64,000 nt of DNA from the NCBI GenBank assembly GCA_044892525.1, contig CM097885.1:2482001-2546000 (forward strand). The letters are read 5' to 3'. The DNA comes from Schmidtea polychroa (Eukaryota). A program made the translations under genes and the position numbers. Of this stretch, positions 1-64,000 are shown piece after piece (the stretch's first letter is position 1; each line of letters begins with the position of its first letter). The notes beneath the pieces are model-generated. The model was not told the origin of the DNA, ran no database searches, and saw only the letters and a list, made by a program, of their open reading frames with translations.

Positions 1-700
1 CAGTGGGCTCCAATGTTTTTATTCTGGGATTTTCAATACAAATAAATTTTTTTTCAGACCATAGTGAGGGGGTTTCGATGGAACCTGAGAATTTCAATAG
101 AAAAAGAGGCCTTTACTAAAAAAAGCGTAGAATTTCTCAGACTATAGTGAGGGGTCTCTTTGGTCCTGGGATTTTCAATACAAAAGGGTAGTTTTCAATA
201 GAAAGCCAAGAATAAGGAGAGTATTATTTGGGTGGGTCAACTTGGTCCTGGGATTTTCAATACAAAATCCGTCTATCACTGAAAAAGCCATGGTAATTTA
301 ATTTCTCAGGATATTGTCAATAGAAAAAAGTCGGTCTACACTAAAAAAACAGTGGTAATTTAAGGTCTCAGGATATTTTCAATACAAAAAAGAGGTTTAC
401 TCTAAAAAAGCATGGATTTTTCTAATTAAATTAAGCGGGTATTCTTGATCCTGGGATATTAAATACAAAAAGGTGGTTTTCAATAAAAAAGCAATGATTT
501 TTCCAAGTAATTTTGCGATGGGTCACCTTGGTCCTGAGATTTTCAATACAAATTTCAATTATTGATAAAAAAGCCATAGTAATTTAAGGTCTCTAGTCAT
601 TTTCAATAGTAAAGCATTGATATTTCTAATTAAAATAAGGTGGGTCACCTTGGTCCTGGGATTTTCAATAGAAAAATGTGGTCTACACGAAAAAAGCGTG
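1..700. repeat. Degenerate tandem repeat tract, ~60/120-bp units
   Basis: Recurrent motifs ttttcaata(c/g)aaaa and gggtcaccttggtcctgggat at roughly 60-120 bp spacing; no ORFs. Confidence 0.7.
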
Positions 701-1330
701 GTAAATTAAGGTTAAATAAGTAATTGATGGTCTAAAATTTTAAAATAAAGTAAATTATGGTGTAAAAATTTGATTAAAGTAATCAATGGTTCAAATAAGT
801 AAATTAAGGTTCAGATTTTTGAATTAAAGTAAATTATGGGTCTAAAAATTCAATTACATTAAATTATGGGCTCAGATCTTTGAACTATAGTAAATGATGG
901 GTCTAAAATTTAAAATTAAAGTAAATTATGGTTCAAATTTTTGACTTAAAGTAATTATGGTCTAAAATTTAAAATTAAAGTAACGAATGGGCTGATAAAT
1001 TTTATTTTTTAAGATAAATTTTAATGAAAATTTTTATGAAATAATTTTTTAAGTAATTTTTAATAGAAATTTGATTAAAATATTTTTCAATGTTAATTTT
1101 AGATGCAAATATTTTTGAATATGAAAATAAATATGAAAATAATGGTTACATTTGGTTGTTAAATAAATTATGGTGTAAAATGTTAAATTAAGTAATACAA
1201 GGATAAATATGTAAATTAAGGTTCAAATTTTTTTATTAAGTAATCAATGGTCTAAAATTTTAAATTATAGTAATAATTTTTAAATAAGGAAGTTAGAGTA
1301 ATGTAATAAGTAAATCAAAGTAAGATTTTT
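700..1330. repeat. Degenerate AT-rich tandem repeat, ~30-40-bp units
   Basis: Repeated aagtaaattatgg(t/g)tc(t)aaaattt motif, densest at 700-1000 and recurring at 1160-1270. Confidence 0.65.
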
Positions 1331-1703
1331 AAATTTATTAACAAAAGTTTGAATAACCACAAACCTTTTGAGAAATGTTATTTTTTAAAAAAAATTTTAA
1401 TAACTTTTAAAGATAATTTTTATATAATACTCGACCTTTGACCTCTTACATAACAATTATACTTTATTAGAGTAGTGAGGAGTATAAACCAAGCCAAATA
1501 TCCCAGGATATATTATTATTATTTAAAAATGTCATTTAAAAAGTTATAGTTCAACGTGAAAAAGTTACAAAGCAGAAAGAAGAAAACAAAAAAAATACTA
1601 AACAGAAGGAAAAAACTACAAATAAGACTAAAAAATCAATAAAAAAGAAGAGTTGGATTAAATTATAAACAAATTAATTAATTAATAAAATAGGCCATTG
1701 ACA

Positions 1704-1969
1704 ATGAAATTACAACGTAGTTTACCATATTTTAACGCCTTACTAAAGACTCCAAATAATAAAAGAACGAGTATATTACAAGCTTTTCCATCATTTGTTA
1801 TTGATGATTTACTTGAAGTTATTGTTAACATAGTTCGTGGTAATGTAAATAATACCTTAAAGCTTTGTATTACAAAGACATAAGAAAAAAAACAACAAGG
1901 CGGTTTTTAGGTACATTAATTCCAATTGTATTATCGGCTATAAGCACAATTTCGTCATTAAATTCTTAA
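1704..1969 (+). pseudogene. Polinton small core/membrane-active protein (PW/cupiennin-like), disrupted
   Basis: MKLQRSLPYFNALLK...LLEVIVNIVRGNV, then after a stop and a frameshift QQGGF-LGTLIPIVLSAISTISSLNS*. The NxxxGNV...QxGGFL plus amphipathic-tail pattern is typical of this Polinton gene. Confidence 0.65.
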
Positions 1970-2084
1970 AATATAATATCATAGAAATAAGAATAGAAGC
2001 TAAGAATTCATTACCGGATAAACATAATTTAGATTTAAATATATTAACATCGTGTTGTAATAATGAAGGAAACATTTTCCAAAA

Positions 2085-3181
2085 ATGTCAAATCAAAGAA
2101 GAAAATATTTGAGAAAAACTCAAAACGATTTGGACAAACCCGAAAGATCCAGATGGTTTGGTTGATGTAGAAAAACTTGCAAAAAGAGTAAATAATTCAA
2201 AGAAAGAAACTTAAAAATGGTTATCTAATCAATTAGCCTACAGTCTAAATAAACCAATGTTAAAAAAATTCCCCACGAGATCTTATAAAACATTTGGTGT
2301 TAATGATTTATGGCAAATGGATTTAATGGAAATGATTCCAGTTTCAAAAAAATATAAAGGATACAAATATATTTTGACATGTATTGATGTATTTAGTAGA
2401 TACGCTCGTGCTATCCCAACAAAATCTAAATCAGCTAATGAAATGGCTGATGTATTAAAAACATTATTTGCTGACGGACAGCCTCGTAATTTGCAAACAG
2501 ATTTGGATAAAATTATAAATTAAATAATTTTAATTAATTTTAAATTTTGGTAAAGAATTTTATAATAGCAAAGTTAAAGAAATTATAAAAGGAATAAATC
2601 ATTACTCAGTATTTTCACAATATAAAGCAGCATATGTGGAAAGATTCAATCGTACTTTATGAGATCGTTTGAAAAAATATTTTGTATATCAAGGCGATAA
2701 AACGTGGATAAATGTTTTGTCAAAAATAATTTACAGTTACAATTTTTCACCTCATAGAGGATTAAATGGAATGATACCAATCGATATTTATTCAACAAAT
2801 AATATTGATACTTGGATATCACAAGATAAATCAAAAACAAAAAAGCCGAAATATAAAGTAGGAGACCATGTTAGAATAAGTAAAATCAGTGCTTCTCCAT
2901 TCATCAAGAATTTTGATAACAATTGGAGTGATGAAGTTTTTAAAATATCGAAAATAGATACTAATCAAATTCCGGTCATGTACTTTATTACAGATAATGA
3001 ATACGATCAAGTTAGTGGCAAATTCTACGAACCAGAACTACAAGTCATTCCATCACCCACAATCTTCAGAATTCAGGAGATTTTAAAAATTAAATCAGAC
3101 GATAAATATAAACAATACTATGTGAAATGGCATGGTTATAAACATCCTAGCTGGATATCTGAAAACCAATTGATTAAATAA
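2085..3181 (+). pseudogene. Polinton rve integrase with C-terminal chromodomain, disrupted
   Basis: Motifs DLWQMDL, YILTCIDVFSRY, LQTDL/GKEFY, AAYVERFNRTL, YKVGDHVRISK, NWSDEVF, GKFYEPEL and YYVKWHGY..SW. Contains in-frame stops and a 43-bp AT-rich insertion at 2507-2549. Confidence 0.92.
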
Positions 3182-3186
3182 ATATT

Positions 3187-3570
3187 ATGAAGGAAAACCA
3201 GTTTTATATGATTTTACCTAGTAATAGTTGTCCTCTTATTTATCCTGATAATAATGCTAGTAATTTTAAAGTTGAATTTCAAAACCCAATTTATTTGAAT
3301 GGGAAGTGGGAAGTAGCTTTGATTGATTTTACATTTGTGTATAATCATTTTCCGTATTACAGTAATTCATGGGTACAATACGAATTTAAAAAATCATGCG
3401 AAGAAACTAAATACTTGAAATTTGATAATCAAAACAAAATCTTAGAAATTTTAAATTCTACATATTTTCCAGATGTTGATGTGTTCTTGGAAAGATATGA
3501 AAACTTAGAGATAGTTTGTCCACATGTTCCATTAAAAATATCATTTCTTGACACCAAGCATGCATCTTAG
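3187..3570 (+). pseudogene. Polinton minor capsid (penton) protein, N-terminal part
   Basis: FYMILPSNS...YPDNNASNFKVEFQNPIYLNGKWEVALIDF matches the Polinton penton N-terminal signature. It starts 5 nt after the integrase stop and is truncated. Confidence 0.8.
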
Positions 3571-4092
3571 TTTGAATTAAAAACTATCTATCCAAATTAC
3601 CTATGTATCAGTTGCAATATATTGATTTACAAAAATATCGAGATGAATTTAGCTGCGAAATCAATATTATTGCAGGTGACACTGATTCCTTCTTTTTATA
3701 GGTTAAAGGATGCAAATTAGATGTGCTTTTACCAGCTATGGTAAGAGATAACATGCTGGATACACAGAATTACAATTAATCTCATGAACATAGAGAGCAA
3801 CAAGGCTAAGGGAATAACATTGAAGGGTACCGAATTAAAACATCAATCGTACATTGATTGTTATCATAATAATTCGATGATTTCAGTACCACAATCTCGA
3901 ATAGTAAGTAAAAATCATCAGTTATTTACAATAAAAAATATCAAATTAGCCCTAACTAATAATGATGATAAGAGACATTAGGTAAATAAAAATGAAGGTT
4001 TAGCATATGGCCATTATAAAATATTTAACCCGGTTATGGGTAATAGTAACAATGCTGAAGTTAATGATCCGGACGAAAATAATAATCAATAT

Positions 4093-4886
4093 TGTTGGGG
4101 TTAGAGCAAAAACAAAATAAATTTCACATGGTACCAGAAAGCAGAACAAAAATTGGTAAAATCAATATAAGTACAAAATTAATTAAAATTTAATGAAAAT
4201 TAAAAATCAATATTGGGTATGGTTGAATGCCAAATTGTTAGACGAGGTTAGAAAGCAAAATAAAAATGTAATAGGGTGATCATAGAAAAAGTTAATAAGG
4301 AGAAACAAATTAATTAAAATTAATTAATCTGTAATGGAAAGCCCGAGCCAATGGAAAGCCCGAGCCCATAGGAAACCCGAGCACTGAAGAAAACCCGATG
4401 CGCAGTGAGACCCGAGACACCAGATAAGGTAATAATAATTCGAGTTATAATTTCAGGGTAAACAAATAAAAATAATTGTCAAACCTTTCAAAATTTACTT
4501 AAGGTGCCCTGGGAAACAATAAATTTCATTTTGCTAGATAATTGGCCTCTTAGACACAGTATAAAAGGAGAGCTTAGAAATGAGCAAGCCGCCATTTGGT
4601 CGAAGAGAAAAAGGAAAAAGCTAAACAGAAAATCCAGCAAGGACAAGTCAAAAGAGGAAATTTGTGAATTATAAAGAAGCTAGACTCGTACAAGAAAAAA
4701 TAATTACCCCTTGGGTTTCTTACCTTAGCGAACCAAATTTAAATTGAGAGAAAGGTGCAAATAGTGACAAATTGTAATTGTGATAAAAATCAAATAAAGT
4801 TATTCTGTGTTGAGTTTTCATTGATTTGGTAAAATAAGAACACGAGGAGTCAGAGAAAGGACCGACTTACAAATAAAAACTCAACA
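4093..4886. mobile_element. Solo LTR-like insertion (outer), ~250 bp excluding the nested LTR
   Basis: TGTTG...CAACA termini with an ATAT target-site duplication (4089-4092 / 4887-4890). Its removal rejoins the PolB reading frame. Confidence 0.75.
4330..4871 (+). mobile_element. Solo LTR (inner, nested), 542 bp
   Basis: TGTAA...TTACA termini, TATA-like gtataaaagg (~4559), AATAAA (~4793) and near-matching flanks aatc/aata. The 3' half resembles the LTR at 16858-17629. Confidence 0.75.
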
Positions 4887-5222
4887 ATATGTTCATCCAC
4901 ATTTCCCAGATGATGATTATGGTCACCCACACTTTCCATATGAAAGGGAACATCAATATGTACTTGAATGAATTTTGAATTAAAAAAAATTTATTTAATA
5001 TAATTATTGTTTTAGTTCTTACTTGTATCATTTGCATTTTACGTTGTTATTGTAAAGTATCCTTTAGACAATTTTATTGTGAAATAGTCAAAGTTTTTAT
5101 TGTTGTCATCATTATCATTGTCATCATTATAGTACTCTGGTTCAAATACATATATGTATGACTTTTTCTTATATAATTATGATACAATAAATATATATAT
5201 CTATAATAAAATGATAGAATTA

Positions 5223-5376
5223 TGTAACACCATACCCCAGATATTACGTATTACTGTATATCATGGGATATTTGGCTTGATTTATACTCCTCGCTTGTCA
5301 CTACTTTGCTGTACCTCTAATTAACTAATACCTCATTAACTTATTACTCGTCAGCCATACTTATCTCCCCATTACA
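5223..5376 (-). mobile_element. Short LTR-like box (154 bp)
   Basis: TGTAA...TTACA inverted termini and a minus-strand TATA-like agtataaat. No TSD or PPT found. Overlaps the inverted repeat shared with 1471-1512. Confidence 0.35.
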
Positions 5377-5925
5377 TGTTATAATCATTGTTAATACATT
5401 TGTCATAATCAATTATGGCTATTGACAACCACACCTTTCCAATTGTTGTCCAGGGTAGCCAAACTCCGACAATTGGGAATGTGTATGTTGTTACTTATAA
5501 ATTAAAACTTTTATTTATTATTTATTCATTTTTTTTCCTTTAATTATTTGGGGTTTAACTGATGACCTACCAATTAATAAATGAGACAACGCGAGTTCAA
5601 CATTATTTATTTTTCACCGTCAACAGTATCCAACAATGAAAAGTATGTATTTACGAATCCACTCCATAACCCTGGGACATCATCTTCATTTACTTTGCAT
5701 CTACATTATTTATTTAATAACATTGATTTTACATTTAAACAATAAATAATCTCCATTTGGACTGATTGTAGCCATACATCTGTAGTAAAAGTAGTAACAG
5801 ACTTTCGCAACCTCTAAATGAAGGATGTCAGTTCTAATATTTTCCACACTTGTTTTCAACCCTAAAAGGTATAAAATTAGAGGGAATGACTTTGAAAAAA
5901 ACAACTTTTATTTTTCATTGGGATC

Positions 5926-6501
5926 CTACTCAGTGGTGAGCTTTGAAAAAAACAACAAAGGGCTCGCAAAAATAAATTTAGGTGTTTTTCGTCTAGAAAA
6001 AAATGCTTTCCAATTGTTGTCCAGGGTAGCCAAACTCCGACAATATATAATTTTATTCATTGTTATTTCCAATTGTTTGGTTCCATGTCGATACCGTATT
6101 ATTGTTTCTTCCAGCTTATATATTACCCCTTCGATGGTTACAGTCTCTCCAACATCAATATTTGAAGTGCTTTTCTTTTTTTTCGCTTGTCGACATTCGG
6201 GCATTGGACCATACTCAAGTGTCGAGTGTATTCTTACCATTGAAACACTTGTCATTAATGCAACAAATTCTTGTGAAATTTCCAAAAACGATTCGGTGCT
6301 CCACTTCAATGGAATTATTGAATATTCCATCTCCGTCGCCACATTCTCGTCGATTGTCAAATCAATTTCTACGGATTCCATTACATCGTCAAACGGAATT
6401 TGTGCCACTTTCTTCGTTATTGTAGTCGATGTTGATGACATTTCTCGAAGTTTCTTATATTCATCCAACGAGTATCTCTTTGATGGTTGGTTTTTGGGCA
6501 T
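5926..6501 (-). CDS. Hypothetical 191-aa accessory ORF (mobile-element associated)
   Basis: ATG-initiated ORF starting 10 nt after the exonuclease stop; no recognisable domain. Confidence 0.5.
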   Translation of the reverse strand: MPKNQPSKRYSLDEYKKLREMSSTSTTITKKVAQIPFDDVMESVEIDLTIDENVATEMEYSIIPLKWSTESFLEISQEFVALMTSVSMVRIHSTLEYGPMPECRQAKKKKSTSNIDVGETVTIEGVIYKLEETIIRYRHGTKQLEITMNKIIYCRSLATLDNNWKAFFSRRKTPKFIFASPLLFFSKLTTE

Positions 6502-6511
6502 TGGTATATCA

Positions 6512-7015
6512 TCAATCCACTTTCTGATATACCTTGCGAATGCGTTTTACGTCCTCGAGAGCCGAATGCACACCAATTTGGGTCTTTTCTCCACATATTT
6601 CTTTTACTATGGTTTGTAATTTAAACCATTCCCCTCTTCTGGTTACTCCCATGTTCTGCAGTACTGGTGCTGCTGCCAAATCTCGAATGACATATAATTG
6701 TTGAATCCATATTCCCAAATATTGCAGTTCTGCATGTAAATCATGGCCCACTAGTATCTTGCAAACTGTCTGCTGTAAGATGTCCTTTGTTGCCACATAT
6801 TGATCGTATTGATTCCTGCTGGCTACTTCTGTGATATCGTGGATTCTTGAATTAAAATGCCGAATTTTTCACCTTGGAGTCAGGTATATATTCTTTATTA
6901 TTTTTCCATAATAATTCATTATTGCTATTGCCAAAGAGACCATTTTTCCTTGTTCTGACGTGCCATATTCTGCATCTACAAATAATATTCTATTGCGAAT
7001 TTCTTCTAAATCCAT
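6512..7015 (-). pseudogene. DEDDh 3'-5' exonuclease, REXO4/ISG20-like (167 codons, one internal stop)
   Basis: Manual translation from the ATG at 7015: MDLEEIRNRILFVDAEYG (ExoI DxE)...IMNYYGKII..YLTPR*KIRHFNSRIHDIT...KILVGHDLHAELQYLGI (ExoII-like)...IRDLA...FKLQTIVKEICGEKTQIGVHSALEDV...VY (ExoIII HxxxxD). TGA at 6869-6871. Confidence 0.85.
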
Positions 7016-7499
7016 TTCCTTTCTGAGAAACGACTTTATTTTTCAACATCTCTTTTGAAATTTTTTGTAATATTGGGTCACTTGGCTGCATCTGTGGAAC
7101 TTCGTTCGCTTCATTTTCGGTTCTGATTTCCACTACCATGGTTGTTTCTTCATTCGCTGCTCGTAACATTCTCCACATGAAGTCTCTCTGCAACTTCCAC
7201 GACGTGAATTTTCTAAGTTCCCACCATATTTTATTGTCATTCGTTAGTACCTCAACCGTACCCTTGGTTACATGCATTTGATATTCTTCTTTCCTTGACA
7301 TCTCAACTTCTTCTGCCAATCACAATTTCGACTTCCTCATTATCGTGAACATTTGAATCTTCATCTTTCTGTCATCGATTCTCAAATAATTTGGGATTAG
7401 AAGATTTTCATTGATCCGATATACTTGTTATCCGGCATGATTGTTTTTCATTTTGATATAACTGTCGTAGGTTGACCTTGCCCATTGTATTTGTTCCAT
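6990..7499 (-). pseudogene. Hypothetical ~169-aa accessory ORF with two in-frame stops
   Basis: The ATG at 7499 is in frame with ORF 6990-7319 (MEQIQWARSTY...*...*LAEEVEMSRK). Its end overlaps the exonuclease start by 26 nt. Confidence 0.45.
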
Positions 7500-7901
7500 T
7501 ATTTTTTGCTGAAATAGTTATAATTAAAATTTGAAATTAATTTACTTTTAAAACTAGGATTGAGATGGGTACCCAAAGGATACCGTCCCACCCACTAGTA
7601 ATATAAATAAATAATAATAATGATTTTGCTTTTCAAAATTAATTTAGTTTAATGAATTTAACCCGCCTTTAGGACCCTTATGAAAATTTCTTTAACCCTT
7701 TTTCTCTCCCCTTTATTACAGCGCTAACCAATCAGATTGATGCTTTCCTTTGCCATTGAAAAGTGCAGATTCACAAATAAAATAAAGTAAAATGTTGATT
7801 ATATCCATGATGAAATAAAATATTAATAATATCCATAAAATATTTGTACTATATTACTACTACTACTTTATCAATTTTGTATGCAAAGTATTTATGTCTT
7901 A

Positions 7902-9148
7902 CTAGACAAACGTTTCTTCATAAACAATCCAAAGTCTCGTAATCTCGGATCTATTCGTAGAAGATTTGAGTATTGATCGAAATTCAATTAGCACAATGAT
8001 GATGAGAATAATGAGAAAGATTGTTATAGTGAGAGTAGTTATTAATAATGTCACACACACAATTTCATTGTCAATTTTTAATGACGTTATGGATTCATTA
8101 TTAGTCATTGACTCATTGATGCTAGAAAAGATAATTCTGTTGGCAGAGTTTGGGGTTCGGTTTGACTGATTTGATTTATGTCGATTTCTATACTGCAAGT
8201 TGATAGATGGAATTTGCACAATTTTATTTTCCACTAAAGTTAATTGCCGTCGATTTGAAAATAGAGAATGTCTATAATATTTTATTTTGATGAACACTAA
8301 TTTTGACGTAGATATTGATGAACGTTGACGAAAAGTTAATATTTATTTTTTTCATTTAATATCGATTGAATTTTCCCATAATAATATAAAATAGCTTTTT
8401 GATTGGGCTCCACTTGTCGGGTAACATTCACTGTTTGATTGAAGATATGAAAGGTAACTCCGTTTGCTTCATTAACTAGTCATATCAAATGTTGACTAGA
8501 GTGGATTCTGACCCATTGACGATCAATCTCAGTTCCATTCTCATATAAAGATTTTTCATAATAATGAATCAGAATATTATAGTTATGATGCAATTTTAAA
8601 TTGGCATACTTTATAAAGGGTTTTCTGCTATTCAATGTATCTATCACATAATTTTGAAAAATTGTTTTTACTTATTGGGATTCCTGGGGTTCCCAATATA
8701 CGTCAATCCCATTTACTAGTGGTTCAATTGATATCCGATTATGAAATCTCTTTGTCCAAATATTAATGCGTATAAGATTTTGCATTTTTGTATTATTGTT
8801 TTTTGAATCTAGTTGCGTAATTAACCACGGGTATTCATAATTCATTGTTAATTGTCTAGCCACATAAATATTTTTATTGTTGTTTAACTTTATTGGGGGT
8901 TCAAACTATTAGATTACTTATCTCAACTATTTGAGTACATGTTGAGTATATATGAATTTTTCTAATAGGATAACTGTGGTAATTATATACAATGGGAATG
9001 CTCTCCCAGTGTTCACTGATATTATATTGATAATCATTACTGTTGTAATTAATAAAACTTTATTGTTGTAACTCAATGGAGCAGGGTTTTTTGTAAACCT
9101 TTGTTTAATTACTGGGTTTCCTGCATCTTTATATGGTTTTGATCTCAA
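7902..9148 (-). pseudogene. Decayed env-like / membrane protein region downstream of integrase
   Basis: A hydrophobic signal-like segment follows the RYPLRSKP integrase end (KVLLITTVMIINIISVNT). ORF fragments contain several NxS/T sequons. C-terminal TM-like stretch IVCVTLLITTLTITIFLIILIIIVLIEF followed by a short basic tail. Confidence 0.45.
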
Positions 9149-9149
9149 T

Positions 9150-11395
9150 GGATAACGTTATTCATCTTCTGCTATTATCTTTTTGCATCTATTTACATGA
9201 ACGATGATTGTCCCAGTTTTTTTATTGTTTTGTGAACGCAGTTTTAAATTAGTCTCTGGCGTATCGCATACTAGATATGGTCCTTTATACGGTCGTTGAC
9301 AATCCTTTTGTTGGTTCTGGTTTGTTTATATACACGAGATCTCCCATTTTAATGTCATACGCCCGTGCGTGTTTATCATAGCATTCTTTATACGCTCCTT
9401 GATGATGTCTCATTTTAAGTCCAGCTTGGATCCATACTGATTGTTGTCTTTCTTGCATAACTACTTAATAATCTGATACATCCATATATTGGGAAATAGG
9501 TGACTGAAATTCCAGATCAAATGGCATATTGTTTCGTCGCAGATACATGAGATAAAAGGGTGTTTCTCCAGTGCTTTCATTTACTGCATTTCGGTATGCA
9601 AATAAGCATGGTTTAATGAATAAATCCCAATCCTTTTGTTTTCTGTTTACTTAGGATGATATTATATTAATTTGCGTCCCATTAAATCTTTCCACTAGAC
9701 CATCTGTTTGTGGATGATATGGTGAGGTACTAAGTTTCAGTATACCAAATAAATCTGTAATTGATTTAAATAATTCACTCTGAAAATTTGTTCCTTGGTC
9801 TGTAAGTAATTTCTTTGGTGCTCCATATCGGAAAATAATATTCTCTACAAATATTTTCGCAACTGTTTCTGCTTTCTGATTTGGCATTACATAGGCTTCT
9901 GGCCATTTAGTAAGATAATCGCAAAAAACAATAATGTATTTGTTGCCATTTGTTGTTTCCGACAATGGACCAACGATGTCTATTCCTGTCATTTCCATTG
10001 GCGCCTTTGGCACTGGCATTGGCTTAAACGGAACTTTTATTTTCCGTCCCGTATTTCGTCTTGTTAGGCATACCTCATATGTATGACACCATTGTCTGAC
10101 ATCTTGTTCCATCGTTTTCCAATAATATTTCTGTTTCAATCTTGATAATGTTTTTCGGGTTGATAAATGCCCTCCTAATGCTCCATCGTGATACAACAAC
10201 AGTAATGCTTTTCGATGTTTATTTGGAACAATAATTAACAAATTTTCGTTTTGTACACATTTTAACAAACCATCATGAATATTGTATTTATGGTTCTCCT
10301 CGGCAATATGTTTTCAGTCACTCTCCTTTTTGATTGTGACAGCGTGTTGACTTAACTGATTTAATTCCTCGTCATTTTCCTGATCATCTTGTAATTTTTC
10401 TATATTATTTGCAGTTTTAATTGCCATAAATATTGTATTTTCGCAATTTTCCTCGTTTTGATCAACATTTTTTTCCACGAGTATTCTCGACATAGCATCC
10501 TGTACTTTCCTGTACTTGTTCTATCATGTTCTTGTAACGCAATTGACTACCTAATTAATTTACTGGCTGAATCTCTGTGCTTCATTAGCCATTGTAACGG
10601 TTTGTGATCCGTAAAGACAACAAATTTTCTGCCTACTAGGTATTGTCGAAAAGTAGTTATCTCATATACCAATGCTAGCGTTTCTTTTTTGATTGTCGAG
10701 TAATTCTTTTCATGAGGTTTCAATGATCTGCTGGCATAAGCAATTACATGATCATTCTCCACTTTTACTTGCTGTCCTAACACCGCGCATAATGCGAAAT
10801 TACTGGCATCTGTCATTAGTATAAACGGTTTTTTAAAGTTCAGACATCTTAATATTGGCTGTTTTATTAAGCTTTCTTTGAGTTTATCAAACGCTTCTTG
10901 CTGAGCTGTTGCCCATTTAAATTTTGCTTGCTTTTTCAACAACATGTTCAAAACTTTTCTGTAATAACTAGCTAGTCCCAGAAATTGTCGAACCTGATCT
11001 ACATCCTTGGGAATAGGATATTTCTTAATTTTCTCTACATTTTCTGGATTTGGTTGCAAACCTCGACGCAAAATAATATGGCCAGATAAACGACTTCAGA
11101 TTTCCCCCATTCACATTTTGAGGGTTTTATTTTTAAGTTTGCTTCTAACAATCGCTTGAATACTGTTTCCACATCCTGTAAATGTTCCTCAAAACTATTC
11201 CAAAATATTATGATATCGTCAATATACACTAATGCATGTGGTATATTGCGCAAAACAAAATTCATACCTCTTTGAATCCGAATGGTAACACATTAAACTC
11301 ATATAGACCCTTCCCATCTGAAAATGCAGTTTTCCTTCTATCTTCCTCTTTGACTTTAAATTGATTGTATCCTTTATTAAGATCTATTTGTAATA
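9150..11395 (-). pseudogene. Ty3/Gypsy pol (RT-RNaseH-integrase), frameshifted, 5'-truncated
   Basis: RT motifs DLNKGYNQ, YEFNVLPFG and VYIDDII. RNase H motifs TDAS, IAYASRSL and FTDHKPL. Integrase HHCC-like region, IDIVGPL, TDQGTNF, YHPQTDGLVERFN and a GPY motif. No gag or protease recognised. Confidence 0.95.
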
Positions 11396-11789
11396 AAGTG
11401 TAATAACTAGATTTAACCCATCGTAGGAGAGGGGTGCAAGGTCAGTGTTTGCCATAGGCGCCATTTACCCTAGCTACGCCACTGCAACTACTTATTGCAT
11501 TGTTGCATCGGTCATTATGGTGAATTGTCCTTCCTGCTACTCCAGTTTATTTGCCATTTATCTCACATCCTTGTTAACGTTTTGTTTTATTGGAATATCT
11601 TGTCAATTCTGTTGGTTCCGCTTTTGTCTCGATATTTCATCTCTTTCGTTTATTGTTATAACTTACAGCTTTAACCAATTATTTACACTTCCTAGCCGGC
11701 TTTTAATTTAGACATTCGCATTCTTTCACTGGCCATTCAAATATAATTTCCCTGTGACAATTATGATTGGTTTTCATAATCATTCAATA

Positions 11790-11995
11790 ATTAATAAAAA
11801 ATTGATAAAAATAATTAACAAACAATAAATAAAATAATAAATAAAAATAATTGATAAAAATATTATTAAAATAATCAATAAAAATAATTGATAAAATAAT
11901 CAATAAAAATAAATGATAAAATAATCAATAAAAATAATTGATAAAATAATCAATAAAAATAATTGATAAAATAATCAATAAAAATAATTGATTAA
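11790..11995. repeat. AT-rich minisatellite, 25-bp unit (ataaaataatcaataaaaataattg)
   Basis: About 5 near-perfect copies at 11868-11992 with degenerate copies upstream. Confidence 0.85.
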
Positions 11996-12861
11996 ATGCA
12001 AATATTATCGACATCAGGATGCCGGCAAATAAAAGCAAAGTGGCGAGCCAATGAAATCGCGCCAAAATTTCCATCCGCAACGTCATCAATAAATAAAAAT
12101 ACAAATAAACCAATTACAATATGATAAACATCGGCAAATATTTGCTGCAAATAGAATTTCACCTCACGCCATCTCGAGCTCCACCGATCGGGTCGTTTGT
12201 TTAAATTCTTCCAATTCCAATTTCCATTGATGCAATTGCGCTCGTTTTCTCCCTAATTTCTCCTGGAAATCCTCGATCTGATTGATTGCGCCCGAGTGCC
12301 TAGGAAACCGAGCCGATAGGAATATCTATAACAAATCAATATGAAATCACAAATAATAAATAGATGAGTCATCGTGCCTGATTTGGTGGACCTAATTTCC
12401 CCTTAGCAACCAATGTTTACACTGATTTATTTATTTTACTATAAATTTTCATTTTCCAATTGACTTATTTTAATTATTTCATAAAATTTTTAATTCAAGA
12501 TTTAGATTAAATTTTAATTTATATTTTAATTTTTGGATCATTGAAATATCTTTTTTATTTTTAATATTTTATTTAACTTTCCAATAAAATTTTACTTTTT
12601 GTTATCAAATTATAATTTAAATAATTTTGTAAGATTTAAAACAAATGAGAAAAACACTGAAAATTAACATTAATAATATTTCGAATTTCGCTCAAAGCTA
12701 AAATACAATATTTATAAAATGTTTGTTTATCTACATCAAATGCAAATTATAAATATTGAAATTGTAAACGTCAGAGGAAATAATCAATATAATAAGTATG
12801 ATTTATGATTTATGTTGTAAAATGTTGAAATATTTTGATAATTTTGTTAATTTTAGATAAA

Positions 12862-14280
12862 ATGTTTGCAATCGTATGGGAAATGATGAAGAGAAATAAA
12901 TTTGAATTTGATAATGAAATCAGCAGTGAATTGATATGCAGAATTTGCAAATGTTTAATGATAAAGGCTTGCAATGCTCCTTGCGGTTGTCGCTTTTGTT
13001 CTGATTGCATTGAGCATTATTTGGATGGAAAAGATAAATTCTGTCCAGGAGCAGCAAAACATTGCGGAAAGAAAATGATAAATTTCAATAAAGATGTTTC
13101 TGAAGATCAAGCGATCAATTTAAGGATTTCAGAAGTGATAGTGAAATGCCCTATGCAAAATTGTCAATTCAAAGATGAATTAGAGGTGATGGAGAGCCAC
13201 ATGAGGGCATGCAACAAGCAGCCAATTAGATGCTCGTTCGAAAGGATTGGATGTGAAATAAATGAAGTAGAGAAGGACGAAATGAGAGTCCATCTCAATG
13301 AGAACAATGAAGGATCAGATCAGATTGATCAGATCAGCAATTTGTGCAATGAGATGCAGGCAATAAGAGGTGAGAAGGTGAAATTACGCGAGGAAATTAT
13401 CAATATCAATGTAAAATTTTATTTGTAATTAATTTAATTGATATTTGTGATTGTAGGTAAAATTGAGCAATATTGAAAGGAAAGATGCGGAGAACAGAGC
13501 AGAAATAGAAGAATTGAATGAGGAAATTTCGGCAGTGAAGAATGAGAATCGCTCATTGAGAATGGAGATGGAGACAAATATTGGATCAATCAATCAAGTT
13601 TGATTATTTATTTGATTTGTTATTGATTTGTTATTGACGCAAAGCAGATCAGTCAGCAAATTGAGGTGACTGAATCAAAATGTCAACAACAAATTGATGA
13701 GATGAAAGAGAAATGCGAGCAGCGGCTGCAACGGGAGAATGAAAAAGTAATTTATTGATTTATTGAAATGTTTGAATTTGAGATTCAGTTGCAGCCTGAA
13801 ATGGCGAAATGCGCCAATGAAATTCAGCAGGTTGAAACAAAATTAGGAAGTGAAAAATATATAAATTATGGATTTTTTGAATGGCAAATCGATAAATTTT
13901 CACAACAAAAGAGAAATGAATATATTTACAGCAAGGCATTTCATTCGGGGCCAATCGGTTACAAAATGTGCTTGTGGGTGTTAATTGGGCGTAATTGGGT
14001 TGAGGTTGGTTTCTGTGTGATGCGTGGGGCAAATGATGAGCAATTGGATTGGCCGTTCAATCAATCGGTGACAATCGATATGATCGATCCAGCAAATGGC
14101 AGCATTTATATGAGCAAGTCAGTGAAATATTCAGATCGCCCTCGTCATGCCGGATGGGGGAAACCGTCAGATGACAGAAATGATTCAATTCGCATTTATT
14201 ATGATGATGATCTTTCAATCTGTCAATTCGCAGCCAAAAGTGATAAATTGCTGCTCAGGTGCAGAATTGAAAAATTATGA
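12862..14280 (+). CDS. TNF receptor-associated factor (TRAF) family protein: RING, TRAF zinc finger, coiled coil, MATH; ~426 aa
   Basis: Exons 12862-13410, 13457-13597, 13648-13746 and 13789-14280 join in frame across GT-AG introns of 46, 50 and 42 bp. RING CRIC...PCGCRFCSDC...CP; MATH FEWQIDKFS, YSKAFHSGPIGYKMCL, MRGANDEQLDWPF. The start codon is uncertain. Confidence 0.92.
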
Positions 14281-16857
14281 AAAATTAGAAAACATTTCAA
14301 TAAAAAATTGATTTATTTTGGCTTTTGATCTGATTTATTATTTGCCTTATTATTATTATTGATTTATTATATGAGATAATTATTGTGATAATCATTGTCA
14401 TTCTCCCCCCCCCGCGCCTTCCATCCGATATTATCATTATATTTATTATAATTAAATTAATAATTAATGTGAAAGAAATAATCCAATTAAAATCCACCCG
14501 AATATAAGCGCTGACAAATCGCCTCAACAAATCAAACGCTCCTATGACGAATGGAACCGACGAGAAAACCGCCATCGCTGCTGCTGCTGATGTTATATGA
14601 GTTGTGGAGAAATTATTGCTGTATTGAATGGCAGTAAAATGCACCTAAATGCAATACCAAAATTGCCTTATATCAAATTGATTAATGCCTTAACATTTCA
14701 CCTCCGCCAGCTATTTGTGAGGCATTTCAACGCAAATCCGCAACAACAATACTGATAAAATGTTCCAAATTGCTTTCACGTCAGTTTGGGTAAGTTTACC
14801 AAAATGAGAGCTGTCGATGCGATGAGGGCAATCGGTGCTTTCTAAACTCTATCAAATTCTGTTACGCATTCTTTTAATCATTAAATGATTTGCTTTAATT
14901 AATTTTTGCTTTGCATCTTTCATGAAATTTGGATCTCTTAAAGGTCTCGTGTCCGATTTGCTAATCATATTATTGATAATATAATGATAATCATATTGTT
15001 ACTCTGCATTGCTTCGCCCACCATTTGCATTTGTAATGAGATACTTTATAACAGCTAGCGGCCTGATTTAATATTAAATAATGTAACATTTCATTAATTT
15101 ATTCACTTTTTCATTCGCTAAATTTTCAAATATAATATTATTTAAACAAAAAAGATTTCATGTAAATTAATAATTAATATTTAATTAATATTTAAATTCA
15201 CAAATTTGATAAATTTTATGAATGAATTTTATTTATTAAAACGAGATTTTTCTTGAAATCATGAATATATCAAAAATATTATATAAAAAGACAACCAGGT
15301 GGATCTTAACTCAAGGAGGTACATGAAATTATTTAGGTATATAAGAATTTGAAGGTTATTAAAGTCAAACTTACAGGTTTTGAGATCAATGGCGTCGCCA
15401 AAAAGGGGGTTAAAGGTTTATACCCTCATTAGATTTTACATGTACAAATGTCATCCACCTACATAAGAAAAAACTTTATTTTATCGTAAATATAATACTG
15501 TGACAAATGTCTGTACTCTGTAGTCCAAGAAATTATTTTGGAAACTGAAATTCGTTAGGTACATCAAAAGTTAAAGGTTGTTAAAGTCAAACTTGCAAGT
15601 GTTGGGATATTACTAGAGTTTCGGTTGGCAAAAACTCAGAATCTGGCGAGTGTGTTGTTTTAATGTGTTAAAATCGCTGATATATTTCTCATCAAGTCTT
15701 ACTTATTACTTTTTACCATCAAAATACCCATGTAAACCACCATGTTGGAAATATACACAGTCGTTGAAAATCAATAAGCAGATGGGCTCTATTTCTTAGA
15801 TTGGATTGAGATAACAATCTATGTTTATCCTTTTCTTGCCATTGATCACACTTTATCATATTTCCCTTCGTAGCTTCACAATATTGTTGATTTTACCGCT
15901 AAATGCTCATTGCAAGTGGCATTGGTGCTGCAATTTAGTTGGTGGCCACCAGTTAAACGTGTTCCTTTCACAAGCACCCTCTTTCATATGTCCCGATCAT
16001 CATTATATTCACCTGACCTATCTATTTGTCGTTACTTGATATCTCAAATTTCCGAATTTGGATTTTTACTTAAATAAATGAAGATTTGAAATTGAAAACG
16101 TAATGTTAAACTATCGGTGGTTTCCTATCAGTGGCTGATTTACAGTTATGACGAATTTAGCTTTACAATTTCATTTGGATTAAAAAACAATTTTATTTCA
16201 AATTAAGCAAGCAACAGAACGAAATGAATAAAAATGTAAAAGGAAATTTACAATAAGTATCAAATTCTCAATGTTTCAAATTGGGAAGGCTTATTCGTAC
16301 ATATTTCAGTTTTATGGTCCATTTCACTTTCCAGGACGAAGCTTTGCTGTCTTCTTGTTTTCAGTCGAGGAAGTCAATGTTGATTGGGTAGCCTCGTGAT
16401 GTCAGAGACAATAGCGCGAAACAATTCCATCTCTCATGACGAATAGCCATTGGGCTTCCTCTTGGATGGTAATATTTAGATTTGCATCACTCATTGGTTC
16501 TCCTCTCACAGTTCTGTATTGATTCGATCTTCCAGTGTATATTTTTGGCGTAATCCGAACGGAAAAATAAAAATTCTATCCGTCTTCGTCGTTGCACCAA
16601 CGCTTAAGCCCCGTTCATCTACTTTGTTGCCTCAGCCGTGTATCGAACCAGGTCTTGGTGAAACTTCTCTATTGAAGGATCTACTGTAATTTAGAATAAT
16701 TACTGTTAAAACTTTGTTTTTGTACATTAGTGCGAGTGATAGTAATACAATCATTGATAATAATAGCAATATAAATTGATTATAGTGCAATATATGAGTA
16801 ATATTTTACTTTAAAACAATGTTGTTCTTAAATTATCAATGATATTGTTGGATATTT

Positions 16858-17629
16858 TGTGAAAGTCAGTATCACAGTCTGACTCATTGGTGTTCTTTTT
16901 GAAATTAAGTTAAACAAGACAATTCAATAATTTTTATTTGAGACTAATACAATTACAATTTCGATTACACTCTTTAACCCTTTGAAGGCGCCGTGCGACT
17001 ACAGTCGCACAACTTTATTTGGTCTTGAGGGCGAAATTCGACTCTAGTCCACTAAATGCTAAAAACTTCTAGTTTGCACCAATATATTCTACAGCTTGCA
17101 ATAGTTGTCAAAATAGCCATATTTTTAATTATACCTCAATTTAGGAAAAATTCATTTTTATGGCAAAATTGCACCTTTGGGGGAATAAAAAATTTTGAGT
17201 CCGCCGCCTTCAAAGGGTTAATGAAACAACAAAATTTTAAACAACTTTTTTGTTCTGCACCTTTCAATATCAATCTGAACATACCGATTAATCTACCGAC
17301 GGGAGATGTCCCTTTCTGATACGCTCAATTCGAAAATATATCGTAACCACTAAGTTCACTTCTGCTTTGCTTCGTCTCACTAGGTTATCTCTTTGCGTTT
17401 CTTCGACAAACTGGCTATTCTGTTTACTTTCCGGTCGCTTTTATACCTATCTCGTATTTTGATTTTCCTTTGTCAAATTATTTTGGATCCATTTTCCCCG
17501 GCTTCCTCTTATCTACCTAATTAGTTTGGGCAATTTCTTCTCTTTTTGATAGCTTGCCCCAATTTAATTATTTTTCAGTTGATTTAATTGCCTCCAGCTA
17601 ATTTGATTAACCATTCGGGTCGTCTCACA
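16858..17629 (-). mobile_element. Solo LTR (~530 bp) interrupted by a MITE
   Basis: TGTGA...TCACA termini and a minus-strand TATA ggtataaaagc. The minus-strand 3' part (aaattgtaattgt..caaataaa..aagaacac..gagtcaga..gact..aca) resembles LTR 4330-4871. No clear TSD. Confidence 0.65.
16978..17217. mobile_element. piggyBac-type MITE (240 bp)
   Basis: Perfect 13-bp TIR CCCTTTGAAGGCG / CGCCTTCAAAGGG with TTAA on both sides (16974-77, 17218-21). Confidence 0.9.
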
Positions 17630-18328
17630 GTGCTCGAGTTTTCTCTTTACTAATTAATTTTTATTTAATTTTAGTTTTTTGTAATTAATTCCTTCTACGG
17701 ATCCCTTCCTATTGATTTTATTTTATTATATTTGAATTTATCAATACATTAAACGTGACTTTGTAAAATGAATAACTGTATAATATGAACAGCTACAATA
17801 TAATTCGTTAACATAATTGAAGGCGTTTGGACAGAAACCACTGATCCCATAATCTCTAATTTTCAAACTCTAAAAATTTGTTTTACGTAAAAGTTCCGAA
17901 CACAGAAATCTAAGGTAGATGTCGTCGACTAAGAGATTGGATAAATAGAAAAATGATGAAGTGATATGAGAAAATAGGGTACTACACCTTCAACGGTTAG
18001 ACTATGAATCCAGAGGTGCGTCAGGCCTTTAGCAGTTCTTATAGTAGGGCTAACCTTTTGCTGGCACCCATTCGCTAAATCATAGTATCAAGGTCGTTTG
18101 AGGCGCTGTTTTTTCTCATTTTATCAATTAGACATTTAAAAACTTTTGAATTTAAAATTTCTACATATTTTTATGTTTTTTAGACTTTTAATCTGATAAA
18201 ATTATGTGGAATACATTTTCCATCTTGTTACAAATAATAAGCGAACTAATTATTATTTTAAATATTATTTTTTTAATTTAATTGTTTTAAATTGTCAGTT
18301 GAAGTAAATATTTTGAATTGCTAAAATT

Positions 18329-19007
18329 ATGTTCAGATACACCTTAAGAGTTGTAACTACATCACTGAATAAAAATCTTAGACCGAATCGAATTATAAAC
18401 AGTTTCTCCAAAAATATAAGCTTTTATCTCCATGCAAATAGTCGACTCAGCGGAGTAAGTATTGGGAAATTGTGATAAATTAGATTTGATATCATTGTTT
18501 AAGCATAATTTGTTAGTTTCAAAACGGACAATAATGAAATTTAAACCGACTAAAACTGAAGAAGAAGTCAAAGCAATTGTAATGAAATGTTGTAAAGAAT
18601 TTGAAAAGATTCAAGCAGATAAAGTTGGTATTAAAAATAAATTAATTTTATATATATATTTTGGTGTGGATTACATAATGGAGATTTTTTATTTATTAAT
18701 GGCATTTTGGTTGATTTTACATTCAGAATCGTTTGTTATGTAATAAGGATAAATATTATTTTTCTAGGTCACCCTTCAATCGAGGTTCGTTGAGGATTTG
18801 GGAATTGATAGTCTTGATCACGTGGAATTGATCATGGCCATAGAGGATGAAATGGGTTGAATATTGATTGTCATTATTATCCACTGAAGGTGAATATTTT
18901 CAGAATTTGAAGTTCCAATTGAGGAATCAGAAAAAATGAAGACTCCACAAGATATTATGAATTTTTTCAATAATAGGAACAAAAATTTCACCAATGTGAC
19001 AATTTAA
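18329..19007 (+). CDS. NDUFAB1: Mitochondrial acyl carrier protein, 145 aa
   Basis: Exons 18329-18454, 18504-18623, 18768-18855 and 18904-19007 join in frame. Arg/Ser-rich, acid-free targeting peptide; [19 protein letters not shown] phosphopantetheine motif; AATAAA at ~19030 and ~19060. Confidence 0.93.
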
Positions 19008-19339
19008 TTCCATTAGCGGATCATTTATTAATAAATCGATTTCTTGTTGAGTTTTTGTTAATAAATTTTTAATATGCATTTTGGTTCATTTCATTTGAAG
19101 TTTAGGATTAGGACGCGTGGTTGCTACTTATCATCGTTGTCATTGGTTACAAATTTAACTAGGTCATGAAATACAAAAATTAGAATTAATAGACAATCAT
19201 CTTTATTGATCACGACAGTACACGAACAAATCTCAACGAAAACGGTCAAAACTGGCGCCACTCGACCGCGACAATGAGCACCATTGGAGACTGACAAGTA
19301 GGCACTGACGAGATATTATAAGAATCATGCTTCTGATTA

Positions 19340-22300
19340 TCAGCATTGCAATCTGGGCATTCGACGCAACTGCTCAGTGAATCCAATGCTTTCGCCCTCA
19401 GGAAGGCGAGGACCCCTCAGATGGAGGATCCGAGGGATCAGGTCATCCACCTGGTTGGCCTTGTACACCTTTCTACCTGTGGTTATTGCGGGCTCCGCTG
19501 ATCTGGAATATAGAATATATTGGGTTAAATATTCACAATCGATTAGCTAATTGCAACTTGAGCAATTTGACGGCGGACACGAAGAGATTCCTTGATTCTG
19601 TCGAGCGATCGATATCGAGATCAAAGTGAACGGTGTCGTCCACGTTCAGACATTTGACATCCGGTCCGAACCGGCCTGACCCAATAATGTCAAGTTCAAA
19701 CACGCCAGGAAGCCCACTGTCCCCGTCCTCCTCGTTCACCTGCCGCTCAATGCACACCTTCGATTTCTGAGCAATTTCCCATCATGATTTCCACAGATTC
19801 ACCCAGCAAATAAACTGCTTACCGTCACCGAGATAACGCGCCCAGTTTGCCGCAACAGGATCACATTGGTTGCCAACAGCCGCCAAGAGCCGTCCTGATC
19901 AACTTGTACAACATCAAATAGCACCCGGTCACTCGGGGACAATTTCGTTCTGAATGAAGTCAAGCTGGTCATCGAGTAGGGATATTGCTCATCGCTGTCA
20001 ATGTCATTGACCAATCCACAGTACTGGTTCTCTTTGTCAGTGTTCTCACTGATCAGTAGGGGCCGCATGATGACTCCCACGCGTTTCCTCACGATCGCTG
20101 TCTGGAATGAATGCGCATTATATATTATATCGGTTATCCGTGTTATCGGTTGGCCAACCAATAGGATTGGTCCCGCAACACACACACACACACACACACA
20201 ATATATATGAACTACAAACCTCATTGGACAACGGCTCGGTGAGAACCTTCAGGAACTGTTCAATGATGCGACGCGGCCGGCTGCCAGAGCTTGGCACCGC
20301 CAGGAATTCAATTGCCGAGCCAACCTTCAATTCCATCCCTAATTTGCTCTTCTTGATTGTGAACGGGCTGAATTTGTATAGCGCGTTGTGATCTGCCGTT
20401 TCCACGAATCCAAAGTACTCCTTGAGAATTACAATCCATCCTCGAAGGTTTCTCGTTGCCATGATAGGCAGGACTGTTGCCAAGGCCGGCTGTTGAGTGT
20501 GCGCATTGCCAACGGTGTGGACAGCAGCGATTTTATCGCCTGGGAGAGTACGCGATCTCAATTTTCGGCTGGCATCAGAATTCCTGTGAGAATCGGATGG
20601 AGTCCTGCTGCTGTTATTGGCTGATGATAAGGATGAAGGGGCAACGAGCTCAATGTTGAATGCGGCCGGAGGCAAATACTGAGAAGTGATCCGATCGAGA
20701 CAGCCAAATTTCACCTGTTCATAGGATAACCGATTATAATAGATAACGATTGCCATGGAAACAACGCGTTATTCATATCTCGCAATGACACTCGATGCCG
20801 GCCCTCATATTTGCTGACAGAGAGGGGTGTATACCAAGCAATCGGATCCCACAATTCATTACAAGGGTGATTCAAATGTGCTTATTGATCCCCCCTCCCC
20901 CCTCCATCCCTGGCGCGATAGACCTGCACAATAATATGAAGCGCCCAAATGCAGGAGTGAGCGTGAAGGAGTGAAACAATGAACCAGCAAGCGGGACAAA
21001 AGAATACCCAGGGCAGTTCACAAGCGGCCCCATCACCAATCGATATCAATAATCAACCCTTACCAAAACCGACCAATAGTAAATAAGAGAAAGTCTCACC
21101 TCATCACCAACTTTGGGCCTGCAATTGATGAGATCCTCGCTGGTAAATGCGACTGTCCTTGTTACCGATGAATTGGGAAACTGGCAGCAAATGATACCGA
21201 GATCATCTGGATTGTGCGCAGCAGTATTGACAATTCCCCGCAACTGACCGACTGGATACAATTTCAGGTGGGTCATTTTGTCACTGTCCTTCGATGGCAT
21301 GATGCGCAACGCAGTCGTTGTTAGTTTCTGGTGACCCCCGACGTTTCTCGACACTTGCAATGGAGTGTAGGAAACAACTGCAAACTTTGTCAGCTTCTCA
21401 TCACTCGGTAGCCATTCCTTGGCTTTGAACGCTACCAACATGTCCTCATCACCCTTGGCAGACAGATCCGGCTCAATCAATCCCGCAATATCGTCAAACA
21501 TTTTCACAACTCCGATATGCCGAGTTTCTTTGCGAGATGGAAACGAATCGAGACATAATTCGACTTGACAAGCCCGTTGCAGTTGATCACGGCGATCAAT
21601 GGCGATTTTGAATGAGACAATGTCACCCGGATGGAGACTATATTGATATCTTTTGTCTTTCTCTCCGAATGGAATTTGCATAACTTTACATTCATTGCCA
21701 CAAACGTAGGATATGTTGCCGGCTAATGGATCACCGTTATTTGCCCGCTTGCAATCAGGAGACCGTAGCAGTGTCCCATAAATAACGTTATCAAACACAT
21801 CGATAAATTGCACTGTACCCGGCTCTAGAAAACGCAAATTCACTGCTTCTTCTTTCCCATTACGTAAATGCTTGACATTAAATTCCAATTCAAGCCCAGG
21901 CTGCATTATTACACCTTCTGGTGACGCCGATAAATTGAAATAAATTTCCTTCACGATATCACTACGATCAATAAATCCAAATTTATCTTTCACTGAAGTT
22001 ACTATTCCTTGAACTTTAATCGGTTTATTATACTTCTTCCTGACTTTTATAGCACACGGCATTTCATTTCGCTCGCATTTTTCAAACAGTACTTCGTCTT
22101 TTGTTTTCAATTTCACATCTTCTAGTACATCTTCTTTAGAAAACGGTAAATAAAAACACTCCTCATTAAACTTGTATGATATGCTACCAGTTTCCGATTT
22201 TTTCGGCATTTTAACAATAACACCTTCTATAGTTTCAACGTGACTTTGGAACATTATATCCTTTGCCAGTGGTTTTCCTTTTGAAATTCCTCTAAGAAAG

Positions 22301-22506
22301 GTCACGTTATCTCCAACTTGAAGCTCTTCAAAAGGATTTTTTGTTGCTGTATAATGGAAAAATAATCGCTTTTCCTGATTTTCTTTGCTTTGACATTTTA
22401 TAAAGCCGTACTTCGGACATAGCTTTTCAATAGTGCCATATTCCGAAGCTGATTCGTATGAAATTATCGCATCATCGCCATTAAAATTTTCTGAAGTATT
22501 TTTCAT
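19340..22506 (-). CDS. CSDE1: Cold shock domain-containing protein E1 (UNR), ~850 aa
   Basis: Exons 22506-21100, 20714-20220, 20101-19823, 19766-19558 and 19502-19340 join in frame across GT-AG introns. Repeated CSD motifs (KYGFIKC..RLFFHY, KDKFGFI..EIYFN, KEYFGFVETADH), IAIDRRD..QRA, and a SUZ-C-like LRGPRLPEGESIGF near the C-terminus. Confidence 0.92.
20179..20200. repeat. (CA)11 microsatellite in CSDE1 intron 2
   Basis: Read directly from the sequence. Confidence 0.95.
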
Positions 22507-22935
22507 GAGACCGTTTTTGCAAATTCTTTTCAACTTAATTTACTGGCTAATCACGCAGCGAGGTCTAAAATATTATTCAATCAAAAAAAAATATCTCTAA
22601 TAAAGAAATTATTAAATGTATATTTTTCAATTGAAATAATCATATATTAAGACTAGCTAAACAAAACAAAGTCATGAGGTTGTTCATTAAATTTTCTATG
22701 TTTAGGAATTATTATTATTATTATTATCTTTATTATTAATATCATTATTGTTATTGTTTGACAAGATTATTTATTACTAATTTTATTTCAATTTATAGAC
22801 ATGCAAAATATAGACATATATTTATGTTTGAAAATTTATGATATTTGAAGATTTATTTCAATATCGTAAGTAATATAAATACCAATGAACTAAATTGAAT
22901 AATAAAAACATCAAAAACCACGTGAAGCTTAATTT

Positions 22936-23595
22936 TTTAATAAAAATAAAATTAAGTATTTAGTGAATTTTTAAAGTTTCGTTACAATATGAAGTTCTAT
23001 TTATTTGTAGATATTATAGTATGAAAATAATTTTTTTACCTAAAAGTTTTGGCGCCTTCCTTAGCCATAGGCCGCGTCTGCCGGGTTGGAAACCACTGGT
23101 ATTGAGTATTATAATGAAAAAATACTTGTTGCAAAATGAAAATATTCATGTGTAAAGAAACAAAATGCAAATATTTTGGGATGGACAGCAAAAATCGCGG
23201 AGAACATAGTGTTGGCGTTTTGAAAAAAGGAAAGTAGAACTGAAACGAAATCGAGTTTGTTCAAAAAGAAAATAAATTCTAAAGAAATTTTCCGATAAAC
23301 GCCGTCACGAATATTGCAAACTATCTATGTACGTATGACGATGGCTTTTTTAGTGATGTACATGATAGTCGACGGTCAATTGGTAGGTGAGCTCTACTGC
23401 CAAAACTAATCCTAATTGTACGATCTAAAACTAGTCCTGGTCGGATGATAAAAGGTCTTACGCCAATAATAACGATGAGAAATCGATAGTGTCATCATCC
23501 GTGCGTGTCTATGGTCCTCAAATTCTGCGACAAATACTAATTTATCCCTGAACTATTAACCTGCTTATTAGGTTGAAGATAATACTTATTAGTTT
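22936..23595. repeat. Duplicated block, second copy at ~26149-26230 + 31159-31738
   Basis: Colinear, highly similar sequence that includes a hAT-type right end (ggttggaaaccactg, ends 23098). This copy lacks the Gypsy insertion. Confidence 0.9.
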
Positions 23596-24120
23596 TAGAA
23601 GTCTTGTCCCTTATTTTTGCCATCCTGTGAATGCTGCTGTGTGAGTTGCACGACTGAAAATGGCAATAAATAGATTTGAACCGCTAGGTTCCAAATTATC
23701 AGTCGACAACGCGCACCGCTGCACCATCCGGCAGTGATTATGTAGAAAATTTTTGCCATTTCAGTGGAAAATGACAGAAATTTTTATCAATGGTTATACA
23801 TTGAAGGTAGTTGAATCAAAATTTGTCGAAAAAATTTACAAAGCTGGCGGGGAAGTGCGGCCAACATGCAGTTACGTAATAAAAAACATAAAGTTGAATA
23901 ACTTTTTTGGATTTGAATATTTTCCAAAAACCCAAATGCTATAACAAGGTTTACGAAATTCCCAATTCAAAAATATCTGGATGGTAAAAATTGAACAAGG
24001 ATTAAGCTTTTTTTTCGCCGGTCGCAGCTGACATCAGAAATGAGTTTTTCGTTTCTAACTTTGTCAAAACATAACATAGTTGAATAATTTGTACATTATT
24101 CTTGTATAAAATTTAATTTC

Positions 24121-24829
24121 CAATCAGGAGACCGTAGCAGCGTCCCATAAATAACGTTATCAAACACATCGATAAATTGCACTGTACCCGGCTCTAGGAA
24201 ACGGAAATTCACTGCTTCTTCTTTCCCATTACGTAAATGCTTGACATTAAATTCCAATTCAACGCCAGGCTGCATTATTGCACCTTCTGGTGACGCCGAT
24301 AAATTGAAATAAATTTCCTTCACGATATCATTACGATCAATAAATCCAAATTTATCCATATCACAGAAGTTACTATTCTTTGAACTGCTTTAATTGGTTT
24401 ATTATACTTCTTCCTGACTTTTATAGCACACGGCATTTCATTTCGCTCGCATTTTTCAAACAGTACTTCGTCTTTTGTTTTCAATTTCACATCTTCTAGT
24501 ACATCTTCTTTAGAAAACGGTAAATAAAAACACTCCCCGTTAAACTTGTATGATATGCTACCAGTTTTCGATTTTTTCGGCATTTTAACAATAACACCTT
24601 CTATAGTTTCAACGTGACTTTGAACATATATCCTTTGCCAGCGGTTTTCCTTTTGAAATTCCTCTAAGAAAGGTCACGTTATCTCCAACTTGAAGTTCTT
24701 CAAAAGGATTTTTTGTTGCTGTATAATGGAAAAATAATCGCTTTTCCTGATTTTCTTTGCTTAGACATTTTTTAAAGCCGTACTTCGGACATAGCTTTTC
24801 AATAGTGCCATATTCCGAAGCTGATTCGT
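24121..24829 (-). pseudogene. Partial duplicate of CSDE1 exon 1 (source 21752-22457), frameshifted
   Basis: Near-identical translation split over three ORFs (24609-24839, 24320-24583, 24096-24359); truncated at both ends. Confidence 0.95.
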
Positions 24830-26230
24830 TTCTAAACATATTGATATAAATTTTTGTGGAATATAACTTTAAATTAAATTCTACATTAGAATTATGTCAT
24901 ATAAAACGCCAACAACGAATAATAAAAATTTGATTCAGTATTTTACCAAAAATTTGACCGCCAGACCAACATTTTGGCTAATAACCTTTTTAATATAAAT
25001 CGGGGTAAAGTAAATTTGATACCAATGATAAGATAATAAAATTTACAACTATAAACTTATAAGATATTTGAAATAATGTTAGAATTTAAAATGTTGATGG
25101 TAAATATTGAAATCCCGTTTCATAAATTTTCCCACCAAATCAACAATTTTGCAAAGAACTTTTTTATTTTAAATTGTTACTAGACAAATTTGATACCAAT
25201 GGAAAGAGAATAACATTTGGAGTATATATATGGTTAAATGGTTGAGATTGGTTAGAAATTAAAATTATAGTTGGAGCTAAAAATCCTATAAGCTGGAAAC
25301 CCTAAGAGCTAGAAAGTTAAAATGTGTATTAAAATAATTTATAATAAAAATTCCAATAAACTGAAAATGTTTCGGTTGTTTGTTTTGCAAATGTTTAATT
25401 AGATTTTCTTTCATTACCTTAAAATAAATAAATCATATAATCCACAATGAAATATATATCAAGGCCTAAAAACGTAACTTTAAAAGAAAAGCGCGGTACT
25501 TATTGTGATCAAAAAAAAGTAAATTTATAGTACAGAGCAGCGGTTTCCAACCTTTATGCTACCGCACCCAAAAACATTTTTTTCTTGGCGCCTTCTCATC
25601 ATTTTTAAATATATATAATAATATAAACACGTTTTAAACAATAATAACTTTAATAAAAAAATTAAAACTACAATTAACAGAATAAAAACAAGGGTTTGCT
25701 ATAACATACGAACATGTATATTTATTTGTATATTAAATTACTAATTAAACCTACGTCGGTAGCGCCCATTTTCCTTACATCGTCGGTCGCTGGTGTCTTA
25801 AAAGGACTGGAGCTTATAAAAACCGATATAACTTTTTAATTATTAAAATTACAGGTTTGTGTGTCTCAGTAGCTGCCGAAATAACAAGTACGCACTTGCC
25901 AATATATGCGCGGCTGAGTTTTCGCACGACGCCTGAGTAGAGCAGAGTTTTCGCGTGAGGGCTTCTAAAGACCCCACGCGACCGATTACGTATTTATTTT
26001 TGCTTGAAAAAATTTATAAAACCTAGAAAAAATATCTCAAAACATTATATTTTTCTCTTTTTGATGACTACCTGAAATATAGAAGTACTATACAAACCGT
26101 CACACGAACACATAATTTTTATATACGAATTAAATGTATATATAGAAATTTAATAAAAATAAAATTAAGTATTTATTTACTGAATTTTACAGTTTCGTTA
26201 CAATATGAAGTTTTATTTATTTGTAGATAT

Positions 26231-26519
26231 TGTTAGACGCAATTATATTCAAGTCTTCTTCAAGCATTTATTTTTATAACAACTTCAAAATTGAGTCGTT
26301 TACAAGAGTATTTAAACACCGAGGCGTGATAATTATTAATATTAATGTAATTACCGGTCATACATTTAATTGATTTAATTTAATATAATTTAATATAATA
26401 TGATATAATTTAATATAGAATTTAAATATAAAAATTTAACAGAAATAATTATTTCTACTAACTGATCTCACTTCTACCATTTAACCATAATAATTTTATA
26501 TAGAGATTTACTAATTCCT
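26231..26519 (-). repeat. 3' LTR (inner terminus deleted)
   Basis: Matches 30884-31149 apart from a few substitutions and two ~10-bp indels. Confidence 0.92.
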
Positions 26520-29476
26520 CGTTATTTTTCTCCCGTTTTCGTCTGTTAATAAGTAACTTCTTTCATGATTTCGTTTTATTACTGTGTATGGTCCTTCATA
26601 TCTCTCCTGATCTTTGTTTCTCATTTCTTGTTTCACCAATACTTTGTCCCCCACTTCTAAGTTCCTAGTTGTGCCAATTTCTTTCGCTTGCTGTCTTTTA
26701 GCCTCTAATTTCCGCATGATTTCATTACTACTATGCTATTGCGATCTATTAATCTTTCTTCCAAATATAATTTCTGCTGGACTCACTCCAGTAATTTTCT
26801 AGTTGTCGCATTTAAAACTTATTCTATGTCAGGTATTATTTCTGCCCAGCTTTTTTTAACTCCTTCTCTGAGTGACGCGTTAATATAGTCTCTTATAGTA
26901 CGAAATTGTCTTTAAATTACACCATCAGTATTATGATGATACGGACTCAAAAATATCAACTCAATTCCTGCTGCCTTTGCTATTTCTTTAATGCTATTTG
27001 CTTCGAAATTCTTTCCACAATCAACATGTAGTTCCTTAGGGGCTCCAAATTTCAATATCCAATTATTTAACAAAACTGCCTTTATTGTATTTTCATCTTG
27101 CTTTCTAATATGAGTTAGAGATATGTATTTACTGTAATGATCGATTATTGCACAAATATATTTTTCTCCTCTGAAGGTTTCTCTTAATGGACCGCAAATA
27201 TCCATGTATATTTTCTCCATAGGTTCTGAAGCTTGAATTACTTGGGTTTTTTCTTTTGACTTTGCAGTTAAAACTTTGTTTTTCTGACATGCTTCACATA
27301 TTGAAATAGTCTCTTTTATTTCATTTAGCAAATCTTCCATATCAAAATTGTTCCTAATATATTTCATAACTTTTTCTACTCCTGCGTGGCATAATAATAA
27401 ATGTGTTTCCTTAATCATTTCTCGTCTTTTTGTTTCTGGTATCCATATTTTGTTTTGATTGGTATAGATAATATTTCCTTTTAATATATATTTATTATTT
27501 TTCCTTTCATTTATTTGATCTTTTATATCTTGTATTTCTGCATTATCTCTTTGCCATTCATTTCCATTATTTTCGGTCATCAATGTTAACAATCTAGTTT
27601 TTAATCGCCCTGATTTGGGGTTATCATGGTCCATCAAACATTGTACACATTTGCCGCATGTATTTCTAGACAGCATATCTGCATTCGTATGCGCCGTACC
27701 TTTTCTGAACTCCATTTTTATGTCTAAACTGCTCAAGTAATTTATCCACGTTTGGAACTGTGCTGTTATCGGCTTCTTTGTCGTTAACATAAAAGTTATT
27801 GCTTTATGATCAGTGCGCAAAAAAACCGTTTACCGTATAAATAATGGTTGAAATGGCGACAGAAATAATATATTGCCAAAAGCTCTTTTCGTGTTATACA
27901 ATATCCTCTTTCATGGCTACTCATTGCATGGGATCCATATGCAATAACGTGTTCATGCCCCATTTCATCTCTTTGTGATAATACAGCTCCAATTGTATCA
28001 AAGCTTGCGTCTGTATCTAATATGAATTCTTTCTTGAGATCTGGAAATACGAGAATTGGCGCTGTAGTCAACGCCATTTTCATTTCTTCGAAAGCTTCCT
28101 CACATTCCTCAGTCCAGATTATTTTTTCACTATTGCTTCCACATATGCTTTCTAGCGCTCTTGATTTTGTTGCATATTCCTTAATAAATCTCCGATAATA
28201 GTTACATATACCTAAAAGCTTCTCATATTCTTTATACACTTAGGCCTCTGAAATGATTTAATAGCCTCAATTTTACTTTGATCTGTCCGAATCCCCTGAC
28301 TGTTAATAATGTGCCCTAAAAACTTTACTTCGCTCTTTAATAACTGACATTTTTCGGGGTTGATTCTCAATTTAGCTTCCCGTATTTTCTCTAGAACTTT
28401 TCCAAACACATTGTAATGTTCTTCAATTGTTCTTGTAAAAATTAAAATATCGTCTAAATACACCATAACTCCTTCTTTCCATAGATCTTTCAATATTTTT
28501 GTCATTAATTCTTGGAATGTACCCGGTGCCGCTGCAATGCCAAAAGGCATTCTATTAAAACAGAATTGCCCTTCTTTAGTAGAAAATGCTGTCTTTTCTT
28601 GCGATTCTATGTCCAATTTCACCTGATAATAAGCGTTCACAAGGTCTATAGAACTAAAGTACTTAGATCCATGTAATGTATCTAGAATTTCTTCTACATT
28701 CGGCATAGGAAAAGCTTGTCTTTCAGTAATCTTATTAAGCTGTCTAAAATCTAAACAAAGTCTAATATCTTTTTTGTCTTTTTTCCACAGCATACTAACG
28801 GCGTATTCAAAGGTGAATTACATCTTCTTATGATATCATTATTTTCTAAATTTTTTATAGCAGCATTTATTTTCTCCTCTAAATTGATGGGTTGTCTTCT
28901 GGGTTTTATCATAATTGGCCCTTCTTCTGTGATGATTTTATGTGCAATTAAATCAGTACATCCGATATCCCAGTTATTAGCCATAAAAACACTTTTATTG
29001 TTTTTAACAATCTCTAACAGTCTTTTATTTTCGTTTAATCTTAGAATTTCTATTGCTTTTTGACATCTCTCGTCATCTGTGATCTTTTCCCCAAATCTAG
29101 CTTCTATTTCACACACAAATTCATTATATCCTTCTTAATTTTGCTTGATGTAGTTTAATTCAATTCCAAACTCTTTCTGCAATTCCACTCCGCCTATTAT
29201 ATCTGGAACAATATTTTTAACTATTATAAATGTTATTTTTCTTTCCATATTACCAATTCTAACATCAATATATATTTTTCCGATTGTCTCTAATTTACTA
29301 TCATTTGCACATCTTAACATCTCATCTGTTTTTATGATTTTCACATTCACTAATTTGTCCACAACTGCTTCTGCCATTACATTTACTCTTGCTCCTGTAT
29401 CTAGTAAGCATTCCATTCTATAGCCCTGGATTTCAAGAGTTGTACTCGGTCTACCTTGCATTTTGTCATAACTCAA
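26511..29476 (-). pseudogene. Gypsy pol: protease, RT, RNase H, integrase (multiple frameshifts and stops)
   Basis: LLDTGA; CLDFRQLN, MPFGI, VYLDDIL; DTDAS, RKELLAI, TDHKA; HHCC, MDICGPL, VDCGKNF, SPYHHNTDG; YEGPY. Confidence 0.95.
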
Positions 29477-29843
29477 TTTCGGTCGTTTCCATTCATCTTT
29501 AGTGAAAATATTTTGCTCCTCTGATTATTAATCCACCCAATTTCCTTTCTCTCTAATTTATCTTCTGCCATTTTTATAAATTTATAAACTTTTTCATTTA
29601 CTATTTTATTATTATATTCTGCTTCTTTAATTTCATTAGACTCTTCTTGATTCTTAGGATTATTATTATTATTTATTAAAGATCGATCAGCATTAAAATA
29701 ACTATAACATTTAAAATTATTTAAAGGAAACTTTTTAAAATTACAAATTTTATTACATAAAGGTTCTACATTATTATATATATAAGGATTATTTACATTA
29801 TTAAAATTATTATGACCAATATTTACATCAATATCAAAATTAC

Positions 29844-30884
29844 CTAGTATATTGCTCCGATCATTGCCTCCCGTGTCAAAGCATGTACTTTTGGGTGCTG
29901 AATATCCTCATATTTGTCTTCTGCATCATCTGAATACTCAAGTGGCATCGTCTCATCATTAGCTTCAATTGCTGCAATTGTTCTTCCTGGATTGTTGATC
30001 TTTTGTTGATAGCTTGTGGTTCGATGGGCATAATAATTATTATTTCTCATGTTTGAATTAGTTTGAAACTTCCTTCTTTCAAAATTTGTATAGCAGTCAA
30101 CGTAAGTGTGTCCACGTAAGTGACATCTCTGGCATTGAATCGTTGAACATTCTCGCCGTACGTGGCCTTCAACTCCGCATGCAAAACACGTCATTTTCTT
30201 TTTCATTTGGCATTCTCGACTAACATGACCAGTTTTCTTGCATGTCCAGCATTCCAATTGTCGGTTACTGACGTTTCGCTGCTTGAAATTATTATTTCCG
30301 TTTACTATTCCTCTTTGAGCAACATCTCTGTAGCTTCTGTAGTTTTGAACAACCGGTGAAGTCTTCACAACATTAATATGGCCCATAATTTTGTTTACCT
30401 TTTCTAATTTCTTTATTGTCGCTTTTATTTCTTCTGACGTTTTCAAATCTTTCATCTCGATCTCTTTTTTAACTTCTCGATCTCTTACACAGTTTGTAAG
30501 CAGGCATTTTTCTATTTCTTCTTCATCCCATTTGTGCGCTATTAATTTCTTTGTCATCTTTTTAATTTTCTCTATAAATGTTTCGGCTGAATCTGATCCT
30601 TGTTCATAACTCAAAGCTTCTTTTAGATCATCCATTAATGATGTCGGTTTCGAAAACGCATATCGAAGTTTCTCTTCCATAGTTTTTCCTTCGGCTGCTT
30701 CATAATCTTCCATTAGCGATCTGTCAAGTAATGTTGTAGTTAATATTACTTGCATCCTAATTGTTGTTTTTGTCGCGCCAAAAAACCTTTGACAATCCTT
30801 GATAAAATTTTCAAAATCATCGCCTTTGTGAAATTTCTCAGGTAATAGTCTGCTTATCAATAAATCCGTGGTCGTGGTCGCCAT
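29844..30884 (-). CDS. Gypsy Gag with three CCHC zinc knuckles, 346 aa
   Basis: CWTCKKTGHVSREC, CFACGVEGHVRREC and CQRCHLRGHTYVDC in an intact ORF. Confidence 0.93.
   Translation of the reverse strand: MATTTTDLLISRLLPEKFHKGDDFENFIKDCQRFFGATKTTIRMQVILTTTLLDRSLMEDYEAAEGKTMEEKLRYAFSKPTSLMDDLKEALSYEQGSDSAETFIEKIKKMTKKLIAHKWDEEEIEKCLLTNCVRDREVKKEIEMKDLKTSEEIKATIKKLEKVNKIMGHINVVKTSPVVQNYRSYRDVAQRGIVNGNNNFKQRNVSNRQLECWTCKKTGHVSRECQMKKKMTCFACGVEGHVRRECSTIQCQRCHLRGHTYVDCYTNFERRKFQTNSNMRNNNYYAHRTTSYQQKINNPGRTIAAIEANDETMPLEYSDDAEDKYEDIQHPKVHALTREAMIGAIY
30866..30883 (-). promoter_or_regulatory. Primer binding site (tRNA-Arg-like)
   Basis: TGGCGACCACG immediately follows the 5' LTR CA end and is complementary to a ...CGUGGUCG-CCA tRNA 3' end. 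The Arg assignment is from memory of metazoan tRNAs. Confidence 0.75.
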
Positions 30885-31153
30885 GTTAGACGCAAGTCTT
30901 CTTCAAGCATTTTTTTTATAACAACTTCAAAACTGTGCCGTTTACTAGAGTATTTAAACACCGAGGCGTGATAATTATTAATATTAATGTAATTACTGGT
31001 CATACATTTAATTGATTTAATTTAATATAATTTAATATAATAATATAGAATTTAAATATAAAAATTTAACAGAAATAATTATTTCTACTAACTGATCTCA
31101 CTTCTACCATTTAACCATAATAATTTTATATAGAGATTTACTAACTCCTTACA
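30884..31153 (-). repeat. 5' LTR (270 bp)
   Basis: TGTAA...TAACA on the minus strand; direct repeat of 26231-26519. Confidence 0.93.
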
Positions 31154-32354
31154 GATATTATAGTATGAAAATAATTTTTTTACCTAAAAGTTTTGGCGCC
31201 TTCCCTAGCCATAGGCCGTGTCTGCCGGGTTGCAAACCACTGGTATAGAGTATTATAATGAAAAAACACTTTTTGCAAAATGAAAATGTTCATGTGTAAA
31301 GAAACAAAATGCGAATATTTTGGGGTGGGTAGCTGAAATCGCGAAGAACATAGTGTTGGCGTTTTGAAAAAAGGAAAGTAGAACTGAAATGAAATCGAGT
31401 GTGTTCAAAAAGAAAATAAATTCTAAGGAAATTTTCCGGTAAACGCCGTCACGACTATTGTAAACTATCTATGTACCTATGACGATGGCTTTTTTAGTGA
31501 TGTACATGATAGTCGACGGTCAATAGGTAGATGAGCTCTACTGCCAAAACTAATCCTAATTGTACGATCTAAAACTGGTCCTGGTCGGACGATAAAAGGT
31601 CTTACGCCAGTGATAACGATGAGAAATCGATAGTGTCATCATCCGTGCGTGTCTATGGTTCTCAAATTCTGCGACAAATACTAATTTATCCCTGAACTAT
31701 TAACCTGCCTATTAAGTTGAAGATAATACTAATTAGTTCTGATAAGTATATGGATAAATTAAAGTGAAAATTATTTAATAACAAAAAATCTTAATAAAAA
31801 ATAACCACACGAGGATCAGGTTCAATAAGTACAGGTTCATAAGTAAAAGAAAGTTCATACGTAGTCTCTTTCGGCATGTGCAGTAGAAAGCCATCTCGTC
31901 GAGGCTAAGTCGATGCCTGATGAGATTGCATGACTGTAAAATTGACTGAGTGGCGTGGCTATTTTTGTCTTCTTTCGAGTATTTCTTTCACAGCGATTTA
32001 ACTGTTTCCGCTTGGTTTTCGGAGCTGCTGTTGGTGGATCCATCATAGGGCTGGATCTACTCAGATCGATGATGGGGAGGGGAATCAACGTAGTGCTCGA
32101 AAGAACAGACGAAGAAAGTGGGTATGTCACCAACATTGTGCACCTTGTACAGGCCGATGATTGTTTGAGGCCCTCACTGCTAGTCAGGTGGAGAGTTGGA
32201 ATGATATTCACCATTTTTGCAAAAGGTAGACTTTTGATGTGGTGCTCCAGCTCTTTTTTAGTAAACAACTGATATAGGGCCTGAGCTTACTTCTGTGACA
32301 GCAAGTGCTGGGCATAGCTCTCCGCTATGAACTTGTCTCGGCAGAGCTTGAGGC

Positions 32355-32410
32355 GTAGCACTTTTGTGTAGCACTTTGTGAGTAGCACTTTTTGAGTAGC
32401 ATTTTTAGAG
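32355..32410. repeat. Short tandem repeat, ~14-bp unit gtagcactttt(g/t)ga, 4 copies
   Basis: Read directly from the sequence. Confidence 0.75.
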
Positions 32411-32418
32411 ATAGTTAA

Positions 32419-32603
32419 CCTCTTAACGGTTTAACCCGTATATATACGGGTAGGCTTCATATTAATTTTAAATAGAATTCTGCGTTTTTTGATGAAATTT
32501 TCTTATGGATAACATCTTTATAACTTAGTCTCTCATTATTGACAATAAAAAAATACGAACTTTTTTGAAACGTTTTTCCGAGAGAAATGGCACCGTTAAG
32601 AGG
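32419..32603. mobile_element. piggyBac-type MITE (185 bp)
   Basis: Perfect 12-bp TIR CCTCTTAACGGT / ACCGTTAAGAGG with TTAA on both sides; internal palindrome acccgtatatatacgggt. Confidence 0.88.
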
Positions 32604-34029
32604 TTAATCATCTCGTTTTATGCAATTTATAACATTTTACTATTTCTAGTGATCGATCTTTTACCCACTAAGTCTGCTGATCTACCCAATTTACTCATTA
32701 AAGCATTTTGTACCATACATTGTATTCTTGAATCGATCGTCGACTAAGTTATCCAATTCCATTGTCCTGTGTCATCAGTACATGATATACTACGTTATTC
32801 CGTATCTTCAAATAGAGTCATTTTCCTACTGCATAATTATCTTATTTATGGTTTCTTTCGTCATTAGTAGGTCCAACGAAAGCCACGTTGTATCCTTTCA
32901 TGACGTTTCCGACGCAACCCAAGATACAATGGTTTACTTTAACATCCGACACCCGTTAAGCGATCAACATTTGTACCTTCTCATATGTGTGAATGCTCGC
33001 GAAAAGTGAGCGTCCTCCGGTACATAATTGTCATCTTGCATTCAAGTGGGTTCGCACACTTCCGATAGAAGGTTTATGTACGACTTCAATCAGGCCCACT
33101 TATGTCTTTTACTCTGCTAATTCGTAAACGTGAATTTTAAGCAAACATGATGTTGTGTTATACGCTGTAATATTATTTACAAAATCTTTCAATTCACTCA
33201 GACCAACAACAAATCACAACGGGAAAAAAAAAACACAAATAAAAAAAAACACCGGCTACTTGATTAGTTAATGTGAGTGGAATCCGACTCATATACGTTA
33301 TCGAGAGTTTGGTTGAAGTGACCAATGATCAGGGAATTCTTGCAGACTCCTCGTTTGGCCCTTTCGTACTGTCCTGGTCTTTTGTGCGTCTTTGCCTGGC
33401 CGGTAGTAATGACTAGTTGGGAAGTTGGGGCGGCTGAAGCTCCATAGCTCATAACTGTATTGTATTTATATATCAGTGACATCATCTGTACTGTATATCT
33501 ACTTCTTACCTGGTTTCCTTTTTCCTTCAAGGCTCTTGATATTTTTAGTTCATTTTCATTTTAGTTCATTTTCACTTATGCTTTCTATCTTTGCTTTCAA
33601 TTCTTGTAATTTTTTGTCATTCACACTTTGATTTGCATTCATCTTTCCATTTTTTTTAAGTCTTTCTTAAAAACAACAGATAAAATTTTTGGCGCGAGTA
33701 AAAATGAATGTGACAGCAATAAATTTTAAAAATTCAATTTAACATTTTCATTATAACACATATTTTTTTAAATTTATTTTTGCCTATTATTGTCACAATG
33801 ATTTTTATTCATAATAAAAAAGTTTATAAATTTTTGATGCAAATAATAAATATTTATAATAAATTAGTGTTTTTACAGTAGAAATGTTATAAATGTGTGT
33901 GAAATAAATATTTTGTTTTAACAACTCAATTGATGGAAACGCAAATTAGATTGATTTGAGTTTATATTTTTATAATTTTTCATATTTTAGTTTAAATGGA
34001 ATTTTTGAATGTAATTAACGAATTTTTCT

Positions 34030-35639
34030 ATGAATAAAGTAAAACGTGTGAAATCGACAGATCTGCAAGTGTTACGCTCAATTCTGAATGACGAAATTGT
34101 TACTGATAATAATGAAAATATAATTTCCATGGATAATGTTGATGATAATAACAAAGTTGTGGAATCCAAATCGTGTGACAATGAAATAGAAATTAAAACA
34201 AATGATCATGATGCAAATAAAATAGCTAATAAAGAGATAAATCCTTGTAAGAAGAAAATAATCAAAACTCACAATTCGCCATTTAGGATCACACGAATCG
34301 AGTCGAAACACAAATCTCACAAAGTTCGCTGTGAAAACGCGTCAATGTATTCTGACAATGCCAAATCTGCATCGGTTCAATCAGCTTACAAAAGCGTGCA
34401 TTACAACAACATTGTCAACACAGAGAAACGGCTGAATAGAAAATATGAAGACTTGGCAAAACTGTTAAATAAAGAAATTCTATTGAAAACTGCCTCACTG
34501 TGCGATCAATCAATTAATGAAGCTCGGCAATTGATCCAGAATTCCTTAGCAACCAGTAGAATCGTTTCGTCCTTTCTCGTTGATTTTTCTGAATCTGGTA
34601 GGAAGATCCCGATTGCGAATAAAGATCGGATCATTCAGAATTCTGATCTGAATCAGCATATCAATAGGTCAAATGATCGGATCATCCGGAATTCTGATCT
34701 GGATCAGCATATCAATAAACCAAATGATCGGATCATTCATAATTCTGATCTGGATCAGCATATCAATAGGTCAATTGATCGGATCATTCAGAATTCTGAT
34801 CTGGATCAGCATATCAATAAACCAAATGATCGGATCATTCAGAATTCTGATCTGGATCAGCATATCAATAGGTCAAATGATCGGATCATTCATAATTCTG
34901 ATCTGGATCAGCATATCAATAGGTCAAATGATCGGATCATTCAGAATTCTGATCTGGATCAGCATATCAATAGGTCAAATGATCGGATCATCCGGAATTC
35001 TGATCTGGATCAGCATATCAATAGGTCAAATGATCGGATCATCCTGAATTCTGATCTGGATCAGCAGGTCAATAAACCAAATGATCGGATCATCCGGAAT
35101 TCTGATCTGGATCAGCAGGTCAGGTCTGGATCAGCCAATTGGATCATCCAGAATTCTCATCCGGATCAGCAGGTCAATGAACCAGTTGATCCAGACCGAC
35201 AGATTGATTGTCATGTAGACAGGCAAATTGGAAATTTCATTACTAACAGAAATCGAATTGGAAACGGTGAGAGGGCACGAGGATTCAATATTGATTCGAC
35301 AGTCGTTATTCACAATCTCCCAATTGAGGAGCCGGTCAAAATTCCATGGGTAACCTTATCAGCAGTTGCTAACAGTCCTAAAGCACCTCGGGCTGCTGCA
35401 ACCGATCACATGCTCACCAGCGATCAGCCATTCATCCGTGGATGGCTCACCAATAAAAACCACCAACGAAAACTCGAGCGAAGGTTGAAGGTGAATTAGC
35501 AAATAATTTCCACAGAATTATACAGCTCTAGGAAGAACAGTTGCGAATCGAGCGTGCAATTTCAATGAGTGCAATCGCAGTGCAGCAACAGCGGAAGGAG
35601 GCAGCTGAGGAATCTTTCAGGAACTGGATTAAGGAGAAG
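34030..35639 (+). CDS. Uncharacterised protein with 17-aa tandem repeats and a CCDC181/CCDC34/MAP9-like coiled-coil tail; 3' end unresolved
   Basis: Exon 34030-35490, a 41-bp GT-AG intron, then exon 35532-35639 (EEQLRIERAISMSAIAVQQQRKEAAEESFRNWIKEK) followed by AAG|GTGAAA. Two F/W-x-W-L/I-x-x-K-type motifs flank a charged helix. The family assignment is tentative. Confidence 0.7.
34621..35183 (+). repeat. Coding minisatellite, 51-bp unit (NDRIIQNSDLDQHINRS), ~10 copies plus 1 degenerate
   Basis: Read directly from DNA and translation; frame preserved in all copies. Confidence 0.95.
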
Positions 35640-35900
35640 GTGAAATTGGAGATTCAGTGATAATAATCAATAATAATTTGGGCCTGATTACAATGGGAAC
35701 ATGTGAGGGACCGAGGGAAGTTGGTGGGTAACTTATCTACCACCTATGTTACACATACTTTTTATTCCCTTTGTTGATCCATGAAGATCTCAGGTAATCA
35801 ATAGTCTTGATCCCAGCACTGATCTCGTGATATTTTTATACGGTGAGACTTTGGATATTCTGGCCAGTCTTTGTGGTTTTTTTCTTTTTCCATCTATTTT

Positions 35901-38900
35901 CTATCTGATATCACTGCCCATATCTTCCCTATCTGATATCGCTAGCCATATCTTCCCTATCTGATATCACTGCCCATATCTTCCCTATCTGATATCACTG
36001 CATATCTTCCCTATCTGATATCACTGCATATCTTCATTATCTGATATCACTGTCCATATCTTCCCTATCTGATATCACTGCCCACATCTTCCCTATCCGA
36101 TATCACTGCATATCTTCCCTATCTAATATCGCGGCCCATATCTTCCCTATCTGATATCACTGCCCATATCTTCCCTATCTGATATCACTGTCCATATCTT
36201 CCCTATCTGATATCACTGCCCATATCTTCCCTATCTGATATCACTGGCCATATCTTCCTTATCTGATATCACTGCATATCTTCCCTATCTGATATCACTG
36301 CCCATATCTTCCCTATCTGATATCACTGCCCATATCTTCCCTATCTGATATCACTGGCCATATCTTCCCTATCTGATATCACTGGCCATATCTTCCCTAT
36401 CTGACATCACTGCCCATATCTTTCCTATCTGATATCACTGCCCATATCTTCCCTATCTGATATCGCTGCCCATATCTTCCCTATCTGACATCACTGCCCA
36501 TATCTTTCCTATCTGATATCACTGCCCATATCTTCCCTATCTGATATCACTGCCCATATCTTCCCTATCTGATATTGCTGCCTATATCTTCCCTATCTGA
36601 TATCACTGCCCATATCTTTCCTATCTGATATCACTGCCAATATCTTCCCTATCTGATATCACTGCCCATATCTTCCCTATCTGATATCACTGCCCATATC
36701 TTCCCTATCTGATATCACTGCCCATATCTTCCCTATCTGATATCACTGTCCATATCTTCCCTATCTGATATCGCTGTCCATATCTTCCCTATCTGATATC
36801 ACTGCATATCTTCCCTATCTGATATCACTGTCCATATCTTCCCTATCTGATATCACTGCCCATATCTTCCCTATCTGACATCACTGCCCATATCTTCCCT
36901 ATCTCATATCACTGCCAATATCTTCCCTATCTGATATCACTGCATATCTTCCCTATCTGATATCGCTGCCCATATCTTCCCTATCTGATATCACTGCCAA
37001 TATCTTCCCTATCTGATATCACTGCATATCTTCCCTATCTTATATCAATGCCCATATCTTCCCTATCTGGTATCACTGTCAATATCTTCCCTATCTGATA
37101 TCAGAGCAAATCTTCCTTATCTGATATCACTGCCCATATCTTCCCTATCTGATATCAGAGCAAATCTTCCTTATCTGATATCGCTGCCTATATCTTCCCT
37201 ATCTGATATCACTGCCCATATCTTTCCTATCTGATATCACTGCCAATATCTTCCCTATCTGATATCACTGCCCATATCTTCCCTATCTGATATCACTGCC
37301 CATATCATCCCTATCTGATATCACTGCCCATATCTTCCCTATCTGACATCACTGCCCATACCTTCCCTATCTGATATCACTGCCCATATCTTCCCTATCT
37401 GATATCACTGCCCATATCTTCCCTATCTGATATCACTGCCCATATTTTCCCTATCTGATATCACTGTCCATATCTTCCCTATCTGATATCACTGCCCATA
37501 TCTTCCCTATCTGATATCACTGCATATCTTCATTATCTGATATGACTGCCCATATCTTCCCTATCTGATATCGCTGCCCATATCTTCCCTATCTGATATC
37601 ACTGCCCACATCTTCCCTATCTGATATCACTGCCCATATCTTCCCTATCTGATATCGCTGCCCATATCTTCCCAATCTGATATCACTGCCAATATCTTCC
37701 CTATCTGATATCGCTGCCCATATCTTCCCTATCTGACATCACTGCCCATACCTTCCCTATCTGATATCACTGCCCATATCTTCCCTATCTGATATCACTG
37801 CCCATATCTTCCCTATCTGATATCACTGCCCATATCTTCCCTATCTGATATTGCTGCCTATATCTTCCCTATCTGATATCACTGCCCAAATCTTCCCTAT
37901 CTAATATCACTGCCCATATCTTCCATATCTGATATCGCTGCCCATATCTTCCCTATCTGATATCGCTGCCCATATCTTCCCTATCTGATATCACTGCATA
38001 TCTTCCCTATCTGATATCGCTGCCCATATCTTCCCAATCTGATATCACTGCCAATATCTTCCCTATCTGATATCGCTGCTCATATCTTCCCTATCTGACA
38101 TCACTGCCCATACCTTCCCTATCTGATATCGCTGCCTATATCTTCCCTATCTGATATCACTGCCCATATCTTCCCTATCTGATATCGCTGCCCATATCTT
38201 CCCTATCTGATATCACTGCATATCTTCCCTATCTGATATCACTGCCAATATCTTCCCTATCTGATATCGCTGCCCATATCTTCCCTATCTGACATCACTG
38301 CCCATACCTTCCCTATCTGATATCACCGCCCATATCTTCCCTATCTGATATCACTGCCCACATCTTCCCTATCTGAAATCACTGCATATCTTCCCTATCT
38401 GATATCACTGCATATCTTCATTATCTGATATCACTGCCCACATCTTCCCTATCTGATATCACTGCATATCTTCCCTATCTGATATCACTAGCCTTACCTT
38501 CCCTATCTGATATCACTGCCCATATCTTCCCTATCTGATATCGCTGCCCATATCTTCCCTATCTGATATCACTGCATATCTTCCCTATCTGATATCACTG
38601 CATATCTTCATTATCTGATATCACTGCCCATATCTTCCCTATCTGATATCACTGCCCATATCTTCCCTATCTGATATCACTGCCCATATCTTCCCTATCA
38701 GATATCACTGCCCATATCTTCCCTATCTGATATCACAGTCCATATCTTCCCTATCTGATATCACTGCCCATATCTTCCCTATCTGATATCACTGCCCATA
38801 TCTTCCCTATCTGATATCGCTGCCATTATTTTCCCTATCTGATATCACTGCCCATATCTTCCCTATCTGATATCGCTGCCATTATCTTCCCTATCTGATA

Positions 38901-41900
38901 TCGCTGCCCATATCTTCCCTATCTTATATCACTGCCCATATCTTCCCTATCTGATATCACTGCCCATATCTTCCCTATCTGATATCGCTGCCATTATCTT
39001 CCCTATCTGATATCACTGCCCATATCTTCCCTATCTGATATCGCTGCCCATATCTTCCCAATCTGATATCACTGCCAATATCTTCCCTATCTGATATCGC
39101 TGCCCATATCTTCCCTATCTGACATCACTGCCCATACCTTCCCTATCTGATATCACTGCCCATATCTTCCCTATCTGATATCACTGCCCATATCTTCCCT
39201 ATCTGATATCACTGCCCATATCTTCCCTATCTGATATCACTGCCCATATCTTCCCTATCTGATATTGCTGCCTATATCTTCCCTATCTGATATCACTGCC
39301 CATATCTTTCCTATCTGATATCACTGCCAATATCTTCCCTATCTGATATCACTGCCCAAATCTTCCCTATCTAATATCACTGCCCATATCTTCCATATCT
39401 GATATCGCTGCCCATATCTTCCCTATCTGATATCGCTGCCCATATCTTCCCTATCTGATATCACTGCATATCTTCCCTATCTGATATCGCTGCCCATATC
39501 TTCCCAATCTGATATCACTGCCAATATCTTCCCTATCTGATATCGCTGCTCATATCTTCCCTATCTGACATCACTGCCCATACCTTCCCTATCTGATATC
39601 GCTGCCTATATCTTCCCTATCTGATATCACTGCCCATATCTTCCCTATCTGATATCGCTGCCCATATCTTCCCTATCTGATATCACTGCATATCTTCCCT
39701 ATCTGATATCACTGCCAATATCTTCCCTATCTGATATCGCTGCCCATATCTTCCCTATCTGACATCACTGCCCATACCTTCCCTATCTGATATCACCGCC
39801 CATATCTTCCCTATCTGATATCACTGCCCACATCTTCCCTATCTGAAATCACTGCATATCTTCCCTATCTGATATCACTGCATATCTTCATTATCTGATA
39901 TCACTGCCCACATCTTCCCTATCTGATATCACTGCATATCTTCCCTATCTGATATCACTAGCCTTACCTTCCCTATCTGATATCACTGCCCATATCTTCC
40001 CTATCTGATATCGCTGCCCATATCTTCCCTATCTGATATCACTGCATATCTTCCCTATCTGATATCACTGCATATCTTCATTATCTGATATCACTGCCCA
40101 TATCTTCCCTATCTGATATCACTGCCCATATCTTCCCTATCTGATATCACTGCCCATATCTTCCCTATCAGATATCACTGCCCATATCTTCCCTATCTGA
40201 TATCACAGTCCATATCTTCCCTATCTGATATCACTGCCCATATCTTCCCTATCTGATATCACTGCCCATATCTTCCCTATCTGATATCGCTGCCATTATT
40301 TTCCCTATCTGATATCACTGCCCATATCTTCCCTATCTGATATCGCTGCCATTATCTTCCCTATCTGATATCGCTGCCCATATCTTCCCTATCTGATATC
40401 ACTGCCCATATCTTCCCTATCTGATATCACTGCCCATATCTTCCCTATCTGATATCGCTGCCATTATCTTCCCTATCTGATATCGCTGCCCATATCTTCC
40501 CTATCTGACATCACTGCCCATACCTTCCCTATCTGATATCACCGCCCATATCTTCCCTATCTGATATCACTGCCCATACCTTCCCTATCTGATATCACAG
40601 TCCATATCTTCCCTATCTGATATTGCTGCCAATATCTTCCCTATCTCATATCGCTGCCCATATCTTCCCTATCTGATATCACTGCCCATATCTTCCCTAT
40701 CTGATATCGCTGCCCATATCTTCCCTATCTGATATCACTGCCTATATCTTCCCTATCTGATATCACAGCCCTTAATTTCCCTATCTGATATCACTGCCCA
40801 TATCTTCCCTATCTGATATCACTGCATATCTTCCCTATCTGATATCGCTGCCCATATCTTCCCTATCTGATATCGCTGCCCATATCTTCCCTATCTGACA
40901 TCACTGCCCATACCTTCCCTATCTGATATCACTGCCCATATCTTCCCTATCTGATATCGCTGCCCATATCTTCCCAATCTGATATCACTGCATATCTTCC
41001 CTATCTGATATCGCTGCCCATATCTTCCCAATCTGATATCACTGCCAATATCTTCCCTATCTGATATCACTGCCCATATCTTCCCTAACTGATATCACTG
41101 CATATCTTCCCTATCTGATATCGCTGCCCATATCTTCCCTATCTGATATCGCTGCCCATATCTTCCCTATCTGACATCACTGCCCATACCTTCCCTATCT
41201 GATATCGCTGCCCATATCTTCCCTATCTGATATCGCTGCCCATATCTTCCCAATCTGATATCACTGCCAATATCTTCCCTATCTGATATCGCTGCCCATA
41301 TCTTCCCTATCTGACATCACTGCCCATACCTTCCCTATCTGATATCACTGCCCATATCTTCCCTATCTGATATCACTGCCCACATCTTCCCTATCTGATA
41401 TCGCTGCCCATATCTTCCCTATCTGATATCACTGCCAATATCTTCCCTATCTGATATCGCCTCCCATATCTTCCCTATCTGACATCACTGCCCATACCTT
41501 CCCTATCTGATATCACTGCCCATATCTTCCCTATCTGATATCACTGCCCATATCTTCCCTATCTGACATCACTGCCCATACCTTCCCTATCTGATATCGC
41601 TGCCCATATCTTCCCTATCTGATATCACTGCATATCTTCCCTATCTGATATCACTGCATATCTTCATTATCTGATATCACTGCCCATATCTTCCCTATCT
41701 GACATCACTGCCCATATCTTCCCTATCTGATATCACTGCCCATATCTTCCCTATCTGATATCACTGCCCATATCTTCCCTATCTGATATCACTGCATATC
41801 TTCATTATCTGATATCACTGCCCATATCTTCCCTATCTGATATCACTGCCCATATCTTCCCTATCTGATATCACTGCCCATATCTTCCCTATCTGATATC

Positions 41901-44900
41901 ACTGCATATCTTCATTATCTGATATCGCTGCCCATATCTTCCCTATCTGACATCACTGCCCACATCTTCCCTATCTGATATCACTGCATATCTTTCCTAT
42001 CTGATATCACTGCATATCTTCATTATCTGATATCACTGCCCACATCTTCCCTATCTGATATCACTGCATATCTTCCCTATCTGATATCACTGCATATCTT
42101 CCCTATCTGATATCACTGCCATATCTTCCCTATCTGATATCGCTGCCCATATCTTCCCTATCTGATATCACTGCATATCTTTCCTATCTGATATCACTGC
42201 ATATCTTCCCTATCTGACATCACTGCCCATATCTTCCCTATCTGATATCACTGCCCATATCTTCCCTATCTGATATCACTGCCCATATCTTCCCTATCTG
42301 ATATCACTGCCCATATCTTCCCTATCTGATATCGCTGCCCATATCTTCCCTATCTGACATCACTGCCCATACCTTCCCTATCTGATATCACTGCCTATAT
42401 CTTCCCTATCTGATATCACTGCCCATATCTTCCCTATCTGATATCGCTGCCCATATCTTCCCTATCTGATATCGCTGCCCATATCTTCCCTATCTGATAT
42501 CGCTGCCCATATCTTCCCTATCTGACATCACTGCCCATACCTTCCCTATCTGATATCACTGCCTATATCTTCCCTATCTGATATCACTGCCCATATCTTC
42601 CCTATCTGATATCGCTGCCCATATCTTCCCTATCTGATATCGCTGCCCATATCTTCCCTATCTGATATCGCTGCCCATATCTTCCCTATCTGACATCACT
42701 GCCCATACCTTCCCTATCTGATATCACTGCCCATATCTTCCCTATCTGATATCGCTGCCCATATCTTCCCTATCTGATATCACTGCATATCTTCATTATC
42801 TGATATCACTGCCCACATCTTCCCTATCTGATATCACTGCATATCTTCCCTATCTGATATCACTAGCCTTACCTTCCCTATCTGATATCACTGCCCATAT
42901 CTTCCCTATCTGATATCACTGCATATCTTCCCTATCTGATATCACTGCCCATATCTTCCCTATCTGACATCACTGCCCATATCTTCCCTATCTGATATCA
43001 CTGCCCATATCTTCCCTATCTGATATCACTGCCCATGTCTTCCCTATCTGATATCACTAGCCTTACCTTCCCTATCTGATATCACTGCCCATATCTTCCC
43101 TATCTGATATCACTGCATATCTTCCCTATCTGATATCACTGCATATCTTCATTATCTGATATCACTGCCCATATCTTCCCTATCTGACATCACTGCCCAT
43201 ATCTTCCCTATCTGATATCACTGCCCATATCTTCCCTATCTGATATCACTGCCCATATCTTCCCTATCAGATATCACTGCCCATATCTTCCCTATCTAAT
43301 ATCACAGTCCATATCTTCCCTATCTGATATCACTGCCCATATCTTCCCTATCTGATATCACTGCCCATATCTTCCCTATCTGATATCGCTGCCATTATCT
43401 TCCCTATCTGATATCACTGCATATCTTCCCTATCTCATATCGCTGCCCATATCTTCCCTATCTGATATCACTGCCAATATCTTCCCTATCTGATATCGCT
43501 GCCCATATCTTCCCTATCTGATATCGCTGCCCATATCTTCCCTATCTGATATCACTGCCTATATCTTCCCTATCTGATATCACAGCCCTTAATTTCCCTA
43601 TCTGATATCACTGCCCATATCTTCCCTATCTGATATCGCTGCCCATATCTTCCCTATCTGATATCGCTGCCCATATCTTCCCTATCTGATATCGCTGCCC
43701 ATATCTTCCCTATCTGACATCACTGCCCATACCTTCCCTATCTGATATCACTGCCCATATCTTCCATATCTGATATCGCTGCCAATGTCTTCCCTATCTG
43801 ATATCGCTGCCCATATCTTCCCAATCTGATATCACTGCATATCTTCCCTATCTGATATCGCTGCCCATATCTTCCCAATCTGATATCACTGCCAATATCT
43901 TCCCTATCTGATATCGCTGCCCATATCTTCCCTATCTGACATCACTGCCCATACCTTCCCTATCTGATATCACTGCCCATATCTTCCCTATCTGATATCA
44001 CTGCCCATATCTTCCCTATCTGATATCGCTGCCCATATCTTCCCTATCTGATATCACTGCCAATATCTTCCCTATCTGATATCGCTGCCCATATCTTCCC
44101 TATCTGACATCACTGCCCATACCTTCCCTATCTGATATCGCTGCCCATATCTTCCCAATCTGATATCACTGCCAATATCTTCCCTATCTGATATCGCTGC
44201 TCATATCTTCCCTATCTGACATCACTGCCCATACCTTCCCTATCTGATATCACTGCCCATATCTTCCCTATCTGATATCACTGCCCATATCTTCCCTATC
44301 TGATATCGCTGCCCATATCTTCCCTATCTGATATCACTGCATATCTTCCCTATCTGATATCGCTGCCCATATCTTCCCTATTTGATATCACTGCCAATAT
44401 CTTCCCTATCTGATATCGCTGCCCATATCTTCCCTATCTGACATCACTGCCCATACCTTCCCTATCTGATATCACCGCCCATATCTTCCCTATCTGATAT
44501 CACTGCCCACATCTTCCCTATCTGAAATCACTGCATATCTTCCCTATCTGATATCACTGCATATCTTCATTATCTGATATCACTGCCCACATCTTCCCTA
44601 TCTGATATCACTGCATATCTTCCCTATCTGATATCACTAGCCTTACCTTCCCTATCTGATATCACTGCATATCTTCCCTATCTGATATCACTGCATATCT
44701 TCATTATCTGATATCACTGCCCATATCTTCCCTATCTGACATCACTGCCCATATCTTCTCTATCTGATATCACTGCCCATATCTTCCCTATCTGATATCA
44801 CTGCCCATATCTTCCCTATCTGATATCACTGCCCATATCTTCCCTATCTGATATCGCTGCCCATATCTTCCCTATCTGATATCGCTGCCCATATCTTCCC

Positions 44901-47900
44901 TATCTGACATCACTGCCCATACCTTCCCTATCTGATATCACTGCCTATATCTTCCCTATCTGATATCACTGCCCATATCTTCCCTATCTGATATCGCTGC
45001 CCATATCTTCCCTATCTGATATCGCTGCCCATATCTTCCCTATCTGATATCGCTGCCCATATCTTCCCTATCTGACATCACTGCCCATACCTTCCCTATC
45101 TGATATCACTGCCTATATCTTCCCTATCTGATATCACTGCCCATATCTTCCCTATCTGATATCGCTGCCCATATCTTCCCTATCTGATATCACTGCATAT
45201 CTTCATTATCTGATATCACTGCCCACATCTTCCCTATCTGATATCACTGCATATCTTCCCTATCTGATATCACTAGCCTTACCTTCCCTATCTGATATCA
45301 CTGCCCATATCTTCCCTATCTGATATCACTGCATATCTTCCCTATCTGATATCACTGCCCATATCTTCCCTATCTGACATCACTGCCCATATCTTCCCTA
45401 TCTGATATCACTGCCCATATCTTCCCTATCTGATATCACTGCCCATGTCTTCCCTATCTGATATCACTAGCCTTACCTTCCCTATCTGATATCACTGCCC
45501 ATATCTTCCCTATCTGATATCACTGCATATCTTCCCTATCTGATATCACTGCATATCTTCATTATCTGATATCACTGCCCATATCTTCCCTATCTGACAT
45601 CACTGCCCATATCTTCCCTATCTGATATCACTGCCCATATCTTCCCTATCTGATATCACTGCCCATATCTTCCCTATCAGATATCACTGCCCATATCTTC
45701 CCTATCTAATATCACAGTCCATATCTTCCCTATCTGATATCACTGCCCATATCTTCCCTATCTGATATAACTGCCCATATCTTCCCTATCTGATATCGCT
45801 GCCATTATCTTCCCTATCTGATATCACTGCATATCTTCCCTATCTCATATCGCTGCCCATATCTTCCCTATCTGATATCACTGCCAATATCTTCCCTATC
45901 TGATATCGCTGCCCATATCTTCCCTATCTGATATCGCTGCCCATATCTTCCCTATCTGATATCACTGCCTATATCTTCCCTATCTGATATCACAGCCCTT
46001 AATTTCCCTATCTGATATCACTGCCCATATCTTCCCTATCTGATATCGCTGCCCATATCTTCCCTATCTGATATCGCTGCCCATATCTTCCCTATCTGAT
46101 ATCGCTGCCCATATCTTCCCTATCTGACATCACTGCCCATACCTTCCCTATCTGATATCACTGCCCATATCTTCCATATCTGATATCGCTGCCCATATCT
46201 TCCCTATCTGATATCGCTGCCCATATCTTCCCAATCTGATATCACTGCATATCTTCCCTATCTGATATCGCTGCCCATATCTTCCCAATCTGATATCACT
46301 GCCAATATCTTCCCTATCTGATATCGCTGCCCATATCTTCCCTATCTGACATCACTGCCCATACCTTCCCTATCTGATATCACTGCCCATATCTTCCCTA
46401 TCTGATATCACTGCCCATATCTTCCCTATCTGATATCGCTGCCCATATCTTCCCTATCTGATATCACTGCCAATATCTTCCCTATCTGATATCGCTGCCC
46501 ATATCTTCCCTATCTGACATCACTGCCCATACCTTCCCTATCTGATATCGCTGCCCATATCTTCCCAATCTGATATCACTGCCAATATCTTCCCTATCTG
46601 ATATCGCTGCTCATATCTTCCCTATCTGACATCACTGCCCATACCTTCCCTATCTGATATCACTGCCCATATCTTCCCTATCTGATATCACTGCCCATAT
46701 CTTCCCTATCTGATATCGCTGCCCATATCTTCCCTATCTGATATCACTGCATATCTTCCCTATCTGATATCGCTGCCCATATCTTCCCTATCTGATATCA
46801 CTGCCAATATCTTCCCTATCTGATATCGCTGCCCATATCTTCCCTATCTGACATCACTGCCCATACCTTCCCTATCTGATATCACCGCCCATATCTTCCC
46901 TATCTGATATCACTGCCCACATCTTCCCTATCTGAAATCACTGCATATCTTCCCTATCTGATATCACTGCATATCTTCATTATCTGATATCACTGCCCAC
47001 ATCTTCCCTATCTGATATCACTGCATATCTTCCCTATCTGATATCACTAGCCTTACCTTCCCTATCTGATATCACTGCATATCTTCCCTATCTGATATCA
47101 CTGCATATCTTCATTATCTGATATCACTGCCCATATCTTCCCTATCTGACATCACTGCCCATATCTTCTCTATCTGATATCACTGCCCATATCTTCCCTA
47201 TCTGATATCACTGCCCATATCTTCCCTATCTGATATCGCTGCCCATATCTTCCCTATCTGATATCACTGCATATCTTCCCTATCTGATATCACTGCATAT
47301 CTTCATTATCTGATATCACTGCCCATATCTTCCCTATCTGACATCACTGCCCATATCTTCTCTATCTGATATCACTGCCCATATCTTCCCTATCTGATAT
47401 CACTGCCCATATCTTCCCTATCTGACATCACTGCCCATATCTTCCCTATCTGACATCACTGCCCATATCTTCCCTATCTGATATCACTGCCCATATCTTC
47501 CCTATCTGATATCACTGCCCATATCTTCCCTATCAGATATCACTGCCCATATATTCCCTATCTGATATCACAGTCCATATCTTCCCTATCTGATATTGCT
47601 GCCCATATCTTCCCTATCTGATATCACTGCCCATATCTTCCCTATCTGATATCACTGCCCATATCTTCCCTATCTGATATCGCTGCCATTATCTTCCCTA
47701 TCTGATATCACTGCATATCTTCCCTATCTCATATCGCTGCCCATATCTTCCCTATCTGATATCACTGCCAATATCTTCCCTATCTGATATCGCTGCCCAT
47801 ATCTTCCCTATCTGATATCGCTGCCCATATCTTCCCTATCTGATATCACTGCCTATATCTTCCCTATCTGATATCACAGCCCTTAATTTCCCTATCTGAT

Positions 47901-50900
47901 ATCACTGCCCATATCTTCCCTATCTGATATCACTGCATATCTTCCCTATCTGATATCGCTGCCCATATCTTCCCTATCTGATATCGCTGCCCATATCTTC
48001 CCTATCTGATATCGCTGCCCATATCTTCCCTATCTGACATCACTGCCCATACCTTCCCTATCTGATATCACTGCCCATATCTTCCATATCTGATATCGCT
48101 GCCCATATCTTCCCTATCTGATATCGCTGCCCATATCTTCCCAATCTGATATCACTGCCAATATCTTCCCTATCTGATATCGCTGCCCATATCTTCCCTA
48201 TCTGACATCACTGCCCATACATTCCCTATCTGATATCACTGCCCATATCTTCCCTATCTGATATCACTGCCCATATCTTCCCTATCTGATATCGCTGCCC
48301 ATATCTTCCCTATCTGATATCACTGCCAATATCTTCCCTATCTGATATCGCTGCCCATATCTTCCCTATCTGACATCACTGCCCATACCTTCCCTATCTG
48401 ATATCGCTGCCCATATCTTCCCAATCTGATATCACTGCCAATATCTTCCCTATCTGATATCGCTGCTCATATCTTCCCTATCTGACATCACTGCCCATAC
48501 CTTCCCTATCTGATATCACTGCCCATATCTTCCCTATCTGATATCACTGCCCATATCTTCCCTATCTGATATCGCTGCCCATATCTTCCCTATCTGATAT
48601 CACTGCATATCTTCCCTATCTGATATCGCTGCCCATATCTTCCCTATTTGATATCACTGCCAATATCTTCCCTATCTGATATCGCTGCCCATATCTTCCC
48701 TATCTGACATCACTGCCCATACCTTCCCTATCTGATATCACCGCCCATATCTTCCCTATCTGATATCACTGCCCACATCTTCCCTATCTGAAATCACTGC
48801 ATATCTTCCCTATCTGATATCACTGCATATCTTCATTATCTGATATCACTGCCCACATCTTCCCTATCTGATATCACTGCATATCTTCCCTATCTGATAT
48901 CACTAGCCTTACCTTCCCTATCTGATATCACTGCATATCTTCCCTATCTGATATCACTGCATATCTTCATTATCTGATATCACTGCCCATATCTTCCCTA
49001 TCTGACATCACTGCCCATATCTTCTCTATCTGATATCACTGCCCATATCTTCCCTATCTGATATCACTGCCCATATCTTCCCTATCTGATATCACTGCCC
49101 ATATCTTCCCTATCTGATATCGCTGCCCATATCTTCCCTATCTGATATCGCTGCCCATATCTTCCCTATCTGACATCACTGCCCATACCTTCCCTATCTG
49201 ATATCACTGCCTATATCTTCCCTATCTGATATCACTGCCCATATCTTCCCTATCTGATATCGCTGCCCATATCTTCCCTATCTGATATCGCTGCCCATAT
49301 CTTCCCTATCTGATATCGCTGCCCATATCTTCCCTATCTGACATCACTGCCCATACCTTCCCTATCTGATATCACTGCCTATATCTTCCCTATCTGATAT
49401 CACTGCCCATATCTTCCCTATCTGATATCGCTGCCCATATCTTCCCTATCTGATATCACTGCATATCTTCATTATCTGATATCACTGCCCACATCTTCCC
49501 TATCTGATATCACTGCATATCTTCCCTATCTGATATCACTAGCCTTACCTTCCCTATCTGATATCACTGCCCATATCTTCCCTATCTGATATCACTGCAT
49601 ATCTTCCCTATCTGATATCACTGCCCATATCTTCCCTATCTGACATCACTGCCCATATCTTCCCTATCTGATATCACTGCCCATATCTTCCCTATCTGAT
49701 ATCACTGCCCATGTCTTCCCTATCTGATATCACTAGCCTTACCTTCCCTATCTGATATCACTGCCCATATCTTCCCTATCTGATATCACTGCATATCTTC
49801 CCTATCTGATATCACTGCATATCTTCATTATCTGATATCACTGCCCATATCTTCCCTATCTGACATCACTGCCCATATCTTCCCTATCTGATATCACTGC
49901 CCATATCTTCCCTATCTGATATCACTGCCCATATCTTCCCTATCAGATATCACTGCCCATATCTTCCCTATCTAATATCACAGTCCATATCTTCCCTATC
50001 TGATATCACTGCCCATATCTTCCCTATCTGATATAACTGCCCATATCTTCCCTATCTGATATCGCTGCCATTATCTTCCCTATCTGATATCACTGCATAT
50101 CTTCCCTATCTCATATCGCTGCCCATATCTTCCCTATCTGATATCACTGCCAATATCTTCCCTATCTGATATCGCTGCCCATATCTTCCCTATCTGATAT
50201 CGCTGCCCATATCTTCCCTATCTGATATCACTGCCTATATCTTCCCTATCTGATATCACAGCCCTTAATTTCCCTATCTGATATCACTGCCCATATCTTC
50301 CCTATCTGATATCGCTGCCCATATCTTCCCTATCTGATATCGCTGCCCATATCTTCCCTATCTGATATCGCTGCCCATATCTTCCCTATCTGACATCACT
50401 GCCCATACCTTCCCTATCTGATATCACTGCCCATATCTTCCATATCTGATATCGCTGCCCATATCTTCCCTATCTGATATCGCTGCCCATATCTTCCCAA
50501 TCTGATATCACTGCATATCTTCCCTATCTGATATCGCTGCCCATATCTTCCCAATCTGATATCACTGCCAATATCTTCCCTATCTGATATCGCTGCCCAT
50601 ATCTTCCCTATCTGACATCACTGCCCATACCTTCCCTATCTGATATCACTGCCCATATCTTCCCTATCTGATATCACTGCCCATATCTTCCCTATCTGAT
50701 ATCGCTGCCCATATCTTCCCTATCTGATATCACTGCCAATATCTTCCCTATCTGATATCGCTGCCCATATCTTCCCTATCTGACATCACTGCCCATACCT
50801 TCCCTATCTGATATCGCTGCCCATATCTTCCCAATCTGATATCACTGCCAATATCTTCCCTATCTGATATCGCTGCTCATATCTTCCCTATCTGACATCA

Positions 50901-53900
50901 CTGCCCATACCTTCCCTATCTGATATCACTGCCCATATCTTCCCTATCTGATATCACTGCCCATATCTTCCCTATCTGATATCGCTGCCCATATCTTCCC
51001 TATCTGATATCACTGCATATCTTCCCTATCTGATATCGCTGCCCATATCTTCCCTATCTGATATCACTGCCAATATCTTCCCTATCTGATATCGCTGCCC
51101 ATATCTTCCCTATCTGACATCACTGCCCATACCTTCCCTATCTGATATCACCGCCCATATCTTCCCTATCTGATATCACTGCCCACATCTTCCCTATCTG
51201 AAATCACTGCATATCTTCCCTATCTGATATCACTGCATATCTTCATTATCTGATATCACTGCCCACATCTTCCCTATCTGATATCACTGCATATCTTCCC
51301 TATCTGATATCACTAGCCTTACCTTCCCTATCTGATATCACTGCATATCTTCCCTATCTGATATCACTGCATATCTTCATTATCTGATATCACTGCCCAT
51401 ATCTTCCCTATCTGACATCACTGCCCATATCTTCTCTATCTGATATCACTGCCCATATCTTCCCTATCTGATATCACTGCCCATATCTTCCCTATCTGAT
51501 ATCGCTGCCCATATCTTCCCTATCTGATATCACTGCATATCTTCCCTATCTGATATCACTGCATATCTTCATTATCTGATATCACTGCCCATATCTTCCC
51601 TATCTGACATCACTGCCCATATCTTCTCTATCTGATATCACTGCCCATATCTTCCCTATCTGATATCACTGCCCATATCTTCCCTATCTGACATCACTGC
51701 CCATATCTTCCCTATCTGACATCACTGCCCATATCTTCCCTATCTGATATCACTGCCCATATCTTCCCTATCTGATATCACTGCCCATATCTTCCCTATC
51801 AGATATCACTGCCCATATATTCCCTATCTGATATCACAGTCCATATCTTCCCTATCTGATATTGCTGCCCATATCTTCCCTATCTGATATCACTGCCCAT
51901 ATCTTCCCTATCTGATATCACTGCCCATATCTTCCCTATCTGATATCGCTGCCATTATCTTCCCTATCTGATATCACTGCATATCTTCCCTATCTCATAT
52001 CGCTGCCCATATCTTCCCTATCTGATATCACTGCCAATATCTTCCCTATCTGATATCGCTGCCCATATCTTCCCTATCTGATATCGCTGCCCATATCTTC
52101 CCTATCTGATATCACTGCCTATATCTTCCCTATCTGATATCACAGCCCTTAATTTCCCTATCTGATATCACTGCCCATATCTTCCCTATCTGATATCACT
52201 GCATATCTTCCCTATCTGATATCGCTGCCCATATCTTCCCTATCTGATATCGCTGCCCATATCTTCCCTATCTGATATCGCTGCCCATATCTTCCCTATC
52301 TGACATCACTGCCCATACCTTCCCTATCTGATATCACTGCCCATATCTTCCATATCTGATATCGCTGCCCATATCTTCCCTATCTGATATCGCTGCCCAT
52401 ATCTTCCCAATCTGATATCACTGCCAATATCTTCCCTATCTGATATCGCTGCCCATATCTTCCCTATCTGACATCACTGCCCATACATTCCCTATCTGAT
52501 ATCACTGCCCATATCTTCCCTATCTGATATCACTGCCCATATCTTCCCTATCTGATATCGCTGCCCATATCTTCCCTATCTGATATCACTGCCAATATCT
52601 TCCCTATCTGATATCGCCTCCCATATCTTCCCTATCTGACATCACTGCCCATACCTTTCCTATCTGATATCACTGCCCATATCTTCCCTATCTGATATCA
52701 CTGCCCATATCTTCCCTATCTGATATCACTGCCCATATCTTCCCTATCTGATATCACTGCATATCTTTATTATCTGATATCACTGCCCATATCTTCCCTA
52801 TCTGATATCGCTGCCCATATCTTCCCAATCTGATATCACTGCATATCTTCCCTATCTGATATCGCTGCCCATATCTTCCCAATCTGATATCACTGCCAAT
52901 ATCTTCCCTATCTGATATCGCTGCCCATATCTTCCCTATCTGACATCACTGCCCATACCTTCCCTATCTGATATCACTGCCCATATCTTCCCTATCTGAT
53001 ATCACTGCCCATATCTTCCCTATCTGATATCGCTGCCCATATCTTCCCTATCTGATATCACTGCCAATATCTTCCCTATCTGATATCGCTGCCCATATCT
53101 TCCCTATCTGACATCACTGCCCATACCTTCCCTATCTGATGTCGCTGCCCATATCTTCCCAATCTGATATCACTGCCAATATCTTCCCTATCTGATATCG
53201 CTGCTCATATCTTCCCTATCTGACATCACTGCCCATACCTTCCCTATCTGATATCACTGCCCATATCTTCCCTATCTGATATCACTGCCCATATCTTCCC
53301 TATCTGATATCGCTGCCCATATCTTCCCTATCTGATATCACTGCATATCTTCCCTATCTGATATCGCTGCCCATATCTTCCCTATCTGATATCACTGCCA
53401 ATATCTTCCCTATCTGATATCGCTGCCCATATCTTCCCTATCTGACATCACTGCCCATACCTTCCCTATCTGATATCACCGCCCATATCTTCCCTATCTG
53501 ATATCACTGCCCACATCTTCCCTATCTGAAATCACTGCATATCTTCCCTATCTGATATCACTGCATATCTTCATTTTCTGATATCACTGCCCACATCTTC
53601 CCTATCTGATATCACTGCATATCTTCCCTATCTGATATCACTAGCCTTACCTTCCCTATCTGATATCACTGCATATCTTCCCTATCTGATATCACTGCAT
53701 ATCTTCATTATCTGATATCACTGCCCATATCTTCCCTATCTGACATCACTGCCCATATCTTCTCTATCTGATATCACTGCCCATATCTTCCCTATCTGAT
53801 ATCACTGCCCATATCTTCCCTATCTGATATCACTGCCCATATCTTCCCTATCTGATATCGCTGCCCATATCTTCCCTATCTGATATCACTGCATATCTTC

Positions 53901-56900
53901 CCTATCTGATATCACTGCATATCTTCATTATCTGATATCACTGCCCATATCTTCCCTATCTGATATCACTGCCCATATCTTCCCTATCTGATATCACTGC
54001 CCATATCTTCCCTATCAGATATCACTGCCCATATCTTCCCTATCTGATATCACAGTCCATATCTTCCCTATCTGATATTGCTGCCCATATCTTCCCTATC
54101 TGATATCACTGCCCATATCTTCCCTATCTGATATCACTGCCCATATCTTCCCTATCTGATATCGCTGCCATTATCTTCCCTATCTGATATCACTGCATAT
54201 CTTCCCTATCTCATATCGCTGCCCATATCTTCCCTATCTGATATCACTGCCAATATCTTCCCTATCTGATATCGCTGCCCATATCTTCCCTATCTGATAT
54301 CGCTGCCCATATCTTCCCTATCTGATATCACTGCCTATATCTTCCCTATCTGATATCACAGCCCTTAATTTCCCTATCTGATATCACTGCCCATATCTTC
54401 CCTATCTGATATCACTGCATATCTTCCCTATCTGATATCGCTGCCCATATCTTCCCTATCTGATATCGCTGCCCATATCTTCCCTATCTGATATCGCTGC
54501 CCATATCTTCCCTATCTGACATCACTGCCCATACCTTCCCTATCTGATATCACTGCCCATATCTTCCATATCTGATATCGCTGCCCATATCTTCCCTATC
54601 TGATATCGCTGCCCATATCTTCCCAATCTGATATCACTGCCAATATCTTCCCTATCTGATATCGCTGCCCATATCTTCCCTATCTGACATCACTGCCCAT
54701 ACCTTCCCTATCTGATATCACTGCCCATATCTTCCCTATCTGATATCACTGCCCATATCTTCCCTATCTAATATCGCTGCCCATATCTTCCCTATCTGAT
54801 ATCACTGCCAATATCTTCCCTATCTGATATCGCCTCCCATATCTTCCCTATCTGACATCACTGCCCATACCTTCCCTATCTGATATCACTGCCCATATCT
54901 TCCCTATCTGATATCACTGCCCATATCTTCCCTATCTGATATCACTGCCCATATCTTCCCTATCTGATATCACTGCATATCTTCATTATCTGATATCACT
55001 GCCCATATCTTCCCTATCTGATATCACTGCCCATATCTTCCCTATCTGATATCACTGCCAATATCTTCCCTATCTGATATCGCTGCCCATATCTTCCCTA
55101 TCTGACATCACTGCCCATACCTTCCCTATCTGATATCACTGCCTATATCTTCCCTATCTGATATCACTGCCCATATCTTCCCTATCTGATATCGCTGCCC
55201 ATATCTTCCCTATCTGATATCACTGCATATCTTCCCTATCTGATATCGCTGCCCATATCTTCCCTATCTGATATCACTGCCAATATCTTCCCTATCTGAT
55301 ATCGCTGCCCATATCTTCCCTATCTGACATCACTGCCCATACCTTCTCTATCTGATATCACCGCCCATATCTTCCCTATCTGATATCACTGCCCACATCT
55401 TCCCTATCTGATATCACTGCATATCTTCCCTATCTGATATCACTAGCCTTACCTTCCCTATCTGATATCACTGCCCATATCTTCCCTATCTGATATCACT
55501 GCATATCTTCCCTATCTGATATCACTGCATATCTTCATTATCTGATATCACTGCCCCATATCTTCCCTATCTGACATCACTGCCCATATCTTCCCTATCT
55601 GATATCACTGCCCATATCTTCCCTATCTGATATCACTGCCCATGTCTTCCCTATCTGATATCACTGTCCATATCTTCCCTATCTGATATCATTGCCCATA
55701 TCTTCCCTATCTGATATCACTGCATATCTTCATTATCTGATATCACTGCCCATATCTTCCCTATCTGATATCACTGCCCATATCTTCCCTATCAGATATC
55801 ACTGCCCATATCTTCCCTATCTAATAAACAGTCCATATCTTCCCTATCTGATATTGCTGCCCATATCTTCCCTATCTGATATCACTGCCCATATCTTCCC
55901 TATCTGATATCACTGCCCATATCTTCCCTATCTGATATCGCTGCCATTATCTTCCCTATCTGATATCACTGCATATCTTCCCTATCTCATATCGCTGCCC
56001 ATATCTTCCCTATCTGATATCACTGCCAATATCTTCCCTATCTGATATCGCTGCCCATATCTTCCCTATCTGATATCGCTGCCCATATCTTCCCTATCTG
56101 ATATCACTGCCTATATCTTCCCTATCTGATATCACAGCCCTTAATTTCCCTATCTGATATCACTGCCCATATCTTCCCTATCTGATATCACTGCATATCT
56201 TTCCTATCTGATATCACTGCCCATATCTTCCCTATCTGATATCGCTGCCCATATCTTCCCTATCTTATATCGCTGCCCATATCTTCCCTATCTGATATCG
56301 CTGCCCATATCTTCCCTATCTGACATCACTGCCCATACCTTCCCTATCTGATATCACTGCCCATATCTTCCATATCTGATATCGCTGCCCATATCTTCCC
56401 TATCTGATATCGCTGCCCATATCTTCCCAATCTGATATCACTGCATATCTTCCCTATCTGATATCGCTGCCCATATCTTCCCAATCTGATATCACTGCCA
56501 ATATCTTCCCTATCTGATATCGCTGCCCATATCTTCCCTATCTGACATCACTGCCCATACCTTCCCTATCTGATATCACTGCCCATATCTTCCCTATCTG
56601 ATATCACTGCCCATATCTTCCCTATCTGATATCACTGCCAATATCTTCCCTATCTGATATCGCTGCCCATATCTTCCCTATCTGACATCACTGCCCATAC
56701 CTTCCCTATCTGATATCACTGCCCATATCTTCCCTATCTGATATCACTGCCCATATCTTCCCTATCTGATATCACTGCCCACATCTTCCCTATCTGATAT
56801 CACTGCCCATATCTTCCCTATCTGATATCACTGCCCATATCTTCCCTATCTGATATCACTGCCCATATCTTCCCTATCTGATATCACTGCATATCTTCCC

Positions 56901-59900
56901 TATCTGATATCACTGCATATCTTCATTATCTGATATCACTGCCCATATCTTCCCTATCTGATATCACTGCCCATATCTTCCCTATCTGATATCGCTGCCC
57001 ATATCTTCCCTATCTGATATCACTGCATATCTTTCCTATCTGATATCGCTGCCCATATCTTCCCTATCTGATATCACTGCCAATATCTTCCCTATCTGAT
57101 ATCGCTGCCCATATCTTCCCTATCTGACATCACTGCCCATACCTTCCCTATCTGATATCACTGCCCATATCTTCCCTATCTGATATCACTGCCCATATCT
57201 TCCCTATCTGATATCACTGCCCACATCTTCCCTATCTGATATCACTGCCCATATCTTCCCTATTTGATATCACTGCCCATATCTTCCCTATCTGACATCA
57301 CTGCCCATATCTTCCCTATCTGATATCACTGCATATCTTCCCTATCTGATATCACTAGCCTTACCTTCCCTATCTGATATCACTGCCCATATCTTCCCTA
57401 TCTGATATCACTGTCCATATCTTCCCTATCTGATATCACTGCATATCTTCCCTATCTGATATCACTGCATATCTTCATTATCTGATATCACTGCCCATAT
57501 CTTCCCTATCTGATATCGCTGCCCATATCTTCCCTATCTGATATCACTGTCCATATCTTCCCTATCTGATATCACTGCATATCTTCCCTATCTGATATCA
57601 CTGCATATCTTCCCTATCTGATATCGCTGCCCATATCTTCCCTATCTGATATCACTGCATATCTTCATTATCTGATATCACTGCCCATATCTTCCCTATC
57701 TGACATCACTGCCCATATCTTCCCTATCTGATATCACTGCATATCTTCCCTATCTGATATCACTAGCCTTACCTTCCCTATCTGATATCACTGCCCATAT
57801 CTTCCCTATCTGATATCACTGTCCATATCTTCCCTATCTGATATCACTGCATATCTTCCCTATCTGATATCACTGCATATCTTCATTATCTGATATCACT
57901 GCCCATATCTTCCCTATCTGATATCGCTGCCCATATCTTCCCTATCTGATATCACTGTCCATATCTTCCCTATCTGATATCACTGCATATCTTCCCTATC
58001 TGATATCACTGCATATCTTCCCTATCTGATATCACTGCCCATATCTTCCCTATCTGATATCACTGCATATCTTCCCTATCTGATATCACTGCATATCTTC
58101 ATTATCTGATATCACTGCCCATATCTTCCCTATCTGACATCACTGCCCATATCTTCCCTATCTGATATCACTGCCCATATCTTCCCTATCTGATATCACT
58201 GCCCATATCTTCCCTATCTGATATCACTGTCCATATCTTCCCTATCTGATATCACTGCCCACATCTTCCCTATCTGATATCACTGCATATCTTCCCTATC
58301 TGATATCACTGCATATCTTCATTATCTGATATCACTGCCCACATCTTCCCTATCTGATTTCACTGCATATCTTCCCTATCTGATATCACTAGCCTTACCT
58401 TCCCTATCTGATATCACTGCCCATATCTTCCCTATCTGATATCACTGCCCATATCTTCCCTATCTGATATCGCTGCTCATATCTTCCCAATCTGATATCA
58501 CTGCCAATATCTTCCCTATCTGATATCGCTGCCCATATCTTCCCTATCTGACATCACTGCCCATACCTTCCCTATCTGATATCACTGCCCATATCTTCCC
58601 TATCTGATATCACTGCCCATATCTTCACTATCTGATATCGCTGCCCATATCTTCCCTATCTGATATCACTGCATATCTTCTCTATCTGATATCGCTGCCC
58701 ATATCTTCCCTATCTGATATCGCTGCCCATATCTTCCCTATCTGACATCACTGCCCATACCTTCCCTATCTGATATCACCGCCCATATCTTCCCTATCTG
58801 ATATCACTGCCCACATCTTCCCTATCTGATATCACTGCATATCTTCCCTATCTGATATTACTAGCCTTACCTTCCCTATCTGATATCGCTGCCCATATCT
58901 TCCCAATCTGATATCACTGCCAATATCTTCCCTATCTGATATCGCTGCCCATATCTTCCCTATCTGATATCACTGCATATCTTCCCTATCTGATATCACT
59001 GCATATCTTCCCTATCTGATATCACTGCATATCTTCATTATCTGATATCACTGCCCACATCTTCCCTATCTGATATCACTGCATATCTTCCCTATCTGAT
59101 ATCGCTGCCCATATCTTCCCTATCTGATATCACTAGCCTTAACTTCCCTATCTGATATCACTGCCCATATCTTCCCTATCTGATATCACGGCATATCTTC
59201 CCTATCTGATATCACTGCATATCTTCATTATCTGATATCACTGCCCATATCTTCCCTATCTGATATCGCTGCCCATATCTTCCCTATCTGATATCACTGT
59301 CCATATCTTCCCTATCTGATATCACGGCATATCTTCCCTATCTGATATCACTGCATATCTTCATTATCTGATATCACTGCCCATATCTTCCCTATCTGAT
59401 ATCGCTGCCCATATCTTCCCTATCTGATATCGCTGCCCATATCTTCCCTATCTGATATCACTGCATATCTTCCCTATCTGATATCACGGCATATCTTCCC
59501 TATCTGATATCACTGCATATCTTCATTATCCGATATCACTGCCCATATCTTCCCTATCTGATATCGCTGCCCATATCTTCCCTATCTGATATCGCTGCCC
59601 ATATCTTCCCTATCTGATATCACTGCATATCTTCCCTATCTGATATCACTGCATATCTTCCCTATCTGATATCACTGCATATCTTCATTATCTGATATCA
59701 CTGCCCATATCTTCCCTATCTGACATCACTGCCCATATCTTCTCTATCTGATATCACTGCCCATATCTTCCCTATCTGATATCACTGCCCATATCTTCCC
59801 TATCTGATATCACTGTCCATATCTTCCCTATCTGATATCACTGCCCACATCTTCCCTATCTGATATCACTGCATATCTTCCCTATCTGATATCACTAGCC

Positions 59901-62900
59901 TTACCTTCCCTATCTGATATCACTAGCCTTACCTTCCCTATCTGATATCACTGCATATCTTCCCTATCTGATATCACTGCATATCTTCATTATCTGATAT
60001 CACTGCCCATATCTTCCCTATCTGATATCGCTGCCCATATCTTCCCTATCTGATATCACTGTCCATATCTTCCCTATCTGATATCACTGCATATCTTCCC
60101 TATCTGATATCGCTGCCCATATCTTCGCTATCTGATATCACTGCATATCTTCATTATCTGATATCACTGCCCATATCTTCCCTATCTGACATCACTGCCC
60201 ATATCTTCCCTATCTGATATCACTGCATATCTTCCCTATCTGATATCACTAGCCTTACCTTCCCTATCTGATATCACTGCCCATATCTTCCCTATCTGAT
60301 ATCACTGTCCATATCTTCCCTATCTGATATCACTGCATATCTTCCCTATCTGATATCACTGCATATCTTCATTATCTGATATCACTGCCCATATCTTCCC
60401 TATCTGATATCGCTGCCCATATCTTCCCTATCTGATATCACTGTCCATATCTTCCCTATCTGATATCACTGCATATCTTCCCTATCTGATATCACTGCAT
60501 ATCTTCCCTATCTGATATCACTGCCCATATCTTCCCTATCTGATATCACTGCATATCTTCCCTATCTGATATCACTGCATATCTTCATTATCTGATATCA
60601 CTGCCCATATCTTCCCTATCTGACATCACTGCCCATATCTTCCCTATCTGATATCACTGCCCATATCTTCCCTATCTGATATCACTGCCCATATCTTCCC
60701 TATCTGATATCACTGTCCATATCTTACCTATCTGATATCACTGCCCACATCTTCCCTATCTGATATCACTGCATATCTTCCCTATCTGATATCACTGCAT
60801 ATCTTCATTATCTGATATCACTGCCCACATCTTCCCTATCTGATTTCACTGCATATCTTCCCTATCTGATATCACTAGCCTTACCTTCCCTATCTGATAT
60901 CACTGCCCATATCTTCCCTATCTGATATCACTGCCCATATCTTCCCTATCTGATATCGCTGCTCATATCTTCCCAATCTGATATCACTGCCAATATCTTC
61001 CCTATCTGATATCGCTGCCCATATCTTCCCTATCTGACATCACTGCCCATACCTTCCCTATCTGATATCACTGCCCATATCTTCCCTATCTGATATCACT
61101 GCCCATATCTTCACTATCTGATATCGCTGCCCATATCTTCCCTATCTGATATCACTGCATATCTTCTCTATCTGATATCGCTGCCCATATCTTCCCTATC
61201 TGATATCACTGCCAATATCTTCCCTATCTGATATCGCTGCCCATATCTTCCCTATCTGACATCACTGCCCATACCTTCCCTATCTGATATCACCGCCCAT
61301 ATCTTCCCTATCTGATATCACTGCCCACATCTTCCCTATCTGATATCACTGCATATCTTCCCTATCTGATATCACTAGCCTTACCTTCCCTATCTGATAT
61401 CGCTGCCCATATCTTCCCAATCTGATATCACTGCCAATATCTTCCCTATCTGATATCGCTGCCCATATCTTTCCTATCTGATATCACTGCATATCTTCCC
61501 TATCTGATATCACTGCATATCTTCCCTATCTGATATCACTGCATATCTTCATTATCTGATATCACTGCCCACATCTTCCCTATCTGATATCACTGCATAT
61601 CTTCCCTATCTGATATCGCTGCCCATATCTTCCCTATCTGATATCACTAGCCTTAACTTCCCTATCTGATATCACTGCCCATATCTTCCCTATCTGATAT
61701 CACGGCATATCTTCCCTATCTGATATCACTGCATATCTTCATTATCTGATATCACTGCCCATATCTTCCCTATCTGATATCGCTGCCCATATCTTCCCTA
61801 TCTGATATCACTGTCCATATCTTCCCTATCTGATATCACGGCATATCTTCCCTATCTGATATCACTGCATATCTTCATTATCTGATATCACTGCCCATAT
61901 CTTCCCTATCTGATATCGCTGCCCATATCTTCCCTATCTGATATCGCTGCCCATATCTTCCCTATCTGATATCACTGCATATCTTCCCTATCTGATATCA
62001 CTGCATATCTTCCCTATCTGATATCACTGCATATCTTCATTATCTGATATCACTGCCCATATCTTCCCTATCTGACATCACTGCCCATATCTTCTCTATC
62101 TGATATCACTGCCCATATCTTCCCTATCTGATATCACTGCCCATATCTTCCCTATCTGATATCACTGTCCATATCTTCCCTATCTGATATCACTGCCCAC
62201 ATCTTCCCTATCTGATATCACTGCATATCTTCCCTATCTGATATCACTAGCCTTACCTTCCCTATCTGATATCACTAGCCTTACCTTCCCTATCTGATCT
62301 CGCTGCCCATATCTTCCCAATCTGATATCACTGCATATCTTCCCTATCTGATATCACTGCATATCTTCATTATCTGATATCACTGCCCACATCTTCCCTA
62401 TCTGATATCACTGCATATCTTCCCTATCTGATATCACTAGCCTTACCTTCCCTATCTGATATCACTGCCCATATCTTCCCTATCTGATATCACTGTCCAT
62501 ATCTTCCCTATCTGATATCACTGCATACCTTCCCTATCTGATATCACTGCCCATATCTTCCCTATCTGATATCACTGCCAATATCTTCCCTATCTGATAT
62601 CGCTGCCCATATCTTCCCTATCTGACATCACTGCCCATACCTTCCCTATCTGATATCACTGCATATCTTCCCTATCTGATATCACTGCATATCTTCATTA
62701 TCTGATATCACTGCCCATATCTTCCCTATCTGACATCACTGCCCATATCTTCCCTATCTGATATCACTGCCCATATCTTCCCTATCTGATATCACTGCCC
62801 ATATCTTCCCTATCTGATATCACTGTCCATATCTTCCCTATCTGATATCACTGCATATCTTCCCTATCTGATATCACTGCATATCTTCATTATCTGATAT

Positions 62901-64000
62901 CACTGCCCACATCTTCCCTATCTGATATCACTGCATATCTTCCCTATCTGATATCACTAGCCTTACCTTCCCTATCTGATATCACTGCCCATATCTTCCC
63001 TATCTGATATCACTGCCCATATCTTCCCTATCTGATATCGCTGCATATCTTCCCTATCTGATATCACTGCATATCTTCATTATCTGATATCACTGCCCAT
63101 ATCTTCCCTATCTGATATCACTGTCCATATCTTCCCTATCTGATATCACTGCCCACATCTTCCCTATCTGATATCACTGCATATCTTCCCTATCTGATAT
63201 CACTAGCCTTACCTTCCCTATCTGATATCGCTGCCCATATCTTCCCAATCTGATATCACTGCATATCTTCCCTATCTGATATCACTGCATATCTTCATTA
63301 TCTGATATCACTGCCCACATCTTCCCTATCTGATATCACTGCATATCTTCCCTATCTGATATCACTAGCCTTACCTTCCCTATCTGATATCACTGCCCAT
63401 ATCTTCCCTATCTGATATCACTGTCCATATCTTCCCTATCTGATATCACTGCATACCTTCCCTATCTGATATCACTGCCCATATCTTCCCTATCTGATAT
63501 CACTGCCCATATCTTCCCTATCTGATATCGCTGCCCATATCTTCCCTATCTGATATCACTGCATATCTTCCCTATCTGATATCGCTGCCCATATCTTCCC
63601 TATCTGATATCACTGCCAATATCTTCCCTATCTGATATCGCTGCCCATATCTTCCCTATTTGACATCACTGCCCATACCTTCCCTATCTGATATCACTGC
63701 ATATCTTCCCTATCTGATATCACTGCATATCTTCATTATCTGATATCACTGCCCATATCTTCCCTATCTGACATCACTGCCCATATCTTCCCTATCTGAT
63801 ATCACTGCCCATATCTTCCCTATCTGATATCACTGCCCATATCTTCCCTATCTGATATCACTGTCCATATCTTCCCTATCTGATATCACTGCATATCTTC
63901 CCTATCTGATATCACTGCATATCTTCATTATCTGATATCACTGCCCACATCTTCCCTATCTGATATCACTGCATATCTTCCCTATCTGATATCACTAGCC
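35901..64000. repeat. Satellite DNA array, 28-bp monomer CTATCTGATATCACTGCCCATATCTTCC (with 26-bp variants), >28 kb, running off the window end
   Basis: Uninterrupted head-to-tail array of about 1000 monomers in one orientation, with recurrent variant monomers. Confidence 0.99.

Follow-up and report, generated by a model that had tools for sequence, protein, structure and literature searches.

The sequence at 7015-6512 on the minus strand of the window (the entire 64,000-nucleotide stretch of Schmidtea polychroa DNA that was analyzed) is most probably what remains of the catalytic domain in a decayed copy of ORF3, an accessory gene carried by an LTR retroelement. Profile, motif and fold comparisons make it likely that the ORF3 exonuclease is a DEDDh enzyme of the ISG20/ISG20L2/REXO4 type with an RNase H-like fold. 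With similar confidence, the carrier was assigned to the Ty3/Gypsy-type, env-bearing LTR retroelements that resemble Burro. ORF3 would be a separate, 489-aa accessory gene of this ~16.8-kb element.

The ORF3 copy and element fragment in the window

Translation of 7015-6512 (−) gave 167 residues interrupted by one in-frame TGA at codon 49. The preliminary description had assigned this reading to the ISG20/REXO4 class of DEDDh domains, and phmmer against the PDB agreed, retrieving ISG20L2 (7yw5) at E = 4.6e-8 and ISG20 (1wlj) at E = 1.3e-4 with the window copy as the query. The motifs reported there were likewise all recovered (FVDAEYG, VGHDLHAEL and HSALED), and the Glu in place of Asp in ExoII turned out to be a family trait. 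The proposed gene model, an intronless 167-codon protein starting at the ATG at 7015, had to be replaced: the 167 codons are the middle domain of the 489-aa ORF3, the ATG at 7015 is its internal Met166 and the true start in the window is at 7499.

When the intact 489-aa copy P0002 was used as a tblastn query, it mapped onto the window in three frames. Residues 1-159, a predicted cupin-like barrel with a linker, correspond to 7032..7499 (−) in frame −2, with two in-frame stops and 74% identity to P0002. Residues 160-332, the DEDDh exonuclease (here D-E-E-H-D), correspond to 6515..7033 (−) in frame −3, shifted relative to both neighbors and carrying the single TGA. Residues 327-489 correspond to 6055..6543 (−) in frame −1, with 71% identity; they comprise an acidic tail, for which disorder is predicted, together with a basic cluster and a beta motif at the end. 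The total of three stops and two frameshifts identifies the window ORF3 copy as a pseudogene; the function that had been proposed for it does not apply to this copy, which is dead and lies in a truncated fragment without LTRs. The codon occupied by TGA encodes Gly in translated intact copies, and the exonuclease domain is free of stops in 144 of the 150 genomic matches that were scored; the TGA is therefore a mutation. Programmed readthrough or recoding of the TGA was ruled out on the same observations.

The surrounding retroelement fragment extends over 5415..11388 (−), from a 5′ truncation inside the reverse transcriptase (RT) to ~200 bp past ORF3, with no LTRs in the window. It retains the C-terminal part of RT at 11035..11265 (−) (Pfam RVT_1, E = 5.1e-11, profile positions 137-202 of 205), the RNase H domain of pol at 10547..11071 (−) (RT_RNaseH, E = 1.7e-34) and the integrase at 9651..10268 (−), the last with both its H2C2 zinc finger (Integrase_H2C2, E = 1.6e-18) and its catalytic core (rve, E = 6.4e-12). 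By Pfam, these pol remnants stand in the same domain order as in full-length copies. They are followed at 7902..9650 (−) by the remnant of a pol tail (~600 aa in intact copies) that has a long hydrophobic stretch near its end and is homologous to the pol-frame tail of two other loci, L041 and L031; the terminus of the ORF at 7902-8297 resembles that of the intact polyprotein. Searches with the pol tail after the integrase gave no Pfam match and no usable ESM Atlas match.

Comparison by blastn with 29 genomic copies and their upstream flanks confined the homology of the window to 11388→6040 and 5614→5415; upstream of the point where the window stops matching, the other copies keep matching one another for ~10 kb more. 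The ~430 bp between the two homologous blocks, at 5615..6042 (−), occur in the window copy only, as an insertion or rearrangement, and the segments flanking them abut in other copies. In other copies, the ORF3 stop codon is immediately followed by the segment found here at 5415..5614 (−), which is 88-91% identical to most A-type loci and ~75% to two others; 38 bp of it are repeated at 6007-6044. The window fragment has no paired LTRs, primer-binding site (PBS), polypurine tract (PPT) or target-site duplication, and a search for direct repeats flanking it found none.

Carrier element, copy number and selection

Full-length elements measure ~16.8 kb from LTR to LTR. LTR pairs were read from joined adjacent stretches of single genomic copies, with no consensus made, and lie ~16 kb apart; the paired LTRs are 99.78% identical over 900 bp, 99.88% over 848 bp and 99.82% over the 555 bp in range. 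The copy with 900-bp LTRs (copy A) has the termini TGTTGGGG...CCCAACA, that is, TG..CA ends, together with a PBS-like site (TGG...) and a purine tract that precedes the 3′ LTR; ATTT on either side of the element is its 4-bp target duplication. Pfam domains in the long frames follow the order Retrotrans_gag, zf-CCHC, Monjiviricetes fusion glycoprotein, RVP, RVT_1, RNase H and integrase (H2C2 and rve), and the PR-RT-RNase H-IN order is present in both L031 and L041. The fusion glycoprotein (PF24664, E = 7e-88) occupies residues 1347-1723 of a 2144-aa frame, between zf-CCHC (385-400) and RVP (1825-1921). The exonuclease had been placed downstream of a pol/env region; the recognizable env in fact lies upstream, in frame between gag and protease, and what follows the integrase in the giant frame is the tail of ~600 aa.

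Two of the four full-length copies combine an uninterrupted 3437-aa polyprotein frame with an open ORF3; in the other two, the polyprotein has one or several breaks and ORF3 is open. Eight flanked copies were examined, and ORF3 comes after the pol frame in all four that have long flanks. Between ORF3 and the 3′ LTR lie ~2.7 kb of AT-rich sequence without ORFs. The layout that we propose would run from the 5′ LTR and PBS through the giant frame (gag, CCHC knuckle, rhabdovirus-type fusion glycoprotein, PR, RT, RNase H, IN and tail) to ORF3, the spacer, the PPT and the 3′ LTR. The earlier suggestion that the exonuclease is cargo of a Gypsy-type retroelement is thereby upheld, as the gene is multi-copy and LTR-bounded and adjoins pol in every copy examined. 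ORF3 is intact also in pol-deleted derivatives, although its intactness in pol-broken and pol-deleted copies may be only a reflection of their youth.

Read contigs from four runs presumed to be RNA were compared with locus L004, and no joints were seen. A loose end of 20 A, ~105 nt past the ORF3 stop, was seen in one contig of one run, and short runs of A in two more contigs; these signals are too weak to define a transcript end. A loose end of 9 nt immediately ahead of the ORF3 ATG was considered as a spliced leader and rejected, as the nine nucleotides are the sequence of another subfamily.

The abundance of the gene was assessed by searching the genome (781 Mb, ~30% GC, four large chromosomes) with the 167-aa peptide. 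Of the 1043 first-look candidates obtained, 150 were scored; every one of them matched at E ≤ 1.7e-90 with 83-100% identity, and ~109 lie in open frames of at least 484 aa. Read from its MEQ start, ORF3 is 483-490 aa long in 17 of the 29 loci outside the window. The search advised in the preliminary description, for multiple copies near pol and for stop-free copies, thus returned both: strong matches in 150 of 150 scored cases and, as given above, domains without stops in nearly all of them.

The exonuclease domain of ORF3 is under strong purifying selection. Between two subfamilies represented by L004 and L007, the Nei-Gojobori estimates for this domain are dN 0.013 and dS 0.239, giving a dN/dS of 0.06, with 0.15 for the N-terminal domain and 0.18 for the C-terminal tail. 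Other subfamily pairs gave similar dN/dS, with dS between subfamilies ranging from 0.24 to 0.8. The comparison of dN/dS across copies that had been recommended therefore reports purifying selection throughout (0.06-0.18). In some pairs, dS differs greatly between the parts of ORF3, and this unevenness along the gene suggests recombination between ORF3 subfamilies.

ORF3 also recurs beyond this family. Two further ORF3 lineages occur in the same genome, one of them with 52% identity in the exonuclease domain; where their context is readable, they lie immediately after the end of a pol tail. On the metagenome contig L058, a pol frame with PR, RT, RH and IN shares 53% identity over 981 aa with its planarian counterpart; downstream come an unassigned 491-aa ORF and then a 443-aa ORF3 relative (34% identity, RNase_T 45.6 bits, Asp in ExoII). 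The combination of N-terminal domain and exonuclease is found in a few dozen database cluster representatives. A search for longer homologues, including Pfam analysis of 12 longer relatives that proved free of RT and integrase, found no ORF3 fused to pol, and no ORF3 relatives were found in IMG/VR viral contigs.

These data bear on whether ORF3 is a neutral passenger, a cellular gene captured once that hitch-hikes in a successful element. The copies are mostly very young, so intactness alone says little, and ORF3 is open even where the polyprotein is broken, as a passenger would allow. Against it stand the dN/dS values between subfamilies at dS of 0.24-0.8, the retention of ORF3 across element lineages that share only 53% identity in pol and 34-52% in the exonuclease, and the presence of several ORF3 lineages in one genome. 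We consider a passenger very improbable and treat ORF3 as a gene maintained by selection.

Architecture, active site and origin of the ORF3 protein

The ORF3 protein would be organized as a cupin or double-stranded beta-helix barrel without a conserved metal triad, followed by the exonuclease and an acidic disordered tail, whose end would combine a basic cluster with a small, conserved beta motif. In the AlphaFold2 model, for which 29 aligned sequences were the input, pLDDT exceeds 90 at residues 1-130 and 170-340 and falls below 50 at residues 359-457, a stretch with predicted disorder.

A profile of 29 family members matched ISG20L2 at 1e-24, ISG20 at 1e-14, SDN1 at 6.5e-11 and Pan2 at ~1e-4. 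The Pfam family RNase_T (PF00929) was matched by 18 of the 29 members at E ≤ 1e-3; the window copy scored 14.8 bits against a gathering cut-off of 24, and the intact P0002 had no Pfam match at E ≤ 0.01. The modeled exonuclease superposes on ISG20 with Z 18.5 and an rmsd of 2.0 Å over 159 of 168 residues, followed by Pan2 (Z 15.3), the DNA-polymerase entry 9qpc (Z 14.6) and SDN1 (Z 14.2). Foldseek gave a TM score of 0.84 to both 7yw5 and 1wlj. SARS-CoV-2 ExoN (Z 10.1) and RNase D (Z 9.7) were distant matches. The HMM and structure searches that had been called for to check the DEDDh assignment hence rank ISG20 and ISG20L2 best by profile as well as by fold.

The N-terminal domain, detected by HMM search in 52 retrieved proteins, was modeled on its own with a pLDDT of 86. 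Its structural neighbors are ALKBH6 (Z 9.8), OsALKBH1 (Z 9.7), small cupins (Z 9.4) and pirin (Z 9.2), with a background of 7-8; in a viral library, the neighbors are cupins, 2OG oxygenases and plant-virus replicase polyproteins. Replicases of the closterovirus and flexivirus types carry AlkB domains. In two alignments, H76 is the only conserved His of the domain and no acidic residue stands two positions on. An AlkB/2OG-Fe(II) oxygenase iron site was ruled out by the absence of the HxD...H triad. We read the modeled domain as a putative non-catalytic cupin-like barrel, at Z scores little above background. A search of the ESM Atlas with the N-terminal domain gave no usable match.

The catalytic pentad of P0002 consists of D179, E181, E261, H315 and D320. 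ExoI has the D-x-E signature (FIDAE in P0002, FVDAE in the window copy), and ExoIII has H-x4-D in HSALED (H315 and D320), with His rather than Tyr; the Asp of HSALED occupies the position that was changed in the D327A crystal of ISG20L2. In ExoII, the place of the Asp of ISG20L2 and ISG20 is taken by Glu261 (HDLHAEL), which keeps the carboxylate. This Asp-to-Glu change at the third carboxylate was absent from the solved relatives returned by the searches.

To place the change, the pentad was compared across 150 exonuclease domains extracted from retrieved homologues. Sixty of them form a retroelement-type clade that contains 46 of the 47 N-domain-bearing proteins and is united by a weakly supported branch (SH-aLRT 35). 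Within it, 27 domains have D-E-E-H-D and 14 have D-E-D-H-D, five are partial (three with Glu, two with Asp) and 14 are degenerate. Among the 90 other domains, D-E-E-H-D does not occur; 72 have D-E-D-H-D, 17 are partial with Asp and one is degenerate. ExoII Glu is thus present in 30 of 60 proteins of the clade versus 0 of 90 others. The alignment indicates that the Asp-to-Glu change is a trait of this weakly supported retroelement-type clade, at a position that toggles between Asp and Glu. From the loss of catalytic residues in 14 of the 60 members, catalysis appears to be dispensable in some lineages. Truncated fragments also fall inside the clade of N-domain-bearing exonucleases.

A second reading concerns the origin of the gene: it could be a processed pseudogene or a dispersed family of host REXO4/REXO1 that lies beside Gypsy DNA by chance. 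As expected of such a derivative, ORF3 lacks introns and shares its superfamily with the host REXO4-like gene. The host gene, however, contains an intron and has Asp in ExoII, and its identity to ORF3 is no more than 25%, against 47% to a fungal homologue. A cleaner tree was built from 72 near-complete domains, from which five long-branch rows and all N-terminally truncated rows had been dropped. In this tree, the host gene belongs to a 25-row clade with an SH-aLRT of 100, and ORF3 lies outside it. The low identity and this placement exclude a recent processed pseudogene, which settles the phylogenetic comparison with host REXO4 that had been proposed. The extra N-terminal domain is absent from all 25 rows of the host clade and the position of ORF3 is constant inside LTR-bounded units, both at odds with a host-derived copy. 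We give this origin a negligible chance and regard ORF3 as retroelement-encoded, in distinction to the single-copy host gene and the clade to which that gene belongs.

Proposed function and relation to known systems

Among the cellular relatives of ORF3, ISG20 degrades viral RNA, and REXO4 and ISG20L2 trim rRNA; SDN1 degrades small RNAs and Pan2 shortens poly(A) tails. Its ISG20-type fold and essentially complete active site make ORF3 a candidate for catalytic activity, and we infer that the protein would degrade RNA 3′→5′ as an active, metal-dependent exonuclease and that the element would produce it to its own advantage. Two kinds of target may be envisaged. By analogy with SDN1 and the arenavirus NP exonuclease, ORF3 might act on host silencing or sensing RNA (piRNA, siRNA or dsRNA), a possibility that we hold tentatively. 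Equally tentatively, it might trim the 3′ ends of the element's own RNA, primer or reverse-transcription intermediates. Our guess is that counter-defense and a role in replication or RNA processing are about equally probable, with the rest falling to other functions. Planarian transposons are under PIWI/piRNA control in stem cells (PMC8532177), which makes a counter-defense role plausible, not demonstrated.

More speculatively, and in our estimate rather unlikely as a full account, ORF3 could be a suppressor of RNA-based defense in which the cupin-like domain aims the nuclease at the 3′ ends of piRNA, siRNA or dsRNA, or else an ExoN-like helper. As a suppressor, it would allow an endogenous retrovirus with env to continue its spread in an animal rich in PIWI. 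As an ExoN-like helper, its 3′-end editing during reverse transcription would permit unusually long retroelement genomes, as the nidovirus ExoN does. If either were true, the D-to-E change, common to ORF3 and the unrelated DEDDy ORF3s of rotifers, would be a convergent adaptation of retroelement exonucleases.

The same change can be taken in the opposite sense, since it could weaken catalysis. ORF3 might be a pseudo-enzyme in which the exonuclease fold has been retained as a non-cutting module that binds RNA or serves as a scaffold, as in Maelstrom or EXD1. Such a module would accord with the Glu for Asp in ExoII of all planarian copies seen, with the degenerate catalytic positions of 14 of 60 clade members and with the rotifer DEDDy ORF3s, which share DEDD→DEED and whose activity is described as unproven (PMC5408684). 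It sits poorly with the conservation of the other four catalytic residues and the restriction of the fifth to Asp or Glu in 46 of the 60, with the exonuclease domain having the lowest dN/dS in ORF3 (0.06) and with the active-site-bearing model superposing on ISG20 at 2.0 Å. We judge a pseudo-enzyme improbable and favor an active exonuclease. The clade-wide Asp-to-Glu change offers a simple biochemical question, and strong purifying selection makes ORF3 a concrete, clonable candidate for a counter-defense factor or a replication helper.

Few LTR retrotransposons have accessory genes, and those that occur indicate which constraints a retroelement meets inside its host. ORF3 belongs to a very abundant, very young, env-bearing element family of an animal whose stem cells rely on the PIWI/piRNA pathway to control transposons (PMC8532177). 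An exonuclease accessory ORF3 in LTR retroelements is already a known kind of gene; its ISG20/REXO4-type DEDDh version appears new. Full-text literature searches found no report of an ISG20/REXO4-type exonuclease ORF in LTR elements, though Repbase entries, Grohme et al. 2018 and paper supplements may list the ORF.

Among cellular DEDDh enzymes, ORF3 shares its fold and its ExoI and ExoIII motifs with ISG20, ISG20L2, REXO4/yeast Rex4 and Arabidopsis SDN1 (1wlj, 7yw5 and 5z9x). It differs from them in its low identity (23-29%), the Glu for Asp in ExoII and the added cupin-like domain and acidic tail.

The carrier recalls Burro/GYPSM1, the giant Gypsy-like elements of planarians, >30 kb long, with an in-frame env and accessory ORFs (Arkhipova & Yushenova 2019, PMC6431247). 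Shared features are the Gypsy-type domain order, a huge polyprotein, an in-frame mononegavirus-like fusion glycoprotein between gag and protease, high copy number and accessory ORFs (PMC6431247). At ~16.8 kb versus >30 kb, the present element is set apart from Burro as far as the published description goes, and the planarian section of that paper mentions no exonuclease in Burro (PMC6431247). The cargo domains by which Burro/GYPSM1 elements are further recognized (BIR, BCL2, MATH or ankyrin) are absent from the polyprotein of the present element (Pfam, E ≤ 0.01).

Mobile or replicating elements with an accessory DEDDh exonuclease are known elsewhere. KolobokD DNA transposons resemble the planarian element in encoding one as an accessory protein, but they are cut-and-paste elements, and their nuclease is TREX/ERI1/exuperantia-like and proposed to act on DNA intermediates (PMC9587614). 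Nidovirus nsp14 and arenavirus NP contain DEDDh ExoN domains for proofreading of large genomes or for suppression of innate sensing, and in these, as in the planarian element, a DEDDh domain was acquired by a replicating RNA-based element (PMC7968707). The structural match between ORF3 and viral ExoN is distant, the Z of 10.1 to SARS-CoV-2 ExoN being that of a predicted model.

The closest parallel is the DEDDy exonuclease ORF3 of the bdelloid rotifer Juno/Vesta LTR retrotransposons and of Athena/Terminon elements (Rodriguez et al. 2017, PMC5408684). As in rotifers, the planarian gene is a separate third ORF after pol that encodes a DnaQ-like 3′-5′ exonuclease, is family-specific and shows DEDD→DEED (PMC5408684). 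A rotifer-type DEDDy ORF3 was ruled out by the His in ExoIII, by ISG20 and ISG20L2 being the best matches and by RNase D reaching only Z 9.7. According to the description of the rotifer proteins, these are RNase D/WRN-like DEDDy enzymes, whereas planarian ORF3 belongs to the DEDDh, ISG20/REXO4 branch, with His in ExoIII; it also has a cupin-like N-terminal domain and an env-bearing carrier, in contrast to rotifer ORF3 as described. Planarian ORF3 is under clear purifying selection, whereas the rotifer paper reports no significant departure from neutrality (PMC5408684). ORF3 would thus represent a second, independently acquired class of 3′-5′ exonuclease in LTR elements, the first being the DEDDy type of rotifers.

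ORF3 lineages and their C-terminus

Beyond the first lineage, the genome contains at least two further lineages of ORF3, the accessory gene behind pol, as judged from eight loci (L049-L056) together with the genome-search table. One of these is represented by 474-aa ORFs, mostly decayed and with ~37-42% overall identity to the first lineage, and another by 486-aa frames that are open. The catalytic D-E-E-H-D pattern is kept in both, where it was read. In alignment A1 of ORF3 homologues, the last ~60 residues of the protein (445-489 in the intact copy P0002) comprise a basic cluster and, after it, a short beta motif, G-x-x-[FY]...I-x-Y. Even distant homologues conserve these two features at the extreme C-terminus, although the preceding tail is disordered and variable. 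The basic cluster looks like a nuclear localisation signal.

Pol tail, pol-deleted copies and tandem arrays

The integrase is followed in the same frame by a pol tail of ~600 aa with a long hydrophobic stretch near its end (L041:2316-4175, in an ORF3 locus), for which no match was found in Pfam or Atlas. Its counterpart in the window is a remnant at 7902-9650 (-). Two copies, L039 and L040, were examined from the group in which the ORF3 matches are most uniform, and ~3.3 kb encoding protease, RT, RNase H and integrase is absent from both of them; in one, gag-env is fused in frame to the pol tail. Because both have lost the protease-to-integrase region and retained ORF3, they look like non-autonomous derivatives. 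ORF3 also occurs in tandem arrays with a repeat unit made up of the end of pol, ORF3 and the ORF3 trailer, as at L041 and L042 (G000:C2:45.474-45.494 Mb) and on C4 near 68.58 Mb, where three genome-search matches are spaced 3612 bp apart. In one array the unit is 2.6 kb long and occurs three times, each with an open 489-aa ORF3; a second array carries a diverged ORF3 lineage with stops.

Other features of the window

Two open frames at 12829-14280 (+), with a TRAF-type zinc finger and a TRAF/MATH domain, are probably a host TRAF-like gene adjoining the element fragment; MATH_TRAF is also reported among the cargo of the giant planarian Burro elements (PMC6431247). The window has a single GC-rich part (46% GC), and in it lies a 496-aa frame at 21046-22536 (-) with cold-shock domains (CSD and CSDE1-type); ~700 bp at 21749-22457 recurs at 24118-24829 with 97-98% identity. 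Other mobile DNA includes a separate small LTR retrotransposon at 26268-31149 (-), with LTRs of ~250 bp (94-99% identical) and encoding RT, integrase and a gag that has CCHC knuckles. A fragment of yet another element, at 2257-3570 (+), contains an integrase core, matches a chromodomain weakly, and is followed by a 127-aa ORF with no Pfam match. A 51-bp tandem repeat at 34624-35191 (9.7 copies, 153-bp higher order) falls within a 494-aa open frame (34015-35499, +). The last 28 kb (35901-63996) is occupied by ~1017 copies of a 28-bp satellite with 91% matches, whose two strands are strongly asymmetric in composition (GC skew ~-0.62).

Related elements and the fusion glycoprotein

The 11.5-kb metagenome contig L058 is a related element from another organism. 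After the integrase, its pol frame goes on to encode a second domain resembling an aspartyl protease, as well as ankyrin repeats. An unassigned 491-aa ORF comes next, and then the exonuclease ORF, in which the ExoII residue is Asp.

In full-length copy A, the polyprotein (L031:555-6986) includes a fusion glycoprotein of the Monjiviricetes type (rhabdovirus-like; PF24664, E=7e-88), placed in frame after the gag/CCHC region and before the protease. An in-frame fusion glycoprotein between gag and protease is the layout already published for giant Burro elements (PMC6431247). The ORF3 element, which has this glycoprotein layout in common with Burro, is half Burro's size.
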